A DNA stretch of 64,000 nucleotides, taken from the NCBI GenBank assembly GCA_009691445.1, contig SICL01000004.1, positions 30,708 through 94,707 on the forward strand. The letters are read 5' to 3'. The DNA comes from Candidatus Taenariivivens baikalensis (GTDB taxonomy: Bacteria > Omnitrophota > Omnitrophia > Omnitrophales > Aquincolibacteriaceae). Both the position numbers and the translations under genes were made by a program. This document shows, piece after piece, positions 1-64,000 of this stretch; position 1 is the first letter of the stretch; every line of letters starts with the position of its first letter. The notes beneath the pieces were generated by a model. The model saw only the letters and a list, made by a program, of their open reading frames with translations, made no database searches and had not been told where the DNA came from.

Positions 1-2
1 AA

Positions 3-374
3 TTAAACTCTCCTTCTCTTCGGCGGTCTGCACCCATTGTGCGGAATCGGCGTAATATCGTAAATGGCCCGGACTTGAATTCCGGCTGCCTGAATCGCGC
101 GGATGGCGGATTCGCGGCCCGCGCCGGGGCCTTTAATATAAACTTCTACTTCTTTCATTCCAAACTCAAGTGCTTTTTTTGCAGCATTCTCGGAAGCAAT
201 CTGAGCGGCAAAGGGAGTCGATTTTTTGGATCCCTTGAATCCGGCGGATCCAGAACTGGACCAACAAAGTGTGTTGCCGGCGTGATCGGTGATCGTCACC
301 GTGGTATTGTTAAAGCTGGCATTGATATGCGCTACACCGTGTGCCACTTGCTGTTTTTTCTTTTTCTTTGCCAT
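3..374 (-). CDS. rpsK: 30S ribosomal protein S11
   Basis: The 123-aa ORF starts MAKKKKK and has the conserved S11 core ([15 protein letters not shown]-like C-terminus). It sits after rpsM in alpha-operon order. Confidence 0.95.
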
Positions 375-475
375 TGTCGTTCAGCTCCTTTAAAGCCGGT
401 GATCAGTCCTCAGTTTTCAGCGCTCAGTTATTTTTCTGAGCACGGATCACTGTTCGCTGATCACTTTATTGATCA

Positions 476-862
476 TTATTTCGGTGTAGGCGCCTTCTTA
501 CTAAGTCCGCCAATCGTTTTTCTTTTCCCCTTACGGGTACGAGCATTCGTATGCGTCCGCTGGCCGCGTACCGGAAGACCCTTCATGTGACGGATTCCAC
601 GATAAGAGCGAATATCCATCAGACGCTTGATATTCTGACCTATTTCCCGCCTAAGATCCCCTTCCACTTTGACATTCTTCTGAATCACCGCCGTGATCAG
701 GGAAATTTCTTTTTCACTCAAATCTTTGGCACGCTTTGTTGGTTCAATTTGAGCTTCTTTTAAAATTTTCCGAGCGGTATACGAACCGATCCCGTACAAA
801 TAGGTCAAAGACGTCTCAATCGTTTTCTCACGGGGAATATCAATCCCTATAATACGAGGCAT
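476..862 (-). CDS. rpsM: 30S ribosomal protein S13
   Basis: The 128-aa ORF has S13-typical [10 protein letters not shown] and a KGKRK tail. It is adjacent to rpmJ and rpsK. Confidence 0.95.
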
Positions 863-957
863 TTTATGCTCCTTAATAAATCCTAGTGTGCGAGTTTACG
901 GGTGAACGGGTATGCGGGTTTGAAAACCCGGTCACCAGCTCACTCGTTAACCAATGT

Positions 958-1071
958 TTATCCTTGCCGCTGTTTATGCTTCGGATTTTTGCAAATGACG
1001 TACACCACTCCGCGTCGGCGGACAATCTTGCAATCTTCGCAAATTCTTTTGACTGAACTATGAACTTTCAT
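958..1071 (-). CDS. rpmJ: 50S ribosomal protein L36
   Basis: Hand translation of the minus strand gives a 37-aa [40 protein letters not shown]. It carries the L36 Zn-ribbon C-x2-C...C-x4-H pattern. It is absent from the ORF track because it is under 60 aa. It lies in the canonical position between infA and rpsM. Confidence 0.9.
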
Positions 1072-1093
1072 TAATAGACCTTACTCAAGTTTT

Positions 1094-1200
1094 GTCATTC
1101 CCGCATTCTGTTGACAGGAATCCATTTTTTTGTCTGGATCCCAATCCGCCAGAGGCCGGATTCGTCCTCTGGCGAACAAAATCATCCGGGGATGAATGCT
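1094..1200. repeat. Family-A intergenic palindromic element. It is a GTCATTCCCGC...GGAATC hairpin plus CGCCAGAGG...CCTCTGGCG and CATCCGGGGATG hairpins.
   Basis: Inverted repeats are read directly from the sequence. The GTCATTCC terminus is shared with the elements at 6611, 53061, 57364 and 58541. Confidence 0.6.
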
Positions 1201-1209
1201 AAAACGCTG

Positions 1210-1428
1210 TCATTTTACTCGAAACGTAATTCTGCCGCGGGCCAAATCATACGGGGAAAGCTCTAGCTTGACTCTGTCGCCCGCTAATATACGAATATAA
1301 TTCATTCTCATTTTGCCCGAAATATGAGCCAGAACTTTGTGGCCATTATCAAGAGTCACACGAAACATCGCATTAGGAAGCGGCTCAAGTACGATTCCTT
1401 CCACTTCAATCGCTTCTTCTTTCGGCAT
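1210..1428 (-). CDS. infA: translation initiation factor IF-1
   Basis: The 72-aa S1-like OB-fold sequence ([31 protein letters not shown]) is near-universal IF-1. Confidence 0.95.
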
Positions 1429-1435
1429 AATTTTT

Positions 1436-2188
1436 TTATTTTTCTCCGCAGGTGAGATTCACCACGGCTCCATCGATAAAAGCGACCGTGTCTTCATAAT
1501 GACTGGCCCATTTCCCATCCTCGGTCACAACCGTCCAGCCGTCTTCGAGTGTTCGGACTTTGTAATGTCCTTCGGTCACCATCGGCTCAATCGCCAGCAC
1601 CAGACCATCTTGAATCTTATATCCGCGCCCGGCTTCTCCATAATTGGGAACCTGCGGATCTTCGTGCAAATTGCGGCCGATACCGTGGCCAACATAATCC
1701 CGAACAACTTGATAACCATCTTCTTCAATCGATGCTTGAATCGCGGCGGATAAATCCCCGATCCTTGCCCCGCTTTTGTAGGCTTTAAGTGCCGCTTCAA
1801 AAGATTTTTGAGCGGACCGAAGAAGCTTCATTCTTTCTGCGCTGATAGTTCCTACCGGCCACGTACGCGCTGCATCCGCATAGTAACCGTCTATCTTAGC
1901 CCCGATATCAAAACTTACTATATCCCCTTCGCGTAATTTTCGCGAACCCGGAATCCCGTGCACCACTTCTTGGTTCACCGAGATGCACGCGGTTTTGGGA
2001 TATCCTCGATAGCCTTTAAAGGCTGGGATCGCTCCGGCGCCAACGATAATCTTTTCTGCGATCTGATCCAGCGTATCAGTCGTGACCCCAGGTGCGATCA
2101 CTTGCTCGACTTCAATAAAAATTCGTTTTAGGACTTCCGCTGCTTGACGAATAATCCCAATCTCCCGACTTGATTTCAGAGAGATCAT
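1436..2188 (-). CDS. map: methionine aminopeptidase type I
   Basis: The 250-aa ORF has the conserved metal-ligand context ([20 protein letters not shown]) and sits in the canonical position after secY-adk. Confidence 0.9.
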
Positions 2189-2841
2189 ACCGCCAATTTC
2201 ATCTCATCAAAAAGCGTCTTCAATACCGTTTGAAGTTCGGGCACATCGTAATCACCCGGAACGGAAACCAAAATATTCTGTCTCTTATAATACTGGATCA
2301 GCGGGCTCGTCTCTTTGAGATACATTTCAAGCCGATGTTGAATCGTCACCGGCGTATCATCTTTGCGCTGTACGAGCATTTCGCCGCACTTGTCGCAGAC
2401 CCCCTCTTTCTTAGGAGGGATGTTACGCGTATGATAATTACCTCCGCATTTCGTGCAGACTCTGCGGCCAGATAAGCGGTCAATGATTACCTGCTCTGAT
2501 GTCTCAAAATCAAGAACAGCATCAAGCTTCATCGTCTGCTTCTTTAAAAAAACATCCAAGGATTCAGCCTGACCGATCGTTCTTGGATAGCCATCTAAAA
2601 TAAAGGCCTTCTTACCAACCCTACTAATTTCTTCAAACATCATTTCATTCACCAGTGCGTCGGGAACTAAATTTCCAGTTTCGATGATATCCTTAGCCTT
2701 GGCTCCCAAGGTCGTTTTTTCGCGGATATGCTGTCTTAAAATATCCCCGGTAGCCAAGTGATCAGCTTTGAACTTTTCACTCAAAATCTTAGCGTGTGTT
2801 CCCTTTCCTGCGCCCGGAGGTCCTAACAGTACAAGTCTCAT
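2185..2841 (-). CDS. adk: adenylate kinase with Zn-ribbon lid
   Basis: The ORF has the GPPGAGKGT P-loop and a CTKCG...CDKCG lid. It is 218 aa long. Confidence 0.95.
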   Translation of the reverse strand: MRLVLLGPPGAGKGTHAKILSEKFKADHLATGDILRQHIREKTTLGAKAKDIIETGNLVPDALVNEMMFEEISRVGKKAFILDGYPRTIGQAESLDVFLKKQTMKLDAVLDFETSEQVIIDRLSGRRVCTKCGGNYHTRNIPPKKEGVCDKCGEMLVQRKDDTPVTIQHRLEMYLKETSPLIQYYKRQNILVSVPGDYDVPELQTVLKTLFDEMKLAV

Positions 2842-2867
2842 GTAAGCAGCTTCGGTCTTTCTAGGCT

Positions 2868-4223
2868 TCAGCGCCGTGATTTCAATTTTCCGCGCTTAAT
2901 AAATCCGTCGTAATGACGCATCAAAAGCTGGGACTCAATCTGCTTCATCGTATCCAGCACCACGCCAACAATAATCAAAAGACCGGTACCGCCAAAAAAG
3001 CTGGCAATTAAAAATGGAATGTTCAAAATCTTAGGAGACGAAATCACTCCAGGAATCATCGCGATAAATGCCAGAAACACTGCGCCGCTCATCGCAATCC
3101 GCGTCATCATATAATCCAGATATTCTGCTGTGTTTTTTCCAGGACGAAGCCCTGGAATAAACCCGCCATACTTCTGGAGATTATCACTCACCTCAATCGG
3201 ATTAAACGTAATCGCCGTATAAAAGAACGTAAAAAAAACAATCAACAAGGCGTCAAGCACGGAATGAGTCGCGCTTCCAGCCGCAAGCCCTCGAGCAAAG
3301 TTACTCAAGAGTCCCGTGTTGGGGAAAAAACCAGCGATGGTTGCCGGAAAGAGCAACACAGATTGGGCAAAAATAATCGGCATCACACCCGCCTGATTAA
3401 CTTTCAGCGGTAAGTATGTGCTCTGCCCTCCATAAACGCGGTTGCCACGAATCTGCCGCGCATATTGAACTGGAATTTTTCGCTCACCCTGGATAATGAG
3501 AATAACAAAAACAACCGTCGCAACAAATAGCCCAACCATAATTCCAAACTTCCACCAAGGAAGCTGCTGGTGAGCCATATCCAAAGGGGACAAGAGTACC
3601 CAAGTTTGCCATAAGGCTGTCGGCACACGGGAAATAATACCGGTCGTAATTAAAATCGACATCCCGTTTCCGATCCCATGCTGGTCAATCTGTTCGCCAA
3701 GCCACATAATAAATGCAGTGCCGGTGGTCAGCGTCAGAATCGTCATGAGGCGGAACGCCCAACCCGGATTCGGAACAATCACGGTGCTATGAAAATTTTC
3801 TGGATTCTCAAGCCAGAGTGAAATAAAAAACGTCTGGATAATACTCAGGACAATCGTGCCGTAACGCGTATACTGGATGATCTGCTTACGTCCCGCCTCG
3901 CCTTCTTTCGCCAAAGTTTCCAACTGAGGGATTACCACTGTCAAAAGCTGCAGAATAATCGACGCTGAGATGTAAGGCATGATTCCGAGTGCAAAGATCG
4001 TGGCTTTTTCTAGAGCGCCACCCGAAAAAAGACCCATAATGCCAAAGAGCGATCCACCTGACGTGCGCATAATGTTTTGAAAAAACATCGCCAAAGCCGC
4101 GCCATCAATTCCGGGCGTTGGAACAAAAGCACCGAGACGGTAAATCAATACAATAAAAAGAGTGAAAAGAACCTTGGTCCTCAGCTCCGGGACCTTAAAA
4201 ATATTAACAAACGCTTTTAGCAT
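2868..4223 (-). CDS. secY: preprotein translocase subunit SecY
   Basis: The 451-aa polytopic membrane protein has SecY signature segments (GIMPYISASIILQLL) and lies between rplO and adk. Confidence 0.95.
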   Translation of the reverse strand: MLKAFVNIFKVPELRTKVLFTLFIVLIYRLGAFVPTPGIDGAALAMFFQNIMRTSGGSLFGIMGLFSGGALEKATIFALGIMPYISASIILQLLTVVIPQLETLAKEGEAGRKQIIQYTRYGTIVLSIIQTFFISLWLENPENFHSTVIVPNPGWAFRLMTILTLTTGTAFIMWLGEQIDQHGIGNGMSILITTGIISRVPTALWQTWVLLSPLDMAHQQLPWWKFGIMVGLFVATVVFVILIIQGERKIPVQYARQIRGNRVYGGQSTYLPLKVNQAGVMPIIFAQSVLLFPATIAGFFPNTGLLSNFARGLAAGSATHSVLDALLIVFFTFFYTAITFNPIEVSDNLQKYGGFIPGLRPGKNTAEYLDYMMTRIAMSGAVFLAFIAMIPGVISSPKILNIPFLIASFFGGTGLLIIVGVVLDTMKQIESQLLMRHYDGFIKRGKLKSRR

Positions 4224-4243
4224 TTTAGGGATTCGCTCTGTGC

Positions 4244-4672
4244 TTAAGCAATCAGAACAGCCTGACCGCCGGCTTTTTCAATCTTAGCCTTGGCTGACTC
4301 ACTAAAACGATGGGCTTTGACTATCACGGGGATTGAAATCTCTCCGGCCCCAAGAACCTTCAGGCCTGATTTTATTTTCTTAATCGTACCCTGCGCTTTT
4401 AAAATCTCAGGCGTCACTTCTTTGTGCCCAAGCTCGGCAATCTCACCGATATTGATGATGGCATACCGCGTTTCAAAACTAACATTGCTGAAACCGCGCT
4501 TGGGTAATCGGCGATACAAGGGATTTTGCCCCCCTTCAAAACCTCCGCGACGGGTATATCCAGACCGTGATTTTTGACCTTTTTGTCCGCGGCAAGATGT
4601 TTTCCCATGACCGGAACCAATACCGTGACCAATCCGCTTTCTGTTTTTCTTGTAGGGTTTTTTCGCTCTCAT
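4244..4672 (-). CDS. rplO: 50S ribosomal protein L15
   Basis: The Gly/Arg-rich N-terminus and L15 core are present. The ORF overlaps the rpsE stop, and there is no L30 gene between them. Confidence 0.9.
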
Positions 4673-5244
4673 GACTCGGAACTCTCATCGGTTGACTCAT
4701 CAAGATCGAGCCGCTCTTTACGATCACAAAGCTGCTCCATACCATGCAACGTTGCCTTGAGCACATTAATCGAATTGTCACTTCCCAAACTCTTGGTCAG
4801 AATATCTTTAATACCGCAGGATTCACACACAGCTCTCACAGCGCCGCCCGCAATAATTCCTGTACCCGGGGCTGCCGGCTTCAGAAAGACACGAGCCGCG
4901 CCGTAGCGTCCGTACACTTCATGAGCGATGCTCGTCCCCTTCATCTTAATTTTAATCTTACTCTTGTGAGCAGCGGTAAGCGCCTTACGGATCGCATCCG
5001 AAACTTCATTGGCTTTGCCTAGGGCATAACCAAGCTCTCCAGCACCGTTACCAACAATCACCAAAGCACTAAAATGAAACCTTTTTCCACCCTTAACCAC
5101 TTTGGCGCAACGATTCACTTGAATCACTTTTTCATACGGTGTGACGCGAAGAGTCTCGACGATTTTCACCGTTGCCAATGGAATTGTTTCCACAACTTCA
5201 ACTCGCTTTTCTTCTACATGTGCCTCGGTTTTTTTATCCGTCAT
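4669..5244 (-). CDS. rpsE: 30S ribosomal protein S5
   Basis: S5 dsRBD and C-terminal domain motifs are present ([27 protein letters not shown]). There is an acidic C-terminal tail. Confidence 0.95.
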
Positions 5245-5267
5245 AAGCTCTTCTCATTTTCCTTCAT

Positions 5268-5624
5268 TTAGAACTGGATTCCCGCTTTGCGAAGAGATTC
5301 CGCAAGGGCCTTCACGCGTCCATGATATTTATAACCCGCACGATCAAAAGCGATTTTCGAGATTCCTTTGCTCTTAAGTTTTCCCGCAAAAACTTCGCCC
5401 AATTTGTCAGCCTTCACGGTCTTAGAGCCTTTAACAGTTTTTTGAAATTCCTTTTCACTCGTGGCAACCGAACAAATCGTTTTAGCTTGAATATCATCGA
5501 TCACCTGAACATACATGTGGTTCAAGGAGCGGTGAACACAGAGCCTCGGCCGGTCCTGCGTTCCCGTGATTTTTTTACGTATACTCTTATGCCTTGCGGC
5601 TCTTGCTATTTCTTTTTTTAGCAT
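5268..5624 (-). CDS. rplR: 50S ribosomal protein L18
   Basis: The L18 family sequence ends in RKAGIQF. Confidence 0.9.
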   Translation of the reverse strand: MLKKEIARAARHKSIRKKITGTQDRPRLCVHRSLNHMYVQVIDDIQAKTICSVATSEKEFQKTVKGSKTVKADKLGEVFAGKLKSKGISKIAFDRAGYKYHGRVKALAESLRKAGIQF

Positions 5625-5639
5625 AAATGGCTCTTACGA

Positions 5640-6176
5640 TTAACCAACCGTCTTTCCTTGTTTGCGGCGAATTACTTCACCGACATAATGAATGCCTTTA
5701 CCCTTATAAGGTTCGGGCTTATGAGAAGATCGAATATCAGCGGCCAACTGCCCCACCATCTGCTTATCTAATCCAGAAACCGCCACACGGGTCGGGTTAG
5801 GACAATGAACCACGATCCCTTCCGGTATATCATGCTCAATCGGGTGGGTAAACCCAAGCGCCATAACAAGCTTCTTACCCTTTACTTCCGCCTTGTAACC
5901 AACACCGACAATTTCGAGCTCTTTTTTATAACCATCAACCACACCGCGCACCATATTTTGGAGCAGACTGCGGGTCAAGCCGTGAAGCGCTCGATCCGAA
6001 TTAATATCCGTGGGACGACTAACTTCAACGTGACCATCCTTCACCGCAACCTTCATGCGGGGATGAACTTCCATCTGAAGCTTTCCTTTCGGCCCCTGAA
6101 CAGAAACGGTCAGGTCCTTAATTGCGACTTGCACGCCACTGGGGATTTCTACTGGCTTTTTTCCAATTCGAGACAT
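5640..6176 (-). CDS. rplF: 50S ribosomal protein L6
   Basis: The ORF starts MSRIGKKPVEIPSGVQV and has the two-domain L6 fold. Confidence 0.95.
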   Translation of the reverse strand: MSRIGKKPVEIPSGVQVAIKDLTVSVQGPKGKLQMEVHPRMKVAVKDGHVEVSRPTDINSDRALHGLTRSLLQNMVRGVVDGYKKELEIVGVGYKAEVKGKKLVMALGFTHPIEHDIPEGIVVHCPNPTRVAVSGLDKQMVGQLAADIRSSHKPEPYKGKGIHYVGEVIRRKQGKTVG

Positions 6177-6191
6177 ACGCTCCTCAACCCT

Positions 6192-6590
6192 TTACCAAAC
6201 TTTACACAGCAGTTCGCCGCCCACATTTAACTTTCTTGCTTCCTTATCCGTCACAACTCCACGCGACGTCGAAATAATCGCAATTCCAAGTCCACCCTGC
6301 ACGCGAGGCAACTCTTCCGACCCTTTATAGGTCCGAAGACCTGGTTTAGAAACACGCTTTATCCCTCGAATTGCGGGCGATTTTCCGCGAATATACTTCA
6401 GATGAATCCGCACGAAATTTTTATTTCCTTCGTTAAAGGGTTTTACACTGGTGACAAACCCCTCTTCTTTTAAAATATCCGCAATACGGGTAGTCATCTT
6501 CGAGGTCGGAACGGTAACCTTATCCTTTTTAGCACTCGATGCATTTCGAAGCACCGTTAAAAAATCAGCTACAAAATCCGTGACAGGCAT
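6192..6590 (-). CDS. rpsH: 30S ribosomal protein S8
   Basis: The S8 family ORF ([17 protein letters not shown]...) ends in GGELLCKVW. Confidence 0.95.
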
Positions 6591-6610
6591 TTCTTTTTCT
6601 CCTTATTACT

Positions 6611-6649
6611 GTCATTCCCGAATACTTCTACTGGGAATCTATTCTTTTG
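6611..6649. repeat. Family-A short hairpin GTCATTCCCGA...TGGGAATC between rpsH and rpsZ.
   Basis: A short inverted repeat with the ATTCCC/GGGAAT stem is read directly from the sequence. It shares the GTCATTCC terminus with other family-A copies. Confidence 0.5.
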
Positions 6650-6675
6650 GGTCCTGATTCACCATTTGGGAGATA

Positions 6676-6861
6676 CTACCAACTTGATTTCGTCACGCCG
6701 GGAATAATCCCCTCGTTGGCGAGTTCTCGGAAACAAATACGGCACAATGAAAATTTTCGAATGTATCCCCTAGGACGTCCACAACGCTGGCACCGGTTAT
6801 AACCCTGCACCTTAAACTTCGGGGTCCGGCGTTGTTTAACCACCAAGCTTGTTTTTGCCAT
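6676..6861 (-). CDS. rpsZ: 30S ribosomal protein S14, Zn-ribbon (type Z)
   Basis: The 61-aa ORF has the [20 protein letters not shown] motif. Confidence 0.95.
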
Positions 6862-6879
6862 AACTTTTAAATCCTTGTT

Positions 6880-7446
6880 TTACTTTTTCTTAAAAGGAAG
6901 GCCAAGATTCTGGAGCAGGCTTTTACCTTCGGAATTAGTTTTTGCCGAGGTCACGAACGAAATATCCATACCCTGAGTTTTCTTGATTTTATCAAAAACA
7001 ACTTCCGGAAAAATAGTCTGTTCCTGAAGTCCAAGCGTGAAATTTCCGCGCCCGTCAAAGCCCTTATCAGAAAAACCCTGAAAATCACGTATACGCGGCA
7101 TCGCAATATTAAACAACCGGTCGACAAACTCATACATCTTCGCCCCCCGGAGCGTAACTTTAAGCCCAACCGGAAGTCCTTCCCTCAGCTTGAATGCGGA
7201 AATTGATTTTTTGGCGCGAGTCACAAGTGGTTTTTGCCCCGTAATATTTCCAAGCTCCATAGCCAACTGCTCCAGAATCTTGATATCATCCTTCGCTTCT
7301 TTAATTCCCATATTAACGACGATTTTTTGAAGCCGCGGCAATTGCATGACATTAGAGTAATTAAACTCTTTTTGCATCGCAGGCACCGCCTCTTTGCGAT
7401 ACTTTTCCAACATTCTCGGGACCGTTGCCTTTCCAGCTACGCTCAT
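6880..7446 (-). CDS. rplE: 50S ribosomal protein L5
   Basis: The L5 family ORF is 188 aa and in canonical spc-operon position. Confidence 0.95.
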
Positions 7447-7772
7447 ACTTTATCTCCAAACATCTCTTGGCTTTTCTTGGCAATACGCTGCTTTTCGCCG
7501 TCTTTCAGGATCACATAACCCACCTTAGTCGGCTTCCCAGTCTTGGGGCAAAGCAATTGCACGTTCGAAATGTGAATAGGGGTTTCCATCTGAATAAGCC
7601 CCCCCTTGGGATTTTCCTTAGTGGGACGCGAAGCCTTTTTACGGTAGTTGATTTTCTCCACCAACACCGCCGCCTGCGTTGGATAAACTTTCATGACCCT
7701 ACCCTTTTTGCCGCGATCTTTACCGGCAATCACCAAGACTTGATCATTTTTTCGAATACGCATCTTAAACAA
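7443..7772 (-). CDS. rplX: 50S ribosomal protein L24
   Basis: The KOW motif ([15 protein letters not shown]) is present. The start may be at the second Met. Confidence 0.9.
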
Positions 7773-8133
7773 CCTCGGGAGCTAAGGAAATTATTTTTGT
7801 AAATTGACGCTCGCGAAGCTCTCGGGCAACAGGTCCAAAAATTCGCGTGCCTTTTGGATTTTTTTGATTATCAATAATGACTATGGCATTAGAGGAAAAA
7901 CGCACGAGCGAACCGTCTTTACGACGAATCGGAGAGCGGGTACGAACAATGACCGCCTTAACAACCTCGCCTTTTTTGACACTACCCTGCGGAATGGCCT
8001 CTTTAATGGCAGCCGTGATTATATCCCCCACCTCCGCCACGCGCTTACCTCGACGTCCAATAACACCAATCATAGCTGCTTTTTTAGCACCGCTATTATC
8101 TGCAATTTCTAAAATCGAGCGCATCTGAATCAT
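7765..8133 (-). CDS. rplN: 50S ribosomal protein L14
   Basis: The ORF starts [17 protein letters not shown] and ends LAPEVV, matching near-universal L14. Confidence 0.95.
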
Positions 8134-8405
8134 TTCGCAAGCACCTTAACCAACTTCCAGTTTTTTGTTTTTGAAATAGGCTTTGTCAGGATAATTTGAA
8201 CTTTATCCCCCACCTTAGCTTCTTTGTTTTCATCGTGTACCGCATACTTAACTTTACGACGGACAATTTTTTTAAATGTTCGGTGCTGCATTAGACGGGA
8301 AACTTCCACTACAACCGTTTTCTGCATCTTGTCACTGATCACAACCCCTTCGCGGACCAGAGAAGCTTTGCGCTTCATTTCCTGCGGCTGAACTTGATCG
8401 CTCAC
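8130..8405 (-). CDS. rpsQ: 30S ribosomal protein S17
   Basis: The OB-fold S17 family ORF has QKTVVVEV and [13 protein letters not shown]. Confidence 0.9.
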
Positions 8406-8605
8406 GACTTGACCTCCGATTTTTTCTGACGCATCACTGTTAAAATACGCGCAATATCCCGCCGAGTATTCTGTATCACTGATTGTCTTTCTAGCTTCCC
8501 AGTCTTAAGCTGGAAGCGGTATTGCATCAGTTCTTTTCGAAGGTTGCCTGCTTTTTCGGCCAACTCTTCAATGCTCAAGTTAAGAAACTCTGCTACCTTC
8601 GCCAT
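8402..8605 (-). CDS. rpmC: 50S ribosomal protein L29
   Basis: The L29 helical protein has LRKELMQYRFQLKTGKL. The ORF track starts at a GTG at 8623 that overlaps rplP. The ATG at 8605 is preceded by a GGAGAGG Shine-Dalgarno and abuts the rplP stop, so it is preferred. Confidence 0.85.
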   Translation of the reverse strand: MAKVAEFLNLSIEELAEKAGNLRKELMQYRFQLKTGKLERQSVIQNTRRDIARILTVMRQKKSEVKS

Positions 8606-8606
8606 A

Positions 8607-9023
8607 TTATTGTACCTCTCCACGTATCACAAACTTGGTTCTGAATGGCAACTTATGAGCGCAGAGCCTAAGAGCGGCCTTAGCCAACGCTTCGGGAAGC
8701 CCACCCATTTCAAAAATTAAACGGCCAGGCTTAATCACCACCACATAATATTCAGGGGCGCCCTTCCCTTTTCCCATCCTGGTTTCAGCTGGCTTTTTAC
8801 TGTAAGCTTTGTCGGGGAACACACGTATCCACACTTTTCCGCCCCGCTTGATGTGCCGCGTCAAAGCCACGCGAGCCGCCTCAAGCTGAATTGACGTCAT
8901 ATAACCACATTCAAGCGCCTTAAGTCCAAAATCCCCGAAAGAAATCGTGCTGCCACGGGTGGCAACACCCCCCATCCAACCGCGCTGCTGTTTGCGGAAT
9001 TTTACTCGTTTTGGCATTAACAT
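8607..9023 (-). CDS. rplP: 50S ribosomal protein L16
   Basis: The L16 family ORF has [15 protein letters not shown]. Confidence 0.95.
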
Positions 9024-9042
9024 AAATCAACGTTCCTTAAAA

Positions 9043-9888
9043 TTAGACGATTGGTTCGGCAGAAGCGGTGTCAGGCGGCACTTCTAAAGATATTTGCACG
9101 TCCCGCTTTTCCTTCACCGGGGATTCCGATTGAGCTTGAGCGACTACTGCTTTGCGTGGCTGCTTTTTCGCACTACCCGCAACCGCGCCATGAATCGCGG
9201 CATCTCCATCTTTCTCCACATCCGTCAGCTGCTGCGTCTTACGAATTTCCGCTTCTTGCTTTTTCACAAACACATCGCCCTTATAAACCCAAACCTTACA
9301 ACCGATAGTTCCATACGTCGTCTTCGCTTCCACGAAGGCATAATCAATATCTGCACGAAACGTATTCAGAGGAACCTTACCTTCTCGGTAACCTTCGTCG
9401 CGAGCAATTTCAGCACCACCCAACCGCCCCTTACACAGCACTTTAATTCCCAAGGCCCCCTTGGTCATCGCCATCTGCACGGCCTTCTTAAGCGTCTTTC
9501 TGAAATTGACACGCTTCTCCAACTGCGTGGCCATATTCTGAGCAATCAACTGGGCATCCGTATGGGGATTCTTAACTTCCTTAATTTCCAAAAAGATTTC
9601 ATTTTTAACGATCTTCGCAAGCCCTTCCTTGATCTTATCAATCTCCTGACCTCGGCGTCCAATAATTACCCCGGGCCTGGCTGTGAAAATTCGTATCCGG
9701 AGGCGTCCGCCCGATCTTTCAATTTCAATGTTAGTAATACCCGCAAAAAAAAGCTTCTCTTTTAGGAATTTCCTAATCTTCAAATCTTCGTGCAGGAATA
9801 CGCTAAAGTTTTTACGGACAAACCAACGCCCTTTCCATGGTTTGATATACCCAAGCCTTAGTCCGTATGGATGTGCTTTCTGACCCAA
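9043..9888 (-). CDS. rpsC: 30S ribosomal protein S3 with about 60-aa C-terminal extension
   Basis: The S3 KH and C-terminal domains are present (MGQKAHPYGLRLG). A low-complexity Lys/Ala/Glu-rich tail follows about residue 215. Confidence 0.95.
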   Translation of the reverse strand: MGQKAHPYGLRLGYIKPWKGRWFVRKNFSVFLHEDLKIRKFLKEKLFFAGITNIEIERSGGRLRIRIFTARPGVIIGRRGQEIDKIKEGLAKIVKNEIFLEIKEVKNPHTDAQLIAQNMATQLEKRVNFRKTLKKAVQMAMTKGALGIKVLCKGRLGGAEIARDEGYREGKVPLNTFRADIDYAFVEAKTTYGTIGCKVWVYKGDVFVKKQEAEIRKTQQLTDVEKDGDAAIHGAVAGSAKKQPRKAVVAQAQSESPVKEKRDVQISLEVPPDTASAEPIV

Positions 9889-9903
9889 GAGTTCCTCCTT
9901 AAA

Positions 9904-10419
9904 TTAAACTTTAGCAGCTGCCGCACGATCTGTTTTTTTTGCCGACACTTTTAATTTTGCTGCTTTTGATAAGCCTTCTTCTTTTTTTAGTAACTCAGCT
10001 GTTTGGTTAGATGCACCGGCGGGCTTCTTGCCTTCTTTCAAAATAATAGAAAGATGGGACATCCTCTTTAGGATTTTATCCGCACGCCCCATCGACCGCT
10101 GCATAACGCGCTTCATCGAGGGGCCGCCGTCGGCGCGGATATCCGCGATATAAAGACGATTCTCATCCATACCAAGAACTTTAGCATTGGCCGCGGCACT
10201 CTTAAGAACTTTTTCCGTTATCCGTGCTCCTTTTTGCTTGATCACCGTCAAGGTCAAAAAGGCCTTTTGTACCGTCGCTCGGCGTACCGTGTTAATCACT
10301 CCACGAAGTTTCCGCGGACTAATTCTTAGATATTTCGCCACTGAACGCGCACAAAGCTCCACCGCCGGACGCGCCTCTGATTCTGTAACTAATTTTGATT
10401 TTTCTTTTTTCATAGTCAT
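9904..10419 (-). CDS. rplV: 50S ribosomal protein L22 with Lys/Ala-rich C-terminal extension
   Basis: The L22 core (YLRISPRKLRGVINTVR...) is present. The 171-aa length compares with a typical length of about 110 aa. Confidence 0.9.
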   Translation of the reverse strand: MTMKKEKSKLVTESEARPAVELCARSVAKYLRISPRKLRGVINTVRRATVQKAFLTLTVIKQKGARITEKVLKSAAANAKVLGMDENRLYIADIRADGGPSMKRVMQRSMGRADKILKRMSHLSIILKEGKKPAGASNQTAELLKKEEGLSKAAKLKVSAKKTDRAAAAKV

Positions 10420-10447
10420 CCACTCACTATCTTTTTAATTTTAAAAT

Positions 10448-10747
10448 TTAGGTCTTCGCGCCCGCCGCCATCGCCTTCGCTTTATCTCCCGCCGCACTAT
10501 GAACTCTAAAGGTACGGGTCGGAGAAAACTCTCCAAGCTTATGCCCCACCATATCTTCGGTGACGAAAACGTTGAGAAACGCCCTTCCATTGTGAACAGC
10601 AAAGGTCAACCCCACAAATTCCGGGGTGATCGTGGAACGACGGGACCATGTTTTGATTGGGCGACGGTCCCGCTTGTCATGTGCAGTTTTTATTTTTTTC
10701 GCCAACTTTAAATCAACGTAGTATCCTTTTTTTGCTGAACGGCTCAT
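10448..10747 (-). CDS. rpsS: 30S ribosomal protein S19
   Basis: The S19 family ORF has [15 protein letters not shown] and FAVHNGR. Confidence 0.95.
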
Positions 10748-11571
10748 TTTCGGCGATCCTTCACGATATATTTATTGGTCGATTTATTGCGAGTTCTCGT
10801 CTTAAGACCCTTTGATTTTTGACCCCATGGACTCTGTGGATGATTCCCCCCCTTGGATTTTCCTTCACCACCGCCCATCGGATGGTCCACAGGATTTTTC
10901 GCCACACCACGAGTTGCGGGGCGTCTCCCGAGCCAGCGAGCACGACCCGCTTTCCCGAGTGATATATTTTCATGATCCAAATTCGAGCACTGCCCCACAG
11001 TCGCGTAGGAACGAAGATCTATCATTCGAACCTCGCCGGAAGGCAACTTAACATGCGCATACTTAATTTCCTTGGATAAAATCTGAGCCACGCCGCCCGC
11101 AGACCGGACCAACTTTCCCCCAAGCCCCGGCTGAAGCTCGATATTATGAATAGGCGTTCCTTCTGGAATCATTTTTAGGGGAAGGTGATTTCCAAGCTTC
11201 ACTTCCACACCCTCACCGCTCATCACAGTATCCCCAACCTGCAGGCCATTAGGGCAAAGAATGTAAGTCTTTTCACCATCTTCATACTGAACAAGCGAAA
11301 TGCGCGCGCTACGGTTTGGATCATATTCAATCGTGAGAACTTTAGCCGGTACACTGAAACGGTTTCGGCGAAAATCTAGGATGCGAATCCGGCGCTTGTG
11401 GCCGCGTCCACGCCGGCGCATAGTCATGTGTCCGTGAGCATTCCGACCGCCACTGCGTTTTCTAATTTCCGTCAATGGCTTGTACGGTTTATCCGTGGTC
11501 AGTTCGTTAAAATCAGGAACATTTCCAAAACGACGGGAAGATGTCGTCGGTTTATATTGAATCAAAGGCAT
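10744..11571 (-). CDS. rplB: 50S ribosomal protein L2
   Basis: The 275-aa L2 ORF has [19 protein letters not shown]. Confidence 0.95.
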
Positions 11572-11583
11572 AGTTCATTTTCC

Positions 11584-11874
11584 TTAAGTCGTCGTAATAT
11601 CAATTTTTTGACCCTTTTCCAAGGTCACAATCGCTTTTTTCCACTCTGCTGTTTTTCCAGGCTGATAGCGGATGCGTCGCCATTTTCCAAAACTATTAAT
11701 CACATTAACTTTAACAACATGGACATTAAAAATCTTCTCTATCGCCAATTTGACCTGCTTTTTATTGGCAGATTTATGGACGACAAAAGCATATTTTCCA
11801 TCACGTTCGGACTGAACACTGATCTTTTCGGTGATCACAGGCTCGCGTACAATATCATAAATACTTAACTTCAT
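11584..11874 (-). CDS. rplW: 50S ribosomal protein L23
   Basis: The L23 family ORF is 96 aa, between rplD and rplB. Confidence 0.9.
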   Translation of the reverse strand: MKLSIYDIVREPVITEKISVQSERDGKYAFVVHKSANKKQVKLAIEKIFNVHVVKVNVINSFGKWRRIRYQPGKTAEWKKAIVTLEKGQKIDITTT

Positions 11875-11879
11875 GGCAT

Positions 11880-12644
11880 TTAACTCTTCTTGGGTTTCTT
11901 GGCCGTGATTTTTTTGTCAGCCCTACCTTCAGCCGCCGCTACTTTTTTCTTCCGAACTTTCTTAACAACAATTTCCACATCACCACCTTCAGCCGCGCCC
12001 ACTGACGACAACTGACCGTCAAGCACGCGACTTTCAATCGTAGGGATAGCTTCATGCTCGATAACTATTTTTGTCCGTTGCATGACATGATAAGCATTCA
12101 AATTTGAAGCCTCCCGCACGTCAATAACACTCGAGTAATTTTGGCTGGCACGACGAATATTTTCATCCAGTTTATGCACAACACAAAGCGCTCGTTTTCC
12201 ATCCAAGGGAAGACTTTTAAAAATTTGAATCCATTCGCGTGTTTTAGGCGAACCCAACTTAAGATCCTCCACCAAAAAAAGCCCCTTCTGTTCCCCGCGA
12301 AGACTCAGGGCTGAAATCAATGCTTTCTGACGCATCGTTTTGGACAGATTCACAAAATAACTACGCGGATGCGGACCAAACACGGTACCGCCACCTCGCC
12401 AAATCGGAGAACGTATCGAACTATGACGCGCACGGCCAGTCCCCTTCTGCTTCCAAGGCTTTTTGCCGCCCCCACTCACCTCTTTACGCGTTTTCGTATC
12501 ATGCGTTCCACGCCGAAGGTTGGCGCTATAAGCATTTTGAACGAGGTCCAATAAGCGTTGATTGACCCGCGCCGCAAAAACTTGCGGGTTCAACACCACT
12601 TCATCTTTCTTTTGTCCCGCTTTAGAATATAAAATAGCTTTCAT
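11880..12644 (-). CDS. rplD: 50S ribosomal protein L4 with Lys/Ala-rich C-terminal extension
   Basis: The L4 core is about 205 aa and is followed by about 50 aa of K/A/E-rich tail. Confidence 0.9.
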   Translation of the reverse strand: MKAILYSKAGQKKDEVVLNPQVFAARVNQRLLDLVQNAYSANLRRGTHDTKTRKEVSGGGKKPWKQKGTGRARHSSIRSPIWRGGGTVFGPHPRSYFVNLSKTMRQKALISALSLRGEQKGLFLVEDLKLGSPKTREWIQIFKSLPLDGKRALCVVHKLDENIRRASQNYSSVIDVREASNLNAYHVMQRTKIVIEHEAIPTIESRVLDGQLSSVGAAEGGDVEIVVKKVRKKKVAAAEGRADKKITAKKPKKS

Positions 12645-12736
12645 AGTTTTTCTCTTCTTTACCCATTTTAGAGTAAAAGATCCCCTTCAATATAACTTTC
12701 GTTTTTGATTTCCTAACGAAAAACAGATCAGGAATT

Positions 12737-13465
12737 CTACATCGATGCTTCCGACGCACTCCCAGAAGCTTCATCCGGCGAGACGCTCGCCCTAGCAGCC
12801 GCACTGACCGACTTAACTACTTTCCATTTTTTAGGCTTACCCTTTTTAAGGGCGTTTCGAATAATTAAGTAGGTTCCATCATGACCTGGAACGGACCCTT
12901 CAACAAGCAATAAATCATTGTCGGCGTCAATTTTCATAACCTTAAGATTCTGAGTGGTCTGCTGAACATTCCCCATTTGCCCTGGAAGCTTCAACCCCTT
13001 AATAACTCGGGAAGGAAACGCAGAAGATCCAATAGAACCTGGCTCACGGCCCATTTTCGTTCCGTGTGCTTTTTCGCCCCCCTTGTGCCCGTGACGCTTC
13101 ACCACTCCCTGAAATCCTTTTCCAATAGTTACCCCAACGATATCTACAACATCACCCTCTTCAAAATTATTCACTCTGAGCTCGGAACCAACTTCCAGAT
13201 TCTCAATTTCCTTTGTGCGGATCTCGCGAATAAAACGTAATAGAGTATTACCCGATTTGATTAGGTGACCCACCTTAGCCTTGTTGAGATGCTTTGCCTT
13301 CGCCGGCTCAAACCCCAGCTGAACTGCCGTATAACCATCTTTTGTTTCCGTGCGAATCTGCGTCACACAGCAAGGACCGACCCGAAGGACGGTGACCGCT
13401 ATAGCGCGCCCATCCTTATCAAATAACTGAGTCATTCCAACTTTTTTACCTAATAATCCAATCAT
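12737..13465 (-). CDS. rplC: 50S ribosomal protein L3
   Basis: The L3 N-terminus is MIGLLGKKVGMTQ. The ATG at 13465 is preceded by an AAGGA Shine-Dalgarno. The ORF track extends to a TTG at 13486. There is a C-terminal Ala/Ser-rich extension. Confidence 0.9.
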   Translation of the reverse strand: MIGLLGKKVGMTQLFDKDGRAIAVTVLRVGPCCVTQIRTETKDGYTAVQLGFEPAKAKHLNKAKVGHLIKSGNTLLRFIREIRTKEIENLEVGSELRVNNFEEGDVVDIVGVTIGKGFQGVVKRHGHKGGEKAHGTKMGREPGSIGSSAFPSRVIKGLKLPGQMGNVQQTTQNLKVMKIDADNDLLLVEGSVPGHDGTYLIIRNALKKGKPKKWKVVKSVSAAARASVSPDEASGSASEASM

Positions 13466-13513
13466 AATATCCTTGTGATGCGACAAGCCATTCTGAGGAT
13501 GGCAGCCGCGACT

Positions 13514-13828
13514 TTACAATTTAATTTCGACGTCCACGCCAGCAGGGAGGTCAAGCTTCATCAGCGCATCCACAGTCCGCGAAGTCGGCTCTTGAATATC
13601 AAGCACCCTCTTGTGTGTGCGGATCTCAAACTGATCCCTGGCTTTTTTATCAATCGTGGGTCCACGGAGCACTGTTGTTTTCCAAATCTCGGTCGGAAGA
13701 GGTATCGGACCAATCACTTTAGCGCCAGTTCGTTTCGCGGTGGCCACAATTTCATGCACCGACTGGTCCAAAACACGGTGATCATACGCTTTCAATTTAA
13801 TCCGAATTTTTTCTTTAGGTGCTGCCAT
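13514..13828 (-). CDS. rpsJ: 30S ribosomal protein S10
   Basis: The ORF starts [23 protein letters not shown], matching the S10 family. It lies only 17 nt downstream of fusA. Confidence 0.95.
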
Positions 13829-13845
13829 AATTGTTCATCGCGGGC

Positions 13846-15939
13846 TTATTTAGCGACCGCATCTCCCATTATCTTTTCTGTAAGCATTTTCGGTACCTGC
13901 TGATAACTGTTCGGCTCCATACTGTAGTTAGCACGGCCCTGTGATAAAGACCGGATCGCCGTGGCATAACCAAACATTTCCGCCAGAGGCACAAGACCCT
14001 TGATAACCTTTAAGTGCCCGCGGTTTGACATCTCCTGAATGACGCATCGGCGCGAGTTAAGATCCCCAATAATATCACCCATGTACTCCTCAGGGACAAT
14101 CACCTCAACAAGCATCACAGGCTCAAGCAAGATCGGGTGAGCTCTTCGGAAGGCTTCTTTAAATCCCAAAATCCCCGCCATTTTAAAAGCAATTTCTGAA
14201 GAGTCAACATCATGATAGCTCCCATCAAAAACAGACGCCTTAACATCCGTAACAGGATAGCCCGCTAAAACCCCGCCCGCACACGCGTCAGTAACTCCGT
14301 CTTCGATCGCTGGAATATATTCGCGGGGAATCACTCCGCCCACAACTTCATTTTCAAATTCATTTCCCGTACCACGCTCAAGAGGCTCAAGGCGAATCCA
14401 GCAATGGCCATACTGACCACGACCACCAGTTTGTTTGATAAATTTTCCTTCAGCCTGAGCCTTACCCGTAATCGTTTCCTTATAAGCCACCTGCGGCTTA
14501 CCAACATTAACTTGAACTCCATATTCACGGCGCATAATATCAACCTTAATTTCAAGGTGTAACTCGCCCATCCCGCCAATCAAAGTCTGCACGGTTTCCT
14601 GATCTGTTCTTACGCGGAATGTCGGGTCTTCTGAAACAAGCCGACCGAGGGCATCCGACATCTTATCACGATCAGCCTTAGTCTTCGGCTCAATCGCCAT
14701 CCAAATAACAGCCTCCGGCACAAAAAGCGACTCTAGAATAATGGGGTTGATTTTTTCGCACAGCGAATCCCCTGTACGCATATCTTTTAAACCTACGGCA
14801 GCAACAATATTTCCAGCACCCGCCTCCTCAATCTCTTCACGCTTATTAGCATGCATCAGAAGCAAACGGCCGATTCTCTCTGTCCTGTTAGTACGCGGAT
14901 TATAAATATAAGAGCTGGATGAAAGAACGCCGGAATAAATACGAATATAGGTCAGAGATCCAACAAATTTATCACTCGCTATCTTAAACGCATAACAGGT
15001 GAGGGGATCCGCTTCTGAAGTCTTTCTTATAATCTCAGACCCATCATCCGGATGCGTTCCCTTAAGTGGCGGCAGATCATTCGGCGCCGGAAGGAAATCC
15101 ACAACCGCATCAAGCAGATGCTGCACACCTTTATTCTTAAGCGAAGATCCGCAAATGATCGGCACTATCTTAATCGCAAGAACACCCTTACGAATTGCGC
15201 GTTTGATTTGTTCCACAGTCGGCTCACGCCCCTCAATAAATTCATGCATAGCCTCCTCGTCAAACTCTGCAACCTTTTCAATCATTTCAGCACGATACTT
15301 CTTGGCCGCCTCCTGATATTCTGCTGGAATTTCTTCCACTTCAAATTTAGCGCCCAGGGTTTCATCCTTAAAAACAATCGCCTTCATATTAATTAAATCA
15401 ATAATGCCCTTAAAATGTTCTTCACGGCCGTACGGAAGCTGAATCGGAACAGGATTAGTTCCAAGCTGATCAATCATCTGCTGAATATTTCTTTCAAACT
15501 CAGCGCCTGTCCGGTCCATTTTATTAATGAAGGCAATACGAGGAACATGGTAACGATCCGCCTGGCGCCACACAGTCTCGGATTGAGGCTCAACGCCTTC
15601 CACTGCACCAAACACAACAACCGCACCATCCAGCACACGAAGAGAGCGCTCAACTTCCATCGTAAAATCAACGTGTCCCGGAGTATCGATAATATTAATG
15701 CGACAATCTCTCCAGAAACAAGTCGTGGCAGCTGAAGTAATTGTGATCCCACGCTCCTGCTCCTGCTCCATCCAGTCCATGACAGCCGTCCCCTCATGAA
15801 CTTCCCCAATTTTATAGGTTCGTCCCGTGTAATAAAGGATGCGCTCCGTCGTAGTCGTTTTACCGGCATCTATATGAGCAGCAATGCCAATATTACGAAT
15901 TTTATCTAGCGGGAAATGGATTTTCTTTTCATCTGCCAT
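13846..15939 (-). CDS. fusA: elongation factor G
   Basis: The 697-aa ORF has the G-domain motifs AHIDAGKTT and DTPGHVDF, and all five EF-G domains. Confidence 0.97.
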
Positions 15940-15945
15940 ACAAAA

Positions 15946-16413
15946 TTACCACCGGTAATGAGCAAACGCACGGTTCGCTTCAGCCATCTTATGTGTATCC
16001 TCACGCTTCTTATAAGAAGCGCCGGTCTTATTATAACCGTCCAAAATTTCATCCGCGAGCTTTTGCAACATTGGTTTGCCCTTGCGCCCCTTAGCATAGG
16101 TCTGCATCCAGCGAAGAGCTAGAGAACTACTCCGATCCTGACGAACATTAACCGGAACCTGGTAGGTTGCACCGCCGACCCGACGAGATTTTGTTTCAAG
16201 TAAAGGTCGGACATTATCTACTGAGCGCTTGAAAACTTCAAGTGGATCTTTCCCTGTTTTTTCTTTGAGCACATCCAAGGCACCATAGACGATCTTCTGA
16301 GCTGTCGATTTCTTACCCATTTTCATCACAATATTAACAAGCTTCGCCACTAAGTGGTCACCGAACTTAGGATCTGGCAGAGGCTCTCTTTTTTTCGCAC
16401 GTCTTCGTCGCAT
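15946..16413 (-). CDS. rpsG: 30S ribosomal protein S7
   Basis: The S7 family ORF is 155 aa, between rpsL and fusA. Confidence 0.95.
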
Positions 16414-16422
16414 AGCGTTCCC

Positions 16423-16824
16423 TTATTTTTTCACAGCCACAGCTGGCTTGACTTTAGGTGTTTTAGCTCCGTACTTTGAACGGGATTTATTACGGTCAGC
16501 GACTCCGGTCGCATCCAATTTCCCCCGAACAATATGATAACGAACGCCGGGCAAATCCTTCACACGACCTCCGCGCACTAATACAATGGAGTGTTCCTGT
16601 AAATTGTGTCCAACTCCCGGAATATACGCAGTAACCTCTTCTCCGTTAGTCAACCGAACACGGGCAATTTTCCGAAGCGCAGAGTTGGGCTTTTTAGGAG
16701 TTTGCGTTCGCACGATCAAACAAACCCCTTTACGAAATGGGGCGTTATGAAGAGCCGGCGACTTTGTTTTGTTTTTGAATTTTTTCCGTCCGTACCGAAT
16801 CAACTGATTAATTGTTGGAGCCAT
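16423..16824 (-). CDS. rpsL: 30S ribosomal protein S12 with short basic C-terminal tail
   Basis: The ORF has [10 protein letters not shown]...[10 protein letters not shown]. Its start overlaps the rpoC stop by 1 nt (TAATG). Confidence 0.95.
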
Positions 16825-19800
16825 TACCTCTTCTCCGTTTTTTCCGCCACAACGGTTTCCACTTGAGATTTTTCAACAACTTCTTCCCGTTGAATCTCGG
16901 GTAGGATTCCATCCAGATTTTTTGTCATTTCGATGTCTTGGTGCTCTTTGAATCCTGTTCCAGCAGGAATCAAGTGGCCCATAATCACATTTTCTTTCAA
17001 GCCACGCAGATCGTCTACTTTTCCCGACGCAGCCGCCTCAGTCAAAACACGAGTGGTTTCTTGAAAGCTTGCAGCTGAAATAAAACTTTCGGTAGTTAAG
17101 GATGCTTTAGTAATCCCCAAAAGAATCGGAGTTGCCTTGGCCGGCTGCTTATCCTTCTTAGTCATTTTATCATTTTCTTCGGCAAATTTAATCTTGTCGA
17201 TATGAGCACCTACAAGAAAATCTGCATCCCCAGGATCATCAATGCGTACTTTGCGTAACATCTGCCGAACAATGGTCTCAACGTGCTTATCGTTCACGCG
17301 CACACCTTGCAACCGATAAACCTCCTGCACCTCATTCACTAGATATTCTTGCAAGCTCCTTTCTCCAGAAACGCGCAAGATATCCTGAGGCACCACAGGG
17401 CCATCAACGAGCTGTTGTCCCGCAACCACCTTGTCACCCTTGTACACGTTCAAATGTTTCCCGTGTGGAATCAGGTATTCTTTTTCCATTCCCGAGGAAC
17501 TCTTTACAATGATCTTGCGTTGCCCCTTGACCACATCGCCGATTTCAACCGTTCCATCAATTTCTGAGATGATAGCGGGATTCTTTGGTTTACGCGCTTC
17601 AAAAAGCTCCGCAACGCGGGGAAGACCACCCGTAATATCTCTTGTTTTTGCAATTTTACGCGGGGTCTTCGCTAAAAGAGACCCTCCCGTGATATCCTGC
17701 CCGTCTTTCACCACAATATGGGCTCCGGTAGGAATCGGGTAGAAAGCAATAATCTCATTATCCTTACCCATGATCAAAAGTTGCGGATGCAACTCTTCAC
17801 GATGCTCAATAATCACGCGCTCCTTCATTCCCGTCGTCGCATCCATCTCTTCGTTCATAGTGACACCCGGCACAACGTCTTCATACCGGACTTTTCCGGA
17901 GACTTCGGTAAGAATTGGGACTGTGTAAGGATCCCACTTCACAAAAATATCATCCTTCTTTACCTTTCCGCCTTCTTTGTTACTAATAATAGCACCGGAA
18001 GGAAGCGTGTAGCGCTCCAATTCGCGTCCAGAAGGGTCATGAATCGTAATGGCGCCATTACGATTAAGCACGATGATTTCATTGTTTTTCGTAATAACAG
18101 TTTTTAAATTATGATACTGCAAAGCCCCCTCATTGCGGGCACGGAAGTAAGATTGCTCCACGATGCGTGACGCTGTACCACCGATATGAAATGTTCTCAT
18201 GGTCAACTGGGTTCCCGGCTCACCAATGGACTGAGCCGCCATAATACCAACCGCCATCCCAAGGTCAACAAGGCGACCACGAGCAAGATCCATTCCGTAG
18301 CATTTAGCACAAATACCTGTTTTAGCTTCGCATGTCAGAACAGACCTAACCCGGATTTTTTCAATCCCCATCTCCTCAACGCGATCCGCCATTTCTTCCG
18401 AAATAATCTCACCATTTTTAATAATTTGCTGATCGGTGACCACATCCACGATATTATCCAGCGGTGTACGGCCCATAATCCGGTCTTTCAGAGGCACAAT
18501 CACTTCTTCCCCTTCATAAACCGGTTCAATATAAATTCCATTGAGCGTTCCGCAATCGATTTCACTCACAATGACGTCCTGAGCCACATCCACCAAACGA
18601 CGGGTCAAGTACCCCGAGTCAGCTGTTTTAAGCGCAGTGTCCGCCAGACCTTTGCGCGCCCCGTGAGTGGAAATAAAATATTCCAGCACGGTTAAACCTT
18701 CCTTGAAATTCGCGGTAATCGGACTTTCAATAATTTCGCCCGATGGCTTGGCCATTAGACCGCGCATACCCGCCAACTGACGAATCTGCTGCTTGGATCC
18801 ACGAGCTCCGGAATCCGCCATCATAAAAATTGGGTTGAAGGATTCAAGCTTTTCGAACATGCTGTCAGAAACACGCTCTGTGGTGTGTGTCCAGATATCA
18901 ATCACCTTGTTGTAGCGCTCACCCTCTGTAATCAAACCATTTTTATACTGGACTTCAATAGCGCTAACATCTTTATGCGCTTCATCAAGCAACTCTTGCT
19001 TGTTATTTGGAATCTGAATATCGTCAATTCCGATGGATACGCCCGCCAAAGTAGCTTCTTCAAACCCGAGCGACTTTAAGCGATCCAGAAGAGCGACGGT
19101 CTCCGAATGGCCAAACTGTCGGTAGCAAGATGAAATGATTTTGGAAAGCCCGCTTTTGTTAATGGGTTTATTAACATAAGCGCAACCCCTAGGGAGGACA
19201 GCGTTAAAAATGATGCGACCCATTGTAGTGTCAACGATCTGACCATTCTCCAATTGGACTTTGCATTTCGCGTGTTTTTCAATTTCGCGATCTCGATAAG
19301 CTAAAAAAGCCTCTTGAAAATTTGAAAATTTAAGCCCTTCACCTTTAGCATTCTCCGCCTGCTTGGTCAGATAATAAATACCAAGCACAATATCCTGCGA
19401 AGGCGTCGCAATTGGCTGGCCACTCGCAGGAGAGAAAATGTTATTAGCCGAAAGCATAATAACGCGAGCTTCCATCTGAGCTTCCATAGAAAGCGGAATA
19501 TGAACCGCCATTTGGTCACCGTCAAAGTCTGCGTTGAAAGCCGTGCAGACAAGAGGGTGGACGCGAATAGCCTTCCCCTCCATAAGCACCGGCTCAAAAG
19601 CCTGGATACCCAAGCGATGCAGGGTCGGCGCACGGTTAAGAAGCACCGGATGCTCCTTGATCACTTCTTCGAGAATATCCCAAACCTCAGGCTTGCCGCG
19701 TTCTACCATTTTTTTCGCTGAACGAATCGTGTGAACATATCCGCGCTCTTTAAGTTTTCGGATAATAAATGGCTCAAAAAGCTCCAGAGCCATCTTTTTA

Positions 19801-20882
19801 GGAAGCCCGCACTGATGGAGCTTAAGCTCAGGTCCAATCACGATCACGGAACGGCCGGAATAGTCTACGCGTTTTCCAAGAAGGTTCTGACGGAAACGAC
19901 CCTGCTTACCCTTCAGCATATCGCTCAGGGACTTGAGCGGACGGTTACCAGCGCCGAGCACGGGGCGCCCATGGCGACCGTTATCAAAAAGCGCATCCAC
20001 AGCTTCCTGGAGCATCCGCTTTTCATTGCGAATAATAACATCAGGGGCTTTCAACTCGAGCAATTTCTTCAACCGGTTATTACGATTAATGACGCGACGA
20101 TATAAATCGTTCAAATCACTTGTAGCAAATCGTCCTCCGTCCAGCGCCACCAACGGACGTAGATCGGGCGGAATCACGGGGACCACATCCATAATCATCC
20201 ATTCCGCGTTATTGCCAGACTTACGGAAGGTATCCACGATTTTTAAAATCTTGATCGCGCGGGCGCGAGATTGTTTGGATTTTGAAACCTTAACCTGTCG
20301 CTGATATTTCTGAGCCATCTTTTCAAGCTCAAGCTCCTTGAGCAGCTCACGAACGGCCTCAGCGCCCATCTTTGCGACAAAACTACTGGAACCATATTGT
20401 TCCTGAGCTTTCACGTAATCTTCTTCTGAAAGAAGCTGCTTTTTCTTGAGCGGTGTCTCTTTTGGATCGATCACAATATATTCTTCGTAATAAAGCACCT
20501 TTTCCAAGGAACGGACGCTCATATCAAGAAGATTTCCGATACGGGACGGCATGGTTTTAAAAAACCAGATGTGGGAAATGGGGGTTACAAGATCAATATG
20601 CCCCATACGCTCACGACGCACTTTAGATTGCGTGACTTCGACGCCGCAACGATCGCAAACAATACCCTTATGCTTGATTCGCTTGTATTTACCACAATTA
20701 CATTCCCAATCCTTGGTGGGCCCAAAAATACGCTCACAAAAAAGACCATCTTTTTCGGGCTTGAGAGTCCGATAATTGATAGTCTCCGGTTTTCTAACCT
20801 CGCCATGTGACCAACTACGAATCACGTCGGGTGAAGCAATCTTAATCGATATGGAATCGAACATATTGATGTCGTAACTCAT
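16824..20882 (-). CDS. rpoC: DNA-directed RNA polymerase subunit beta-prime
   Basis: The 1352-aa ORF has the Zn-binding [23 protein letters not shown] and the [12 protein letters not shown] catalytic motif. Confidence 0.98.
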
Positions 20883-23800
20883 ACCTTTAGCTTCTCCTTA
20901 GCTTTCTGCTTGCGCTCTTCTGCTTTCTCATCCCCGTCCATCCTCACTTGGGATTTTTCAGGAATAATATCCAAGCCAAGAGATTGAATTTCTTTCACCA
21001 GCACGTTGAAGGATTCAGGGGTTCCAGCATGCAACGCGGGCTCTCCCTTAACAATAGCTTCATAGACACGCGTTCTTCCCACCACATCATCACTCTTTAC
21101 CGTGAGAAGCTCTTGAAGCGTGAATGCCGCGCCGTAGGATTCGAGCGCCCAGACTTCCATTTCTCCAAACCGCTGACCACCAAACTGCGCCTTACCACCC
21201 AATGGCTGCTGAGTCACGAGCGAGTAGGGACCGATGGAGCGGGCATGGATTTTGTCATCCGCTAAATGGGCTAGCTTAAGCATGTAGATATACCCAACCG
21301 TAATTCGACTATCAAATTTATCGCCGGTCCTGCCATCATAAAGCTGAATCTTTCCGTCCAGCGGAAGCTTAGCCTCCCTAAGCATATCCTTAATTTCGTC
21401 CTCACGCGCACCGCTGAATACCGGAGTCATAATTTTCACCCCGAGCACCTTAGCGGCCCACCCTAAGTGAGTCTCTAAAATTTGCCCAACGTTCATACGA
21501 GAAGGAACACCGAGAGGATTAAGAATAATCTCAACGGGCGTTCCATCCGGCAAATACGGCATATCCTCTTCGGGAAGAATCCGGGCAATCACACCTTTAT
21601 TTCCGTGACGACCAGCCATCTTATCTCCCACGGAAATTTTTCGCTTGGAGCAAACATAAACCACAACTTTTTTTATCACGCCCGGAGGAAGCTCGTCGCC
21701 TTTTTTCACGCGCTCAATTTCCTGAGTTCTTTCACTCACAAGCTCGTCAATTTCATCCCCCCAAACACGGGCGATTTTACGAACGCTCTCCTCAAGCTCC
21801 GGCTCATCATCTAAGCGAATGGATTCCCAGTCGCAATTTTCAAATTTCTTAAGATCACTTTTGGCAATAACATGCCCGGTCTTGATTAACACCTCACCCA
21901 AAACTTCATCAACAATATCATCTGAAAGCCGCTTACCAATGATCATTTCTGAAATTTTATTGAGGCGCTCTTTCTTAAGCACATCAATGCGCTCCTGATA
22001 ACGCTCTCTAATAACATCCGCCTCTTTAGTTTCTTGGCGCTTTTCATCACGCGTCTTAGCCATGGATTCGCGACGTTCAAACACTTTCACGTCTACCACA
22101 ATCCCCTCCACACCCGGCGGCACGGTCAAGGAAGCATCACGAACATCTCCAGCCTTTTCACCAAAAATTGCGCGGAGCAGTTTTTCCTCTGGAGAAAGCT
22201 CGGTTTCTGACTTAGGAGTAATTTTCCCGGCCAAAATATCACCAGGACCAACCTCCGCACCAATCCGAATAATCCCGCCCTCATCCAAATCCTTAAGCGC
22301 CTCTTCGCTGATATTCGGAATATCACGCGTAATCTCTTCATTACCAAGCTTTGTATCACGAGCCTCAATCTCAAACTCCTCGATGTGAAGCGACGTATAA
22401 ACATCCTCCTTGGAAAGCCTCTCGCTAAGAATAATCGCGTCCTCGAAGTTGTATCCACGCCAAGGCATAAAAGCGACAAGAACATTGCGCCCAAGCGCCA
22501 ATTCACCCGCCTCAGTCGCAGCGCCATCCGCAATCACATCCCCACGCTTCACTTTTTCACCCACACTAACAATCGGACGCTGGTTGATACAAGTCCCGGC
22601 ATTCGAACGCTCAAACTTTTTTAATCTATACACAAAATCATCCACAACAATTTCATTAGAAGAAACCGCCTTAACGGTTCCCTTAGTCTTCGCTAGCACA
22701 GTTGCTCCAGAATCACGGGCAACATATTTCTCCATTCCGGTTCCAACAAATGGAGACTCGGTAATGAGAAGCGGAACTGCTTGGCGCTGCATGTTCGATC
22801 CCATAAGCGCACGGTTTGCGTCATCGTGCTCAAGAAACGGGATCAAAGACGCCGCGACACTAACGAGCTGGCGCGGAGAAACGTCCATATAATCAATTTC
22901 CTCAGGTTTTCTCTTTGGAAAATCACCGCGAAACCGACAAGATACAACAGCATCCACAAACCGCCCTTTTTCATCGATAGGGGCATTCGCCTGAGCAATC
23001 GTGTATTTGTCTTCCACATCCGCCGTAAGATAATCAATTTTTTCGGTGACACGGCCATTCTCAACTTTACGGTAAGGACTCTCTAAAAAACCAATTGGAT
23101 TAACTCGGGCAAAAGTACTGAGAGATGCAATCAATCCAATATTGGGACCCTCTGGAGTTTCGATAGGACAAATACGACCGTAGTGAGAGGGATGAACGTC
23201 ACGGACTTCAAAACCGGCGCGCTCGCGAGACAAACCGCCGGGACCCAGAGCAGAAAGACGGCGTTTATGCGTTAGCTCCGCAAGCGGATTTGTTTGATCC
23301 ATAAACTGAGAGAGCTGGCTACGCCCGAAAAAATCCTTGATAGCCGCAGAAATAAGCTTGGGATTAATCAGGTTGTGCGGCATAGCGGCATCCAGGTCAT
23401 AAATCGACATGCGCTCAAGACAGGAACGCTTCATGCGGGTAAAACCTACACGAAATTGATTCTGAAGAAGCTCACCCACTGAACGGACACGACGGTTTCC
23501 AAGATGATCAATATCATCAACATTCACCTCGCCGGAGCGAAGCTTTAGAAGGTTTTGGATCACACGCATAATATCATCTTTGCGGAGCGTGGTTTGCTTA
23601 ACCTTGGAATCCAAATTAAGTTTTCGGTTCAACATGAACCGACCCACCTCCCCAAGATCATACCGCTGCGGATCAAAGAAAAGCTTTTCGATCAGATCTT
23701 TCGAGCTCGCTTCGGTCGGGGGATCGCCGGGTCGAATACGTCTATAAATAGCGATCTGAGCATCTTTTGAGTTTTTGTAGGGATCTCGTTCAAGCGTATT

Positions 23801-24646
23801 CACAATAGCGAGGTCATCTTGACCCAACTTAACAGTATGCACCGTATGAATCTTGGCTGCTAAAATCGAAGCAACTATTTCTTTGGTAATCTTAGTGCCA
23901 CCATTCGCTACAGCATCCTTGGTTTCAGGATGAAAAAGGTCTTCTGCTAAATACTCATTATCCCATTTGCGAGCATTGGATTTTGAGATATCATCAATTT
24001 TTTCAACCGAATGAAGCTCCTTCATGATATCCAATGTCGTGGAATAACCCACGGCACGCAGAAGGGTTGTTGCCAAAATCTTACGCCGCCGGTCAATGTA
24101 GGCATATAAGACATCATTAATGTCGGACTCGAATTCAATCCATGCGCCGCGGTAGGGAATAATACGCACACTAAAAATCTTCTTTCCGCTGGGATGAGCA
24201 GACTCTTCCAGAGAAACACCCGGCGATCGGTGCAGCTGACTAACCACGACACGCTCCGCTCCATTAATTACGAAGGTTCCGGTTTCGGTCATAAGAGGAA
24301 GATCGCCGATATAAACTTCCTGCTCCTTAGCAATCGCATTACGAACCAACCTAAGCTTGACCTTTAGAGGAGCCGCGTAGGTCATACCACGACGATGACA
24401 CTCAACCACAGAGTATTTGGGCTTTCCTAGGTTATAACCCACATATTCAAGCTTGCACGAGCCATCAAAACTATCAATCGGAAAGCAATCCCGGAAGGCC
24501 GCTTCCAAACCTTGCGACTTACGGTCACGTGTATTTTCTGTTTGCAAAAAATCGTCATAAGACTTTATCTGAATCTCAACGAGATTGGGCAAACTAATCG
24601 TATCGTGAATCTTGGTAAAACTTTTTCTAACGGCACTTTGAACCAT
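20879..24646 (-). CDS. rpoB: DNA-directed RNA polymerase subunit beta
   Basis: The 1255-aa ORF has conserved rifampicin-region and catalytic segments. It overlaps rpoC by 4 nt. Confidence 0.98.
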
Positions 24647-24721
24647 TCAGAGTCGCCTCCAGAATGAGCGTTTTAACTTAAAATTTTAAAGGCTGCCAGA
24701 TGACAGCATCTTTCCAAGCAA

Positions 24722-25150
24722 TTACTTGATTTCAACCTTTGCGCCCTGCTCTTCAAGAAGCTTTTTTATTTTCTCGGCTTCTTCCTTTGTCACGCCGGCC
24801 TTCACGAGCTTCGGAGCACCATCCACAAGGTCTTTCGCTTCCTTCAAACCAAGGCTGGTCACGGTACGGATTTCTTTAATGACGTTGATTTTCTTGACAC
24901 CCACTTCGGTCAAATGAACATCAAAAGTGGTCTTCTCTTCAACCACAGCAACAACACCTGCACCACCACCAGCAGCCGGAGCAGCAACCGCCACAGAGGC
25001 AGCGCTAACACCAAACTTTTCCTCAAGAACCTTCACAAGATTTGCAAGCTCAATGACCGTGAGCTGCTCTATCGTTTCAAGAATGCCTTGCAGTTTATCA
25101 GACACAGCAACACCCTCTTTTTTCGTTTCAGTTTCTAGTTGAGTTGACAT
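24722..25150 (-). CDS. rplL: 50S ribosomal protein L7/L12
   Basis: An Ala-rich hinge and the C-terminal domain ending EQGAKVEIK are present. The preferred start MSTQ at 25150 is preceded by an AGGAGGG Shine-Dalgarno. Confidence 0.93.
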
Positions 25151-25184
25151 TTTGAATCCCTCCTGTGGATGCAATGATAACCAC

Positions 25185-25718
25185 TCAGGCAGTTTGACCT
25201 TGAGCTTCTTTCAGTTTTTTCACCTCATTCAAGGCCACAACAAAACCGCGCAGCACTTGATGCAAGGTAAGTACAATCCCCGTGATCGGAGACTTGATAC
25301 GCAGAACCACCTGCGTGAGGAGTTCCTTCCGGGAAGGAAGACTCGCAAGCTGTTTAACAAAATCCTGATCATGAATTTTCCGCTCAAAATAAACACCCGA
25401 AGAAATAAACCGATTGTTGGTTTTTGAAAATTCAAGCAATGCCTTCGACACTATCTGCGGATCATTCGAGCCAAAAGTCACAAACACAAACCCTTTGAAG
25501 AATTTATCAGCCGCATCCGCTTTACGAGCCTTCAACACCTTCTTGGCTAACGCATGCTTGATCACCATGGAACGCGTCCCTGTTTTTGACAGCTTGTTAC
25601 GAAGCTCCGAAATCGCAGCAACACTAAGCTTGTCAAAACTAGAGAAAAAAGCAAACGCGTTCTCTTCGAACTGATTTTCGATTTCGCGCATCATGACTTT
25701 ATTAACTACCGATGGCAT
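25185..25718 (-). CDS. rplJ: 50S ribosomal protein L10
   Basis: The L10 family ORF is 177 aa, in the canonical rplJL pair. Confidence 0.9.
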
Positions 25719-25724
25719 GCAACC

Positions 25725-26420
25725 TCACAAACTACTTAAAGATAATTTAAAACCAGGACCTTGGGTCGAGGCAATCGTCGCATTACGGATGAACTCCCCC
25801 TTGGCCGTCGCGGGCTTGGAATCCTGAACCGCCTTCACAAGAACCTTAATATTTTCCACCAAGTTTTTTTCCGCAAAAGAGAGCTTACCGCAAATCGCGT
25901 GCAACCCACCGGTCTTGTCGCTCTTGAACTCCACACGTCCAGCCTTAAGCTCTTCAACGGCTTTAGCGACGTTCGGAGTAACCGTTCCAGTTTTTGGAGA
26001 AGGCATAAGCCCCTTAGGCCCAAGAACCCGACCCAGCTTACTGACCTCGCGCATCATATCGGGGTGAGCAACCACCGCATCAAAATCCATCCAACCCGCC
26101 AAAATCTTCTGAACCAGCTCCTCAGCCCCCACCGCATCAGCACCTGCTTTTTCAGCAACCTTCGCCAACTCACCCTTACAAAAACAAATAACCCGGACTT
26201 TTTGCCCTGTTCCATGAGGAAGCGAAACAGCACCGCGAATATTCTCCGTTCCAGATGCGGTTTTAATCCCGAGCTGAAAATTAATCGTTATCGTTTCATC
26301 GTATTTTTGGTTATCAATCGATTTGATCGCCTTAAGCGCCTCTTGAAGATCATAGCGACGCTCCCGGATAACCAACTGACTTCTTTTTTGATAACGCTTA
26401 CTTCTGACTAATGTCGGCAT
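25725..26420 (-). CDS. rplA: 50S ribosomal protein L1
   Basis: The L1 family ORF follows rplK. The ATG at 26420 is preferred. The ORF track uses a TTG at 26450 that overlaps rplK. Confidence 0.9.
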
Positions 26421-26433
26421 AACTTTTTCTCTC

Positions 26434-26859
26434 TTATTTAATGATTTCAAGCCCCATACTACGAGCCGTACCTTCTACAATTCTGACCGCGCTTTCAATT
26501 TTCGTAGTATTTAAATCCACCATCTTCGCGCGCGCAACCTCTAAAACCTGCTCCCTTGTTACCTTTCCAAGCATGACCCGCCCTGGCTCCGAAGACGCCT
26601 TCGCAAGCCCCGCAGCCATTTTCAAGGCAATTGCCACCGGGGGAGTTTTAATAATGAAGGTAAACGATTTATCTTTATAAACCGTAAGAAGCACCGGCAA
26701 AATTATACCGGGGCGATCTTTGCTCTGGTCATTAAACTTCTTACAGAAATCCATAATATTAACGCCGTGCTGCCCTAAAGCGGGACCAATTGGCGGTGCA
26801 GGATTTGCTTGCCCACCTGGAATCTGCAACTTAATTTTCGTTACAATCTCTTTCGCCAT
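26434..26859 (-). CDS. rplK: 50S ribosomal protein L11
   Basis: The L11 family ORF has [19 protein letters not shown]. Confidence 0.95.
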
Positions 26860-26860
26860 A

Positions 26861-27406
26861 CTAAATTCTCTCCACTTGCCAGTATTCTAATTCAACCGGG
26901 GTTGAGCGCCCAAAAATCGCCACCATCACTTTAAGCTTCCCACGATTCGGATTTACTTCATCGATAGTGCCATTAAAATTTGCAAAAGCCCCTTCTTTAA
27001 CCCGAACACTTTCCCCTTCCATAAATTCAACCTTAGGCTTGGGCTTAGAAGTCTTCTCTTCCTGCTGCTGAAGGATTTTATTCACTTCATCTTCCGAGAG
27101 TGGAATTGGATTTTTTCCCGAACCCACAAAACCAGTAATACCATTGGTGTTTTTAACGAGATACCAACTCTCGTCCGTAAGCTCCATCTGCACCAGAATG
27201 TATCCCGGAAAAAATTTGCGCTCACTAATGCGCTTCTTACCGTCTTTAACTTCACTCACTTTTTCAGTCGGGATCAGAACCTTTTGAATTTTATCGGCCA
27301 TACCGCATGTTATAGCCCGATTTTCAAGACTAGCCTTCGCCTTCGACTCAATACCCGTCTGTGTGTGAACTACATACCATTTTGCATCAGCCATAGAATT
27401 ACCCAA
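26861..27406 (-). CDS. nusG: transcription antitermination factor NusG
   Basis: NGN and KOW domains are present ([11 protein letters not shown]). It sits in the canonical secE-nusG-rplK context. Confidence 0.93.
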
Positions 27407-27584
27407 GGATTAGCCTAACCGCCCACGCCAAAAAAATATCTGCAAAACCAATCAAACAGCCCATCAAAAAAGTGGTCACGATCACAACGCCCGTCGCTTG
27501 AACAATTTCATTCCGACTCGGCCACGTGACCTTTTTTAGTTCCTGCCTAGTTTCTTCGATAAAGCCAGTAAATCTACCGAACAT
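27399..27584 (-). CDS. secE: preprotein translocase subunit SecE
   Basis: The 61-aa single-TM protein has ELKKVTWPSRNE, upstream of nusG. Confidence 0.85.
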   Translation of the reverse strand: MFGRFTGFIEETRQELKKVTWPSRNEIVQATGVVIVTTFLMGCLIGFADIFLAWAVRLILG

Positions 27585-27619
27585 ATTCTTCCGTCCGTTT
27601 TATTTTCGCAATCAAACTC

Positions 27620-27693
27620 AGGCCTGGCAGGATTCGAACCTGCAACAAGCGGTTTTGGAGACCGCCGCTCTAGCCAGTTGGAGCTACAGGCCT
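27620..27693 (-). tRNA. trnW: tRNA-Trp (anticodon CCA)
   Basis: The reverse complement reads AGGCCTGTAGCTCCAACTGG...CTCCAAAACCG...GGTTCGAATCCTGCCAGGCCT. The 7-bp acceptor stem, T-arm GTTCGAATC and CCA anticodon loop were hand-folded. It occupies the classic position between rpmG and secE. Confidence 0.85.
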
Positions 27694-27720
27694 CCGTGCC
27701 TTTAACGACGTCAATCCGTA

Positions 27721-27870
27721 CTATTTATGTTCCCGATGCAGAACATGCTTTCTGCAAAAAGGACAAAATTTCCGGCGCTCCAAGCGTTCCGTAGTTATTT
27801 TTTTATTCTTACGCGTCGAATAGTTTTTGCGCTTGCACTCGGTGCAAGCTAAGGAAATAATCTCTCGCAT
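27721..27870 (-). CDS. rpmG: 50S ribosomal protein L33
   Basis: Hand translation gives a 49-aa [52 protein letters not shown]. It has the L33 Zn-ribbon CxxC...CxxC pattern and lies between tuf and tRNA-Trp. It is not in the ORF track because it is under 60 aa. Confidence 0.88.
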
Positions 27871-27995
27871 CGATCACTCTACTTTTGTGTATTTTTTAAT
27901 CACAGAAATTCTTACGGCGAAAATAAATTCTCTGCGATTAGAAATGTTCGCCAATTAAATGGAATTTAAAATCAGAGCGAGGAAAGAAAAACGAT

Positions 27996-29195
27996 TTACT
28001 CGATGATTTGACTCACCACGCCAGCACCAACCGTCTTACCGCCTTCACGAATAGCAAACCGAAGCTCTTTCTCCATAGCCACCGGCATAATGAGCTCAGC
28101 CTCGATCGCTACGTTATCACCAGGCATAACCATCTCAGTACCCGCCGGTAACTTAACCACACCAGTCACGTCAGTGGTCCTGAAATAAAATTGAGGACGA
28201 TAACCATTGAAGAAAGACGTGTGCCGTCCACCCTCTTCTTTACTCAGCACATAAATTTGCGCTTTGAATTTTTTGTGGGGCTTAACAGATCCAGGCGCAG
28301 CCAAAACCATCCCTCTTTCAATCTGGTCTTTTTCGACTCCACGCAGGAGAAGACCGACATTTTCTCCAGCATGCGCATCATCCAATATCTTACGAAACAT
28401 TTCAATTCCCGTAACAATCGTTTTACTCGTGGCTTCTTTAAGACCCACGATTTCGAGCTCCGCACCCACCTTCACCTGGCCTCTCTCAATACGCCCTGTT
28501 CCCACAGTTCCACGACCAGAGATAGAAAACACATCCTCAATCGGCATCAGGAACGGCTTATCAATATCGCGTTTAGGCTCAGGAATACTGTTATCCAAAG
28601 CATCCATCAACTCTTCAATGCATTTAATCGATGCTGGGTCCGTGGGATTCATAGCCGCTTTGAGGCCGGATCCGCGAACTACCGGAATAGTATCTCCGGG
28701 GAATTCATATTTCTTAAGGAGCTCACGAACCTCAAGCTCAACAAGATCAAGCAATTCAGGATCCTCAACTGCATCACACTTATTAAGAAAAACCACAACG
28801 GCGGGAACACCAACTTGGCGGGCGAGAAGAATATGTTCACGAGTCTGAGGCATAGGTCCATCAATGGCAGACACAACCAAAATCGCGCCATCCATCTGCG
28901 CAGCACCGGTGATCATATTTTTAACATAATCGGCGTGGCCCGGGCAATCAACATGAGCATAATGACGCTTAGTAGTATTGTATTCCACGTGGGATACGGC
29001 AATGGTTACAATTTTAGATTCATCACGAACCGTTCCACCCTTAGCAATATCCGAATATTCACGAACATCAGCAAGTCCCTTGGCCGCTAAAACTTTAGTG
29101 ATGGCGCATGTCAGCGTGGTTTTACCGTGGTCTACATGACCAATCGTGCCAACATTCACGTGGGGTCTTGTTCTCTCGAATTTTTCCTTCGCCAT
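27996..29195 (-). CDS. tuf: elongation factor Tu
   Basis: The 399-aa ORF has [17 protein letters not shown] and NKCD motifs. Confidence 0.98.
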
Positions 29196-29273
29196 AACTT
29201 CCTCCTCGACGTTTTAGTCCAGTGATCTTCAACTCATATTAATAGGAAAGCAAAACAATGTCTAAAATTTATC

Positions 29274-29346
29274 AGCTGGAGATGGGGGTTGAACCCATGA
29301 CCTCGTCCTTACCAAGGACGTGCTCTACCAACTGAGCTACTCCAGC
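29274..29346 (-). tRNA. trnT: tRNA-Thr (anticodon GGT)
   Basis: The reverse complement reads GCTGGAGTAGCTCAGTTGGTAGAGCACGTCCTTGGTAAGGACGAGGTCATGGGTTCAACCCCCATCTCCAGCT. The acceptor, D, anticodon and T arms were hand-folded. Confidence 0.85.
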
Positions 29347-29403
29347 ATGGCTCAGCCACTGAAACCCATGCAGAGACAGTCCCCGCCTTCATGTAAGGTG
29401 TGC

Positions 29404-29431
29404 ATTATAAGAATGTTCCGATGTGTGTCAA
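29404..29431 (-). promoter_or_regulatory. consensus sigma70-type promoter TTGACA-N16-TATAAT upstream of tRNA-Thr and tuf
   Basis: The minus strand reads cTTGACAcacatcggaacattctTATAATg. Both hexamers match consensus 6/6. It lies about 55 nt upstream of the tRNA-Thr 5' end. Confidence 0.65.
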
Positions 29432-29633
29432 GGGGTTTTTTAGACTTTCAAAGCCTTTTTTGCTTGTTTCGTTCCCGATTTTTAATCGCTTAAGAAAATA
29501 ATATCGCGAAACCAAAACTCAACTTCAGAACATAAGACGACTAAGATTCGCTTGCTTTATTAACGAAATTCCTCTAGCATAGATCTTCGAATTTATTTAA
29601 ACTGGCCTACAGTCATTCCAAAAGGTAGATATT

Positions 29634-30590
29634 ATGAAAGAGGAGAATCCTTTGCCCCAAAACACCTTGTCCGACCCCGCTGAATCAATAGAAGGCTCCG
29701 CTTCAGCCCCCATATCCGACGTTACTCGTGCAGATAAAAGCACTCATCCCACGAGAAAACCCACTGCTTTTGACTGGCCCGTTGCGCTTTTCATGGTAGG
29801 TGTCCACCTAGTTGCTCTCTTGGGCTTTTTTACTTTTTCCTGGAAAGCACTTGGCGTATGTTTGCTGCTTCACTGGATCACGGGCGGACTAGGAATCACT
29901 CTTTGTTATCACCGGCTTTTGACGCACCGAAGCTTTCAAACTCCGAAGTGGATGGAATATTTTTTGTCGATACTCGGCTCTTTAGCCTGCCAAGGCGGTC
30001 CCTTAACTTGGGTTGCGGTTCACCGGATGCATCACGCTCAGTCAGATCAACCCTTAGATCCACACAGCCCACGTCATGGTTTTTTCTGGGCCCATATGGG
30101 TTGGTGCCTTCACGCCGTCACGGGAGTCGCCACCTCTGAAGAAAAAACGAAGCTAGCTCCAGATCTCGCCAAAGACCCTGTCCACGCATGGCTCGATAAA
30201 GTGCAGCTTATTTGGTCTGCTCCTTTAGCTTGGGGACTTTACGCTTTAGGCGGATGGCCTTTTGTTATTTGGGGCATTTTCGTAAGACTCGTCACGGTTT
30301 ATCACACGACATGGGCTGTCAATTCGGCGGCTCACGTATGGGGCTATAAAAATTATAAAAGCGACGACGATTCAACGAATCTCTGGTGGGTCGCGCTCGC
30401 AACTTTCGGTGAAGGATGGCACAACAACCATCACGCGTTTCAATTCTCCGCCAGACATGGCCTCAAGTGGTGGGAGCTTGACGCTACTTATTTAACCATT
30501 CAGCTTCTTGAAAAACTAGGGATTGCTACCGCCATAAAACTCCCCTCTCAACATCTCTTGAATACTAAACTCCCCTCTCATTCGCGTTAA
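29634..30590 (+). CDS. membrane fatty-acid desaturase, delta-9 acyl-lipid/acyl-CoA desaturase family
   Basis: The 318-aa ORF has three His boxes (HRLLTHRSF, HRMHHAQSD, HNNHHAF) and hydrophobic segments. The spacing matches the stearoyl-CoA desaturase/DesC-like family. Confidence 0.85.
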   Translation: MKEENPLPQNTLSDPAESIEGSASAPISDVTRADKSTHPTRKPTAFDWPVALFMVGVHLVALLGFFTFSWKALGVCLLLHWITGGLGITLCYHRLLTHRSFQTPKWMEYFLSILGSLACQGGPLTWVAVHRMHHAQSDQPLDPHSPRHGFFWAHMGWCLHAVTGVATSEEKTKLAPDLAKDPVHAWLDKVQLIWSAPLAWGLYALGGWPFVIWGIFVRLVTVYHTTWAVNSAAHVWGYKNYKSDDDSTNLWWVALATFGEGWHNNHHAFQFSARHGLKWWELDATYLTIQLLEKLGIATAIKLPSQHLLNTKLPSHSR

Positions 30591-30809
30591 AGGATGATCA
30601 AATATTATTTTTAGCTCCCGTTGATCCGCTTGTGATTTCAGCCGCACCTTTCGCCTTTTCGCCTCGGGTGGAGAAAATCCTTCTACCATCCGAGACTTAA
30701 AAGGTTTGTGGAATTAAATCGTTAAAACTTTCTCTCTATTTCATGATTTTTTGAAGATAAGAATAATATGAAGCGCACTCCTCATAAGCACAATAGCCTT
30801 TGAGATCGC

Positions 30810-30883
30810 TGGAGCGGGTGGAGGGAATCGAACCCTCATAGCAAGCTTGGAAGGCTAGCACTTTACCATTAAGCTACACCCGC
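30810..30883 (-). tRNA. trnG: tRNA-Gly (anticodon TCC), 3' CCA encoded
   Basis: The reverse complement reads GCGGGTGTAGCTTAATGGTAAAGTGCTAGCCTTCCAAGCTTGCTATGAGGGTTCGATTCCCTCCACCCGCTCCA, hand-folded. Confidence 0.85.
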
Positions 30884-30902
30884 ATTAAGGAAAGGAAACG
30901 CC

Positions 30903-30931
30903 ATTATAGGAATCCGACCCCCGCCTGTCAA
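30903..30931 (-). promoter_or_regulatory. consensus sigma70-type promoter TTGACA-N17-TATAAT upstream of tRNA-Gly
   Basis: The minus strand reads aTTGACAggcgggggtcggattccTATAATggcg and is followed by the tRNA 5' end about 20 nt downstream. Confidence 0.65.
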
Positions 30932-31181
30932 TTTCATAAAAGAGCTTTCCGTGGTCAGCAATCGCCTTGCCGTAAAAAATAATTAGCCACGTGGTTTTTT
31001 TTCTGAAAGCTGGTTGCTGACAGCAGAAAGCTCTTGCTGTAGAATTACGAAAAATCAGGGGCGATTCTCCGGCGCATTCATCGCCTTGTCAAATATTGAA
31101 AATATTCAATCCGAATTAACGAGAATGAAATCGTTTATGACCTACCGGCAGGCCGGGAACCGTCCCTAAAATGGAGAGCTT

Positions 31182-31820
31182 ATGCCCACGCTAATTTTGA
31201 TTCGTCACGGAGAGTCTCAATGGAATTTGGAAAATCGGTTTACCGGCTGGGTGGATGTTGAACTCAGTGAAAAAGGAAGAAAAGAAGCTGACTCGGCGGG
31301 GATAAAACTCAAGGATTACAAGATCGACAAGGCCTACACTTCCGTCCTTAAACGCGCTATAAATACACTTGATCTCGCTATGAAATCAGCCGGAAAAACC
31401 GCCGTCCCCATCATCCGTGACGGCGCCTTAAACGAACGGCACTACGGAGCGCTTCAAGGACTCAACAAAGCAGAAACTGCCAAAAAATACAGCGATGAGC
31501 AAGTGCACATTTGGCGTCGAAGCTATGACATCCCTCCCCCAAAAGATAAAACCGAATTTAACCCGGAGGGCATCAGTGAAAGTTTAAAAGACACGGCCGC
31601 CCGCACGCTCCCCTACTTTCGAAGCCACGTGATGATGGATCTACGAGAAGGAAAGAATGTGATCATTGCCGCGCACGGCAACAGCCTTCGTTCGATTGTG
31701 ATGGAGCTGGATAAAATGACCAAGGAACAAGTTTTGAATCTGAATATTCCGACCGCATTGCCCATTATTTATGAGTTTGATAAAAATTTGAACATCCTTT
31801 CGAAAAAATCGCTGCTGTAG
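31182..31820 (+). CDS. gpmA: 2,3-bisphosphoglycerate-dependent phosphoglycerate mutase
   Basis: The N-terminal LIRHGESQWN catalytic His motif is present, in a histidine phosphatase superfamily protein of dPGM length. Confidence 0.85.
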   Translation: MPTLILIRHGESQWNLENRFTGWVDVELSEKGRKEADSAGIKLKDYKIDKAYTSVLKRAINTLDLAMKSAGKTAVPIIRDGALNERHYGALQGLNKAETAKKYSDEQVHIWRRSYDIPPPKDKTEFNPEGISESLKDTAARTLPYFRSHVMMDLREGKNVIIAAHGNSLRSIVMELDKMTKEQVLNLNIPTALPIIYEFDKNLNILSKKSLL

Positions 31821-31843
31821 TCTCATTTTTGTCAAATTGTCTG

Positions 31844-31871
31844 TTGACATTTTTCAGTGATTCGGGATAAT
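31844..31871 (+). promoter_or_regulatory. putative atp operon promoter TTGACA-N16-GATAAT, overlapped by the palindrome TGTCAAattgtctgTTGACA
   Basis: Hexamers were read from the sequence about 75 nt upstream of the first atp-cluster ORF. An inverted repeat overlaps the -35 element. Confidence 0.5.
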
Positions 31872-31944
31872 AGTCGCCTCAAGTTTTATCGTAACTAATT
31901 GATGTGATTACAGTTGAGATTTAATTCTCGCCACAGGCACATCA

Positions 31945-32190
31945 TTGACCAGCCAAGAAGGTAATTCCTACCGTTTATTGTGGATGCTTGGAGCTGTCAT
32001 GACACTCCCTGTCATTTTAATAAGCGGTCCCTTTGCCGGATATTTGCTGGGTCATTTTATTTTCTATAAATATTTTGGGATGCCCAAGTGGGGCGTATCC
32101 GCTTTGATCGCATGCGGATTTCTTGCCTCGGGCTTACAAGTGTTTCGATTAATCAAACGCATTAAAGATTCGGATTCGAAAAAGAATTAA
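31945..32190 (+). CDS. small 2-TM membrane protein, AtpZ/AtpI-like (ATPase_gene1 family), preceding atpB
   Basis: The 81-aa ORF has two predicted TM helices and a basic C-terminus. It is positioned immediately upstream of atpB (1-nt gap). The family assignment rests on position and topology only. Confidence 0.5.
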   Translation: MTSQEGNSYRLLWMLGAVMTLPVILISGPFAGYLLGHFIFYKYFGMPKWGVSALIACGFLASGLQVFRLIKRIKDSDSKKN

Positions 32191-32191
32191 T

Positions 32192-33013
32192 ATGCCTCAC
32201 GAAGAAGCCGCCGTAGAACACGTCAAGCATCAAGCGCACGAACTTCCCAATCTCATTACGCTTCTTCATGAAAATTTCGAGCACGCCCCCGTTGTTCAGT
32301 TTCTACATCAGTGGGAAAATATTCTTTTCTCTCTCGTCGCCATTTCTCTTCTCGGAATGCTTGCCTTGGGCGGCGCCAAAGCCAACCGTCTGATTCCCGA
32401 AGGCGTTCAAAATTTATTTGAAGCGATCGTGGAAGGAATCACGGGATTCGTCACTGGAATTTTGGGAGAGCAAGGAGAAAAACATGTCCCGTTTTTAGGG
32501 ACGCTCTTTCTTTATATTCTTTTCATGAACTGGATTGGCCTGGTCCCGCTCATGAAGTCCCCCACCTCGGCCTGGAGTACGACGATTGCCGTGGGTCTCA
32601 TTACCATGTTTTATGTTCAAATCACCGGCATCCGCGAACAAGGATTCTTCAATTATCTGAAACATGTCGCGGGCAATCCCTCCAATGGTTTTGGCATTGT
32701 CCTAATTCCTCTGATGCTGGTTTTAAATATTATTCTGGAATTTGGCGCCGTCCCATTTAGTTTGTCGCTTCGTCTTTTTGCCAATGTGTCCAGCGAAGAC
32801 CGTTTACTTTTTAACTTCGCAAGCTTGGATGTGGCGCGGCCGTTTTTACCTTTGTTCTTTCAATTATTTGCGAATGTTCTCGCGATTATTTTTAGTATGG
32901 TGCAAGCGTTTGTGTTTATGCTGCTTTCCACCGTTTACTTGTCGCTTGTGATGCCGCACGGAGATCACAAGCATGAGGATCACGGAGAAGCGGCCGGACA
33001 CCCGGCTCACTAG
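32192..33013 (+). CDS. atpB: ATP synthase Fo subunit a
   Basis: The conserved Arg-containing helix LSLRLFANV and other subunit-a TM segments are present. The C-terminal tail HGDHKHEDHGEAAGHPAH is unusual. Confidence 0.92.
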   Translation: MPHEEAAVEHVKHQAHELPNLITLLHENFEHAPVVQFLHQWENILFSLVAISLLGMLALGGAKANRLIPEGVQNLFEAIVEGITGFVTGILGEQGEKHVPFLGTLFLYILFMNWIGLVPLMKSPTSAWSTTIAVGLITMFYVQITGIREQGFFNYLKHVAGNPSNGFGIVLIPLMLVLNIILEFGAVPFSLSLRLFANVSSEDRLLFNFASLDVARPFLPLFFQLFANVLAIIFSMVQAFVFMLLSTVYLSLVMPHGDHKHEDHGEAAGHPAH

Positions 33014-33059
33014 GTTTTTCATTTAGTCATCAACAGCAAAAATCAAAAAGGAGAAGTTC

Positions 33060-33290
33060 ATGGATCCTAAAAGTTTTATCGCAATCGGTGCCCCGCTCGT
33101 TCTCGCATTAACTGCCATGGGATCGGCCGCGGCCTTGGGAAAATCTGTCGCAGCAGCGATGGATGCTACCGCTCGTCAACCGGAAGCCTCCACCAAGATT
33201 CTTGTGAACATGATGGCCGGCTGCGCTTTGATTGAAGCTCTCACGCTTTACGCCCTTGTGTTTGGTTTTTCGCTTTTGGGAAAACTGTAG
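33060..33290 (+). CDS. atpE: ATP synthase Fo subunit c
   Basis: The 76-aa hairpin proteolipid has GAPLVLALTAMGSAAALG and the conserved carboxylate in LIEALTLYALV. Confidence 0.95.
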   Translation: MDPKSFIAIGAPLVLALTAMGSAAALGKSVAAAMDATARQPEASTKILVNMMAGCALIEALTLYALVFGFSLLGKL

Positions 33291-33311
33291 TCCGGAAACG
33301 GTTGAACGTTT

Positions 33312-33809
33312 ATGGATTTTTTTAAGCAGAACATCGTACCGGGAGAAGTCCTCATTCAGCTCGTTGCTTTTTTGGTTGTGTTCTTCACACTCAAAAAGCT
33401 CGCCTGGAAACCTGTGCTTACCGCCCTTGAAGACCGGCGCAAACGGATTCAAGACGAGTTCGCGCACCTTGAAAAAACCAGGCAGGAGCTTGAAGCCTTG
33501 AGGGCAGATTACGCTTCCAAACTTCAGAAGATTGAAGATGAGGCGCGCCTCAAGATTCAGCAGACGATTGAAGAAGGCCGCAGGATCGCCAAAGACATCC
33601 AGGACAGGGCCCGCTCCGAAGCTCAGGAAACTTTCGAGAAATCCAAAGAACATCTGAGCGTGGAAGTGGCCAAGGCACGCGTGACCCTGAAACAGGAAAT
33701 CGCGGCGCTGGCTCTTCAAGTGGCGGAAAAAGTCATCGGCGAAAAAATGACCGAGGAACTGCATCAGCACAAGGCGATTCAGATTATTGAGGAGCTTGAG
33801 AAACTATGA
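33312..33809 (+). CDS. atpF: ATP synthase Fo subunit b
   Basis: An N-terminal TM helix is followed by a long charged coiled coil (165 aa). Confidence 0.9.
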   Translation: MDFFKQNIVPGEVLIQLVAFLVVFFTLKKLAWKPVLTALEDRRKRIQDEFAHLEKTRQELEALRADYASKLQKIEDEARLKIQQTIEEGRRIAKDIQDRARSEAQETFEKSKEHLSVEVAKARVTLKQEIAALALQVAEKVIGEKMTEELHQHKAIQIIEELEKL

Positions 33810-34342
33810 TCGATCACCGGGTCAGCCGCAGATATGCGGGCGCTTTGATCGGCCTCGTAACTCAGGCAGATGATCTCGAGCGCGTGGATCAGGATTTCAC
33901 CAAAGTCCGGCAAATGATCGGTCAGTATCCGGAGATCACGCATCTGGCTTTGAATTCCACGATTTCCCGGGCAGAGAAAGAGGATTTTATCGAAAAAATC
34001 TTCGGTCCGGAAGTGAGCGGGATCATGATCCATTTTCTCAAGGTGTTGATTGAGAAACACCGCTTTGCCCAGTTGATCGGCATTCAGGAAGAGTTTCACC
34101 GTCTTTATGAAAAGAAAAAAGGCATTCAGCAAGTGGATGTCATTACCGCTGCTGCGCTGAATCCTAAGACCGAAGAGCGCTTGATCCAGGCGCTTCAGAA
34201 AAAATTCCGGACAGAAATCCGGCTTCAAACGCATGTGAACCCCGCGATTCTGGGAGGAATGATCCTTCGTTTCGGCGGGAATGAAATTGATGCAAGCTTT
34301 AAGGACCGACTTTTAAAAATGCGGCGGCTTTTGCTGGCTTAA
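33806..34342 (+). CDS. atpH: ATP synthase F1 subunit delta (OSCP)
   Basis: The 178-aa ORF overlaps the atpF stop. It has delta/OSCP family features and the canonical position before atpA. Confidence 0.88.
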   Translation: MIDHRVSRRYAGALIGLVTQADDLERVDQDFTKVRQMIGQYPEITHLALNSTISRAEKEDFIEKIFGPEVSGIMIHFLKVLIEKHRFAQLIGIQEEFHRLYEKKKGIQQVDVITAAALNPKTEERLIQALQKKFRTEIRLQTHVNPAILGGMILRFGGNEIDASFKDRLLKMRRLLLA

Positions 34343-34355
34343 TATTATGAATAAT

Positions 34356-34425
34356 GTCATTGCGAGCGAAGCGAAGCAATTTCAGCGCTAAGATTGCCGC
34401 GCTCGCTCCGCTCCCTCGCAATGAC
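34356..34425. repeat. Family-A 70-bp nested palindromic element (GTCATTGCGAG ... CTCGCAATGAC) inside the atp operon between atpH and atpA
   Basis: 11-bp perfect terminal inverted repeats are read directly from the sequence. A near-identical copy in opposite orientation lies at 54761-54830. Confidence 0.85.
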
Positions 34426-34438
34426 AAATTAGGAGAAC

Positions 34439-35947
34439 ATGATGCTAAAACCCGAAGAAGTTACACAAGCAATTCAGGATGAAATCAAAAAATACAGCTC
34501 CAAACTTGAAATGGAGTCCGTGGGTTATGTGCTTCAAGTCGGCGATGGCATTGCGCGCGTCTACGGTCTGGATCAGGTCATGGCCAATGAAATGGTCACC
34601 TTTCCCGATCAAACCATTGGGCTGACCCTGAACCTCGAGCCCGACAATATCGGAATCGTGATCCTGGGACCGGACCGTAATATCAAAGAAGGCGACCAAG
34701 TCAAACGCACGGGCCAGATCGCCCAAGTACCCGTCGGAATCGAACTGCTTGGCCGCATTATTAATCCCTTAGGATTGCCGTTGGATGGTAAGGGGCCAAT
34801 CACGTCAACTAAGAACCGCCCGCTTGAAACCGTTCCTCCTTCCGTGATTCGCCGCCAGCCCGTTAAAGAACCTCTACAAACAGGAATCAAGGCCATCGAT
34901 GCCATGATCCCAATTGGACGCGGGCAACGTGAACTCATTATCGGCGACCGGCAAACCGGAAAAACCGCCATCTTGATTGACACGATCATCAATCAAAAAA
35001 ATTCTGGTGTTTTTTGTATTTATGTCGCCATCGGCCAGAAACTTTCCAGTGTCGTTGCCCTGGCACAAACACTTGAAAAGCACGGCGCTATGGCATACAC
35101 CACGATCGTCTGCGCTTCATCGGATGACGCGGCTCCGCTTCAATACTTGGCTCCGTACGCCGGATGCGCCATTGGGGAAGAGTTTATGTATACAGGTAAA
35201 CACGCGCTCGTGGTCTACGACGATCTCTCCAAACACGCCGTGGCTTACCGCGAACTCTCACTTCTCTTGCAGCGTCCTCCCGGCCGTGAAGCCTATCCGG
35301 GTGATGTGTTTTATCTTCACTCCCGTCTTCTTGAGCGCGCGGCAAAAATGCGGGAAGATTTGGGTGGCGGATCTCTCACCGCGCTTCCCGTCATTGAAAC
35401 TCAGCTTGGCGACGTGTCGGCTTATATCCCCACCAATGTAATTTCAATTACCGATGGTCAGATTTATTTGGAAAGTGATTTATTCTATTCGGGGGTGCGT
35501 CCTGCCATTAACGTGGGTCTTTCGGTATCCCGTGTCGGCGGAAACGCTCAGACTAAAGCCATGAAGCAAGTCGCGGGGACGCTTCGTCTCGCGCTCGCCC
35601 AGTACCGTGAACTGGCGGCCTTCGCGCAACTCTCCACGGATCTTGATCAGACCACCAAGGATCAGCTTATCCGCGGAGAGCGCATGGTGGAAATCTTGAA
35701 ACAGGGTGTTTTTCAACCGCTTCCGTTTGAAAAACAGGTGATGATCATTTTTGCCGCCAATATCGGCGCACTTGATGATATCCCGCTCGCCAAGCTCAAG
35801 GACTTTGAGACGGGCCTTTACCCGTTTATCACAAAAAACTACCCCGACGTAGAACACAAAATCCAAAAAGAAAAGGCCCTGAGCGATGCCCTTAAGGCCA
35901 CCCTCACGGAAGCCATTAAGAAATACAAAGGACAACTGACCCAATAA
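34439..35947 (+). CDS. atpA: ATP synthase F1 subunit alpha
   Basis: The ORF has the Walker A GDRQTGKT and a 502-aa alpha-family sequence. Confidence 0.98.
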
Positions 35948-36070
35948 CCAAGATCCAAGAAACAATAACCAAAGAATGACCAAATTCCAAATTTTCAATT
36001 TTTTATTTGAAATTTTAATGATTGATTATTGTTTGGTGTTTGTATCTTGGTGATTGGTTATTAGAACACT
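35948..36070. repeat. Family-B long imperfect hairpin (CCAAG/CCAAAT-rich arm then TTGG/ATTTGG-rich arm) between atpA and atpG
   Basis: The inverted-repeat arms are read directly from the sequence. Related copies lie at 38469-38560 and 62594-62685. Confidence 0.7.
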
Positions 36071-36988
36071 ATGTCAGGCAAATTAAGAGAACTCAAAAAC
36101 CGGATCCGCAGCGTTGAGAATACAAAAAAGATCACGCGTGCGATGGAAATGGTAGCGGCCTCCAAGCTGCGCCGCTTTCAGACCCTGATGTCCCAAGCCC
36201 GTCCCTACACACTGGGATTGGAAAGCCTGCTGAAGCGCTTGAACCAGAATCTGCCTTCCAAGAGTCATCCTTTTTTTGAATCTCGGGAAGAAAAAAAAAT
36301 CGGTGTGGTTTTGATGACTTCGGATTCTGGACTCTGCGGTTCGTACAATCTTGATCTGCTGGAACATACGCGGGATTTTCTCCGTGAAAATAAATCAGAA
36401 AAAATATGGATTGGAGTGGGCAAGGCCGGCATTGCTGAACTGCGACGTCTTGGTTGCAAGATTCATAAGGAGCTGATTGAAATTCGGCCAGCGCGGTTCG
36501 ATGAGATTTTGAACGACCTCAAATCGATGCTCGAATCTCTTTTCCTGAGCAGGCAGGTGGACGCGGTTTATGTGATCTACAGTCACTCGTTGACGTCTTC
36601 AAGCTTTGCGGATGTTACCGAGAAACTGTTGCCGCTGGCCCAACCCGCCTCTACGCCCGTCATCGCGAACGAAGAGAAGCAATCTAACGCCGTTATTGCT
36701 CCTCGCAATGACAAAGAGCAAGACGTGGATTATATCTTTGAACCTTCGCCGGCATTTATTTTTGATAAGCTAATTCCGCTTTATTTTGAGTCTAAAGTAA
36801 GACAAGTGTTTCTCGAAGCCATCGTCTCCGAGCAGATTGCCCGTATGACGGCCATGCACGCCGCCACGCAAAACGCCAAAGAGATGATCAGCTCGCTTGT
36901 CTTGGAACGCAACAAAGCGCGCCAGGCTTCGATCACTAAAGAAATTATTGAGATTGTGTCGGGCTCTCAAGCCCTAAAAATAAAGTGA
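36071..36988 (+). CDS. atpG: ATP synthase F1 subunit gamma
   Basis: The gamma-family N- and C-terminal coiled-coil helices are present (MSGKLRELKNRIRSVENTKKITRAMEMVAASKLRR...). Confidence 0.95.
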   Translation: MSGKLRELKNRIRSVENTKKITRAMEMVAASKLRRFQTLMSQARPYTLGLESLLKRLNQNLPSKSHPFFESREEKKIGVVLMTSDSGLCGSYNLDLLEHTRDFLRENKSEKIWIGVGKAGIAELRRLGCKIHKELIEIRPARFDEILNDLKSMLESLFLSRQVDAVYVIYSHSLTSSSFADVTEKLLPLAQPASTPVIANEEKQSNAVIAPRNDKEQDVDYIFEPSPAFIFDKLIPLYFESKVRQVFLEAIVSEQIARMTAMHAATQNAKEMISSLVLERNKARQASITKEIIEIVSGSQALKIK

Positions 36989-37010
36989 GGCGTCTTTCGT
37001 GAAGCGTTAA

Positions 37011-38468
<1,458 letters not shown>

Positions 38469-38560
38469 GACCTGGCAAATTCCAAATCTTAAGCACCAAA
38501 TACCAAGTCCTTGTTTGAGATTTGAAATTTGTTTTTTGGATGTTGTTTGGAATTTAGGAT
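38469..38560. repeat. Family-B long imperfect hairpin between atpD and atpC
   Basis: The AAATTCCAAAT... arm and ...TTGGAATTT arm are read directly from the sequence. It is followed by a U-rich tract and the atpC ATG. Confidence 0.7.
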
Positions 38561-38581
38561 TTGGTTCTTGGAATTTATTTT

Positions 38582-38845
38582 ATGAATAACAATTTTCATC
38601 TTAAAGTTGTTACCCCCAAAGGTCCGGCGCTGGAAGAGGACGTCCTGTATGCTTTGCTTCCCGATGAGCGGGGTTTCGTGGGGGTGTTGACGAATCACGC
38701 TCCGTTTGTGATTTCTTCTCCCGGAGGAAAAATGGTGCTGCGGCTCAAGGACGGTCAGGAAAAGACCTATCAGATCGGCGCGGGTTTTTTTGAAGTGGCT
38801 CACAACCAAGCTGTGTTTCTCGCACAATCCTTTCAGGGAGTGTAA
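38582..38845 (+). CDS. atpC: ATP synthase F1 subunit epsilon, truncated form with beta-sandwich domain only
   Basis: The 87-aa ORF starting at the ATG (MNNNFHLKVVTPKGP...) matches the epsilon N-terminal domain. The C-terminal two-helix inhibitory domain is absent because nuoJ starts right after the stop. Confidence 0.85.
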   Translation: MNNNFHLKVVTPKGPALEEDVLYALLPDERGFVGVLTNHAPFVISSPGGKMVLRLKDGQEKTYQIGAGFFEVAHNQAVFLAQSFQGV

Positions 38846-39343
38846 TTGGACGCTTTTATTTTTTATTTCTTTGGCGGCCTCGCCGCAGTAAGCGCCCTTG
38901 CCGTGATCCTGCTTCGCCAGCCCGTGCGTGCCCTGCTCTCCCTGATTGTAACCATGATCTCTTTATCCGTTCTTTATCTCAGTCTGGGCGCGCCCTTTGT
39001 CGCGATGGTGAATCTGATTGTGTACGCGGGCGCGGTGTTGGTGCTTTTTCTCTTCGCCATCATGCTTCAGGGAATCGGAGCCCGGGAAATTGATCTGGGA
39101 AAGCGTTTTCATCCGGCCTTTATTCCTGGCGTGATTTTAACGATTTCTTTTTTTGATTTTGGATTTCTTAAACTTATTCGCCGGTTTCCAGAACTTCATT
39201 TCCAGGATGTCGCAGGCTCCGCACGCCAGGTGGGAAAAACACTTTTCACGCAGTACCTGCTTCCCTTTGAACTCGTTTCGATTCTTCTGATCCTGGCCAT
39301 TTTAGCGGCAGTGGCCTTGGCCAAGAGAGAGGATTCAGCATGA
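38846..39343 (+). CDS. nuoJ: NADH-quinone oxidoreductase subunit J
   Basis: The NuoJ/ND6-like TM protein has a TTG start that immediately abuts the atpC TAA stop (taaTTG). Confidence 0.85.
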   Translation: MDAFIFYFFGGLAAVSALAVILLRQPVRALLSLIVTMISLSVLYLSLGAPFVAMVNLIVYAGAVLVLFLFAIMLQGIGAREIDLGKRFHPAFIPGVILTISFFDFGFLKLIRRFPELHFQDVAGSARQVGKTLFTQYLLPFELVSILLILAILAAVALAKREDSA

Positions 39344-39642
39344 TCACACCCCTTCATTATTTGGGACTAGCCGGGATTCTATTTTCAATCGGACTTCTCG
39401 GGCTAATTATCCGCCGCAATATTCTTTTAGTTTTACTTTCCGTGGAACTGATGCTGAATGCAGCAAACCTGGTCTTTGTCACCGGCGCTCATATCCACGG
39501 ACAAGTGAACGGCCAGGTGCTTGCTTTTTTTGTGATGGTGATCTCGGCCGCGGAAGTAACGATCGGGCTTGCCCTCACGGTTTTACTATTTCGGAAACAA
39601 GATTCGGTGGATACCAATGAGATCCGCTGTTTGAAAGGATAA
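39340..39642 (+). CDS. nuoK: NADH-quinone oxidoreductase subunit K
   Basis: The 100-aa 3-TM NuoK/ND4L family ORF has the conserved Glu in LLSVELMLNAANL. Confidence 0.9.
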   Translation: MITPLHYLGLAGILFSIGLLGLIIRRNILLVLLSVELMLNAANLVFVTGAHIHGQVNGQVLAFFVMVISAAEVTIGLALTVLLFRKQDSVDTNEIRCLKG

Positions 39643-39653
39643 AAGAGCAGGAT

Positions 39654-41510
39654 ATGCTTACATTGGCCTGGACAATACTATGGATTCCGTTCATTGCGGC
39701 GGTCTTGATCACACTCTTCCTGCTCAATAAGCCGCGCGCGGCTGGCTGGCTGGCCACGGGCGTCCTCTTTGCGGGATTTATCTGCACACTTAGGATCTTG
39801 TCTCATGCCCAGTTTGAATCCTTGAACCATTCCCCTCTTGAGTCTTCCATTGTATGGCTCTCTCTCGGCGGACACGGCGTCATTGAATTCGGAATCCTGC
39901 TCAACGGCCTCTCGATTTTGATGCTCCTGATTGTCACCGGCATCGGCAGTCTGATTTTTCTCTACTCCATTTCCTATATGAAAGAAGACAAAAGCGCAGG
40001 CCGCTATTTCGCCTGCCTTTCGCTTTTTGCTTTTTCGATGCTGGGCATTGTCCTTGCAAACAATTTGGTCCAGGTCTTTATCTTCTGGGAATTAGTTGGA
40101 CTGAGCTCTTACCTTCTCATCGGATTTTGGTATGAAAAAGATTCTGCGGCGATGGCAGGGAAAAAAGCTTTTCTCACCAATCGCGTCGGCGACATCGGGA
40201 TGATGATTGGAATCCTTCTTCTGTTTCATCAAATCGCCACAAATCACATTGGTTCCGTAAATTTCCTGACACTGGAAGGGCGACTTCCTCATGCCGGAAT
40301 TTCCGAGGGAATGCTGGCGGCCATCTCGCTTTTAATCTTTTGCGGCGTGATGGGAAAATCCGCCCAGGTTCCGCTTCATGTCTGGCTTCCCGACGCCATG
40401 GAAGGTCCCACGCCCGTCAGCGCGCTGATGCATGCCGCCACCATGGTCGCCGCTGGAGTTTTCCTTCTTGCCCGTCTCTATTTTCTTTTTGCCGCCAGCC
40501 CCTCAGCGCTTCACATTATTGCCTGGATCGGCGTCGTGACTGCTTTTCTGGCCGGAACGATGGCTCTGGTGCAAAACGATATTAAAAAAATCCTCGCCTA
40601 TTCCACGTTAAGTCAACTCGGATACATGGTCATGGCCATTGGTCTTGCCGACCGCAATGCCGGAATGTTTCATCTCACCACGCATGCTTTTTTCAAAGCC
40701 TTGCTTTTTCTCGCAGCCGGCAGTCTCATTCACGGCATGCACACCCAGGACATCTGGGAAATGCGCCGCTTTCCAAAAACCCTCAAACACATGCTTGTCA
40801 CGAGCTTCACATTTTTGATGGGCACTCTGGCGCTGATGGGAATTCCTCCTTTCAGCGGCTACTTCAGCAAAGAGGAGATTTTAAGCGCGGCCACGCACGG
40901 CCCCAAACTTCTCCTTATCATCGCTCTAAGCGTTGTCTTCTTGACGGCTTTTTATATGGGCCGGCTTTGCACGATTGTCTTTTTTAGCCAAACCGCCAAA
41001 GAGGAACATCATCACGCGCATGAATCCGACGGCTTCATCCTGTTCCCTCTCGCAGTCTTGGCTGTCTTTTCCATCGCCGGGGGATATTTACCCATAAAGG
41101 AAATACTGGGCCACAGCGCACACGCCGCCGCTCATCATGGAGGAAATCTTCTCGCCATTATTTCCGTTTCCCTCGGCCTGATCGGATTTGGAACAGCTTT
41201 TCTGGTCTTCCGAAAAGCTCAAGGGCCCGTGCTTGGCGAAAATTCATTTCCCTCTATCGTTCTGGACCACAAATACTTTTTTGATGAGCTTTATGACGAT
41301 CTAATCCGGTATGGCCAGGAATCCATCGCGACTTTTTCAGACGCGTTTGAACGCCATGTCGTCGTTCAATTTGCCTCCAATGGCACAGCCTCAGCAGCCC
41401 GCTCGCTGGGACAGCTTTTATCCCGGCTTCAAACCGGCGTGGTTCAGTTTTATGCTTTGGTCTTTGCCGTCGGTGTAACGGTTTTAGTGTTTTTGTTAAT
41501 GTTACGGTGA
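39654..41510 (+). CDS. nuoL: NADH-quinone oxidoreductase subunit L
   Basis: The 618-aa antiporter-like subunit carries the C-terminal long amphipathic helix extension characteristic of NuoL. Confidence 0.9.
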   Translation: MLTLAWTILWIPFIAAVLITLFLLNKPRAAGWLATGVLFAGFICTLRILSHAQFESLNHSPLESSIVWLSLGGHGVIEFGILLNGLSILMLLIVTGIGSLIFLYSISYMKEDKSAGRYFACLSLFAFSMLGIVLANNLVQVFIFWELVGLSSYLLIGFWYEKDSAAMAGKKAFLTNRVGDIGMMIGILLLFHQIATNHIGSVNFLTLEGRLPHAGISEGMLAAISLLIFCGVMGKSAQVPLHVWLPDAMEGPTPVSALMHAATMVAAGVFLLARLYFLFAASPSALHIIAWIGVVTAFLAGTMALVQNDIKKILAYSTLSQLGYMVMAIGLADRNAGMFHLTTHAFFKALLFLAAGSLIHGMHTQDIWEMRRFPKTLKHMLVTSFTFLMGTLALMGIPPFSGYFSKEEILSAATHGPKLLLIIALSVVFLTAFYMGRLCTIVFFSQTAKEEHHHAHESDGFILFPLAVLAVFSIAGGYLPIKEILGHSAHAAAHHGGNLLAIISVSLGLIGFGTAFLVFRKAQGPVLGENSFPSIVLDHKYFFDELYDDLIRYGQESIATFSDAFERHVVVQFASNGTASAARSLGQLLSRLQTGVVQFYALVFAVGVTVLVFLLMLR

Positions 41511-41650
41511 CTTAAAGAGGGAAGAAAAGGGATGAAGATGAAAAAGGAAGAAGGTGGAAGAAGAGGGAGAAATCTTTTTTCGTTTTTTAATTCCTTCTTT
41601 TCCCCTGTTCTTCCTTCTTGTTACACCTTTTTCCCTTCGGGAATAACTTT
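41511..41650. repeat. A 57-nt polypurine tract followed by a T-run and a roughly 50-nt polypyrimidine tract, forming an imperfect long hairpin or triplex-prone mirror between nuoL and nuoM
   Basis: Plus-strand aagagggaagaaaagggatgaagatgaaaaaggaagaaggtggaagaagagggagaaa is followed by ttccttcttttcccctgttcttccttcttgttacaccttttcccttc. Confidence 0.7.
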
Positions 41651-43105
41651 ATGATTCTCTTATTGCCCTGGATTCCTTTTTTGGCCGCGTTTCTCATTAT
41701 GTTAGCGCCGCGGGAAAAAGAATTTCTTCATAAACAAATTGCGGTAACAAGCTGTGCCGTGAATTTCGCGATCGTCCTTTGGCTCATCTTCCATTTTCAC
41801 CCGGAAGTCCCGGGTTATCAGTTTGCTCATCGTTACCCTTGGATTCCCTTTTTAGGCATTCATTATCAGGTCGGGTTGGACGGCATCAACATGACGCTTT
41901 GCCTGCTCCACGCATTGGTGTCTTTTACCGGAGCGATTGTCAGCTGCTGGCCCAAGGACCGGATGAAAGAATATCTTTGTTTTTACCTCATCCTGACTGG
42001 TGCCATTTACGGCGTCTTTACGGCGCTCGATGTGTTTCAGCTCTACCTTTTCTATGAGCTTACTTTGATTCCGCTTTATCCGATGATCGTGATCTGGGGA
42101 AGTAAAAATAAAGCTTACGGCGCCATGAAGCTGACTTTGTTTATTACCGGCGGCGCGATGCTGGCCCTTTTTGGAATCTTGATCCTTTACCGCAATCTTG
42201 GTCTGCAGAGCTTTGACCTGCTCGAGATGCGAAAAAATATCGAGATCCTGCCCATGAATCCAGGTACGGTCCATGGATTGGCCGGAATTTTCCTGGTGGG
42301 ATTTGGCGTGATCGCTTCCTTGTGGCCACTGCACAGTTGGTCGCCGATTGGTTACGCGGCTGCGCCAACCTCCGTCAGCATGCTTCACGCAGGAGTGCTC
42401 AAAAAAATGGGACCCTATTTAATGCTGCGTCTTGCCGTCGCTCTGCTTCCGGACGGCGTTCACTACTGGGCCAATACCCTTGCGGTTTTATCCTGCGTCG
42501 GTATCCTGTACGCGGGTTACGCCGCGGTCAAACAACAGGACCTTAAATTCATGATTGGTTTTTCCAGTGTCAGCCATATGGGTTATATCCTGCTTGCGAT
42601 AGCCGTCATGAATCAAGCCACGCTTTCCGGGGCCGTACTCCTCATGTTTTCTCACGGCGTTATGGCTGCGACCACATTTGCCTGCATTGGATTTATCTAT
42701 GAGCAAACACACGCCCGCGGAGTGAATGATTTCGGAGGGCTTGCTAAAAAAATCCCATTCATTTCCACCTGTTTGATTATGGCTTCCTTTGCTTCGCTCG
42801 GACTTCCTGGCTTTTCCAATTTTGTCGCAGAACTTCTGATCTTCTTTGGAAGCTGGTCGCAATATCCCATCATCGTGTCTCTGGCGATCTTTGGCGTATT
42901 TATCACCTCGCTTTATTTACTGCGGATGGTGAAATCCGTTTGCTACGGTGCAGAAAATCCTCGCTGGAGTTTGCTTCATGATGCCAGGACCATTGCCGAC
43001 AAACTGCCCTTTGTTATTCTCCTTGGAGCACTCATGCTTTTTGGATTTTGGCCTCAGGGCCTGCTTCGTATGATTCAGCCTGCGGTTGGAGCCCTGCTCT
43101 CATGA
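41651..43105 (+). CDS. nuoM: NADH-quinone oxidoreductase subunit M
   Basis: This is an antiporter-like NuoM/ND4 family ORF. The ATG at 41651 (MILLLPWIPF) is preferred over the track's upstream TTG, which lies inside the pyrimidine tract. Confidence 0.88.
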   Translation: MILLLPWIPFLAAFLIMLAPREKEFLHKQIAVTSCAVNFAIVLWLIFHFHPEVPGYQFAHRYPWIPFLGIHYQVGLDGINMTLCLLHALVSFTGAIVSCWPKDRMKEYLCFYLILTGAIYGVFTALDVFQLYLFYELTLIPLYPMIVIWGSKNKAYGAMKLTLFITGGAMLALFGILILYRNLGLQSFDLLEMRKNIEILPMNPGTVHGLAGIFLVGFGVIASLWPLHSWSPIGYAAAPTSVSMLHAGVLKKMGPYLMLRLAVALLPDGVHYWANTLAVLSCVGILYAGYAAVKQQDLKFMIGFSSVSHMGYILLAIAVMNQATLSGAVLLMFSHGVMAATTFACIGFIYEQTHARGVNDFGGLAKKIPFISTCLIMASFASLGLPGFSNFVAELLIFFGSWSQYPIIVSLAIFGVFITSLYLLRMVKSVCYGAENPRWSLLHDARTIADKLPFVILLGALMLFGFWPQGLLRMIQPAVGALLS

Positions 43106-44559
43106 TGAACCTTCGCTATCTCTTACCAGAATGGGTGGCGCTAGGTGTCTTTATTCTTCTACTCATCGCGGAGATTCTCAAGGGTGATGTAAAACATCCG
43201 GACGCTCAGAATATCCGCTCTTTTTGTATCACGAGTCTTCTGGGAAGCATCCTTGTCTGCATATCGACTTTGCTCTTCTTGAAAAAAACAGGGACGGCCT
43301 TTGGCGATTCATTTATCGTGGATCCGCTCTCCGCATTTTTTAAACTATTTTTCATCTTGACGCTTTTTATGATGATTCCGATCAGCTATGCCTTCTTTAA
43401 CAAACGCCGTGAACGTCTTGAAACATTTCTACTCATTCTCTGGTGCACCCTGCTTGGGATGTTTTTCCTGGCCTCGGCCAACGATCTCTTTGTCCTGTTT
43501 CTGTGCATTGAAATTATCACGCTGTCGTTTTATATAATGGCTGCCTATCTCAAGCACGAACTTCCCTCAATTGAATCAGGCCTGAAATACCTGATCATCG
43601 GATCGCTCGCCTCTGCTTTTCTGGTCTTTGGGATTGCTCTGATCTACGCAGCCGTGGGATCCACAAATCTTCCTGTCCTTCATCAGGCATTTGTGGCTCA
43701 CCCCGGTGACCGAATGCTGGTGCTTGGCATGCTCTTCATTATTGCCGGCCTTGGTTTCAAAATCGGCGCTGTGCCGTTTCATCTCTGGGTTCCGGATGTT
43801 TATGAAGGCGCTCCGATTCCAACCGTAGCCTTCCTTTCCGTCGGATCCAAGGCCGCTGGAATTTTTGTCCTGCTCCGCCTTCTCTTCCAGGTTTTTGTTC
43901 TAACCGACAGCCAGCGCGCACTGCTTTTCTCTACACTCTCGGCCCTGACCATGATTTGCGGAAATTTTGGAGCTCTAAAACAAACCAGCCTCAAACGGCT
44001 TTTGGGATATTCGAGTATCGCTCACGCGGGTTATCTGCTCATTGGATTTGCGGTCGGATATAGCGGAGGTATCACCGGGGTGCTTTATTATTTGCTGGCT
44101 TACGCCGCGGCAAATCTCACGATCTTTCTTGTGATGGCGATTGTGGATCGGCACCTGCAAAGCGACCGGATCGAGGCTTACGCAGGTCTGGCACAGCGCT
44201 CGCCAATACTCGGCGCCTGTTTTTTTATTGCCCTGCTTTCTTTGGCCGGAGTTCCCGGCACCGCTGGATTTTTCGGAAAGTTTTTAATCCTGCTTGCGGC
44301 CGTCCATGGAGGTTTTCTATGGCTAACGCTTCTAGGTCTCGTGGGCGTCGTGGTCTCACTCTACTATTATTTAAGCGTCGTGCGTGTGATTTACGCGGAA
44401 GAACCGGCGTACGATGAAGCTATTCCAGTTCCTCTTTCCTACCGGCTCACTTTAATCCTTCTCGTGGGAGGAATTTTCGTACTCGGTCTTTTCCCGGCTC
44501 CGTTTCTTCTCGGGTGTTATCACACCGCCTTCATGCTTTTTCAGACTCCGCTGTCGTAA
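43102..44559 (+). CDS. nuoN: NADH-quinone oxidoreductase subunit N
   Basis: This is an antiporter-like NuoN/ND2 family ORF. The ATGATG start overlaps the nuoM stop, and the track's longer N-terminus is probably a read-through artefact. Confidence 0.85.
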   Translation: MMNLRYLLPEWVALGVFILLLIAEILKGDVKHPDAQNIRSFCITSLLGSILVCISTLLFLKKTGTAFGDSFIVDPLSAFFKLFFILTLFMMIPISYAFFNKRRERLETFLLILWCTLLGMFFLASANDLFVLFLCIEIITLSFYIMAAYLKHELPSIESGLKYLIIGSLASAFLVFGIALIYAAVGSTNLPVLHQAFVAHPGDRMLVLGMLFIIAGLGFKIGAVPFHLWVPDVYEGAPIPTVAFLSVGSKAAGIFVLLRLLFQVFVLTDSQRALLFSTLSALTMICGNFGALKQTSLKRLLGYSSIAHAGYLLIGFAVGYSGGITGVLYYLLAYAAANLTIFLVMAIVDRHLQSDRIEAYAGLAQRSPILGACFFIALLSLAGVPGTAGFFGKFLILLAAVHGGFLWLTLLGLVGVVVSLYYYLSVVRVIYAEEPAYDEAIPVPLSYRLTLILLVGGIFVLGLFPAPFLLGCYHTAFMLFQTPLS

Positions 44560-44724
44560 GGAATAAGGTTTTAGTTTTTTCATGACGGCTGCTGTCCCAT
44601 CTGTTCCTGCCAATTGTTTTTTGCTAATAATAACCGCCCTCATCTCCCCATAGTAGCTGCTCTAAATGCACTAATTGCACTAAATTTGCAATTTGCTTCG
44701 AATGTGCTACCGTTTGATTAGCGT

Positions 44725-45324
44725 ATGAAACAATCCTACACCACTTCAGAAGCTGCGGAAATTTGCCGAGTCTCCCGCGGAACTATCCTGCGCTGGATCC
44801 GCGAGAAAAAATTAAAAGCCTCCGTCACTTTTGGTGGTCATCACCGCATTGAAGCCGTCGACCTTACCGGGGTATTAGAAAAACTGGGAATGAAACTGCC
44901 TGACAGTTTTTCGGCGTTTTCCCGCTGTTTACCCTCCCGGGTACTGCTTGTGGATGAGGAGGAGGAAATTGGAAAATTAGCCCGTCATTATTTACAAAAA
45001 TATTATCCTGCCTTGCAAATTGAAGAAGCCGCTGACAGTTTCAGTGCCGGCATTACCATCCAAAAATACCGCCCGGATCTTATTGTTCTGAATATCATGC
45101 CTCCCGGTATACAAGGCTATGATCTGTGTGAATCTATTCGAAATTTGTCGCGGGAATACAGGCCGGCCATTCTTGCCATCACGGCGCATGAAAACAACTG
45201 GGAACACCGCATCTTGGAAGCGGGAGCCGATCTGTGCCTAAAGAAACCGTTTCATGAGAACGATTTTATCAGTGCGATTAGAATTCTCTGGAATAGCACC
45301 TATAAAAATAAAAGGGCGGGATGA
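44725..45324 (+). CDS. HTH (excisionase/MerR-like) plus atypical receiver-domain regulator. The phospho-acceptor Asp is replaced by Asn.
   Basis: The N-terminal TSEAAEICRVSRGTILRWIREKKL helix-turn-helix is followed by a CheY-like fold with the VDEEEE acidic pocket, and with T and K conserved (AITAHE, LKKPF). The D57-equivalent position reads LIVLNIMPPG instead of LLDxMP. Confidence 0.75.
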   Translation: MKQSYTTSEAAEICRVSRGTILRWIREKKLKASVTFGGHHRIEAVDLTGVLEKLGMKLPDSFSAFSRCLPSRVLLVDEEEEIGKLARHYLQKYYPALQIEEAADSFSAGITIQKYRPDLIVLNIMPPGIQGYDLCESIRNLSREYRPAILAITAHENNWEHRILEAGADLCLKKPFHENDFISAIRILWNSTYKNKRAG

Positions 45325-45343
45325 ACTTTTGATAGAGAAAAAT

Positions 45344-48300
45344 ATGACCAACAATCCAAAGACATGTCATAAAAAAATAATGTGGAATAGAGGTGTTCTG
45401 AAGGACCGTTTTGCGCCGTTTCTTTTACTCTTGACCTGTTTAAGCCTGACAACAGTGGGTTTCGTCTTTCTCAGTCGCATGACCCATGAAAAAGCATCCC
45501 TTAAGTTTGAGTCGGAATGGCGGGATATCAAGGCCAGGATCCAGACCCATGTCAATATGTACACTGAACAGCTTTACGCAAACCGCGCGCTCTTTGCCGC
45601 AAGTAAGAGTGTTGAACGTAATGAGTGGGCGTCGTTTATAAACAACCAACGTCTCTCAAGTCAGTTCCCAGGAATTGTCGCAAGTGAATTTATTGAATCG
45701 GTTTCAAGCGACGCATTGGGGGACTTTATCCGCTCCGTCAAAGAGGATAAGAGCATCGATCCAGAAGGATATCCCACATTTGATGTCTTCCCCAAACATC
45801 AAACAAAAAATCATTATATTGTCACTTATGTTGAGCCTTTTACGTCTAATCGAAAAGTGTTTGGATATAACATGTCTTCAGACGGCATGCGTTCTGAGGT
45901 TTTGCAAAGAGCCGCTGAAACCGGAAAAGCTGTAGCCACAAGCAAGATTCACCTTATTCAAGATCCGTCCCATGCGGGCCTAATCATCGCTTTGCCCATC
46001 TATAAAAACAAACTCCCCGTTACCAACAAGACAGAGCGGTTAACTGCGCTTCAGGGGTTCGTCGCAAGCGTCATCGATACTTCTGCTTTTTTTAGACACG
46101 ACTTCATTCTGTCCACGGCTACCAACCAAATCGGTTTTGAGATTTTCGATTCTGCCCTGACAACCAAAGATCACCTCTTGTTTAATTTTGATCATTCGCT
46201 CAATTCCACAAATCAACACGACAAGGCGAAGTTCTCGGTCAACACGCCGATGGTGATCGGAAACCGAACATTCATCCTGAACTTCACAGCCTCACAAAAT
46301 TTCCGTCTGGGTGAGGGACAGGAGTGGTTTCCCTACTGGATTTTAGGCATCGGTATCCTCACCAGCTTTCTTTTTTTCACCCTTCTGCAAGTTTTAGCCT
46401 CGAGAGAATCCAAAGCCCTGCAATATGCTGACGAAAAGACGGAGGAAATTAAACTGCTGCTTGAGGCTTCAACGGACGGCATCTATGGAATTAATCTCGA
46501 AGGTCGGTTTACTTTTATGAATTCTGCCGCGCTTCAATTGCTGGGTTACGCTCTTGAGGAAGTTATCGGAAAAAATATTCATCACTTAGCTCATTTAAAA
46601 AAGTTAGACGGTGCCCCCTACCCCATCGAAGATTGCCCGATCTATCAAGCATTTCAATCTGGAATCTCCTGCCGAGTCGATACTGAGGTTTTGTGGCACA
46701 AAGACGGAACCTCCTTCCCCGTCGAATATTCTGCTTCACCGATGATTCGCCGGGGAAAGATATTAGGGTCATTGTGTACTTTTAGTGATATCACCGAGCG
46801 TAAAATAGCAGAGGAAAAATTAGCTCGAGCGGCAGCGGAAGCCGAAATTTTGCATCAAGCAGCTACTTTCGCCACACGGGATCTCACCTTTGATGTGGCC
46901 CTTAAAGAAACGCTTGCCTTAGTTTGTCAGGGTATCCATTGGCCCGTGGGACATGTCTGTAAATTGTCCCCCGATCACAAGGGCTTGGAATCCACCGATA
47001 TCTGGTATTTGAACGATCCAGAAAAGTACCACCCCTTCAAAAAATTGACGGAAAGTTTATATTTCCCTATCGGAACGGGGCTGCCCGGACGCATTGCCCA
47101 ATCTCGTGACATTGCTTGGATTGATAATGTGCAGAATGACCATAATTTCCCGCGAAAACAAGTTTGCGCCGAAGTCGGTATTACCTCTGCTTTTGCTTTT
47201 CCGATTACGATTGAAGGACGGGTCGTTGCGGTTTTAGAGTTCTTCATCCCCAAAGCACTAAAACCGGATGCGGACATTTTGAAACTCGTGGGCAATCTCT
47301 CAAAACAACTTCAAGTGGTTTTTGAGAAAAAAAGGGCGGCGGAAGCGGCGGAAGCGGTGGAAGCAAGCCGTCTCCGGCTGCAGGCTGTTTTGGATTCTGC
47401 CACAGAAGTTTCCATTATTACAACAGACACTCAAGGGCTTATCACCGTCTTTAACAAAGGAGCAGAAAAAATGCTGGGCTGGAAAGCAGAGGAAATGCTT
47501 TACCAGAAAACGCCGGAGGTTATTCACACTTTTGAGGAAGTCTCCGAGCGGGGAAAAGAAATGTCTCTCACTTCAGGGAAAACTGTGGAGGGATTTGAAG
47601 TTTTTGTGGCCAATGCGCGTGCAGGAAAGCCTCAGCTCAGGGAATGGACTTACGTCAAAAAAGACGGCACCCGTTTCCCCGTCAGTCTTTATATTACGGG
47701 AGTGTACAATGCCAGCCATGAGCTTTCTGGCTTTTTGGGAATCGCTACGGATATCACAAAAATTAAACAAGCTGAAATTCAGCTTCAAGAAGCGGCGCGT
47801 CAAGCATACGAAGCGTCGCGTATAAAATCTGATTTCTTAGCCACCATGAGCCATGAAATTCGTACGCCAATGAACGCCATTCTCGGAATGAGCGACTTAC
47901 TGACCGAGACGCCTTTGACGGCTGAACAAAAAGACTATCTGGCACGATTATCCCGCGCGGGCGAGACTCTTTTAAGCATTATTAATGACGTGCTTGACCT
48001 TTCAAAGATTGAAGCCCGCTCCATGGAGATTGAGCATATTGCATTTAATTTAAAAGAGCAGGTAGGAAAAACGGTCGACTTGCTGGCCTCTAAAGCTCAT
48101 CAAAAAGGGCTCGCGATTCATTGGCAGCTCGACCCAGAGATTCCGGCGATACTGCAGTCTGACCCAACCCGCTTGTGGCAAATCCTGCTGAATTTGATCA
48201 ACAATGCCATCAAGTTTACTGAGGAAGGTGAGATTTCCTTGTCGGTAAAACCGGTAAAAAAGGAGATTGAACATAAAGAGAAAAATGAAATTTGGCTTCA

Positions 48301-48988
48301 CTTTGCTCTGTCGGATACCGGAATTGGCATTCCGAGAGATAAAATAAACAAACTATTTAAGCCGTTCGCGCAGGCCGATTCATCAACGACGCGAAAATTC
48401 GGCGGTACCGGTTTGGGCTTAAATATCTGCAAACGGCTTGTGGAGCTGATGGGAGGAAAGATTTGGGCGGAAAGCGAGGAAGGAAAAGGTTCCTGTTTCC
48501 ATTTTATTCTCCCCTTTGGGAAATCAGATACGCTTCAGGAAAAGGCCCTGGAGACAGCTTCCGAAGACTCCCCCTTGGCATCAAGTCTAAAAATTCTTCT
48601 TGCGGATGACTCCGAGGACAATCAGAGTCTCATCCAGGCTTATTTGAAGAAATATCCTTATCAAATTGACATCGCAGAAAATGGAAAAATTGCCTGCGAC
48701 AAATCGGCCGCCACGGAGTACGATGTCATCTTGATGGATATGCAAATGCCGGAAATGGACGGCTATACCGCCTCTCGAATTATTCGCGAACGAGAAGCAA
48801 TCGGCGGCCCCAAACGGCATGTGCCGATTATTGCCCTGACAGCCAACGCATTAATTCAGGACGCTCAAAGATGTCTCGCCGCTGGCTGCGATCAGCATCT
48901 TTCGAAACCCATCAAAAAATCGATTTTGTTACAAACTTTGCAGTCGATATCTATAAAAAGGCTGCTTGAAAGGCGGGGACTAAAATGA
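45344..48988 (+). CDS. hybrid sensor histidine kinase: TM-CHASE-TM-PAS-GAF-PAS-HisKA-HATPase-REC
   Basis: A CHASE-like periplasmic region lies between two TM segments. It is followed by PAS-like, GAF-like and PAS-like segments, the H-box SHEIRTPMN, N/G-box ATPase motifs (NNAIKFT, GGTGLGL) and a C-terminal receiver (LLADDSEDN...DVILMDMQMPEMDG). The ATG at 45344 is preferred because the track's ORF runs into the upstream gene. Confidence 0.9.
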   Translation: MTNNPKTCHKKIMWNRGVLKDRFAPFLLLLTCLSLTTVGFVFLSRMTHEKASLKFESEWRDIKARIQTHVNMYTEQLYANRALFAASKSVERNEWASFINNQRLSSQFPGIVASEFIESVSSDALGDFIRSVKEDKSIDPEGYPTFDVFPKHQTKNHYIVTYVEPFTSNRKVFGYNMSSDGMRSEVLQRAAETGKAVATSKIHLIQDPSHAGLIIALPIYKNKLPVTNKTERLTALQGFVASVIDTSAFFRHDFILSTATNQIGFEIFDSALTTKDHLLFNFDHSLNSTNQHDKAKFSVNTPMVIGNRTFILNFTASQNFRLGEGQEWFPYWILGIGILTSFLFFTLLQVLASRESKALQYADEKTEEIKLLLEASTDGIYGINLEGRFTFMNSAALQLLGYALEEVIGKNIHHLAHLKKLDGAPYPIEDCPIYQAFQSGISCRVDTEVLWHKDGTSFPVEYSASPMIRRGKILGSLCTFSDITERKIAEEKLARAAAEAEILHQAATFATRDLTFDVALKETLALVCQGIHWPVGHVCKLSPDHKGLESTDIWYLNDPEKYHPFKKLTESLYFPIGTGLPGRIAQSRDIAWIDNVQNDHNFPRKQVCAEVGITSAFAFPITIEGRVVAVLEFFIPKALKPDADILKLVGNLSKQLQVVFEKKRAAEAAEAVEASRLRLQAVLDSATEVSIITTDTQGLITVFNKGAEKMLGWKAEEMLYQKTPEVIHTFEEVSERGKEMSLTSGKTVEGFEVFVANARAGKPQLREWTYVKKDGTRFPVSLYITGVYNASHELSGFLGIATDITKIKQAEIQLQEAARQAYEASRIKSDFLATMSHEIRTPMNAILGMSDLLTETPLTAEQKDYLARLSRAGETLLSIINDVLDLSKIEARSMEIEHIAFNLKEQVGKTVDLLASKAHQKGLAIHWQLDPEIPAILQSDPTRLWQILLNLINNAIKFTEEGEISLSVKPVKKEIEHKEKNEIWLHFALSDTGIGIPRDKINKLFKPFAQADSSTTRKFGGTGLGLNICKRLVELMGGKIWAESEEGKGSCFHFILPFGKSDTLQEKALETASEDSPLASSLKILLADDSEDNQSLIQAYLKKYPYQIDIAENGKIACDKSAATEYDVILMDMQMPEMDGYTASRIIREREAIGGPKRHVPIIALTANALIQDAQRCLAAGCDQHLSKPIKKSILLQTLQSISIKRLLERRGLK

Positions 48989-49455
48989 AACAAATTATCT
49001 GTATTGATCTACTGGAAGACAATGACGACGATGCCCTGGTGATTAAGGTTAAAAGTCAAAAACTACGATACGATTTTCACTGGGAAATTTTTAAGGACGC
49101 GTCCTCAGCGGAAGCCCATTACAAGCATTTGCTCACCGAGCTTGGGCCTTCAAATCCCCTCCCTTCCAACCGCCTGATCCTGTTGGATCTGGCATTGCAG
49201 CAATCTCATGGATTTGAATTTCTGAGTTTCATTAAAAAGGGCGATCCACGCCTTGCGACACTGCCGATCATTATTGTCACTGCTTCCGATTCCAAAGAGG
49301 ATGTGAGAAATACTTTCAAGGGAGGCGGCACCGCCTTCTTAAAAAAACCTTTTGCTCTGGAGGAATTCACACGCACTCTTGAAACCCTGATCATGACCGG
49401 CCGCTTGAAACCTCTTTGCGACGCTGACGAAAAGACGGATGCGCTGAAGAGATAA
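48985..49455 (+). CDS. single-domain response regulator receiver protein
   Basis: This is a CheY-like ORF with IDLLEDNDDD, RLILLDLAL (Asp present), VTASD and KKPF. Its start overlaps the kinase stop (ATGA). Confidence 0.8.
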   Translation: MKQIICIDLLEDNDDDALVIKVKSQKLRYDFHWEIFKDASSAEAHYKHLLTELGPSNPLPSNRLILLDLALQQSHGFEFLSFIKKGDPRLATLPIIIVTASDSKEDVRNTFKGGGTAFLKKPFALEEFTRTLETLIMTGRLKPLCDADEKTDALKR

Positions 49456-49707
49456 AATAAAACCTTGCTGGCCCAAATCACCCCTTTGGTTTATGGGAAA
49501 CTGGTCAAGGATATTTCCATTTTGTACCAGGACACCCACAGACCCTGGTGAAATCTTACTGGCACGGATTGGCCAAAGAATTGTCGAGGGGGGCACTGTT
49601 AAGATCTCTCGCTGCGCTCGAGATAAATTTCCGCAAGATGAGTCTCTCGGATCCTTCGCTGTACTCAGGATGAGTTCTCGATTGAAAAAGATAATTTTTA
49701 CGAGAAC

Positions 49708-50271
49708 TCACATATTGAGCGAACGCCGGAGAGCCGGATGCATTTTGCTGGGATTCCAGGGCGGGTCAAACACCAATTCAACACTCACTTCTTTAACTTT
49801 GGGCACGACCATCAGTTTATTGCGGATGTCCTGCTTGAGCCATTCTCCCATCCCACAGCCCGGAGCAGTGAGCGTCATTCGGATATTGACCTGGGTGTCG
49901 CCGGGTTCGGATGAAAGGGGGAAATCCGAGATCTTGCATTCATAAATCAGCCCAAGATCCACAATATTGTGAGGGATTTCTGGATCGTAGCAGGTGCGAA
50001 GCTGAGTCCAGATTAAATCTTCGACAGGCTTGTCTTCTTTGATGGCCTCTTCAGTTTTTTTGACTTCTTCAGGAATTTCTTTACCAATCGCATCCGCGTC
50101 TTTGCCCAAAATGCTGGCCATTTGACCCATCATCGTCGTGACAGTAAACGTACCACCTAAGGCTTGGGTCAATCGAAGATCGGTTCCCGGATACAAAATA
50201 ATCTGTTTTCCGCTCGGAATTTCAGTCGCTACACATTCGCGTTTTAACGTCACAACTTCTTGGGAAGACAT
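49708..50271 (-). CDS. DUF59/MIP18-family Fe-S assembly protein (SufT-like)
   Basis: The C-terminal DUF59 signature is present (CYDPEIPHNIVDLGLIY ... TLTAPGCGMGEWL ... VELVFDPPW). The ATG at 50271 carries a GGAGAAACG Shine-Dalgarno. The track's longer N-terminus is an extension. Confidence 0.7.
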   Translation of the reverse strand: MSSQEVVTLKRECVATEIPSGKQIILYPGTDLRLTQALGGTFTVTTMMGQMASILGKDADAIGKEIPEEVKKTEEAIKEDKPVEDLIWTQLRTCYDPEIPHNIVDLGLIYECKISDFPLSSEPGDTQVNIRMTLTAPGCGMGEWLKQDIRNKLMVVPKVKEVSVELVFDPPWNPSKMHPALRRSLNM

Positions 50272-50332
50272 CGTTTCTCCGAAATTTTTCCGCTTAGGTA
50301 TCGTGATAAACCGTCGATAGTCTAACACGATA

Positions 50333-51730
50333 ATGAAAAACTTAATGCGCTTAAAACCAACCGCACCAGGTTTTCTTCTTTTAGTCCTTTCTCTTTTCGG
50401 GCCATCTTCCACCGCCTTTGCCGTTGGTTCGGGCGGTTTTGAAAATGCGACCTTCAGTTCAATTGCTATCTCTCAGAGTAATGCCGTCACCGCTCAAGGC
50501 GAAGAACCGGCGGCTATTTCCTATAACCCGGCAGGAATTGCTAATCTAAAAGGCCTGCAAGTGGAATCCAATATGGGTTTTATCAGCGTAATCACCCATA
50601 TCAGTAAGCAGAGCCAGGACGGAAAAACTCAGAGCTCCGGGACACTCGTGGAAGTTCCCACGGGCTATCTGACTTTCAATCCCGGAAAAGTCTTTAATGA
50701 CCGGCTGGTGCTAGGAATCGGGTCCGATTCGCCCTTTGGCCTCTCCAACAAGTGGGATTCAGCCAATCAAGCAGTCCGGTACACGGGCTACAAGAACTGG
50801 CTCAAAATGTATACCCTGAAACCCACGGTTGCCTTCAAATTCACGGATTGGTTGTCGGTTGGTGCCGGGGCCATGAATTACCGCGTTTTTAATTTTGGAT
50901 CAGTCCAAGCCTACCCTAACAATGCTATTGTTCCGGGATCTCCGGACGGCCAGCTTCGACTCAATATGAGCGGCTCTCATTGGGGTTGGCATTTCGGAGC
51001 GCGTGTGAAACCAGCTCCAAAGCATCAGTTTGGATTTTATTTCCGGAGTCCTGTTAAAATTCACATCCGAGGAAAAGTAAAGGTGGAACGCTCTTCCTTT
51101 GCGCCGGGAGGACGTTTTGAAAGCGGTGCTTATTCCAATCTTGATCTTCCGATGAATATGACCTGGGGCTATGCTTTCATGCCTAATCCCAAGAACACTA
51201 TTGAAGCAGATTTTGGCTACACACGCTGGTCTCAGCATAATCGTCTGGATGTGATTTCTACCGACAGCATCAGCACCTTCGATGACATGATTTTAGCCGC
51301 CATCAGTCTCAATGCCCATGATTATGACGACACCTTCTCGATTCATCTCGGAGGAAATCACAAGGTCAATGACCGCCTGACCTTGCGCGCGGGAACATTA
51401 TTTTATACGGCCGCGGTGCCCAAAAACCATCTTATCCCTGCGGTGCCGGACAGTAACAGGCTGGCTTTTTCTGCAGGTCTCAGCTACCAGATCAATCAAA
51501 TGATGGCCCTGGATGTTTGCTATATGAACATGATTGGCCTGCGCAGAGGCGTGAATAATGATATCGGCGAATCCCTCGGCGGATCTGGGGATGGAAAATA
51601 TACTTCTGATTATAATATTTTCCTGATCTCAATGAGGTTGATGTGGGAAGATCTGTTTGACAAGATGCTGCCTGGAAGTAAACCCTCAGAACCTGCTCAA
51701 AAGTTGGAAGTTTCCCCGGAAATAAAATAA
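50333..51730 (+). CDS. outer-membrane long-chain fatty acid/hydrophobic compound transporter, FadL/OmpP1/TodX family
   Basis: A signal peptide and the family-typical ISYNPAG motif near the N-terminus of a roughly 440-aa beta-barrel are present. Confidence 0.75.
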   Translation: MKNLMRLKPTAPGFLLLVLSLFGPSSTAFAVGSGGFENATFSSIAISQSNAVTAQGEEPAAISYNPAGIANLKGLQVESNMGFISVITHISKQSQDGKTQSSGTLVEVPTGYLTFNPGKVFNDRLVLGIGSDSPFGLSNKWDSANQAVRYTGYKNWLKMYTLKPTVAFKFTDWLSVGAGAMNYRVFNFGSVQAYPNNAIVPGSPDGQLRLNMSGSHWGWHFGARVKPAPKHQFGFYFRSPVKIHIRGKVKVERSSFAPGGRFESGAYSNLDLPMNMTWGYAFMPNPKNTIEADFGYTRWSQHNRLDVISTDSISTFDDMILAAISLNAHDYDDTFSIHLGGNHKVNDRLTLRAGTLFYTAAVPKNHLIPAVPDSNRLAFSAGLSYQINQMMALDVCYMNMIGLRRGVNNDIGESLGGSGDGKYTSDYNIFLISMRLMWEDLFDKMLPGSKPSEPAQKLEVSPEIK

Positions 51731-52236
51731 CGAAGCGTCGACTGCAGTTTTAGAATCGCCTCATCCTTCAAGCGGCTGATCGGATTTCCGTAATAACGTT
51801 TGATCGTCTTTTCAATATCTTCATCCGTGGCAAGAACGATTTCAATATCCCGAATGCCGGGCACGCACTCGAGATCTTTAAGAGAAGCGAGATTCATGGG
51901 ATCAGGGATAGCCACAAGCATCATCCCTTCCTGGATCGTAATCGGGATTAAACCATGTTCGACAGCGAACTGTTTTGAAACCGCTTGCAGGGCCTTGGCC
52001 TGAATCTTGATTTGAGATAAATCCACAAACTGTTTTCCAAACTGAATTGCCAGGGCCTGATATAAAATATTTTTCGAAATGACTCCGTTATCAATCAGTA
52101 TCTTTCCAAGAGGGCGCTTCTTCTCATCGTATTTCTGGAAATTTAACGCGTCTTCAAGATCCTGCCCCTGAACCCACCCCTGATGAAGCAAAATTTCTCC
52201 GATTCGTATGGGCTTCCGTTGTGTGGATATGATCAT
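51697..52236 (-). CDS. stand-alone MshEN-like domain protein (tandem c-di-GMP-binding motifs plus T2SSE_N fold), with no ATPase domain
   Basis: Two 24-aa copies of the RLGxxLLxxG(L/V/I)(L/V/I)xxxxLxxxLxxQ motif are present (RIGEILLHQGWVQGQDLEDALNFQ and PLGKILIDNGVISKNILYQALAIQ). They are followed by a GspE/PilB N-terminal-domain-like segment (LIPITIQEGMMLVAIPDPMN...IEIVLATDEDIEKTIKRYYG). Confidence 0.7.
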   Translation of the reverse strand: MIISTQRKPIRIGEILLHQGWVQGQDLEDALNFQKYDEKKRPLGKILIDNGVISKNILYQALAIQFGKQFVDLSQIKIQAKALQAVSKQFAVEHGLIPITIQEGMMLVAIPDPMNLASLKDLECVPGIRDIEIVLATDEDIEKTIKRYYGNPISRLKDEAILKLQSTLRYFISGETSNF

Positions 52237-52348
52237 CCTTAACCTCTTGGTTAATTAAACCTTACCTGTCGCAAACACTTTCTACAAGGGCTTTGTTGGT
52301 TTTATCTCTATCAATGCTGATCAGGTTGGGGGGGATCATCTCTCATTC

Positions 52349-52532
52349 GTCATTGCGAGCTACAGCGAAGCAATCTCGGGTTGTGCGCTTGAGATTGCCG
52401 CGTCGTCCTGCGGGACTCCTCGCAATGACTAAAATCTTTTCGTTGTCATTGCGAGCTGCAGCGAAGCAATCTTGCTGGTTGTGCCCAAGGATTATTGCCG
52501 CGTCTCCGCCCAAGCGCGGGACTCGCAATGAC
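52349..52532. repeat. Two tandem family-A elements of 81 and 88 bp, each bounded by GTCATTGCGAG...CTCGCAATGAC, separated by a 15-bp linker
   Basis: Read directly from the sequence. Both units contain an inner GCAATC...GATTGC palindrome. The internal sequence differs between units. Confidence 0.85.
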
Positions 52533-52584
52533 TACCAACGGAAATGAACCGCACAATGACAGAATAAGAGGATCTTATTCCCAC

Positions 52585-53055
52585 TTATCCTCGAATGAAG
52601 TCTTGCCTGGAAGAATCCCATATAAAAAGCGCTGAGTCGAAAGCCTTCCCCGCCTGAATGGAAAAAATTAAATAGGCGGCATTGGGATAAACAGGGTTTC
52701 CCTCCCATAGAGCCTGGCGGCGATCTTCTTCGGAAAAGGCTGCTGGGGCATCAATATGAGAATGATAAATGAGACAAATAATCAGGCTGTCGCGACGAAG
52801 TCTTTGATGAACTAATAGAAGTTCGCGAGGATCGATTAAATAAGCAGCGCGGGAAGTGCGAGGATATGTCTGAGGATCCTTGCGATGAAGTTCATCCTGC
52901 ACATTTCTACAGGGAATGATTTCTAGCAGTGTATCGGGATTCTTATTCGTCGCCAGACCTAAGCCACAGCATTCCTGGGGATATTCTTGTTCGGCGTGCT
53001 GCTGAATGCGAAAGAGTAAATTCTGCGGAATGGTGAGGGGCATATGATTCCACAC
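52585..53055 (-). CDS. JAMM/MPN+ (Mov34) family metalloprotease
   Basis: The JAMM motif is intact: the ECCG glutamate, then HSHIDAPAAFSEED (H-x-H-x7-S-x2-D). The ORF is 156 aa. Confidence 0.75.
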   Translation of the reverse strand: MWNHMPLTIPQNLLFRIQQHAEQEYPQECCGLGLATNKNPDTLLEIIPCRNVQDELHRKDPQTYPRTSRAAYLIDPRELLLVHQRLRRDSLIICLIYHSHIDAPAAFSEEDRRQALWEGNPVYPNAAYLIFSIQAGKAFDSALFIWDSSRQDFIRG

Positions 53056-53060
53056 ATTTT

Positions 53061-53136
53061 GTCATCCCCGAAATTTCTTGTCGAGGAGAGGATCCAAAAG
53101 GCTTCTGGATTCCCGCCTAAAGCATGCGGGAATGAC
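53061..53136. repeat. Family-A element GTCATCCCCG...GCGGGAATGAC
   Basis: Terminal inverted repeats lie between the JAMM gene start and the upstream gene stop. Confidence 0.6.
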
Positions 53137-53146
53137 AAACACCTAA

Positions 53147-54739
53147 TTAATCCTGGTGGATAATTCCGGCAATTCGGCCAGACCTGATTTGAACGCGTAC
53201 ATGGGCAGACTGTGCTTTGGATCCCGAACGCACAGTATGAATCACCGCATCAAACACCTCTGCGCTGGATCCTAAATCAATCGTCGGCGAGTGAACATCC
53301 GCTGAACTGAGGTTTTTACCTTGGGCATTAACGAGATCCACATGATACGTCGTTTGCTCTGTGGTCCAAAACTTGTGATCTATCGCCAGATCTTTAAAGC
53401 TAAGCAATTGGTTTTGTAATGAAAAATCTTCCAGGGGAGAGGATGTTTCAAACCCGTATTTCCCAATCAGATCCCGGCGCTCAATAAGCACCTTGGCAAC
53501 GGTTTCGCTGTCCTCGGGCTTGGAAAGTTTTCCGGTTTTCACAATCGCACGAATATTCTCATCCGAAAAGGACATGATAATCTTGGTTGCCCAAAGCGCA
53601 TCCGCACGGGTTAAGTCCTTAAACGCGTAATGCGGCAGCTGGGTTTTGTATTTCGCGGGATCAAAATAACGGTTGTCAAAATAACCGACTGCCGGAGAAA
53701 CACTCATCAGATTTTCTCCCGTATCTTTCCAACGTTTTTGCCAGGGCTTTTTCCAAAATCCAAAAGAAAAAATGGCTTTCCCGGTATCACCATAATCCAC
53801 AAAATACTCGTGAGTGGCCATGGGAGGCTTGGCGCCGTTCGAAGAACTGCCTAGTGCATCCTGAAAATCCATCAGGTAATGTTTCAAAACTGGCTTTCCA
53901 TTGTCACTCACCAGAAGATCCTGCGTATTACCTTCCCGCAGGTCATCCTCACCTAACCAAGAACCAAAGACACGCAAAGCCCGAAGCGCCCGTAAGCAAT
54001 CATGATTAATTTTATCTTGAGGATCAGCGCTGCGGCGGCCTTGAAATCGAAAAACCCCTTTGTCTTCTCCTGCCGGTGTTTTTCTCGCGGAAGCCCGGTA
54101 ACGGCCTTCTTCGTCCTGGGGAACAAAAGTAATATATTGTTCAAAACGTTCCTGCGTTAGTTTTTTCTGAAAGCCGGTGTCGTCATAGACAGTCGCAGAG
54201 GGGGCAATGGAGACCTGCTTCAAGGTGAAGGTCGCAATTGTATATTGAGGAACTGAATAGCCAATCGCGTGAAAAAAACGGCTGGCGATGGAATCGGCGG
54301 ATGTCTGAAGCTCCAACGAGTCTTCGGAATCGAATTTCAAAAAATAAGCTCCTCCCTTGGAATCCTTGATAAAAAATCCAGGATGAAGACCGTTGAATTT
54401 GCCTTGAGTGATCGTAAGTCCGTTGCTGAAATCAGGGCCTTCATTTTCCGCAGGACCTTTGGCCAGCTCCTCAGCACTGAGGGGCTTGCGGGCGTGACGA
54501 TTCACAAAGAACGCTGAATCCGGAACTTCATCATAGGCATTAACATCCAGCGAACGGAGTTTTTTCTTGGCAACAAAGCGGTAAAGCCGGTCCAAATGAA
54601 GAAAATTGGTGCCTTCGTAGTAGACGTTCTGATTAAAAAGATCGGCGAAAAAACTGGTCTCTTGTGTTTTGATCTCTTGCGCAAAGGCAGGCGCCGACAG
54701 CGGAAGCGTTGCTGCAATCATGACAATGGCTATTGTCAT
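53147..54739 (-). CDS. secreted hypothetical protein (530 aa with signal peptide)
   Basis: The ATG at 54739 gives MTIAIVMIAATLPLSAPAFAQE, a classical signal peptide. I do not recognise the family. The track's longer N-terminus reads through repeat 54761-54830. Confidence 0.6.
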   Translation of the reverse strand: MTIAIVMIAATLPLSAPAFAQEIKTQETSFFADLFNQNVYYEGTNFLHLDRLYRFVAKKKLRSLDVNAYDEVPDSAFFVNRHARKPLSAEELAKGPAENEGPDFSNGLTITQGKFNGLHPGFFIKDSKGGAYFLKFDSEDSLELQTSADSIASRFFHAIGYSVPQYTIATFTLKQVSIAPSATVYDDTGFQKKLTQERFEQYITFVPQDEEGRYRASARKTPAGEDKGVFRFQGRRSADPQDKINHDCLRALRALRVFGSWLGEDDLREGNTQDLLVSDNGKPVLKHYLMDFQDALGSSSNGAKPPMATHEYFVDYGDTGKAIFSFGFWKKPWQKRWKDTGENLMSVSPAVGYFDNRYFDPAKYKTQLPHYAFKDLTRADALWATKIIMSFSDENIRAIVKTGKLSKPEDSETVAKVLIERRDLIGKYGFETSSPLEDFSLQNQLLSFKDLAIDHKFWTTEQTTYHVDLVNAQGKNLSSADVHSPTIDLGSSAEVFDAVIHTVRSGSKAQSAHVRVQIRSGRIAGIIHQD

Positions 54740-54760
54740 CCTAAGGCCTCTTTGCCTTAC

Positions 54761-54830
54761 GTCATTGCGAGGGAGCGGAGCGACCGCGGCAATCTCAGCG
54801 CTGAGATTGCTTCGCTTCGCTCGCAATGAC
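54761..54830. repeat. Family-A 70-bp element, a near-identical reverse-orientation copy of 34356-34425
   Basis: GTCATTGCGAGGGAGCGGAGCGAcCGCGGCAATCTcAGCGCTGAgATTGCTTCGCTTCGCTCGCAATGAC aligns to the reverse complement of the atpH-atpA copy with about 4 mismatches. Confidence 0.85.
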
Positions 54831-54833
54831 GAC

Positions 54834-56162
54834 TTAAAAGGGTGTGCTGGTTTTAACATAATAATTGGTTCCTTCATCTCCATGGGCCATTTCCAACGAC
54901 AGCAACACAACGTTTGCCAAACTCGTGCGAATCCCAACTCCATACGATTCACGCAAATTCTTTGATTTCAACTTGTCAAAATTTTTGAAGACCTGCCCTG
55001 AATCCAGAAATACCACGGCGTCCGTCTTCCAATCTCTGTATTCCCAAAGATTGTACCGATACTCTACATTGAAAACGACCATGCTGCGGTCTGTAAACCG
55101 GTTGTAGCGATAGGCCCGAAGGGTTTCGCTCATCTGGTCCGACATCCCGTAACCTCCAAGCCGCGCCATTTGATGAAAGGGCACAGAGTGTCCGTTTGTT
55201 TCAGAGTTATGTTCGCCGTAAGCACGAATCCCAAGTACGCGGCGCGGAGTGCCCAGCTTAAAATAATGACTGAGTTCCATTTCGTATTTGAAAAACTCGG
55301 CATTGGAACTGTAAAGACCCTGGTTATAGCTGAAGCCAAACTTTTGAAGACCGCCGGTTGTGGAATTTCCAGCCTGATCACGGGTATCACGCTTCGCCTC
55401 AGTTTTATAAACTAAAAGTTCATCCCCGTGAAGCCCGGGAATGCCGGCGCTGCCATTGAAAATACCACTGTTATAACGGCCCATCGATCCATCACGACCA
55501 TCCGCGATGTGTACATTGCGGTAGCCAAATTTAAAATCCAGGGAATGCGCCACGTCCGGCTTGTACCCAAGAAGATATTGAAGATTGGTTTCTTCCCGTT
55601 TGTACACATAACCATCTCCCCGGCTGGAATGGGGACCGATGCCATAGAAATGTTCCTGGGGATGGGTTTCATATTGAAAATACCCCTGAGTCCGGAATCC
55701 GGTTCCGCCGATGCGCTCTACGCCAAGACGCGATCCAACGTTAAAATTATAATGGGACGCAAAATGGATCCAGCTATCCGCCACCAAATCCGGAAAACGT
55801 TCCTTCTGATGAAGGGCCCTGACAAAATCAACTTCAGCGCCTATATCCAGACGCGCCAAGCTAATCAAATTGAGTTTTGGTGTCAGACCTTTTTTGCCTA
55901 GCGTGTCATACACCCACTGGATCTTTTCCATCACGTGGTGTTTTTCCATATAGACCAAGCTCTTATCCACGGGGTAACGCAGGATTTCAAAGGGATATTC
56001 CGGAAAATGCAGCAGACTTCGTTCAAACAGAGTGGCCTGTTTAGGTTCGCTCTGAAGCGGAGCATATTTATCGTAAGAACTATCCTGGGCAAACAACGGG
56101 GGCGAAGCAAGAAGCAACACGGCTGTAAAACGGATGATGGATAAGAATGATTTTTGTTTCAT
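54834..56162 (-). CDS. Omp85 (BamA/TamA/TpsB superfamily) outer-membrane beta-barrel protein, short form
   Basis: The ATG at 56162 gives the signal peptide MKQKSFLSIIRFTAVLLLASPPLFAQD. The C-terminal barrel has alternating aromatic/hydrophobic strands, a Gly-rich motif, and a terminal ...YVKTSTPF ending in Phe, as in the bacterial surface antigen D15 domain. Confidence 0.65.
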   Translation of the reverse strand: MKQKSFLSIIRFTAVLLLASPPLFAQDSSYDKYAPLQSEPKQATLFERSLLHFPEYPFEILRYPVDKSLVYMEKHHVMEKIQWVYDTLGKKGLTPKLNLISLARLDIGAEVDFVRALHQKERFPDLVADSWIHFASHYNFNVGSRLGVERIGGTGFRTQGYFQYETHPQEHFYGIGPHSSRGDGYVYKREETNLQYLLGYKPDVAHSLDFKFGYRNVHIADGRDGSMGRYNSGIFNGSAGIPGLHGDELLVYKTEAKRDTRDQAGNSTTGGLQKFGFSYNQGLYSSNAEFFKYEMELSHYFKLGTPRRVLGIRAYGEHNSETNGHSVPFHQMARLGGYGMSDQMSETLRAYRYNRFTDRSMVVFNVEYRYNLWEYRDWKTDAVVFLDSGQVFKNFDKLKSKNLRESYGVGIRTSLANVVLLSLEMAHGDEGTNYYVKTSTPF

Positions 56163-56292
56163 AGGGTAATAAAGTGTTTCTCGAAAAATATTTATCGGCT
56201 CCCGAGGATTTTCCTTAAGATTTATTTTTGATTCTTCAACTGCCGGACGCAGAAACAACTGGTGGGGCCAGGGCCAGCCGGACTTGGCCTCT

Positions 56293-56718
56293 TTAGTCGT
56301 TATCCGCCGGAAGGGTAAAGGCTTGAGGAATATGCCTGATTTCCGGAGCTCCCCGCCCGACAGATGACAGGCCGGCGTCTAGTGACCCGCTCACGGCAAT
56401 CACATCAAAGCCCGCGGGTTGGGAAGCAAAGCTCGGATGCGTTTTTAAATACCACTGCGCCAGCCGAATCAGCTTCTTTTGCTTGGCCGCGTGAACCGAT
56501 TCTTCGGGCCGTCCGAAGTGATCATTCGACCGTGTCTTAATTTCAACGAAGATAATCCGTCCATCCTTTTGAACAATCAAATCAATTTCACCGATTGTGC
56601 ACCGATAGTTTTTCTCCAAGATCTTGTAGCCTTGCTTCTTTAGATAACTGCAGGCTGCCGCCTCACCGCGGTCTCCGAGCGTATAACGAAAAGGTTTAGA
56701 GCTGGGTTTAAGCTTCAC
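56293..56718 (-). CDS. yraN: YraN-family (UPF0102) predicted endonuclease
   Basis: The ORF has GEAAACSYLKKQGYKILEKNYRCTIGEIDLIV...IIFVEIKTR, a PD-(D/E)xK-like motif. It shows the conserved synteny downstream of rnhB. Confidence 0.8.
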   Translation of the reverse strand: MKLKPSSKPFRYTLGDRGEAAACSYLKKQGYKILEKNYRCTIGEIDLIVQKDGRIIFVEIKTRSNDHFGRPEESVHAAKQKKLIRLAQWYLKTHPSFASQPAGFDVIAVSGSLDAGLSSVGRGAPEIRHIPQAFTLPADND

Positions 56719-57368
56719 CGCAGCGTCTCTTGAAAAAAGGCCCGGACCGGCGCAAAACTTCTACGATGAGCTTGGCTTGGTCCCAAAACCTTTAAGCTTG
56801 CCAAATGTTCTGGGGTTGGATAACCTTTATGTTTAGCAAACCCATACCCAGGATAAACCTGATCGAGACGTTCCATCCACTCATCACGAAACACCTTGGC
56901 TATAATCGAAGCCGCCGCAATGGAAGCCGACTTCGTATCCCCCTTCACAATGGCCTTTTGGGTCAGCGAAATATCAAGTTGCATATTGCCATCAATGAGC
57001 ACCAGATCGGGAATCTGATTCAGGGAAAGCAGGGCTTTTTTCATCGCGACTCGTGTCGCCTGATAAATATTGATCTGATCAATCATGGTTTCATCCACCA
57101 TGCCGATCCCCACAAAACTGCAGCGAATGATTTGGTGAAAAAGTTTCTGCCGCATCTTGGGCGATAATTGTTTGGAATCCTGCACAGGAAGGCGAGGTGC
57201 TTGAGGAAAAAAAATTACAGCCGCTGCCACCACGGGCCCCGCCAAAGGGCCGCGGCCAACCTCATCCACCCCCGCAATTAAAGAGTGAGAGGCCGGCAAA
57301 TGGCTACTATCAAAATCATGCAAGGGGTTAGACATTTCAGGGACAGACCTCGTTGACGCTTGTGTCAT
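56715..57368 (-). CDS. rnhB: ribonuclease HII
   Basis: The catalytic GVDEVGRGPLAGPVV motif is present. The ORF is 217 aa. Confidence 0.9.
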   Translation of the reverse strand: MTQASTRSVPEMSNPLHDFDSSHLPASHSLIAGVDEVGRGPLAGPVVAAAVIFFPQAPRLPVQDSKQLSPKMRQKLFHQIIRCSFVGIGMVDETMIDQINIYQATRVAMKKALLSLNQIPDLVLIDGNMQLDISLTQKAIVKGDTKSASIAAASIIAKVFRDEWMERLDQVYPGYGFAKHKGYPTPEHLASLKVLGPSQAHRRSFAPVRAFFQETLR

Positions 57369-57454
57369 TCCTGAACCCTTCGATTGTCATTCATCCGTCA
57401 GCCAGGGATCCGTCCTTCTCGGCGGAGGCTAGAAACACCTCAGAATGACATTCG
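57364..57454. repeat. Family-A element with CGATTGTCATTC / GAATGACATTCG inverted termini between rnhB and rplS
   Basis: A 12-bp inverted repeat (1 mismatch) flanks a roughly 55-nt loop. The GTCATTCC motif recurs. Confidence 0.6.
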
Positions 57455-57489
57455 TGGCCTAGAAAACACCCTTGTGCCCCGGCACTTCT

Positions 57490-57816
57490 TTACAGGATGA
57501 CTTTTTTCTTTCTCAAATAATAAAGCCGGGCGCGGCGGACCTTTCCCTTACGAACAATCTGAATCTTTTCGATGGTGGGAGAATAAAGGGGGAAAATCTT
57601 CTCAACCATGTCTCCGTGGGTTTCCTTAATCACGGAAAAAGTTTTTCCAGCGCCCTCTCCACGCTTGCGAAGGCACACGCCTTCAAAAACCTGGACGCGG
57701 GTTTTATCGCCTTCTTTGACTTTCAAATGAACCTTGAGCGTATCGCCCACCTGGAAATCTGCGACTTGTTTTTTCTGAAGTTCCTGATCAATCACTTGAA
57801 TCGCTTTAACTCTCAC
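57490..57816 (-). CDS. rplS: 50S ribosomal protein L19
   Basis: The L19 family ORF is 108 aa and follows trmD. Confidence 0.93.
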
Positions 57817-57848
57817 GGTGCACTCCTCTTTTTATTCAGTTTATATTA

Positions 57849-58523
57849 CTATTTCTTTAAGTCCGGTCGCTTTTTGATCGTCGCTTGCCTTGAAGCTTGT
57901 GCCCGCCATTTGGAAATCTTTTCGTGATGCCCGGAAAGCAGCACCTCCGGCACTAAAAATCCACGAAAATCCTGCGGCTTCGTGTACTGGGGATACTCGA
58001 GACCTTCTGTCTCAAAGCTCTCTTCCACAAGCGACTGTTCATTGCCCAAAACACCCGGAACCAGCCTTGATATCGCTTCCACCACACAGAGCGCCGGGGC
58101 TTCGCCTCCCATGGTGATAAAATCACCCACGGAAATTAACTGATCCGCCAAATGCCCGTGCACCCGGTGATCCACCCCTTCGTAATGCCCCGCAATTAAA
58201 ATTATTTGCGACTTCTTGGCTAGGGAACGAGCCATTTTCTGGGTGAAGGGTTCTCCCGTGGGATCCATCACAATCACCCATCCGCCTTTTTTGCGGATCT
58301 TCTCCACGCATTCAAAGATCGGCTCAGGTTTCATCACCATCCCGGGACCACCACCAAACGGCTTGTCATCCACGGTTTTGTGGCGATCGTGAGTATAGTC
58401 CCGAAGATTATGCGTCCGGATCTGAATCAGGCCTTTTTTCTGCGCCTTACCCAAAATTGATTCGCGAAGTGGCCCGTCAAAAAATGACGGAAAAATCGTC
58501 ACCAGATCAATTTCAAGAGACAT
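57849..58523 (-). CDS. trmD: tRNA (guanine37-N1)-methyltransferase
   Basis: The SPOUT-fold TrmD sequence (224 aa) is in the canonical rpsP...trmD-rplS context. Confidence 0.92.
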   Translation of the reverse strand: MSLEIDLVTIFPSFFDGPLRESILGKAQKKGLIQIRTHNLRDYTHDRHKTVDDKPFGGGPGMVMKPEPIFECVEKIRKKGGWVIVMDPTGEPFTQKMARSLAKKSQIILIAGHYEGVDHRVHGHLADQLISVGDFITMGGEAPALCVVEAISRLVPGVLGNEQSLVEESFETEGLEYPQYTKPQDFRGFLVPEVLLSGHHEKISKWRAQASRQATIKKRPDLKK

Positions 58524-58540
58524 AAGTTTTTAGAGGATTT

Positions 58541-58700
58541 GTCATTCCCGCGCCACCGCCTATGACGGGGTCCCGTCCGAAGGCGGGAAAAGCGGGAATC
58601 CAGGCTGTTAAAAACTGGATCCCCAATAAAAAATTTTCGCCAGCGAACGAATCCGTCCATTTTTGGGCGAATTGGGGATGACATCCCGGAAAAATTTCCG
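58541..58700. repeat. Family-A element cluster: GTCATTCCCGCG...GCGGGAATCC hairpin plus GGGATGACATCCC and TCCCGGAAAAATTTCCGGGA palindromes. It occupies the position where rimM is normally found.
   Basis: Inverted repeats are read directly from the sequence. No rimM-like ORF lies between rpsP and trmD. Confidence 0.6.
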
Positions 58701-58709
58701 GGAGCCCTG

Positions 58710-58961
58710 TCACTTTTTAGCTTTCTTATTACTGCGCTTGATCAACGTTTTAATGGTGTCCGATGCTTGAGCGCCCTGACTTAACCAGTACTCCAAACGA
58801 TCTTGCTTCACCACAAATTTCTCGTCCTTGGGAAGCGGGTCATAATAACCGATCTCTTCAATAAACCGACCATCCCGGGGCATTTTGGCTTCACTCACCA
58901 CAATGCGCCAAAAGCTGCGGTTATTCGTGCCGCAACGTTTCATGCGAATTTTAACTGCCAA
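58710..58961 (-). CDS. rpsP: 30S ribosomal protein S16
   Basis: The S16 family ORF has a TTG start preceded by an AAGGAGG Shine-Dalgarno. Confidence 0.9.
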   Translation of the reverse strand: MAVKIRMKRCGTNNRSFWRIVVSEAKMPRDGRFIEEIGYYDPLPKDEKFVVKQDRLEYWLSQGAQASDTIKTLIKRSNKKAKK

Positions 58962-58980
58962 TGGATCCTCCTTTTAAATA

Positions 58981-59056
58981 GCTTTCAGCTATCAGTCTTC
59001 AGCTATCAGCAAGGTTGACTGAAAGCTGTTAGCTGACGGCTGAAAGCTGTTAGCTG
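58981..59056. repeat. Two short tandem direct repeats: TCAGCTATCAG twice (14-bp period) and CTGAAAGCTGTTAGCTGACGG about twice (21-bp period)
   Basis: Read directly from the sequence between the murA stop and the rpsP start. The first repeat half is related by reverse complementarity to the second (GCTTTCAGC vs GCTGAAAGC). Confidence 0.8.
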
Positions 59057-59058
59057 CC

Positions 59059-60324
59059 TTACTCTTTCGCTCTTTGGATTTTTGCTCCTAGAGCGGTTAA
59101 CTTCTCTTCGATTTTTTCATATCCGCGGTCTAAATGATAGACGCGGTGTACTTCGGTTTCGCCGTCAGCCACAAGACCTGCGATCACAAGCGCTGCGCTT
59201 GCTCTGAGATCGGAGGCCATCACCGGCGCTCCGCTTAAACGCTTAACGCCATGAATAATGGCGCTAGGCCCTTCCAGGAAAATTTTTGATCCCATCCGGT
59301 TCAGCTCACTCACATGCATGAAACGGTCCGGATAAATTTTTTCCGTAATCACACTGATGCCCGGCGTAATCGCCATGAGCGCCATCATTTGCGCTTGAAG
59401 ATCCGTCGGAAAGCCCGGATAAGGAAGCGTCGTCACATCCACCGACTTTAACCTGCCGGTTCTCCGGACATGCATCGCATTTTTCTTTTCTGAAATCCGG
59501 ACACCTGCCTGAAGCAGCTTATCCATCACGACATGATGATGCTGCGCTTCCACATTACGAATCATCACATCTCCGCCGGTCATGGCTGCAGCCATCATAA
59601 AGGTCTGCGCTTCGATCCGGTCGGGAATAATCCGGTATTTAACTCCGTGGAGTTTTTTCACTCCTTCGATTTCAATCCGGTGCGATCCTTCTCCGGAAAT
59701 TTTAGCGCCCATCTTCCTTAGAAAACGCGCTAAATCAACCACTTCCGGTTCGCTTGCTGCGCTCTCAATCGTTGTTCTTCCCTGAGCCAACACAGCAGCC
59801 ATCATAACATTGCCTGTAGCCAGCACGGAAGATCCAAACGATCCCCCTAGATAAATATTTCCGCCACGCAAATTTTTCTTAGCCTTGGCATGAACATATC
59901 CATGAACCGTATCAATCTCAGCTCCAAGGGCCTTAAAACCTTTCAAATGCAAATCGATCGGACGCGGGCCAATCACGCAGCCGCCGGGTAAAGAGACTTC
60001 CGCGCGGCCCGTCCGTGCTAAAAGCGGCCCAAGCACGCAGACCGAAGCACGCATTGTGCTGACCAACTTATACGGAGCCACCGGATTCAGACCCTTGCCT
60101 GCCCGAATCAAGACCGAACCATCTTGATAAAGCGCCTTGGCTCCCAAAGACCGAAGGAGCTTGATCATCGTGTGGACATCACGGAGATCCGGAACGCCTT
60201 CGATCACGGTTTCATCTTCGGTCAGAAGAGAGGCCGCCATAATCGGAAGCGCAGAATTTTTTGCTCCCGACACATTGACTTCTCCCCGAAGTCTGCATCC
60301 GCCCTGAATGATGATTTTTTCCAT
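59059..60324 (-). CDS. murA: UDP-N-acetylglucosamine 1-carboxyvinyltransferase
   Basis: The 421-aa EPT-fold ORF has the N-terminal MEKIIIQGGCRLRGEVNVSGAKNSALPIMAASLL and the active-site region. Confidence 0.95.
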   Translation of the reverse strand: MEKIIIQGGCRLRGEVNVSGAKNSALPIMAASLLTEDETVIEGVPDLRDVHTMIKLLRSLGAKALYQDGSVLIRAGKGLNPVAPYKLVSTMRASVCVLGPLLARTGRAEVSLPGGCVIGPRPIDLHLKGFKALGAEIDTVHGYVHAKAKKNLRGGNIYLGGSFGSSVLATGNVMMAAVLAQGRTTIESAASEPEVVDLARFLRKMGAKISGEGSHRIEIEGVKKLHGVKYRIIPDRIEAQTFMMAAAMTGGDVMIRNVEAQHHHVVMDKLLQAGVRISEKKNAMHVRRTGRLKSVDVTTLPYPGFPTDLQAQMMALMAITPGISVITEKIYPDRFMHVSELNRMGSKIFLEGPSAIIHGVKRLSGAPVMASDLRASAALVIAGLVADGETEVHRVYHLDRGYEKIEEKLTALGAKIQRAKE

Positions 60325-60327
60325 ATC

Positions 60328-61206
60328 TTATTTCTTTTGAGCGGCGATGACGCGATCCACGCCCAAATAATCTTTCGTGATCTCAATCTCTTGATACAAA
60401 CCGCTTAATTCCAGGGTTTTCCGGATCGCCTGGGACTGATGAATTCCCATTTCCATCACAAGCCATCCGCCCGCGTTCAAGCGATCGGCGCTGTCCGCAA
60501 TCAACCGCCGGTAAAAATCCAAGCCGTCGCTTCCGCCGTAAAGTGCTTCACGCGGTTCATAACGAAGTTCAGGTTCCATCTGCTCCAGATCCGCGGCAGA
60601 TAAGTAAGGAGGATTGGAAACGACCAGATCCCACTTTTGATCGGAGACCAAGTCCTGAAATAAATCAGACCGCAAGAGCGTTGCGCGGTCTTCGAGTCCA
60701 TGCTGCCGGATATTTTTCCCGGCAAACTCCAGAGCTTCCAAAGATAAATCCACCAGGGTTGCCTGGACTCTGGAATCATTTTTTAAAAGAGCAATCGCAA
60801 TCGCGCCGGATCCTGTTCCCAGATCCAAGAACGAAACTGGCCGCGGCAGAGTTTTTATTTTCTCACCGGCGACCTGGACAAGAATTTCTGTCTCGGGCCG
60901 CGGCACCAAACATCCGGGACCCATGGCCAATTTTTCATTCCAAAAAAAACTTTCCCCTAAAATATACGCGAGGGGTTCGCGAAGAATGCATCGTTCGACC
61001 CATCCCCGGAAAAGCGCTTCCTGATCCGGTGAAACCGGCAGGTGCTTCTGGAGATAAACGTCGCTCCGGCTTAAACCCAGCAAATGCTCAAGCATCCACT
61101 CGCAGGACGCCTGAGCCTCAAGATCACCCAAGGGAGTAAGTTTCTCTTTCCCCCATTGAAAAAGATCCTGCACCTTCGGCAAGGGAATGGGAGGGGAAAA
61201 CGTCAA
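60328..61206 (-). CDS. prmC: release factor glutamine methyltransferase
   Basis: The N5-glutamine MTase NPPY motif (VVSNPPY) and the AdoMet motif LDLGTGSG are present. It lies downstream of prfA. Confidence 0.9.
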
Positions 61207-62279
61207 AGGATTTCCTCTTTCAGCCTGCGCTGCTTCTCATCGTAAGCCAGGGCCGCAACAAGTTCGTCCAAATGGCCGTCTAAAATATCATTCAGGCTGT
61301 GTAAAGTCAAACCGATTCGATGATCCGTAACCCGTTGATCTGGAAAGTTATAGGTGCGAATTTTCCCGGAACGATCGCCGCTTCCGATTTGGTCTTTTCG
61401 CTTTTTGGCCATTTCGTCGTGCTGCTGCTGCTGTTTGGCATCAAAAAGCCGGGCCCGGAGCACCCTCATGGCCTTTTCCTTATTCTTATGCTGAGAACGC
61501 TCATCCTGGCAGGACACAACCACGCCCGTCGGCATATGGGTAATACGGACCGCAGATTCGGTCTTGTTCACATGCTGACCCCCAGCGCCCGAGGCCCGGA
61601 ACACATCGATCCTTAAATCCACAGGATTGATAATGATCTCTGTCTCGGTAGCTTCAGGCAGCACAGCCACTGTGACCGCAGAGGTATGAACCCTCCCGCT
61701 GGCTTCGGTCGCGGGCACACGCTGAACCCGGTGGATCCCCATTTCATATTTCAACTTGCCATAAGCATCATCCCCGCTGACCCCGAAAATGATTTCCTTA
61801 AATCCGCCGATTCCGGTCGGATTGGAGTCCATCACTTCAGTCACGAGCCGGTGATCCACGGCAAACCGCGAGTACATCCGGAAAAGATCTGCGGCAAAAA
61901 GCGCGGCTTCATTTCCGCCTGTCCCCGCCCTGATTTCCATAATCACATCGCGGGACTGGTTCGGATCATCGCCTTTTAAAAGCAGGTCTTCAATTTTGGT
62001 AACGATTTCCTGCCTTGTTTGAGAAAGAACGCGCTGCTCATCCTGATAAAGAGACTTCATCTCTGTATCCAGGCCCTTATCCAACAATGCATCGGTCACC
62101 GTTTTAAGCTCCCGGTCAATTTTGAGAAAATCCTCGTAGGCAATGACCACCGGTCTTAAACCCGCCAGCTCTTTGGAGAGCTTTTGGTACTGAGACTGCG
62201 CCACCGATGGATCGGAAAGCTGCTGTTCCAGTTCCTTGGAACGCGCAAAAATCTTCTCGAGTTTCGGAAGTAAAATCAT
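61203..62279 (-). CDS. prfA: peptide chain release factor 1
   Basis: The GGQ motif ([13 protein letters not shown]) is present, and the PxT-type RF1 context (PATE in [17 protein letters not shown]). Confidence 0.95.
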
Positions 62280-62593
62280 GGATTCTGGATAGCGGCTTTA
62301 TCCTTGGCAGCCTGAAGCTTCTCTCGAATCGAAAGCTTTGCGCCAAATGCTTGCTCAGGCGCCTTGGGTTTTTTAACCGGAGCAGGAGCCGCGCCTGAAA
62401 CGAACTTTTTATTGAAACGGTCGATACGGCCTGCAATATCCATCACTTTCTGTTTTCCCGTAAAAAACGGGTGACAACTGGAGCAGACGTCGACCCTAAT
62501 GGATCCCTTAATCGTGCTTTGTGTCTGAAAAGAATTTCCGCAGGCGCACTGCAGCGTAACGGGTCCATATTCTGGGTGAATTTCTGTTTTCAT
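62276..62593 (-). CDS. rpmE: 50S ribosomal protein L31 with roughly 40-aa Lys/Ala/Pro-rich C-terminal extension
   Basis: The core is [27 protein letters not shown]...[10 protein letters not shown]. The ATG at 62593 is preferred. The track's longer ORF begins inside the family-B hairpin. Confidence 0.88.
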
Positions 62594-62685
62594 AAAACTC
62601 CCTTTCTTGATTAAGTTAAAATCCCAAAAACCAAACAACAAATTATTGGCATTTTGGATTTGGCGCTTGGAATTCTCTTTGGAAT
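62594..62685. repeat. Family-B long imperfect hairpin between rho and rpmE, in the same polarity relative to transcription as the atp copies
   Basis: The minus strand reads AAATTCCAAAGAGAATTCCAAGCGCCAAATCCAAAATGCCAA ... TTTGTTGTTTGGTTTTTGGGATTTT. It shares GGATTTGG, CTTGGAATT and TTGGAATTT words with 38469-38560. Confidence 0.7.
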
Positions 62686-63987
62686 TTATTTTTCTACTTT
62701 ATTTAAACTGAGCAAAAACTCAGCATTGGATTTTGTTTTGGCAAGCCGATCCACAAGAAGCTCCATAGCTTCCGCAGGATTCAACTCGTTTAATACTTTG
62801 CGAAGCACCCAAACCCGCGGCAGTTCATCCTTGTGCATCAGAAGATCTTCCTTACGGGTGTTCGATTTCTTCACATCAATCGCTGGATAGATGCGTTTCT
62901 GAAAAAGGTTACGGTCCAGCTGCAATTCCATATTGCCCGTGCCTTTAAATTCTTCAAAAATAACCTCGTCCATGCGCGAACCGGTATCGACGAGCGCCGT
63001 CGCGACAATGGTCAAACTTCCACCTTCCTCAATATTTCGCGCGGCCCCAAAAAATCGCTTTGGGCGATGAAGCGCATTGGAATCCACACCGCCGGAGAGA
63101 ATTTTTCCGGAATGCGGAACCACGGTATTATAAGCGCGCGCAAGACGCGTAATACTGTCGAGCAGAATCACGACATCGCGTTTGTGCTCCACAAGCCGTT
63201 TCGCCTTCTCAAGCACAATTTCCGCCACCTGAACATGCCGCTCAGCGGGTTCGTCAAACGTTGATGCGATCACCTCGGCTTTGACCGACCGCTGCATATC
63301 CGTCACTTCTTCCGGACGTTCATCAATCAGCAGAATAATCAGATAAGCGTCCGGATGATTAGTGGTAATGCTGTTGGCGATTTTTTGCAGCAAAATCGTT
63401 TTACCGCTGTATGGCGGCGCAACAATTAAACCGCGCTGGCCAAATCCGATGGGCGTCAGAAGATCCATAACCCTCATCGAGACTTCACTCGGAGAAGTTT
63501 CAAGAATAATCCTTCCGTTCGGATAAAGAGGCGTCAGATTATCAAAGGGGATCTTGTCTTTACTCTTCTCCGGATCTTCAAAATTGACCAGCTCCACTTT
63601 CAGAAGAGCAAAATACCGTTCGCCTTCTTTCGGCGGCCGAATCTGCCCGCTCACGCTGTCGCCGGTGCGCAGGTTGAATCGGCGAATCTGGCTCGGCGAG
63701 ACATAAATATCGTCCGGCGAAGGCAGGTAATTATAATTGGGCGAACGTAAAAACCCAAAACCGTCTTCAAGAATTTCAAGAACGCCTTCCCCGAACATCA
63801 CATCCGACTGGTCCGACGAAGCCGCCTGAGCTTGAAGGATTTTAAAAATCAAATCCTGTTTTTTGATACCCGTCGTGGGACCAATATTAAACTTACGACT
63901 CATGTCATGAAGTTCATTGATCTTGAGTTTTTTAAGGCTGATGGCATCTAGCGGTTTATGTCCAGACTTCGCCGCGGGGCCCGGCAC
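62686..63987 (-). CDS. rho: transcription termination factor Rho
   Basis: An N-terminal RNA-binding domain, a RecA-like ATPase with Walker A GKT, and the Q and R loops are present. The ORF is 433 aa. Confidence 0.95.
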
Positions 63988-64000
63988 AGAACCTCGGTTA

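Follow-up and report, generated by a model that had tools for sequence, protein, structure and literature searches.

A probable REP-type inverted repeat at the atpH-atpA junction of an Omnitrophota genome, with further copies in the same genome and in other phyla

The atpH-atpA junction and its repeat

The window considered here is the whole stretch of DNA analyzed, 64 kb from Candidatus Taenariivivens baikalensis (Omnitrophota). It includes ATP synthase genes, among them atpH and atpA, with a 70-nt repeat (copy A) in the spacer between them; a second copy (copy B) lies elsewhere in the window:

33806-34342, plus strand: atpH (delta/OSCP subunit; Pfam PF00213, E = 1.3e-44), with its TAA stop at 34340-34342
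34356-34425, plus strand: copy A, a 70-nt inverted doublet (heterodimer) in the atpH-atpA spacer
34356-34380: copy A short arm, GTC-ATTGC-GAGCGAAGCGAA-GCAAT
about 34381-34391: copy A inter-arm spacer
about 34392-34425: copy A long arm, reading on the minus strand TGTC-ATTGC-GAGGGAGCGGAGCGAGCGCG-GCAAT-CTT
34431-34441, plus strand: atpA Shine-Dalgarno sequence (AGGAG, 34431-34435) and ATG (34439-34441)
34439-35947, plus strand: atpA (Pfam)
54761-54830, minus strand: copy B, 70 nt, with a perfect central palindrome AATCTCAGCGCTGAGATT

Copy A begins 13 nt past the atpH TAA and ends 5 nt ahead of the atpA Shine-Dalgarno sequence. A first-pass annotation placed it between cistrons with no ORF disrupted, and the bounds of the two genes do leave it wholly within the spacer; spacers at this junction in relatives are shorter or unrelated (below). 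Assemblies of two other samples (L001 and L002) carry an identical copy A. Copy B is located between two minus-strand genes, an Omp85-family ORF (54834-56258) and a 530-aa ORF starting at 54739, 3 nt past the stop of the first and 21 nt ahead of the ATG of the second. The N-terminus of the 530-aa ORF resembles a signal peptide.

Copies A and B are reverse complements, identical at 67 of 70 positions with all 70 nt aligned (pairwise alignment; an inverted-repeat scan gives 96%). The near-identity proposed in the first-pass annotation therefore extends over the full length, with three differences instead of about four, and a likeness confined to the terminal 11 bp is ruled out. It ends at most 1-2 nt from the element termini, beyond which the flanking DNA is unrelated (alignment). 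The two transitions in copy A disrupt the central palindrome that copy B keeps. The two copies are oppositely oriented, as first described, by genomic strand only: relative to local transcription, both run the same way. Both are real, but they are not a pair on their own, since at least three more members are present in the window. Matches to the 25-nt left arm with at most 3 mismatches number 3 in the window (0.00 expected by chance), and matches to the 11-mer terminus with at most 1 mismatch number 10 (1.23 expected).

Other family members in the window

The remaining members, together with arms of a sister family (see below), are:

36071-36988, plus strand: atpG (gamma subunit; Pfam PF00231, E = 1.2e-83), host of copy C
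36659-36712, plus strand: copy C, a degenerate doublet of 54 nt (18 codons), in frame in atpG and translated VIANEEKQSNAVIAPRND
52349-52429, plus strand: copy D, an 81-nt heterodimer whose long arm has the distal helix GTCCC/GGGAC
52445-52532, plus strand: copy E, an 88-nt heterodimer 15 nt downstream of copy D
53061-53136, strand not assigned: sister-family doublet with base stem ATTCC(CGC)/(GCG)GGAAT and CCA tail
1094-1122, plus strand: sister-family single arm, TGTC-ATTCC...GGAAT-CCA
6611-6639, plus strand: sister-family single arm, TGTC-ATTCC...GGAAT-CTA

The window thus holds at least five members with the termini GTCATTGCGAG...CTCGCAATGAC, all five of them inverted doublets. The tags at their two ends are TGTC/TGTC (A), CGTC/CGTC (B), CGTC/TGTC (C), CGTC/AGTC (D), and TGTC/AGTC (E); their tails are CTC, CTT, or TTC rather than CCA. 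The in-frame copy in atpG was overlooked in the first-pass annotation. Copies D and E are located between a minus-strand JAB-domain ORF (52585-53055) and an MshEN-domain ORF (51697-52236). The sister-family doublet sits between the stop of the 530-aa ORF (53147) and the start of the JAB ORF (53055); its tag, AT-start stem, and CCA tail have the pattern of the published CGTC REPs discussed below. The single sister-family arms at 1094 and 6611 are within a ribosomal-protein cluster. The flanks of the five window copies show no direct repeat or target-site duplication, and the 64-kb window has no transposase genes.

Arm architecture

Each arm of the family is laid out as a (C/T)GTC tag, an ATTGC/GCAAT base stem, a GAG/CGAA internal loop, a variable distal part, and a C-rich tail; more generally, a 5-bp base stem is followed by a GAG/CG(A/T)(A/G) internal loop, and beyond this comes a 5-nt loop or, alternatively, an additional variable helix. 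Of 217 unique copies taken from other genomes, 184 show the full arrangement (GTC-ATTGC-x-GCAAT-loop-ATTGC-y-GCAAT-GAC), as against 2 of 4340 shuffled interiors, and 136 of the 184 parsed copies are asymmetric heterodimers. In the same 217 copies, GTC is preceded by C at 69% of ends and by T at 25% (flank background 28% and 21%). After GCAAT, 234 of 398 arms (59%) have the tail CCA and 66 have CTC.

The distal helices vary in sequence while keeping their pairing: in 27 arms, with 19 different helix sequences, all 128 pairs are Watson-Crick. There are no G-T wobbles among them, and a test of G-T versus A-C mismatch asymmetry for the folding strand had no mismatches to count. The central N of GAGCGNAGCGAA agrees between both arms in 20 of 27 elements. 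Sister families retain the tag and tail and exchange the base stem (140 arms, vs. 20 in shuffles); their stems are ATTCC, ATCCT, ATCCCG, ATCGCC, and ATGCCC, with an AT start throughout.

Distribution beyond the window

At least 120 genome loci from approximately 11 phylum-level groups (among the matches listed) share these termini, as do 92 viral contigs. When the ORFs lying within 1.2 kb of approximately 210 copies were clustered, no recurrent transposase appeared near the elements. The clusters obtained were mostly phage or GTA structural genes, a sampling artefact of similar alphaproteobacterial viral contigs. Likewise, no RAYT or IS200 matches were found within 1.2 kb of approximately 210 copies or in the window, using hand-written query sequences. 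Small GIY-YIG (COG2827) genes were considered as regular companions, again with hand-written queries, and were rejected: one adjoins a single copy (L119) of approximately 210.

Rfam models at their gathering scores identified only tRNAs in the window, and nothing on the elements in 15 loci of other phyla; with E up to 10, matches to the element were chance hairpins only. Literature searches with the signature peptides FARNDG, LRFARND, ASLAMT, and ASLRSQ gave only irrelevant matches, and those with element DNA strings only unrelated primers.

Relation to known repeat classes

The closest resemblance is to the CGTC-tagged REPs, a class that includes Rickettsia RPE-4 and RPE-6 and Neisseria dRS3 (Di Nocera, De Gregorio and Rocco, 2013, BMC Genomics 14:522; PMC3733652); membership in this large known class was overlooked in the first-pass annotation. 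These repeats have an unpaired CGTC tag (with TGTC and CCTC variants), A-T pairs at stem positions 1 and 2, and a 3-nt tail with the consensus CCA; most are inverted dimers, commonly heterodimers, able to fold as one large hairpin (PMC3733652). They favor gaps between unidirectional or convergent ORFs, near the upstream 3′ end; in-frame intragenic copies encode about 20-30 aa; and they are found in five phyla with no linked transposase (PMC3733652). The window family shares the unpaired (C/T)GTC tag, the AT-start stem, the C-rich 3-nt tail (with CCA the commonest), and the inverted dimers and heterodimers, as well as sites between unidirectional ORFs near the upstream stop, intragenic copies, occurrence in several phyla, and the lack of a transposase. 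With CGTC-3, whose intragenic copies encode VIAGLDPAIH (GTC-ATTGCCGGG...CCCGGCAAT-CCA), it also shares the ATTGC/GCAAT base.

There are differences as well. The catalogued families CGTC-1 to CGTC-4 have continuous 8-9-bp stems with 4-5-nt loops (PMC3733652), whereas the window family has a 5-bp stem and an internal loop. Its signature peptides are missing from the table of intragenic copies in the same paper; the copies in this window have CTC, CTT, or TTC in place of CCA; and the Omnitrophota, Chloroflexota, Nitrospirota, CPR lineages, and viral contigs in which it occurs are outside the five published phyla. According to the authors of the 2013 study, further CGTC classes exist, including bulged ones outside the reach of their search (PMC3733652). 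Judged by its sequence, the window family follows the CGTC REP-superfamily pattern but is none of the four catalogued families; the element is a variant form of a known repeat class, in a phylum without an earlier description of it.

REPINs, in which two inverted REP hairpins surround a short spacer and are mobilized by the RAYT protein (TnpA_REP; Bertels and Rainey, 2011; PMC3116915; PMC3337134), provide a second comparison. They too are non-autonomous inverted hairpin doublets that form a larger hairpin, with near-identical members within a genome. However, their 5′ tag is GTAG or GTGG, not CGTC or TGTC; they flank a single-copy RAYT gene, whereas no RAYT- or IS200-like neighbor was found at the approximately 210 copies searched here with hand-written queries; and REPIN-RAYT systems are mostly vertical and lineage-specific, unlike termini that are identical across phyla and viral contigs.

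The E. coli REP/BIME elements are similar in being intercistronic hairpins without a U-tract near an upstream stop, potentially acting as exonuclease barriers or translation modulators. They belong to the GTAG-3 sequence family, and their function is experimentally established in E. coli, while here it is putative and the position is not conserved. MITEs (Correia/NEMIS, ERIC, RUP) are also small, non-coding elements with terminal inverted repeats that form RNA hairpins, beside or between genes. MITEs derive from insertion sequences; their terminal inverted repeats, 15-30 bp long, match a transposase, and target-site duplications border them. The window copies differ in having no visible duplication and no parent IS found, and what they conserve is a tagged hairpin arm instead of a terminal inverted repeat. 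Integron attC sites, dif/Xer sites, and CRISPR repeats were dismissed on sequence grounds.

Folding of copy A and possible functions

The termini of copy A had been proposed to pair into a stem-loop of about 70 nt, and the fold of the mRNA-sense strand bears this out: as RNA, the element forms a single hairpin of -32.0 kcal/mol (z = -4.5), and as DNA one of -19 kcal/mol. Its separate arms, as DNA, give hairpins of only -2.8 and -3.5 kcal/mol, no better than shuffles, making the whole-element hairpin the relevant fold for copy A. In the context fold the atpA Shine-Dalgarno sequence is unpaired.

A strong GC-containing hairpin between cistrons might suggest an intrinsic terminator or attenuator, by which the atp operon would give separate Fo/delta and F1 transcripts. 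We consider this extremely improbable: the hairpin is followed not by a T-run but by AAATTAGGAGAAC, a terminator scan makes no call, and the Shine-Dalgarno sequence and start of atpA come immediately after, with no promoter-like site between the element and atpA.

Post-transcriptional control is another possibility. The first-pass annotation saw in the hairpin a potential to give the Fo/delta and F1 messages different stabilities; extending this, a domesticated hairpin could shield the atpB-E-F-H message from 3′-to-5′ exonucleases or, lying within 15 nt of the atpH stop, stall terminating ribosomes and so lower delta relative to alpha. A stable mRNA-sense hairpin with neither U-tract nor terminator call would suit this role, as would the start of copies A and B 13 and 3 nt past upstream stops. 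In F1Fo, the delta:alpha stoichiometry is 1:3. The ribosome-stalling version would shift the ratio in a stoichiometrically sensible direction; shielding of the upstream segment would be expected to raise delta over alpha, contrary to 1:3. Analogy with E. coli REPs makes such effects plausible: when one of these lies fewer than 16 nt from a stop codon, expression of the gene upstream is lowered (Liang et al., 2015, as summarized in PMC12306157), and 3′ hairpins shield upstream operon segments, as at malE-malF (PMC5927463). CGTC REPs prefer sites near the 3′ end of the upstream ORF (PMC3733652).

The comparison with relatives argues against such control having been selected. Because close AtpH relatives were represented by only 2 loci in a metagenome scan, the junction comparison was built on gamma homologs; it covers six relatives. 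No family element is present at the atpH-atpA junction in any of the six. The spacer is 96 nt long here, and 13, 18, 19, and 19 nt in four of the relatives; in the other two, at 73 and 116 nt, it is unrelated in sequence to the spacer here. Subtracting copy A leaves 26 nt, with the Shine-Dalgarno sequence preserved. The short element-free spacers in four of six relatives indicate that copy A is a lineage-specific insertion, and its absence from all six that it is not a conserved regulatory feature. Other palindromes occupy further atp junctions haphazardly among the Omnitrophota relatives: L223 has a family member at the atpA-atpG junction, and L005 has a member of a sister family at the same junction.

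Several properties of the element itself also fit poorly with selection for an RNA function. Of the two strands, the mRNA sense folds less stably (-32 vs. -43 kcal/mol); copy A is decayed relative to copy B, by the two transitions in its central palindrome; the distal helices lack G-T wobbles, unlike most RNA-selected helices; and at an orthologous site elsewhere a family member is flipped. Weighing both sides, we think regulation of this kind unlikely, though it deserves consideration.

The same all-Watson-Crick helices, which let both strands pair equally, would suit a function at the DNA level: binding or cleavage by a nucleoid or topology protein, as with gyrase, IHF, and Pol I on the REP/BIME elements of E. 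coli, or a cruciform that eases the supercoiling built up by transcription where highly expressed genes end. Such a role would accommodate the tolerance of either orientation and the location in highly expressed operons (atp, and the ribosomal-protein cluster with the sister arms at 1094 and 6611), and has been discussed for REPs (PMC3733652). However, presence and absence vary among relatives, copies are tolerated inside coding sequence, there is no known binding protein, and family sizes differ widely by species, which for the 2013 authors excludes a general chromosomal role (PMC3733652). A DNA-level host function therefore seems distinctly improbable.

Recent insertion or homogenization

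The first-pass annotation took the likeness of copies A and B to imply either recent mobility or gene conversion, and a multi-copy family scattered over different atp junctions in different Omnitrophota is consistent with this. Conversion of two old resident copies, with no recent transposition, merits separate discussion. Recombination can homogenize short dispersed repeats, and the family persists at orthologous sites across diverged genomes, so that old residents are conceivable. At one orthologous site elsewhere the family member has been inverted in place, which shows recombination or template switching acting on these palindromes. But the A/B likeness stops exactly at the element termini, the three other window members with the same arms have not been homogenized, and the atpH-atpA site is empty in relatives, from which it follows that at least copy A was gained in this lineage. 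We regard homogenization as quite unlikely to account for the near-identity.

Orthologous sites elsewhere also allow elements to be compared with their surroundings. Pooled identity is 0.82 for elements and 0.83 for flanks, a comparison confounded by the fixed termini and by flips; in some same-orientation pairs, however, the element is no less conserved than its flanks, and in L192/L212 it is at 0.97 and the flanks are at 0.77. This element outconserves its flanks, so some constraint is possible.

The in-frame copy in the gamma subunit

The atpG product has 299 residues, against 285 positions in the Pfam model. An alignment to 21 homologs locates an insert of about 17 aa at copy C, absent from the nearest relative, P0002 (ERZ27296333), which has 81% AtpG identity. 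The insert falls in a loop of the gamma subunit and matches gaps relative to solved gamma subunits. In an AlphaFold model, residues 195-220 are the only segment with pLDDT below 50, and the remainder is confident. As the sole low-confidence coil of a confident model, the insert is predicted to be tolerated by the subunit.

The same loop has been colonized repeatedly in different Omnitrophota. In four relatives that lack a palindromic insert it is 21-25 aa long; in L221, where another kind of palindrome occupies it, it reaches 31 aa; and with family arms present it measures 39, 45, and 58 aa. An alignment to the chloroplast gamma subunit breaks at this loop. We take it to be the site of the regulatory insert in chloroplast and cyanobacterial gamma.

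The nearest parallel is with the Rickettsia palindromic elements, which also include in-frame palindromes in essential housekeeping genes, located in a surface loop with the fold kept, and whose insertions recur in unrelated lineages. RPE-1, in contrast, is about 150 bp long and Rickettsia-specific, while copy C is 54 bp, in the MAG of a free-living or host-associated member of the Omnitrophota.

Proposed origin

Taken together, the multiple copies, sharp boundaries, absence from the junction in relatives, sister copies elsewhere in atp, and lack of a linked transposase indicate that the element is probably a non-autonomous REP-type repeat: a REPIN-like inverted doublet of CGTC/TGTC-tagged arms, dispersed in this genome and across many phyla. 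Such repeats are probably selfish DNA; we infer their mobility from their distribution. The non-random sites at unidirectional junctions, 3-13 nt past stops for copies A and B, would fit an RNA-level role equally well.

As a REP-type repeat, copy A may have entered an ancestral atpH-atpA spacer of approximately 26 nt, either mobilized in trans or copied from a member elsewhere in the genome; copy B, whose central palindrome is intact, would be nearer the source. The tag, base stem, GAG/CG(A/T)(A/G) loop, and co-varying distal helix might together be the signature of a single-stranded hairpin recognized by a trans-acting protein. We know of no mobilizing enzyme for the CGTC REPs, large as this repeat class is. 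Once transcribed, copy A would form a stable hairpin without a U-tract, which would be expected to act as a passive barrier to 3′-to-5′ exonucleases and possibly as an obstacle to ribosomes at termination. We favor reading copy A as an insertion that is tolerated, any regulatory effect being a by-product, with no sign of selection maintaining that role.

A more far-reaching version is conceivable as a long shot: a still-active, pan-bacterial fifth CGTC REP family whose arm is recognized by an unlinked, highly conserved enzyme, possibly phage-borne or a universal host protein, with the gamma-loop inserts co-opted for ATP-synthase rotation or inhibition. If true, the conserved unlinked enzyme would explain the identical termini in approximately 11 phyla, in CPR lineages, and in viral contigs.

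Significance

For annotation, the element accounts for long intercistronic spacers and spurious small ORFs in the window and the phylum; for "hypothetical" peptides such as ...VIASEAKQS, ...LLRFARND, and ...CFASLAMT; and for length variation in conserved proteins, for example the ATP-synthase gamma subunit. A family with identical termini in approximately 11 phyla and in viral contigs, and with 96%-identical copies in one genome, offers a handle on the mobilizing enzyme. That a single loop of an essential rotary subunit has repeatedly received in-frame inserts amounts to a natural experiment in insertion tolerance. If the putative modulation of delta and alpha expression by the hairpin does occur, this would be a case of a selfish repeat rewiring the stoichiometry of an operon.

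Repeat copies in the window

The element between atpH and atpA (copy A) and its near-identical counterpart beside an Omp85-family gene (copy B) give an ungapped 70-nt alignment with 3 differences, and identity is lost within 1-2 nt beyond the termini. A repeat finder run on the window reports them as an inverted pair of 70 nt, 96% complementary, and a 25-nt arm pattern (an arm being a single tagged REP unit, a doublet two inverted arms) occurs three times in the window at up to 3 mismatches, against 0.00 expected from shuffles. Because the alignment is full-length, the flanks are dissimilar, and the arm pattern is far above shuffles, the likeness takes in the full 70 nt rather than just the 11-bp ends, and the near-identity proposed in the first-pass annotation stands. 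The opposite orientations described there hold for the genomic strands but not for transcription: copy B lies between two minus-strand genes, so both copies are oriented alike relative to it. Nor are they simply a pair, as had been supposed, since three further elements are delimited by the same 11-mer terminus (10 occurrences in the window; 1.2 expected):

34356-34425, plus strand: copy A, between atpH and atpA
36659-36712, plus strand: copy C, within atpG
52349-52429, plus strand: copy D, in tandem with copy E
52445-52532, plus strand: copy E, in tandem with copy D
54761-54830, minus strand: copy B
54834-56258, minus strand: Omp85-family ORF, its stop 3 nt from copy B
start 54739, minus strand: 530-aa ORF, the other neighbor of copy B
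1094-1122: sister family, ATTCC.../...GGAAT stem
6611-6639: sister family, ATTCC.../...GGAAT stem
53061-53136: sister family, ATTCC.../...GGAAT stem

Copies A and B are alike over their entire length; C, D, and E share with them the termini and a short arm that hardly varies, but have other spacers and long arms. Eleven tagged arms were detected in the window (1.4 expected), of which two are chance matches, one of them within a tRNA. The central palindrome is perfect in copy B and broken by two transitions in copy A, which makes copy A look like a decaying derivative. Copy A is identical in assemblies of the same population from two other samples, and is therefore not an assembly artefact. As DNA, each of its arms alone folds only marginally (-2.8 and -3.5 kcal/mol), and the whole-element hairpin is dominant (-19 kcal/mol as DNA, -32 as RNA).

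Copies D and E lie between a JAB ORF and an MshEN ORF, both on the minus strand. In this minus-strand gene string (repeats at 52349-53136 and 54761-54830) there is a tagged REP doublet at every junction, in the order Omp85-family gene, copy B, 530-aa ORF, sister-family doublet, JAB, copies E and D, MshEN; the unidirectional junctions of this genome would thus seem very rich in repeats. The N-terminus of the 530-aa ORF (MTIAIVMIAATLPLSAPAFAQE) has a signal-peptide-like look. Directly upstream of the Omp85-family gene is a UPF0102/YraN-like predicted nuclease ORF (56293-56718, minus strand) with NERD and NucS_C similarity, probably a housekeeping gene.

Insertion in the atp operon

Gene order in the operon was confirmed with Pfam:

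32192-33013: atpB
33060-33290: atpE
33312-33809: atpF
33806-34342: atpH
34439-35947: atpA
36071-36988: atpG
37050-38468: atpD

Copy A starts 13 nt past the stop (TAA) of atpH; its end is 5 nt upstream of the AGGAG preceding the atpA ATG. The atpH-atpA spacer, 96 nt here, was compared with those of relatives, as the first-pass annotation had proposed (L-numbers denote other DNA loci retrieved): it is 13 nt in L223, 18 nt in L224, 19 nt in L005 and L222, 73 nt in L221 (with a hairpin unrelated to copy A), and 116 nt of unrelated sequence in L003; the element is absent from all of these. Subtracting copy A leaves TATTATGAATAAT joined to AAATTAGGAGAAC, 26 nt with the SD intact. Judged from sequence, copy A is an insertion at this junction, and the mobile-looking palindrome of the earlier claim is real and multi-copy.

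Other atp junctions, in the window and in relatives, are filled haphazardly by repeats. The atpA-atpG junction holds a member of the ATTGC family in L223 and a sister family (GTC-ATCCT-GAGCGGAGCGAA-GGAT-C...) in L005. In the window this spacer (35948-36070; 17-145 nt in relatives) is taken up by an imperfect, AT-rich palindrome of 123 nt, aataaccaagatccaag...cttggtgattggttatt, with no sequence relation to the CGTC family. From the atpG stop, which it overlaps, to the atpD start (36982-37040), an inverted repeat, AAAGTGAGGCGTCTTTCGTGAAGCGTT / AACGCTTCACGTCCAACGTTTCACGTT, fills the spacer and may be a third repeat family. The atpH-atpA hairpin of L221, an Omnitrophota MAG, is a different perfect hairpin (2820-2892, TTTAGGGGACAGGCA...TGCCGTCCCCTAAA); the palindrome in its gamma loop (GGGACGGTT...AACCGTCCC) is related to it.

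An in-frame copy in the gamma subunit

Copy C is 54 nt, exactly 18 codons, translated as VIANEEKQSNAVIAPRND within a 305-aa gamma subunit. A 100% match to this protein, P0001, shows the source to be a Candidatus Omnitrophica MAG. The nearest homologue, P0002 (288 aa; 81% identical by BLASTP, 85% in a multi-homologue alignment), is without the insert. In that alignment, peptides that stem independently from repeats occupy this loop in other Omnitrophota: ...EIASLTSFARNDD... in P0008, ...EIASLRSAELAMT...PPRNDVIASAAKQS... in P0046, and ...ILRSAQDD... in P0006; their DNA is made of the same arms as the family. Measured from LP(L/F) to Y(I/L)(F/Y)EP, four relatives have a loop of 21-25 aa; it has 39 aa in the window, 45 aa in L005 (atpG 6001-6936), 58 aa in L223 (5001-6020), and 31 aa, with a different palindrome, in L221 (4512-5405). 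In different Omnitrophota, palindromic repeats have repeatedly settled, in frame, in one surface loop of gamma.

Aligned with gamma subunits of known structure, the insert falls opposite gaps in the loop corresponding to E. coli PASDDDDLKHKSW, and the chloroplast gamma alignment is likewise interrupted here, at the site of the chloroplast regulatory insert. The AlphaFold model is confident overall (mean pLDDT 83), and residues 195-220, the insert, are its sole segment with pLDDT <50, a coil between the strand at 179-187 and the C-terminal helix. Rickettsia palindromic elements behave in the same way, as in-frame palindromes within genes (reviewed in PMC10969869). Another AtpG homologue, P0024, has a 34-aa N-terminal extension (MVGVDPCVDPLLEIRADTCLAGRQAEVRPYTRTF) resembling a further widespread repeat in translation; the called start is probably wrong, the true MSGQL start lying downstream.

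Anatomy and distribution of the family

Searching public collections for GTCATTGCGAG-N30-60-CTCGCAATGAC gave at least 120 loci from species-representative genomes, along with 92 viral contigs. By record title, hosts among the matches listed include Alpha-, Beta- and Gammaproteobacteria, Desulfobacterota, Chloroflexota, Bacteroidota, Planctomycetota, Cyanobacteria, Nitrospirota, Schekmanbacteria, Moduliflexus, and the CPR groups Berkelbacteria, Saccharibacteria, and Woesebacteria; Omnitrophota (the window and L223) are one more. The layout GTC-ATTGC-x-GCAAT-loop-ATTGC-y-GCAAT-GAC is present in 184 of 217 unique copies, against 2 of 4340 shuffled interiors.

Read tag-first, an arm has an ATTGC/GCAAT base stem, a conserved GAG ... 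CG(A/T)(A/G) internal loop, and a distal part that is either a 5-nt CGNAG loop (the commonest interior, x = GAGCGNAGCGAA) or a helix of arbitrary sequence. All 128 pairs of the distal helices are Watson-Crick, with no G-T wobbles, and 27 arms contain 19 different helix sequences. Heterodimers, with two unlike arms, make up 136 of the 184 elements; where both arms are short-type, the variable N is equal between them in 20 of 27. The base 5' of GTC is C in 69% of ends and T in 25%, and 59% of arms have a CCA tail. Sister families at the same loci keep tag and tail with the base stem swapped and self-complementary (140 arms; 20 in shuffles).

At one orthologous site the heterodimer is inverted between two groups of viral contigs (L150 1107-1187, L157 1836-1917, and L208 from 1365; L194 1821-1902 and L165 4818-4899), within collinear flanks of ~0.85 identity; element identity is 0.83 when flipped and 0.71 in the same orientation. 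This implies that the element either flipped where it lay, between its inverted arms, or was inserted anew at that site. Two other viral contigs (L179 3052-3440; L216 4415-4800) each carry three elements in tandem with a period of ~156 nt, a clustering that is called rare for CGTC REPs (PMC3733652).

Possible effects on atp mRNA

In atp mRNA the element would form a hairpin of -32 kcal/mol without a U-tract; a terminator scan made no call at copy A, and the atpA SD is unpaired in the context fold. In E. coli such hairpins can block 3' exonucleases (PMC5927463), and those with a stop codon <16 nt away can hold up ribosomes at termination, reducing upstream expression (Liang et al. 2015, as cited in PMC12306157). 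By this analogy copy A might act on the atp message. A selected regulatory role is the less likely reading, since relatives lack it at this junction, the mRNA sense is the weaker strand fold (-32 and -36 vs -43 kcal/mol), copy A appears to be decaying, and the same heterodimer is flipped elsewhere. The mRNA-stability control first proposed for copy A is plausible but unsupported.

Relation to known repeats

Rfam has no family matching the element, and neither its DNA string nor its signature peptides occur in the searchable literature. The closest description is that of the "CGTC-tagged REPs" of Di Nocera et al. 2013 (PMC3733652), known from five phyla: an unpaired CGTC tag, often TGTC; stems beginning with AT; a 3-nt tail, about CCA; for the most part dimers; located between unidirectional or convergent ORFs, close to the upstream stop; often also inside genes, as in-frame stretches of 20-30 aa that are equated with RPE-4/RPE-6 and Neisseria dRS3. 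Dimers and intragenic copies are also features of the window family. However, the catalogued stems (8-9 bp, 4-5 nt loop) do not fit its geometry, and its signature peptides are not in the intragenic table; according to the authors, bulged classes would have been missed by their search (PMC3733652). As tag, tail, and dimer features fit while stem-loop geometry and peptides do not, the window element is filed as one more family of the CGTC superfamily, with a structure of its own and in phyla not listed before.

CGTC REPs have no associated transposase (PMC3733652), in contrast to GTAG REPs and REPINs with their RAYTs (PMC3116915, PMC6006769), and no linked transposase was found for the window family, either in the window or among ORFs within 1.2 kb of ~210 copies. 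Only one locus of the ~210, L119 (Candidatus Woesebacteria), has a small GIY-YIG (COG2827-like) ORF within 1.2 kb of its element, at 1719-2018, with 59% identity to an approximate consensus. The distribution of the family is observed; as to mechanism, we infer from the tagged hairpin, conserved loop, co-varying stem, and free distal helix that the arm hairpin would be recognised by a protein reading single-stranded nucleic acid, the kind of recognition by which RAYT or IS200-type enzymes read GTAG REPs.

The feature thus belongs to a known repeat superfamily, as a new structural variant with a new host range; of greater interest are two by-products, the in-frame gamma copy and the spread across phyla.

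Follow-up and report, generated by a model that had tools for sequence, protein, structure and literature searches.

The DNA analysed here is a 64-kb stretch (the window) of a metagenome-assembled genome (MAG) from the Omnitrophota of deep, oxic Lake Baikal water. All features given below lie on its + strand, where the genes atpZ-B-E-F-H-A-G-D-C are followed directly by nuoJ-K-L-M-N, apparently forming a 14-gene oxidative-phosphorylation operon from atpZ to nuoN. The F1Fo ATP synthase gene set is complete (a, c, b, delta, alpha, gamma, beta, and epsilon) and lies in one cluster, with the families PF00119, PF00137, PF00430, PF00213, PF00006 (with PF02874 and PF00306), PF00231, and PF02823 in canonical order. 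The first gene encodes an atpZ/atpI-like small membrane protein (31945..32190). Its PF09527 match is weak (E 0.003) and below the cut-off, and the gene is kept at the same position, with 39–49% identity, in the related loci L002 and L003. The next gene, atpB (Fo subunit a; 32192..33013), has been assigned by synteny and by the PF00119 match of the identical gene on a contig of sample ERZ1305449. It is followed by atpE (Fo subunit c, 76 aa; 33060..33290; PF00137), atpF (Fo subunit b; 33312..33809; PF00430), atpH (delta/OSCP; 33806..34342; PF00213), atpA (alpha; 34439..35947; NCBI protein MSR77061.1), atpG (gamma; 36071..36988; PF00231), and atpD (beta; 37050..38468), which starts at TTG 37050 or ATG 37056. 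The last atp gene, atpC (epsilon; 38582..38845; PF02823; NCBI protein MSR77064.1), encodes 87 aa comprising the beta-sandwich domain only.

The nuo genes begin with nuoJ (165 aa; 38846..39343), which scores 116.9 bits against PF00499 (cut-off 33.2) and stays below the NCBIfam equivalog cut-offs. The product of nuoK (100 aa; 39340..39642) matches the NF004320 equivalog with 114 bits (cut-off 57), and its translation contains Glu36 and Glu72, which we take to be the equivalents of the E. coli NuoK residues. The nuoL gene (39654..41510; MSR77067.1) encodes a full-length protein of 618 aa, including the C-terminal extension, and covers positions 3–611 of the 615 in NF005141 with 616 bits (cut-off 556). 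For nuoM (484 aa; 41651..43105; TIGR01972, 419 bits, cut-off 263.8), the start is most likely ATG 41651 and not TTG 41618 of the longest ORF; the TIGR01972 alignment begins at ORF residue 16, and the length from this ATG is the same as in the orthologues of L082 (Omnitrophota GCA_030698625.1) and L171. Similarly, nuoN (485 aa; 43102..44559; TIGR01770, 384 bits, cut-off 332.6) most likely starts at ATG 43102 and not at TTG 43048 of the longest ORF, and L082 has the same 4-nt nuoM/nuoN overlap.

At the junction of the two gene sets (38835..38848, read directly from the sequence), an AGGGAG Shine-Dalgarno-like motif lies within the final atpC codons and is followed by TAA and the nuoJ TTG. The atpC TAA (38843–38845) abuts the TTG at 38846, leaving a spacer of 0 nt, exactly as the preliminary description had it, and the GGGAG motif is 5 nt 5' of the TTG. 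This start is backed by the conserved NuoJ N-terminus, where F6 and Y7 are invariant and M1 is nearly invariant among 22 homologues. The atp operon had been described as translationally fused to nuoJKLMN, which holds in the sense of a stop and a start codon of two genes abutting, but not in the sense of a fused protein. The overlaps ascribed to the following genes are confined to nuoJ/nuoK (4 nt) and nuoM/nuoN (ATGA type), whereas nuoK and nuoL are separated by 11 nt, and nuoL and nuoM by ~140 nt with a long hairpin inside.

The origin of the sequence in a MAG raises the question of whether two unrelated operons have been joined artificially, during assembly or binning. The NCBI contig shares the identical junction with two contigs from ENA (sample ERZ1305449) and with one Logan contig each from the runs SRR8561391 and SRR8561390, both DNA metagenomes of bathypelagic Lake Baikal; the other contigs of the same population bearing it thus number four, from three datasets. 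An assembly error at 38845/38846 is excluded by this agreement between independent assemblies. The junction shows no shift in GC content, and the same order occurs in more than 20 diverged contigs of other samples. As a result, a chimeric origin is virtually impossible.

Around 25 related contigs show the arrangement, the gap being ≤24 nt in most of them, and those that bear a name are Omnitrophota. The linkage of atpC and nuoJ is kept in L002 and L003, in which NuoJ is 48–59% identical, and in L082, L083, L084, and L171. In an epsilon-centred metagenome scan (epsilon ≥45% identical), nuoJ lies downstream of atpC in 23 of the 26 informative loci, and 20 of these 23 have a gap of ≤24 nt or an ATGA-type overlap. 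Since epsilon is only ~45–60% identical among the linked loci, the tight spacing has survived considerable sequence divergence. The linkage has been lost, or genes have been inserted between atpC and nuoJ, in a few relatives (L094, L097, L107, and L117), so tight linkage is not obligatory. In a multi-phylum genome scan of 80 nuoJ loci, nuoI is directly 5' of nuoJ in at least 50, while atpC takes this place only in L002 and L003 and is absent from it in the other 78. The gene order, suspected from the start to be uncommon, is therefore unusual and yet common to the lineage; orthologous genomes do keep it.

Several signals in the region may bear on its transcription. The best sigma-70-like promoter match (TTGACA-16-GATAAT, 11/12 to the consensus; 31844..31871) lies ~75 nt 5' of the first operon gene, and such matches are no more numerous in the region than in shuffled sequences. 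An intercistronic hairpin with 56-nt arms fills the atpA-atpG spacer (35943..36062; −41.2 kcal/mol, z −6.4), a second lies between atpG and atpD (36982..37040; −29.5 kcal/mol, z −5.2), and the atpD-atpC spacer also contains one. The hairpin of the 140-nt nuoL-nuoM spacer is of a purine/pyrimidine type (41541..41619; −52.1 kcal/mol, z −2.65), and its search against Rfam gave only chance-level matches to plant miRNA hairpins. Terminator prediction gave no convincing candidate behind nuoN. The hairpins could attenuate or process the transcript, and consequently nuo expression may not simply track that of atp. Co-transcription from atp into nuo is suggested by the 0-nt spacer, the conserved abutment, and the promoter-like site 5' of atpZ, and the nuo genes would then stand under the atp promoter, as had been proposed.

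It has also been considered that the adjacency is a neutral scar of rearrangement, with nuoJKLMN having its own internal promoter and being expressed independently of atp. The nuo genes are generally scattered in the phylum, with nuoI standing alone, and a fatty-acid desaturase orthologue shifts its place, being found either between nuoH and nuoI or upstream of atp, depending on the genome. In a few lineages the linkage is interrupted by inserted genes or lost, and the promoter-like matches, being no commoner than in shuffles, speak neither for nor against an internal promoter. On the other hand, the gap of ≤24 nt or the overlap persists in 20 of the 23 linked loci despite their divergence, and with no spacer in the window any nuoJ promoter would have to sit inside atpC. 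We consider this explanation unlikely.

The remaining complex I genes are encoded elsewhere in the same genome. No nuoA-I genes occur throughout the 64 kb, in agreement with the preliminary description, which had placed the peripheral-arm and nuoA/H genes elsewhere or counted them missing. NuoH (MSR77765.1) and NuoI (MSR77775.1) of the Candidatus Omnitrophica MAG share an accession block with the window proteins MSR77053–77067. A 33–36 kb contig of sample ERZ1305449 carries a nuoD fragment followed by nuoE-F-G-H, ~8.5 kb of other genes, and then a lone nuoI; nuoJ is absent from this contig. The contig starts inside nuoD, so nuoA, nuoB, and nuoC of the window's MAG lie outside the view, and its link to the window is by accession block and shared sample, not by a closed genome. 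In two relatives all three pieces of the nuo set are found on one contig. The contig JAUYMS010000003.1 has nuoABCDEFGH at ~26.3–33.5 kb and atp-nuoJKLMN-nuoI within 117–138 kb on the opposite strand, and the 47,103-bp contig CCXXEX010000101.1 has nuoA-H, a lone nuoI, and atp-nuoJKLMN. Other nuoA-H loci of Omnitrophota also end at nuoH, with nuoI separate. A full nuoA-I set immediately beside the operon, which would have made the order an ordinary one, is excluded in the window and in the relatives. In place of the contiguous nuoA-N operon, which is typical but not obligatory, the lineage has nuoA-H, nuoI, and atp-nuoJKLMN. In the genomes concerned, nuoJ-N is missing from the nuoA-H and nuoI loci, and the gene sets are therefore complementary.

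The alternatives first raised for the locus were a split nuo set and a module of different composition, and only the former stands. According to the latter, the atp-linked NuoJKLMN would be a separate module without NuoA-I, either an Mrp-like antiporter or the membrane part of an Mbh/Mbx/Hyf/Ech/Fpo-type complex co-regulated with the ATP synthase. In its favour are the separation of the genes from nuoA-I, their lineage-wide tie to atp, the known homology of NuoL, M, N, and K to MrpA, D, and C, and a weak sub-threshold match of NuoJ to MbhD. However, NuoL exceeds its own equivalog cut-off and falls far below those of MrpA (324 against 1104), HyfD (280 against 430), and FpoL (392 against 1050), while NuoK, NuoM, and NuoN exceed Nuo cut-offs only and none of the Mrp, Hyf, or Fpo ones. 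The locus does not have the MrpA-type large subunit with fused MrpB together with MrpE, F, and G, or the hydrogenase/F420 modules, that mark Mrp/Mbh/Hyf/Fpo systems, and neither mrpE/F/G nor hydrogenase or other partner genes occur beside the operon in the window or in any related locus. Together with the complementarity of the nuo loci, this makes a separate module very unlikely. Judged by their sequences, NuoK, L, M, and N are canonical complex I subunits.

The preferred explanation, to which we assign a probability of roughly 85%, is a 14-subunit nuo set that has been split, with its distal membrane module appended to the atp operon and an otherwise ordinary complex I. The nuo genes are divided into three pieces: nuoA-B-C-D-E-F-G-H, encoding the NADH-oxidising and quinone-reducing modules and the proximal membrane subunits; nuoI by itself, a few kb away from nuoH; and nuoJKLMN behind atp, encoding NuoJ, NuoK, and the three antiporter-like proton-pumping subunits. 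RNA polymerase would start 5' of atpZ and read through atpC into nuoJ, as neither a terminator nor a promoter would fit into the junction. Ribosomes ending atpC could reinitiate at the abutting TTG, aided by the GGGAG motif, and atpC and nuoJ are probably translationally coupled in this way. Complex I would then have its distal proton-pumping module made alongside the ATP synthase, the consumer of the proton gradient, and we infer that NuoJ-N join NuoA-I from the other loci in a single, normal complex I. The machinery is ordinary and not a novel kind of complex.

The short epsilon subunit, already noted as truncated, is a further feature of the operon. It matches only PF02823 (profile positions 1–79 of 80), and its alignments to the NCBIfam epsilon models do not extend beyond the first ~80 positions of these. 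It aligns to residues 3–82 of solved epsilon chains of 133–139 aa, and the C-terminal helical domain is therefore absent; the two-domain form of well-studied bacterial enzymes, with a helical hairpin behind the beta-sandwich, is not found here. The epsilon subunits of all close relatives are 86–93 aa long, and short ones without nuoJ downstream occur in more distant loci (L119 and L122–L128), several of them from gut metagenomes. The short epsilon is a trait of the lineage, separate from the nuo linkage, and its sequence implies that the ATP synthase here would work without epsilon-mediated autoinhibition. Naturally short epsilons, such as those of the 88-position NCBIfam model NF009983, likewise consist of a single beta-sandwich domain of about 85–93 aa, but the window epsilon reaches only 36.5 bits (cut-off 106) and is not a member of that family. 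Feniouk, Suzuki and Yoshida are said to have described a short epsilon for Chlorobium and Bacteroides in 2006.

A more far-reaching interpretation, by which the linkage would mean more than co-regulation, places NuoJKLMN beside F1Fo in the Omnitrophota membrane, or co-assembled with it, in a local proton circuit or “synthasome”, or gives the subunits an additional role as an independent antiporter module. In the latter case, the cell would make the module together with the ATP synthase even at times when it makes no NADH-oxidising part, and in either case the missing inhibitory domain of epsilon would belong to this rewiring. We regard this as highly speculative and most improbable.

No description of the atp-nuoJKLMN gene order has been found in the literature searched, and we know of no distal nuo block appended to an atp operon with lineage-wide linkage. 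Compared with the canonical operon atpI-B-E-F-H-A-G-D-C, the content and order are identical, including the small atpI/atpZ-like first gene, but the Baikal operon runs on past atpC and its epsilon has no C-terminal helical domain. Compared with the canonical nuoA-N operon of NDH-1 (E. coli, Thermus thermophilus), the same 14 subunit families occur in the lineage, and the internal order J-K-L-M-N with its usual small overlaps is kept. However, the set is interrupted at two places, behind nuoH and behind nuoI, and nuoJ follows atpC instead of nuoI. In five Acidobacteriota loci (L008, L034, L041, L043, and L070), nuo and atp are also neighbours on one strand, but there nuo forms a complete, unsplit operon whose last gene, nuoN, is followed by atpB after ~1 kb; the order is reversed, and a spacer intervenes. 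Split gene sets for complex I are known from the cyanobacterial and chloroplast ndh clusters, the nuo loci of Aquifex, and the second, partial nuo clusters of Streptomyces. The term nuoJKLMN is in use in Streptomyces papers. In these split or scattered sets, as presumably in the Omnitrophota lineage, several loci encode one enzyme, but in the Baikal genome the distal membrane-arm block directly abuts a complete atp operon, and this linkage is conserved across the lineage.

Fourteen co-oriented genes were called as open reading frames on the + strand between 31945 and 44559 and were identified with Pfam and NCBIfam. A small atpI/atpZ-like protein is followed by atpB, atpE, atpF, atpH, atpA, atpG, atpD, and atpC (38582–38845), and then by nuoJ (38846–39343), nuoK (39340–39642), nuoL (39654–41510), nuoM, and nuoN. 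NuoJ passes its Pfam gathering score, NuoK and NuoL pass NCBIfam equivalog cut-offs, and NuoM and NuoN pass TIGRFAM subfamily cut-offs. The longest nuoM frame opens at 41618, with the likeliest start at ATG 41651, and the longest nuoN frame opens at 43048, with the likeliest start at ATG 43102, in a four-base ATGA overlap with the nuoM stop. The NuoL profile match spans positions 3–611 of 615; thus, the C-terminal extension is present. In atpE (33060–33290), the conserved carboxylate was read by eye within the motif ...LIEALTLY..., with Ala and Leu at the positions where Na+-binding c subunits (Ilyobacter tartaricus) have Ser and Thr. These residues suggest proton, not sodium, coupling. Within the window, the operon is bordered on one side by ribosomal-protein, rpoBC, and tuf genes; the other side holds two-component, outer-membrane, and housekeeping genes. 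The genes directly 3' of nuoN (44725–48988) encode a response regulator of the HTH-receiver type and a hybrid histidine kinase of 1244 aa (CHASE-PAS-GAF); they are probably outside the operon, since relatives have different downstream neighbours.

The abutment of atpC and nuoJ claimed in the preliminary description is read directly at 38843–38848, where the atpC stop TAA (38843–38845) is followed by TTG (38846–38848) without a spacer. AGGGAG is found at 38835–38840, 5 bases 5' of this TTG, and the first 20 residues of NuoJ are conserved in 22 homologues, which supports the TTG start. The window proteins are deposited at NCBI as MSR77053–MSR77067, from a 105,395-bp contig of a 'Candidatus Omnitrophica bacterium' MAG. 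The identical junction is present in two contigs of ERZ1305449, an ENA sample that holds contigs of the window's own population, and in Logan contigs of SRR8561391 and SRR8561390, which are DNA metagenomes from bathypelagic Lake Baikal (1250 and 1350 m depth) and as such uninformative on co-transcription. An assembly error at 38845/38846, a possibility raised at the outset, is excluded by these independent contigs.

As first described, nuoA–I homologues are absent from the whole 64-kb window; they were located elsewhere. In the window's own organism, NuoH (MSR77765.1) and NuoI (MSR77775.1) belong to the accession block shared with the window proteins. A 33-kb ERZ1305449 contig carries nuoD (a fragment)-E-F-G-H and, beyond ~8.5 kb that includes sensor-kinase genes among others, nuoI, with no nuoJ. 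Two contigs of relatives, reached through a NuoH profile search and NuoJ matches and then checked directly, hold all the pieces. JAUYMS010000003.1 (151,531 bp) has nuoABCDEFGH at ~26.3–33.5 kb and atp-nuoJKLMN-nuoI within 117–138 kb on the other strand, and CCXXEX010000101.1 (47,103 bp) has nuoA–H with a lone nuoI ~7 kb beyond, toward which atp-nuoJKLMN runs from the opposite end. Three further Omnitrophota loci (L085–L087) show nuoA-B-C-D-(E)-F-G-H, a few unrelated genes, and a lone nuoI without nuoJ. The 184-aa NuoI that served as query for these three is encoded directly 3' of nuoN in L082 (Omnitrophota assembly GCA_030698625.1); in L083 (a 376-kb JGI contig), its gene is 4 kb 3' of nuoN and oppositely oriented. 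This NuoI corresponds to the gene that immediately precedes nuoJ in the standard operons of other phyla. Because the gene sets are complementary, the lineage is read from its sequences as encoding a single complex I of 14 subunits, with its genes split into three pieces (probability roughly 0.85). Of the two readings offered initially, the split nuo locus is thus borne out. The other, that nuoJKLMN forms a stand-alone Mrp-like or alternative complex-I-like module of different composition, is unlikely: NuoK–N score as Nuo, not as Mrp, Hyf, or Fpo, no partner genes of such a module are found nearby, and the nuoA–I loci lack their own nuoJ–N. An Mrp/Mbh/Hyf identity of the atp-linked NuoJ–N is likewise rejected on the scores and gene neighbourhood.

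Several features recur around these loci. The lone Omnitrophota nuoI repeatedly adjoins peroxiredoxin (AhpC/TSA), Fur, and ferritin genes (L085:8884–10555, L089:16390–18616, and the ERZ1305449 contig). This recurrence suggests that the Fe–S subunit NuoI may be under iron or oxidative-stress control, apart from the other nuo genes. An orthologous fatty-acid desaturase lies upstream of atp-nuoJKLMN in some genomes (window 29634–30590; L082:668–1513; L083:426–1454) and between nuoH and nuoI in others (L086:9099–9989; L087:9121–9960), with 53–64% identity between the two placements and 70% between L086 and L087. Giant ORFs of ~4,000 to >12,000 residues border the relatives' nuo and atp loci (L082:16617–20501; L086:10638–20543; L087:10942–20537; L088:1–1312 and 14027–21113), in keeping with published accounts of very long Omnitrophota proteins. 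The order is desaturase, atp-nuoJ–N, nuoI, giant ORF in L082 and nuoA–H, desaturase, nuoI, giant ORF in L087. These placements hint at an ancestral supercluster, possibly ordered nuoA–H, desaturase, atp, nuoJ–N, nuoI, that was broken up later.

The linkage is kept in orthologous genomes, a check proposed with the original observation. The order atpZBEFHAGDC-nuoJKLMN is found in the relatives' loci L002 and L003 (NuoJ 48% and 59% identical), in L082, in L083, in L084 (a 328-kb ENA contig), and in GCA_973527125.1 (L171). When metagenome contigs were scanned around epsilon, 28 loci had an epsilon at least 45% identical to that of the window, and 26 of them extend far enough downstream to be judged. 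In 23 of these 26, nuoJ lies downstream of epsilon, with a gap of at most 24 nt or an overlap in 20 of the 23 and an intervening spacer or gene in the remaining three; the other three of the 26 lack nuoJ and carry other genes there. The linkage is lost or interrupted in a few relatives (L094, L097, L107, and L117). Two minus-strand ORFs separate atpC from nuoJ in L094 (678–1891), and other genes without nuoJ lie 3' of atpC in L097 and L117. In L107, a short pair of HTH-like and toxin-like ORFs, recognised by eye from translations, follows atpC, with no nuoJ within 1.4 kb. For contrast, a NuoJ-profile genome scan with generic peptide patterns, mostly of other phyla and not a census, lists 80 nuoJ loci, two of them from relatives; nuoI is directly upstream of nuoJ in at least 50 of them, and atpC is upstream solely in L002 and L003.

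The simplest reading of the junction without a spacer and of its conserved abutment is read-through and co-expression. Transcription would start at a promoter 5' of atpZ, a stretch with its best consensus match at 31844–31871, and continue through atpC into nuoJ, the translation of which would be coupled to atpC termination. The distal membrane module would then be made together with the ATP synthase, whereas a second locus would supply the redox modules plus NuoH and a third NuoI. A terminator search gave no convincing intrinsic terminator 3' of nuoN. On the other hand, the arrangement could be a neutral rearrangement scar in which nuoJKLMN has an independent promoter, but this fits poorly with the tight atpC-nuoJ spacing that persists across diverged genomes.

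Read-through would cross spacers with predicted hairpins between atpA and atpG (35943–36062, −41 kcal/mol, z −6.4), atpG and atpD (36982–37040, −29.5 kcal/mol, z −5.2), and nuoL and nuoM (41541–41619, −52 kcal/mol, z −2.65); the one between atpD and atpC (38469–38581, −28 kcal/mol, z −1.8) is not clearly above shuffles. Relatives with abutting genes lack hairpins at these spacers, so the hairpins are lineage-specific and no part of the conserved design. They may be REP-like or mRNA-stabilising/attenuating elements and could set segment-specific mRNA stability or attenuate transcription. Rfam returned nothing for the hairpins, and the nuoL-nuoM spacer gave only chance-level matches to plant miRNA hairpins. 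Further long low-complexity hairpins are seen in spacers outside the operon (30940–31035, 58977–59051, and 399–464).

The truncated epsilon of the preliminary description was confirmed by alignment to residues 3–82 of solved epsilon chains of 133–139 aa; its 87 aa match the beta-sandwich domain alone (PF02823, positions 1–79 of 80). The epsilon orthologues of four relatives have 86–93 aa, and nearly all scanned metagenome epsilons of at least 44% identity have their C-terminus within 8 residues of where the alignment stops. Remote matches have the usual ~53-aa tail or are short in other lineages without nuoJ downstream, several of them from gut metagenomes. Since relatives are short too and short forms occur elsewhere without nuoJ, the short epsilon is a trait of the lineage, neither a truncation caused by the junction nor unique to the clade. 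Its natural occurrence elsewhere rests on an NCBIfam model of 88 positions and the short epsilons of the scan. Naturally short epsilon subunits were reportedly treated by Feniouk et al. in 2006; no citable statement on them was found in the literature searched. Without the inhibitory domain, the ATP synthase is predicted to be unable to use epsilon autoinhibition.

ATP synthase and complex I are textbook machines, and split nuo/ndh gene sets and naturally short epsilons are already known. The mechanism of both enzymes is unaffected, and the interest lies in genome organisation. In this lineage of an uncultured phylum, the complex I gene set is broken at two points, behind nuoH and behind nuoI. 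The break frees nuoJKLMN, which includes the three antiporter-like pumps and is kept on the atp operon despite considerable sequence divergence. The split set is a natural experiment on modular complex I expression and assembly, in which, given the inferred co-expression, the proton-pumping distal arm would be made with a proton consumer and the redox modules separately. In completeness-based surveys, such sets can look fragmentary and are easily misread as incomplete. One KO/module-completeness survey calls the Omnitrophota complex I 'fragmentary' (bioRxiv 10.64898/2026.06.07.730766), and two papers on Omnitrophota genomics name complex I and an F-type ATPase without the atp-nuoJKLMN arrangement (PMC10066038; bioRxiv 10.64898/2026.06.07.730766). 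No atp-nuoJKLMN operon is described in the literature searched on Omnitrophota complex I/ATP synthase and on nuoJKLMN; a conserved nuoJKLMN detached from nuoA–I and appended to a complete atp operon appears to be undescribed. Neighbourhoods of nuo and atp are not unique, because in Acidobacteriota (L008, L034, L041, L043, and L070) a complete nuo operon is followed by atpB ~1 kb after nuoN on the same strand. However, this nuo-then-atp order is the opposite of the atp-then-nuo order of the Omnitrophota.

Follow-up and report, generated by a model that had tools for sequence, protein, structure and literature searches.

The window, by which we mean the whole stretch of 64,000 nucleotides analysed here, holds a three-gene cluster whose first gene encodes a regulator with an excisionase-type DNA-binding domain at its N-terminus and, behind it, a receiver-fold domain that carries asparagine (Asn123) in place of the phospho-acceptor aspartate. 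The missing acceptor Asp coincides with two other peculiarities of the cluster, a missing Hpt step and a free receiver that has no counterpart at this place in the orthologous loci. It is moderately probable that the protein was once the terminal regulator of a phosphorelay, that it now works independently of phosphorylation, binds the repeats in front of its own gene and is controlled by its level, and that the kinase of the cluster charges the free receiver directly. The coordinates of all features are collected in Table 1.

Table 1. Features of the regulator locus, in coordinates of the window
Feature	Position	Strand	Basis and details
Candidate promoter and operator of the cluster	44658..44724	+	Sequence read, repeats, cross-species alignment
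HTH_17-receiver regulator gene	44725..45324	+	ORF exact; 199 aa; NCBI MSR77070.1
HTH_17, excisionase-type winged HTH, aa 5-48	44737..44868	+	Pfam, NCBIfam
Receiver-fold domain, aa 73-186, acceptor Asp missing	44941..45282	+	Pfam, alignments, AlphaFold2, Foldseek
Asn123 codon AAT, position of CheY D57	45091..45093	+	One transition (G-to-A) from GAT
Hybrid sensor histidine kinase, CHASE-PAS-GAF-PAS-HisKA-HATPase_c-REC	45380..48988	+	Pfam, NCBIfam, gene calls
Single-domain receiver, 156 aa	48985..49455	+	Pfam; active site complete: E10-D11, D68, T99, K120

Domains, family and acceptor site of the regulator

Profile searches bore out the two domains that an earlier note, made from the sequence alone, had named as an excisionase-type HTH and a receiver. 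HTH_17 (PF12728) is matched by residues 5-48 with an E-value of 2.1e-11 and 44.4 bits (Pfam cut-off 27), and the NCBIfam model TIGR01764, 'excisionase family DNA-binding protein', by residues 5-49 with 37.4 bits (cut-off 28.8). Residues 73-186 cover the whole of the Response_reg profile (PF00072, positions 1-111) with an E-value of 7.8e-18 and 65.1 bits (Pfam cut-off 30.2). The AlphaFold2 model of the regulator (mean pLDDT 89.6, pTM 0.74) gives the receiver five strands and five helices, and its comparison with canonical solved receivers in Foldseek yielded target TM-scores of 0.85-0.92. Strand beta1 of the model ends at residue 76, beta3 runs from 119 to 123, beta4 ends at 153 and beta5 at 173, so that the conserved residues are each placed where the receiver fold requires. 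In the HTH, the family conservation table shows the family-invariant W24 and the T35-x-G37-G38-H39-x-R41 motif to be intact. The NCBI record with the identical protein carries the name 'response regulator' and comes from a metagenome-assembled genome of Candidatus Omnitrophota bacterium.

When 1.84 billion cluster representatives were searched exhaustively with HMMER, 1,956 matched at E<=1e-10, and the best 150 of these are mostly about 190-220 amino acids (aa) long and aligned from around residue 1 to around residue 185 of the regulator. The order of HTH first and receiver second, described beforehand as unusual, is the normal one in most of these best 150 of 1,956 matches, and it is the standard layout of a large and widespread family of response regulators of about 200 aa. 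A word-indexed homologue search had contributed only two useful relatives, with the exhaustive representative search supplying the remainder. No characterised HTH_17-receiver regulator was found in a literature search.

Among 140 family representatives aligned with MAFFT, the regulator itself included, the acceptor column holds Asp in 137 cases, Asn in two and Gly in one. The survey of Asn conservation that the earlier note had proposed thus came out negative, as all the closest relatives carry Asp, namely P0006 (48% identity, a fragment from a 719-bp contig), P0005 (43%) and P0002 (42%), with 43% identity for the best full-length relative. Asp is, by this alignment, the ancestral and nearly invariant residue at the acceptor position of the family. 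The sole other Asn member among the 140 representatives, P0016, is known from an 878-bp contig without gene context and is more degenerate, lacking the first acidic residue, the Thr and the D+4 Pro as well. Because P0016 falls in a different neighbour-joining clade and the nearest relatives all have Asp, the two Asn cases are independent and sporadic. Pseudo-receivers are an established phenomenon; the D-to-N change described here is a one-off that is not common to related proteins. The regulator is without close relatives, and its 90%-identity cluster has one member. A three-sequence profile search of the genome collection returned only a distant cyanobacterial receiver and an already known contig (L001, described below), and a scan of metagenomes returned 12 family members, with 27-34% identity apart from one short HTH-only match at 59%. 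The 12 members lie in unrelated contexts, several of them adjoining an acetolactate-synthase-like gene, and are therefore uninformative about the regulator-kinase-receiver module.

The identity of the acceptor residue was approached from several sides. In phmmer alignments to solved receivers, PDLIVLNIMPPG stands opposite PDLVVLDVMLPG (BfmR/RstA) and PDVVMLDLMMVG (3cnb), with LIVLN(123)IMPPG aligned to LVVLD-VMLPG and VVMLD-LMMVG, respectively. When Escherichia coli CheY was added to the family alignment, N123 fell on D57, D77/E78 on D12/D13, T153 on T87, K174-P175 on K109-P110 and C171 on Y106, and in the AlphaFold2 model N123 is the final residue of beta3. The remainder of the active site is kept (D77-E78, T153 and K174-P175), as are A154 at T+1, P127 at D+4 and G131 at D+8; Glu at the second acidic position (E78) also occurs in five of the 139 other relatives, or six of 140 with the regulator counted. 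Profile, phmmer, MAFFT, CheY and AlphaFold2 checks hence agree with the original claim that the D57 equivalent is Asn in an otherwise preserved active site. The domain has the fold, the acidic pair, the Thr and the Lys of a canonical phosphorylatable receiver but not the acceptor Asp, as in the published description of aspartate-less receivers or pseudo-receivers (PMC4395418, PMC12632262). By this definition, the domain is one of them.

The same DNA was recovered from two sequencing runs, SRR8561390 and SRR8561391, with 100% identity over 9.2 and 5.7 kb, and the identical regulator protein is found on two contigs of an ENA assembly. Since both runs and the ENA record have the same sequence, Asn123 is no one-off assembly error; it is real in the sampled population, and all copies represent one population. 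With Asn as the acceptor, established receiver chemistry makes canonical Asp phosphorylation impossible, as had been proposed from the sequence, and DigR with the substitution D53N is indeed not phosphorylated by its kinase (PMC3509222). The further suggestion that Asn is a rare but specific substitution did not hold: about 4% of receivers are without the acceptor Asp, and 16% of these have Asn in its place, more than any other replacement but one (PMC4395418). Pseudo-receivers have been put at about 6% of bacterial receivers (PMC12632262).

General decay of the protein is not apparent. The regulator deviates at five of the 28 positions whose residue is shared by 80% or more of the family (K28, V50, E78, S105 and N123), and the active site, with E78 and N123, holds two of the three receiver deviations and two of all five. 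Its receiver is 32-46% identical to those of P0002, P0005, P0006, P0007 and P0008, and down to 24% identical to those of more distant members, which is mostly inside the range of the relatives among themselves. The HTH is the best conserved part, with 63% identity to P0002 compared with 35% for the receiver. Accelerated decay of the receiver was considered and rejected, as the domain-wise identities do not support it. As the ORF is intact, only five of 28 conserved positions deviate, receiver identity lies in the range of the relatives and the HTH is best conserved, the regulator is not decaying, and Asn123 looks like a targeted or recent change rather than part of a general decay. Features such as the T, the K, the T+1 Ala, the D+4 Pro and the D+8 Gly are often lost in pseudo-receivers (PMC12632262), and their retention here could equally mean that the change is very recent and that selection has yet to act.

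Gene cluster and upstream DNA

The regulator gene is followed by the gene for the CHASE hybrid kinase and then by that for the free receiver, a genuine single-domain receiver with D68 and the other active-site residues, which confirms the gene order given in the earlier note. The start of the kinase is ambiguous, with ATG 45380 taken by the gene callers and further in-frame ATGs at 45344 and 45254; the gap between regulator and kinase is 19-55 nt, leaving no room for an Hpt gene between them. The start of the free receiver overlaps the stop of the kinase by 4 nt (ATGA), and the best solved relatives of this 156-aa protein are single-domain regulators with phytochrome kinases as partners (6xvu, Rcp1, RcpA/B). 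The surroundings are ordinary chromosomal DNA; upstream lie fusA, rpoB and rpoC, and nuoL/M/N come directly before the regulator.

The orthologous loci are arranged differently. In L001, an Asp-bearing regulator with 42% identity to the window protein is followed by an Hpt gene and a CHASE hybrid kinase; the Hpt protein has 108 aa, an HQLKG motif and a Pfam Hpt match, and the kinase is 45% identical to that of the window over the catalytic half. In L004-L006, the order is Asp-bearing regulator, Hpt and REC protein. Counted by regulator, an Hpt gene lies directly downstream of the genes for the Asp-bearing P0002 and P0005, in the latter case followed by one for a receiver-containing protein, and the gene for P0004, which also has Asp, adjoins that of a CHASE4 hybrid kinase to which an Hpt is fused. 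The nearest Asp relatives with readable context thus have an Hpt encoded alongside, and a hybrid kinase in two of three loci. In the window, neither an Hpt nor any other two-component gene beyond the cluster was found by tblastn and an HxxKG motif scan of the 64 kb, and Pfam found no Hpt domain in the kinase. The regulator therefore has the two-domain build of about 200 aa and the adjacent hybrid kinase of an HTH_17-REC phosphorelay regulator, and no Hpt within 64 kb. Relative to the orthologue, Hpt is replaced by an Rcp1-like free receiver, and this is what is new at the locus. Judged by their gene order, the nearest relatives look like the last step of a phosphorelay that leads from a hybrid kinase through Hpt to the regulator. 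With Hpt encoded beside the Asp-bearing relatives, the receiver of the regulator most likely docked ancestrally on an Hpt protein and not on the kinase.

The DNA in front of the regulator gene contains a tandem pair of repeats, ATGCACTAA and TTGCACTAA, at 44666-44683 with a 9-nt period, followed by TTTGCAATTTGC, and the 165-nt gap upstream of the gene ends with ATGCACTAA TTGCACTAA ATTTGCAATTTGC. A -35-like TTGCAA at 44687-44692 is separated by a 16-nt spacer from TACCGT, which is preceded by TG. WTGCACTAA is present in two exact copies with no others in the 64 kb; the count of this 9-mer in the window is not significant alone, as 15 of 100 shuffles reach two copies, and the weight of the short repeats comes instead from their adjacency and their cross-species conservation. 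At the same place upstream, L001 has AAATGCCCCAATTGCACCAAATTTGTAAATTG, and L023 has GTTGCAA three times with a 9-nt period, so that the upstream block is conserved before orthologous regulator genes, with no more than 42-48% identity between the encoded proteins. Five aligned upstream regions share a -35-like TTGCAA or TTGTAA (CTGTAA in L008 and TTGTTA in L023) and a spacer of 16-17 nt, after which TAnnnT follows in four of the five and TATAGA in L008. A sigma-70 consensus scan called no promoter upstream of the regulator gene, and the proposal of a promoter is accordingly built on the cross-species alignment and not on that scan. A sigma-54 reading of TTGCAC-N5-TTGCA was rejected, as the window has TG in place of the GG of the -24 element and L001 has TTGTA for the -12 element. 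From these alignments we infer a conserved promoter with a direct-repeat operator beside the -35 element, which would amount to autoregulation. Sequence-specific DNA binding by the HTH_17 domain would be in keeping with this, with indirect support from the intact HTH residues and the conserved upstream repeats. MerR/excisionase-like winged HTH proteins of the BldC/Xis type bind head-to-tail on direct repeats (PMC5859096), a mode that fits the arrangement with a 9-nt period.

Readings of the locus

According to the reading that we consider moderately probable, the relay would have been cut at two points in this Omnitrophota lineage, through the single G-to-A change that turned the acceptor Asp into Asn and through the absence of Hpt from the cluster and the 64 kb. 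The remainder of the receiver and all of the DNA-binding domain are intact. The outcome would be a phosphorylation-independent regulator whose HTH_17 domain binds the direct repeats of 9-nt period at its own promoter, probably head-to-tail like BldC/Xis, and whose Asn receiver may serve as a module for oligomerisation in a fixed state or as a scaffold. Control would then run through the level of the protein, by autoregulation, and not through phosphotransfer, and the phosphoryl output of the kinase would pass from HisKA directly to the co-translated 156-aa single-domain receiver. Phosphorylation independence, repeat binding, autoregulation and direct transfer from kinase to free receiver are all things that we infer. 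Other characterised aspartate-less regulators do function without phosphorylation (PMC4395418, PMC12632262), and in SgmT-DigR a hybrid kinase phosphorylates a separate regulator directly, without Hpt (PMC3509222).

Alternatively, the D-to-N change may be a recent degenerative or nearly neutral lesion that arose after Hpt was lost or was never acquired, and the regulator a locked-off remnant of a module that is being lost. While such a lesion would fit a single transition, an Asn that is a singleton absent from all the nearest relatives, and copies that all stem from one population with 100% identical DNA, the ORF is of full length with the family N-terminus present, and the HTH and the promoter repeats are well conserved. 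The receiver shows no secondary drift at the T, K, T+1, D+4 Pro and D+8 Gly positions, unlike pseudo-receivers as a class (PMC12632262) and unlike P0016, as might be expected soon after a lesion; yet it is also no more diverged than those of the relatives, neither the kinase nor the free receiver is damaged, and aspartate-less regulators have proved functional where they were studied (PMC4395418, PMC12632262). On balance, we regard a lesion as unlikely.

It could also be speculated, in a more specific form of an idea from the earlier note, that the acceptor role has been outsourced, with the Asn receiver docking on the kinase or pairing as a heterodimer with the 156-aa receiver once that is phosphorylated, so that DNA binding by HTH_17 would still follow the kinase signal. 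The three genes adjoin one another, with 4 nt of overlap between the last two, the free receiver takes the place of Hpt in the cluster relative to the orthologues, and the Asn receiver has kept the receiver fold, T153 and K174; BldM-WhiI heterodimers, and models of CmrT with CmrR or CmrS, offer precedents (PMC12632262). However, the equivalent of CheY Y106 is Cys171, which makes classical Y-T coupling unlikely (the same is seen in several Asp-bearing relatives), the two receivers come from different receiver subgroups, and the ancestral partner of the receiver was probably Hpt and not the kinase or another receiver. Such a change of partners is, in our view, quite unlikely. A special form of it, which we hold to be distinctly improbable, is a 'split response regulator' captured shortly after rewiring: with Hpt and the acceptor Asp lost, the pseudo-receiver would be switched by heterodimerisation with the 156-aa receiver, itself charged directly by the hybrid kinase, and phospho-acceptance and DNA binding would be divided between two polypeptides. 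If true, it would be a natural example of the conversion of a four-step phosphorelay into a circuit of kinase, single-domain receiver and pseudo-receiver, and would provide a mechanism for a non-orphan bacterial pseudo-receiver.

Continued phosphorylation, either through deamidation of Asn123 to Asp or on some other residue, with an Hpt encoded elsewhere in the genome, is highly improbable. Spontaneous deamidation is generally disfavoured by a residue other than Gly or Ser after the Asn, such as Ile, and Asn123 is followed by Ile in a Leu-Asn-Ile context; Ser56, a known alternative phosphorylation site of CheY D57N, has no equivalent either, as Leu122 precedes the Asn. Furthermore, a phosphorylation that was needed would keep the GAT codon by selection, as Asp is kept in 137 of 140. 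This holds even though deamidation can quickly turn an acceptor-site Asn back into Asp (Maule et al., PMC4395418), the metal-binding acidic pair is in place together with T153 and K174, and the search for Hpt covered 64 kb of the genome.

Comparison with known systems

How bacterial pseudo-receivers are switched is largely unknown, and only CmrT and FrzS are non-orphans among the 20 bacterial examples described (PMC12632262). As the pseudo-receivers studied are nearly all orphans, the window locus offers a clean natural contrast with its Asp orthologue, the order regulator-Hpt-hybrid kinase standing against regulator(Asn)-hybrid kinase-free receiver with promoter repeats conserved in both, and the pair of loci could suit asking what role a pseudo-receiver has that is still encoded beside a kinase. 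The exchange of Hpt for a free receiver is the one trait that would make the locus useful for experiments. The general significance is limited, as this is a sporadic single D-to-N change in an uncultured organism and the Asn is not conserved among relatives.

The Asp-bearing HTH_17-REC members P0002, P0005 and P0004 resemble the window regulator in layout, length, the W24/T-x-GGH-x-R motif and the receiver core, and both they and the window regulator are associated with CHASE-type hybrid kinases. The family has the acceptor Asp (137 of 140) and, in the nearest members, an adjacent Hpt; in the window regulator, the acceptor is Asn and Hpt is missing from the vicinity. A further possible member of this family is 3cnb, the best sequence relative of solved structure, a receiver fragment deposited under the name 'DNA-binding response regulator, merR family'. 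DigR of Myxococcus was considered as a precedent for the order of HTH before receiver and rejected, as its receiver comes first (D53) and is followed by a C-terminal HTH_Xre. With BldC and Xis, the regulator shares a MerR/excisionase-like winged HTH and direct repeats of about 9-10 nt as the likely target (PMC5859096); these proteins have no receiver domain, and their binding mode is borrowed as an analogy only.

Among regulators with an altered acceptor, RitR of Streptococcus pneumoniae (Asn53) likewise combines a PF00072 fold, Asn at the acceptor position and a fused DNA-binding domain (PMC4395418, PMC5965902, PMC12632262), and both proteins are expected to act without Asp phosphorylation. 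RitR, however, is an orphan with its receiver at the N-terminus, a C-terminal OmpR-type DNA-binding domain, further changes in the active site and a disulfide switch at a linker Cys, whereas the window regulator has the HTH_17 domain first and the receiver second, retains all the other active-site residues and is encoded alongside a kinase and a true receiver. The features of the RitR type, namely the C-terminal OmpR-type domain and the activating linker Cys, are not those of the window regulator; a linker Cys, C68, is present at a position where the relatives do not conserve Cys.

The CmrRST system of Clostridioides difficile likewise joins a DNA-binding regulator with a pseudo-receiver, a histidine kinase and a phosphorylatable receiver in one operon (PMC12632262, PMC12548384). 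It thus serves as a precedent for the window locus, with the pseudo-receiver CmrT encoded together with the kinase CmrS and the true regulator CmrR. The two differ in their parts: while CmrR and CmrT are both DNA binders of the OmpR family and their kinase is not a hybrid, the window locus has a true receiver without an output domain, a CHASE hybrid kinase and an HTH_17 DNA-binding domain.

Sequence upstream of the regulator genes

Direct repeats recur every 9 nt (ATGCACTAA/TTGCACTAA; in locus L023, three copies of GTTGCAA), and on their 3' side come a -35-like TTGCAA/TTGTAA and then TAnnnT as a -10. This arrangement of repeats, -35 and -10 is kept 5' of orthologous regulator genes, including that of locus L001, the encoded proteins sharing just 42-48% identity. 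The block probably serves as promoter and operator under autoregulation. Further upstream in L001 (1-9872; uncultured-bacterium MAG GCA_964385615.1), two giant genes lie 5' of the orthologous regulator. Their called products run to 16,683 and 2,651 residues, neither with a recorded Pfam hit.

Positions of the features described in the text
Feature	Position	Strand	Remark
Direct repeats (9-nt period) and promoter-like block	window 44658-44724; L001 9925-10000; L023 ~100-190
Cys14, HTH	window 44764-44766		conserved in 81% of the HTH_17-receiver family alignment
Cys135, receiver helix alpha3	window 45127-45129		conserved in 90% of the HTH_17-receiver family alignment
179-aa protein, essentially one stand-alone MshEN domain	window 51697-52236	(-)
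601-aa ORF	window 53147-54952	(-)	576 aa in the ENA record

Conserved cysteines and a subgroup of the family

The family alignment of HTH_17-receiver regulators holds two conserved cysteines, C14 and C135. By analogy, a redox or metal role for these residues is conceivable, since cysteine switches other atypical regulators. A subgroup from metagenome loci (L012-L017), whose members are 31-34% identical to the regulator studied here, repeatedly precedes a gene for an acetolactate-synthase-like, thiamine-diphosphate enzyme in place of a kinase gene. Because such an enzyme gene and not a kinase comes next, this subgroup suggests that the same HTH_17-receiver architecture is put to a different, possibly orphan, use.

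Kinase start and other genes in the window

Read from the ATG at 45254, the kinase frame stays open and shares the final 71 nt of the regulator gene, which is read in a different frame. Further in-frame ATGs lie at 45344 and 45380, the latter being the candidate start chosen by the gene callers. The MshEN gene is convergent with a gene for a FadL/TodX-type outer-membrane transporter (50333-51730); elsewhere, the MshEN domain is a c-di-GMP-binding module. The 601-aa ORF, with a Prok-JAB gene on one side and an Omp85-family gene on the other, matches nothing in Pfam at E<=1e-5.

The free receiver and its relatives

The free 156-aa receiver (48985-49455) most closely resembles single-domain regulators that partner phytochrome kinases, namely Deinococcus 6xvu, Rcp1 and RcpA/B. 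However, its own kinase carries CHASE, PAS and GAF domains without a phytochrome module.

What the first reader, a model, noticed from the sequence alone, without database searches (positions are those of the whole stretch)
51697..52236. Orphan MshEN-like domain protein, a candidate stand-alone c-di-GMP receptor
The ORF carries both 24-residue c-di-GMP-binding motifs defined for the MshE N-terminal domain, with spacing and conserved residues intact (both terminal Gln, internal Leu, both Gly). A T2SSE_N-like fold follows. There is no secretion ATPase domain. No GGDEF/EAL/pilus genes are nearby. It lies in an accessory stretch with a JAMM protease and outer-membrane proteins. It could be a soluble second-messenger adaptor.
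Basis: partly seen in the sequence, partly recalled or inferred. Interest (0 to 1): 0.6.

Follow-up and report, generated by a model that had tools for sequence, protein, structure and literature searches.

The report
Free-standing MshEN c-di-GMP sensor protein

Summary
The ORF at 51697-52236 (minus strand, 179 aa) is real. It is a complete MshEN domain with nothing fused to it. Pfam MshEN (E 3e-16) and the NCBIfam c-di-GMP-motif model (50.7 bits, cutoff 38) both pass their curated cutoffs. The AlphaFold model (pLDDT 93) matches MshE and PilF GSPII-B crystallised with c-di-GMP.

Both 24-residue motifs are present and conserved in orthologues. The spacer between the motifs is 7 residues, not 5. 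Motif II starts with Pro, not Arg.

No T2SSE ATPase, GGDEF, HD-GYP or c-di-GMP riboswitch was found in the 64 kb window; EAL and PilZ were only crudely screened in the first 29 kb.

The "accessory stretch" claim is wrong. The gene sits in a syntenic, compositionally uniform core block that recurs in at least four other Omnitrophota-type genomes.

The architecture is not rare: 41 of the best 150 clusters in an exhaustive search are 225 aa or shorter. The same genome assembly (MAG) also carries a three-motif paralogue.

Best reading: a soluble c-di-GMP receptor or adaptor acting in trans on an unknown partner. Ligand binding is inferred, not shown.

Verdict: new member of a known kind; interest about 0.3.

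The parts
51697..52236 (-). Complete gene for a 179-aa stand-alone MshEN protein (NCBI MAG locus tag EXS63_02455, annotated 'hypothetical protein')
   Evidence: ORF list. An identical protein exists in an NCBI Candidatus Omnitrophica MAG. Pfam MshEN and the NCBIfam c-di-GMP_motif model are both above their curated cutoffs. AF2 model pLDDT 93.2.
52135..52206 (-). c-di-GMP-binding motif I (residues R11-Q34, RIGEILLHQGWVQGQDLEDALNFQ), forming helices 1-2
   Evidence: Matches the strict published regular expression. G13, G20, L27, L31 and Q34 are invariant in the 8 orthologues; R11 is kept in 7 of 8 (Met in P0006). The model has helices at 12-18 and 24-36.
52114..52134 (-). Spacer between the motifs, 7 residues (K35-R41, KYDEKKR); the canonical MshE spacer is 5
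   Evidence: Read directly from the sequence and from alignments A1 and A2. Orthologues P0004, P0005, P0007 and P0008 have 5 residues. Geobacter PilB (PDB 5TSG) also aligns with 7.
52042..52113 (-). c-di-GMP-binding motif II (residues P42-Q65, PLGKILIDNGVISKNILYQALAIQ), forming helices 3-4; position 1 is Pro instead of Arg
   Evidence: Matches only the relaxed published pattern. G44, L47, L58, L62 and Q65 are invariant in orthologues. The model has helices at 43-49 and 55-65.
51781..52041 (-). MshEN_C (T2SSE_N1-type) alpha/beta subdomain, residues 66-152
   Evidence: Pfam PF05157 aligns to residues 66-152. The model shows strands at 97-102, 105-110 and 130-135 flanked by helices. Foldseek matches 5HTL, 8PDK, 7LKO and 2D28.
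51703..51783 (-). Extra C-terminal helix (residues ~152-178), found only in the three closest family members
   Evidence: The AF2 model has a helix at 152-178 with block pLDDT of 77-93. It is conserved in P0002 and P0003 and absent from P0004-P0008.
52243..52248 (-). Shine-Dalgarno-like AAGAGG, 6 nt upstream of the ATG
   Evidence: Upstream sequence printed.
52338..52534 (.). Context only: two tandem copies of a ~85-95 nt palindromic repeat element. They fill the JAB-MshEN intergenic gap, which is 348 nt here against 23-97 nt in orthologous loci
   Evidence: Repeat finder. The core 12-mer occurs 9 times in the window against 0.28 expected.
52585..53055 (-). Context only: upstream same-strand gene for a Prok-JAB/JAMM metalloprotease with an intact HxHx7SxxD motif
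   Evidence: Pfam PF14464, E 4e-15. Motif HSHIDAPAAFSEED found at residue 98.
50333..51730 (+). Context only: convergent FadL/TodX-type outer-membrane transporter gene whose 3' end overlaps the MshEN gene by 34 nt
   Evidence: Pfam Toluene_X, E 8e-50. Coordinates.

Best explanation
The gene encodes a soluble, single-domain cyclic-di-GMP receptor.

Its N-terminal four-helix bundle is built from two tandem 24-residue MshEN motifs. By homology, one c-di-GMP molecule binds there. Each guanine would sit on a leucine triangle (I12 with L58/L62, and L43 with L27/L31). The amide groups after G13 and G44 would contact the bases, and Q34 and Q65 the ribose-phosphate.

The protein has no enzymatic or DNA-binding output domain. 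The signal must therefore be passed on through protein-protein contact, most plausibly via the MshEN_C (T2SSE_N1-type) subdomain. In GspE that subdomain contacts GspL (2BH1/4PHT), and in Xanthomonas PilB the N-terminal region containing it binds PilZ (7LKM). In this subclade the extra C-terminal helix may also contribute. This would be analogous to single-domain PilZ adaptors.

What is shown: domain identity, completeness of the gene, conservation of the ligand-contact residues, and absence of a fused or adjacent output.

What is inferred: ligand binding, affinity, and action in trans. The partner is unknown.
For: 1. HMM membership above curated cutoffs for both halves of the domain.
2. The closest solved relatives by sequence are PilF GSPII domains, PilB N-domains and MshE 5HTL.
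3. AF2 model pLDDT 93.2, pTM 0.80. The best Foldseek hits are 5HTL 'MshE with cdg' (E 6e-10, TM 0.79) and the c-di-GMP-bound PilF GSPII-B structures 8PDK, 8PFA and 9GLG.
4. The motif positions G13, G20, L27, L31, Q34, G44, L47, L58, L62 and Q65 are invariant among 8 orthologues that share only 43-68% identity. Most are at least 90% conserved across 33 stand-alone relatives.
5. The non-canonical first residue of motif II is tolerated in proven binders. PilF GSPII-B has K and L at these positions and binds with Kd 6 nM, and its K167L mutant binds with 2 nM (PMC11731258). Wang et al. include Pro in their relaxed search pattern (PMC5013675).
6. The isolated MshEN and MshEN_N domains of MshE bind c-di-GMP on their own, with Kd 0.5 and 0.35 uM (PMC5013675). 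A stand-alone domain can therefore be ligand-competent.
7. It is a real gene under selection. It is 46-51% identical to its orthologues, the same range as its neighbours (JAB 40-45%, Omp85 52-53%, FadL 53-54%). Length and position are conserved in four further genomes.
8. No ATPase, GGDEF, HD-GYP or riboswitch occurs in cis; EAL and PilZ were screened only with crude patterns plus Pfam scans of part of the window.
Against: - No binding data exist for this protein or for any plain stand-alone MshEN protein that I could find in the literature.
- Pro at position 1 of motif II has not been tested experimentally, as far as I found.
- The 7-residue spacer departs from the 53-residue consensus.
- I could not show that this genome makes c-di-GMP. 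No diguanylate cyclase lies in the 64 kb window or in about 114 kb of related loci, and the rest of the MAG is out of reach.
- No partner could be identified. The neighbouring genes vary between genomes that keep the MshEN gene, so the 'adaptor' step is pure inference.
Confidence: 0.7

Rival explanations
1. It is the detached N-terminal regulatory domain of a type II secretion / type IV pilus ATPase encoded elsewhere in the genome. It would dock onto an N-terminally truncated T2SSE ATPase and make it c-di-GMP dependent (a split PilB/GspE). This is a specific version of the adaptor model rather than a full alternative.
For: In an Elusimicrobia MAG, a 164-aa MshEN gene is followed 46 nt later by a 408-aa T2SSE ATPase that has no N-domain (L022). 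This shows that split arrangements exist. The closest fused relatives by sequence are PilB/PilF-type ATPases.
Against: No T2SSE ATPase lies in the 64 kb window or next to the gene in the five syntenic Omnitrophota loci. The paralogue and other stand-alone relatives (P0118, P0025) also lack an adjacent ATPase.
Confidence: 0.15
2. It is a ligand-blind MshEN-fold protein that serves only as a protein-interaction module. Precedents are the degenerate N-domains of Xanthomonas XpsE and of Xanthomonas PilB, which binds PilZ rather than c-di-GMP.
For: Motif II lacks the canonical Arg and the spacer is 2 residues longer than the consensus. Degenerate MshEN domains are common (PMC5013675). Foldseek also matches 7LKO (PilB-N bound to PilZ) and 2D28 (XpsE-N).
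Against: XpsE lost binding through many substitutions at Gly, Leu and Gln positions (G11V, L29R, G40L, L54H, L58C, Q61V). Every one of those positions is intact here and invariant in the orthologues. The curated NCBIfam c-di-GMP-motif model is passed.
Confidence: 0.1
3. It is a receptor for another cyclic dinucleotide, for example 3'3'-cGAMP, rather than c-di-GMP.
For: Wang et al. report that MshEN can also bind cGAMP (section heading). No diguanylate cyclase was seen nearby.
Against: All characterised MshEN domains are primarily c-di-GMP receptors. No CD-NTase or CBASS component lies nearby, and PADLOC gives no hit for this protein or its neighbours.
Confidence: 0.04
4. It is a decaying fragment (pseudogene remnant) of a former PilB/GspE gene.
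For: It consists only of the N-terminal domain of a normally longer protein.
Against: Orthologues in at least four other genomes have the same length and gene order, at 43-68% identity and with no frameshifts. Its conservation equals that of neighbouring genes. It has a ribosome-binding site. The downstream DNA is a convergent, intact FadL gene, not ATPase remnants.
Confidence: 0.01

Closest known systems
MshEN domain of Vibrio cholerae MshE (PDB 5HTL) and the GSPII-B domain of Thermus thermophilus PilF (PDB 8PDK)
   Same: Same two-subdomain fold (TM 0.78-0.80, 29-30% identity). Same tandem 24-residue motifs with the Gly, Leu and Gln contact residues. The isolated domains bind c-di-GMP on their own, with Kd 0.5 uM and 6 nM.
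   Different: Those are N-terminal regulatory domains of hexameric T2SSE pilus ATPases. Here nothing is fused and no pilus or secretion gene is nearby. The spacer is 7 residues rather than 5, motif II starts with Pro, and there is an extra C-terminal helix.
Pseudomonas aeruginosa PA3740 (architecture 'MshEN - xT2SSE_N1' in Wang et al. 2016, Supplementary Table 4)
   Same: An MshEN protein without an ATPase domain. It is described as a swarming-motility protein in which a c-di-GMP-binding LxxxLxxQ motif was identified. It is the nearest published precedent I found for an MshEN protein acting without a fused enzyme.
   Different: PA3740 carries an additional, highly divergent T2SSE_N1 domain and comes from beta/gamma-proteobacteria.
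Single-domain PilZ adaptor proteins (for example MapZ and FlgZ/YcgR-type proteins)
   Same: Same functional logic: a small cytoplasmic c-di-GMP-binding protein with no output domain, working by ligand-dependent binding to a partner.
   Different: Unrelated fold and motifs (RxxxR / DxSxxG beta-barrel). This is an analogy only.
NfrB of E. coli (GT2 glycosyltransferase fused to MshEN)
   Same: Second-best group of NCBIfam hits (NF008411 and NF012033, E about 1e-14 to 5e-15, query residues 5-160). It shows that MshEN can regulate outputs other than pili.
   Different: In NfrB the domain is fused to a membrane glycosyltransferase. Here it is free. Only the paralogue EXS63_02575 lies next to a GT2 gene, and that gene is convergent.

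Membership tests
MshEN domain (Pfam PF05157 / NCBIfam NF053729) | Score above the curated cutoffs of the family HMMs | tested here: met
   PF05157 scores 59.6 bits against 23.1. NF053729 c-di-GMP_motif scores 50.7 bits against 38.
MshEN domain (Pfam PF05157 / NCBIfam NF053729) | Two tandem 24-residue motifs RLGxx(L/V/I)(L/V/I)xxG(L/V/I)(L/V/I)xxxxLxxxLxxQ, joined by a short loop so that four helices form one bundle | tested here: met
   Motif I fits the strict pattern. Motif II fits the published relaxed pattern (Pro at position 1). The four helices are at 12-18, 24-36, 43-49 and 55-65. The loop is 7 residues instead of the 5 seen in VcMshE; orthologues have 5.
MshEN domain (Pfam PF05157 / NCBIfam NF053729) | MshEN_N four-helix bundle plus MshEN_C (T2SSE_N1) alpha/beta subdomain fold | tested here: met
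   Foldseek top hits are 5HTL (TM 0.79, rmsd 2.9 A over 141 columns) and 8PDK, 8PFA and 9GLG.
MshEN domain (Pfam PF05157 / NCBIfam NF053729) | High-affinity binding of c-di-GMP | not testable with these tools
   This needs ITC, DRaCALA or DSF on purified protein. Only conservation of the contact residues could be checked.
MshE/PilB/GspE-type secretion ATPases (T2SSE, PF00437) | C-terminal T2SSE ATPase domain with a Walker A motif | tested here: not met
   The ORF ends at residue 179. tblastn with three T2SSE ATPases finds no ATPase domain anywhere in the window. All TIGR02538 and TIGR02533 hits cover only the N-domain and fall far below their cutoffs.
PA3740-type MshEN - xT2SSE_N1 proteins | A second, divergent T2SSE_N1 domain after the MshEN domain | tested here: not met
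   After residue 152 the model shows only a single helix, 152-178.
CBASS/Cap3-type defence locus (considered because of the adjacent JAB gene and MshEN's reported cGAMP binding) | CD-NTase, Cap2 or an effector nearby; matches to defence-system HMMs | tested here: not met
   PADLOC gives no hit for MshEN, JAB, the 530-aa protein, Omp85 or FadL. The neighbours are housekeeping or envelope genes.

The most novel reading that the evidence does not exclude
Omnitrophota carry a lineage-wide family of free-standing MshEN proteins. There is a two-motif form at a fixed chromosomal site beside an Omp85 gene and an exported kinase-fold gene, and a three-motif form beside an aryl-polyene/fatty-acid-type cluster. 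These could act as diffusible c-di-GMP adaptors that couple the second messenger to cell-envelope or surface-lipid biogenesis rather than to pili. That would be an output class not yet described for MshEN. The odd-numbered three-motif form might use an unpaired motif for ligand-induced dimerisation.
Probability: 0.12. Interest if true: 0.55.

Novelty: new member of a known kind. Interest (0 to 1): 0.3.

Why it matters
c-di-GMP signalling has long had far more enzymes that make and break the messenger than known receptors. PilZ, MshEN and, more recently, ComFB are the only broadly distributed receptor families (PMC12448109).

Every experimentally studied MshEN domain is fused to, or is part of, a larger effector: an ATPase, a glycosyltransferase or a response regulator. 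A free-standing MshEN would be the counterpart of single-domain PilZ adaptors. Finding its partner would reveal what c-di-GMP controls in Omnitrophota, an uncultured phylum of very small cells.

The practical value is modest. This protein is a clean, small (179 aa), confidently modelled candidate for a binding assay and a partner screen. The architecture itself is already abundant in databases, and the domain's ligand chemistry is well understood.

Tried and rejected
1. I recalled that P. aeruginosa FimW might be a stand-alone MshEN protein. The literature describes it as a PilZ-domain protein (PMC12564702), so I dropped it.

2. JAB-MshEN functional coupling, or a CBASS/Cap3-like reading. The JAB gene precedes the MshEN gene in four genomes. 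However, L028 keeps MshEN without an adjacent JAB gene, and L029 keeps JAB without MshEN. PADLOC finds nothing. The adjacency looks like inherited synteny, not a system.

3. A horizontally acquired or accessory island. GC content is flat at 0.46-0.49 across 44-60 kb, the flanks are housekeeping operons, and synteny is conserved. Rejected.

4. Promoter and terminator scan around the gene. Counts were not above the shuffled expectation, so it was uninformative.

5. A c-di-GMP riboswitch as evidence for c-di-GMP signalling in this genome. The Rfam gathering scan found only three tRNAs.

6. The scan of GTDB species genomes with the orthologue alignment returned only the two MAGs already known, plus ATPase-fused or otherwise different architectures. 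The close orthologue group is therefore small.

7. The afdb50 fold library was not available.

8. A genome-wide census of diguanylate cyclases and T2SSE ATPases in the MAG was not possible. Only the window and short loci are accessible.

9. Literature searches for pili or c-di-GMP in Omnitrophota gave nothing specific.
Full report
**1. What is at the coordinates**

The window holds an ORF at 51697..52236 on the minus strand, with an ATG start and 179 codons. An AAGAGG ribosome-binding site lies 6 nt upstream. The identical protein is deposited as 'hypothetical protein EXS63_02455' from a Candidatus Omnitrophica metagenome-assembled genome.

- Pfam assigns residues 66-152 to MshEN (PF05157, E 3e-16, 59.6 bits, cutoff 23.1).
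- NCBIfam assigns residues 11-65 to the 53-position model 'c-di-GMP_motif, MshE-related' (NF053729, 50.7 bits, cutoff 38).
- Other NCBIfam hits (PilB, NfrB, TfpB, EpsG, GspE) cover only their MshEN parts and fall far below their whole-protein cutoffs.

**2. The motifs**

- Motif I (R11-Q34, RIGEILLHQGWVQGQDLEDALNFQ) matches the strict published pattern.
- Motif II (P42-Q65, PLGKILIDNGVISKNILYQALAIQ) matches only the relaxed pattern that Wang et al. used for database searches, which allows R/K/P/N at position 1.
- The two motifs are the only matches to that pattern among open frames of at least 100 codons in all six frames of the 64 kb window.

- The spacer between the motifs is 7 residues (KYDEKKR), against 5 in VcMshE. 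Four orthologues have 5. The N-domain of Geobacter PilB aligns with 7.
- The first residue of motif II is Pro. It is Pro or Leu in all orthologues, usually preceded by Arg or Lys.

Published work shows this first position is tolerant. PilF GSPII-B has Lys and Leu there and binds c-di-GMP with Kd 6 nM. Its K167L mutant binds with 2 nM (PMC11731258). Pro itself has not been tested, as far as I found.

**3. Fold**

An AlphaFold2 model built on a 33-sequence alignment has mean pLDDT 93.2 and pTM 0.80.

- Four helices (12-18, 24-36, 43-49, 55-65) form the N-terminal bundle.
- An alpha/beta subdomain follows.
- An additional long helix spans 152-178.

Foldseek against the PDB ranks 'MshE with cdg' (5HTL) first (E 6e-10, TM 0.79, rmsd 2.9 A). 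Next come the c-di-GMP-bound PilF GSPII-B structures, then Xanthomonas PilB-N bound to PilZ, and XpsE-N. The 'T2SSE_N-like fold that follows' is therefore the C-terminal half of the same MshEN domain, not a second feature.

**4. It really is stand-alone**

- The ORF ends 27 residues after the domain, and its 3' end overlaps a convergent FadL/TodX gene by 34 nt.
- tblastn with three T2SSE ATPases finds no ATPase domain anywhere in the window. Only this ORF is hit, through the query N-domains.
- No open frame of at least 100 codons contains GG[DE]EF or an HD-GYP signature. EAL and PilZ were checked only with crude patterns in that scan; the hits lie in genes with other assignments or in unannotated frames.
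- Rfam finds no c-di-GMP riboswitch.

**5. The surroundings are core genome, not accessory**

Pfam scans of ORFs between 28 and 64 kb gave the following genes:

- EF-Tu, a fatty-acid desaturase and a histidine phosphatase;
- an F-type ATP synthase operon and NADH dehydrogenase subunits;
- an HTH-REC regulator, a CHASE-PAS-GAF hybrid histidine kinase and a REC protein;
- SufT, FadL, MshEN, JAB, a 530-aa unknown protein and Omp85;
- L31 and Rho.

The remaining genes on this side (YraN, RNase HII, L19, TrmD, S16, MurA, PrmC and RF1) are assigned from the gene calls on an ENA contig that carries the same protein. The first 29 kb has the ORF pattern of the rpoBC and ribosomal-protein cluster, but I inferred this from ORF sizes and did not scan it. 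GC content is flat at 0.46-0.49.

The block L19 - RNase HII - YraN - (TLC translocase) - Omp85 - ~550-aa unknown - (HAD hydrolase) - JAB - MshEN recurs in three other MAGs whose MshEN proteins are 46-51% identical to this one (L003/L007, L005/L008, L024). Two of them (L003/L007 and L005/L008) also keep the convergent FadL and SufT genes downstream; the L024 locus ends at the MshEN gene. The MshEN gene is as conserved as its neighbours: JAB 40-45%, Omp85 52-53%, the unknown protein 50-51%, FadL 53-54%.

A more distant Omnitrophica MAG (L028) has a 155-aa stand-alone MshEN that is 31% identical. It sits at the same place, with a methyltransferase instead of JAB in front. Another MAG (L029) has the Omp85-unknown-JAB block but no MshEN. 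So the position is inherited, and JAB and MshEN are separable.

**6. How unusual is a stand-alone MshEN?**

Not very.

- The word-indexed search found 51 relatives. Nearly all are 130-250 aa with MshEN as the only Pfam domain.
- The exhaustive profile search of 1.84 billion cluster representatives found 23,093 clusters at E <= 1e-3. Of the best 150, 41 are 225 aa or shorter, and all but two of these begin with Met.
- Look-ups showed that some are complete genes with intergenic DNA on both sides and unrelated neighbours (P0118).
- L028's protein is one of these clusters (P0114) and is 35-45% identical to many others.
- The close orthologue group of this particular protein is small: 8 sequences, and only 2 among GTDB species genomes.
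- The same MAG encodes a paralogue, EXS63_02575 (P0022, 199 aa).

Wang et al. 2016 list many MshEN architectures, including PA3740 without an ATPase. The table rows I read contain no plain stand-alone row. I found no paper characterising a free MshEN protein.

**7. Mechanism**

- **Shown:** domain identity; gene integrity; purifying selection on the ligand-contact positions (G13, G20, L27, L31, Q34, G44, L47, L58, L62 and Q65 are invariant in 8 orthologues); and absence of any fused or conserved adjacent output.
- **Established elsewhere:** isolated MshEN, and even MshEN_N alone, binds c-di-GMP at 0.35-0.5 uM. The N1-type C-subdomain is a protein-docking surface in the GspE-GspL complexes, and the PilB N-terminal region docks PilZ; both kinds of complex appear among the structural hits.
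- **Inferred:** this protein binds one c-di-GMP in the helical bundle and relays occupancy by binding a partner in trans, or possibly by oligomerising through the extra C-terminal helix found only in its three closest relatives.

The partner is unknown. One concrete possibility is an N-terminally truncated T2SSE ATPase encoded elsewhere, as seen side by side in an Elusimicrobia MAG. No such gene is near any of the Omnitrophota loci.

I put 0.7 on 'c-di-GMP-binding stand-alone receptor'. Within that, I cannot rank the possible outputs.

**8. Rivals**

- **Ligand-blind scaffold.** Disfavoured, because every position mutated in the non-binder XpsE is intact and conserved here.
- **Pseudogene remnant.** Excluded by the orthologues and by the convergent intact FadL gene.
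- **A different dinucleotide ligand.** Possible but without specific support. No CBASS-like context exists.

**9. Verdict**

The 'accessory stretch' remark is wrong.

The protein is a new member of a known domain family, in an architecture that is common in databases but uncharacterised experimentally. Interest is 0.3.

The side observations may be at least as interesting as the finding itself. They are the exported kinase-fold protein paired with Omp85 across Omnitrophota, the three-motif MshEN paralogue family beside a polyene/fatty-acid-type cluster, and the palindromic repeat family.

Noticed in passing
window 53147-54736 (-) (listed ORF 53147-54952): A 530-aa protein (EXS63_02465) with a predicted N-terminal helix (model residues 2-10) that I read as signal-like; no signal-peptide predictor was run. 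No Pfam or NCBIfam hit. It has more than 330 homologues at 46-60% identity, all 'hypothetical' and all named ones from Omnitrophica/Omnitrophota, and it follows an Omp85 gene in every locus examined. The AF2 model (pLDDT 85) matches the secreted kinase CtkA, HipT and the Golgi kinase Fam20C, plus a C-terminal beta-sandwich. Invariant K134, D265/R267/N270 and D290-F291 look like kinase catalytic residues (my reading). This may be an exported kinase-fold family specific to the phylum.
   Followed up: yes
window 34356-34425, 52338-52534 (two copies), 54761-54830; single arm at 36701: A family of ~85-95 nt palindromic (REP/MITE-like) elements with the core GTCATTGCGAGC...GCTCGCAATGAC. There are 9 core hits against 0.28 expected. 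Two tandem copies expand the JAB-MshEN gap to 348 nt. One copy is translated into the spurious N-terminal extension of the 601-aa ORF.
   Followed up: partly
L006 1540-2139 and L023 6001-6579 (not in the window); P0009-P0027: A paralogous family of 188-207-aa stand-alone MshEN proteins with THREE 24-residue motifs: motif 1, a ~25-aa linker, then motifs 2 and 3 with the canonical 5-aa spacer. One member (EXS63_02575) is in the same MAG. In both genomes examined it lies beside an aryl-polyene/fatty-acid-type cluster (two ketosynthases, ACP, ACPS, 3-beta-HSD/epimerase; FabA/ApeI-like seen in L023 only). An odd number of half-sites is not in the published architecture table.
   Followed up: partly
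L022 6001-6495 and 6542-7768: An Elusimicrobia MAG has a 164-aa MshEN gene followed 46 nt later by a 408-aa T2SSE ATPase that lacks an N-domain. This is a naturally split PilB/GspE.
   Followed up: partly
L028 9071-9538; L029: A 155-aa stand-alone MshEN (31% identical; both motifs start with Arg; 5-aa spacer) occupies the same syntenic position in a distant Omnitrophica MAG, behind a methyltransferase instead of JAB. Another MAG has the block with JAB but no MshEN.
   Followed up: yes
L003, L005, L024, L028, L029 (between the YraN and Omp85 genes); absent at window ~56258-56293: Relatives carry a TLC-type ATP/ADP translocase gene in this block, which hints at energy parasitism. The window genome has no room for one at this position.
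   Followed up: no
window 52585-53055 (-): A stand-alone Prok-JAB protein with an intact JAMM motif (HSHIDAPAAFSEED). No ubiquitin-like or E1-like gene is visible nearby. Its weak best NCBIfam hit is archaeal desampylase.
   Followed up: partly
window 44725-49455: A signalling cluster 2-7 kb from the MshEN gene: an HTH_17-REC regulator, a 1244-aa CHASE-PAS-GAF-HisKA-HATPase-REC hybrid kinase and a 156-aa REC-only protein. None has a GGDEF, EAL or HD-GYP domain. The cluster is absent at this position in L005.
   Followed up: partly
L003 11578-14486: A gene call for a 6232-residue product runs off the end of the locus in a related MAG. It is a giant ORF of the kind I recall being reported for Omnitrophota.
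   Followed up: no
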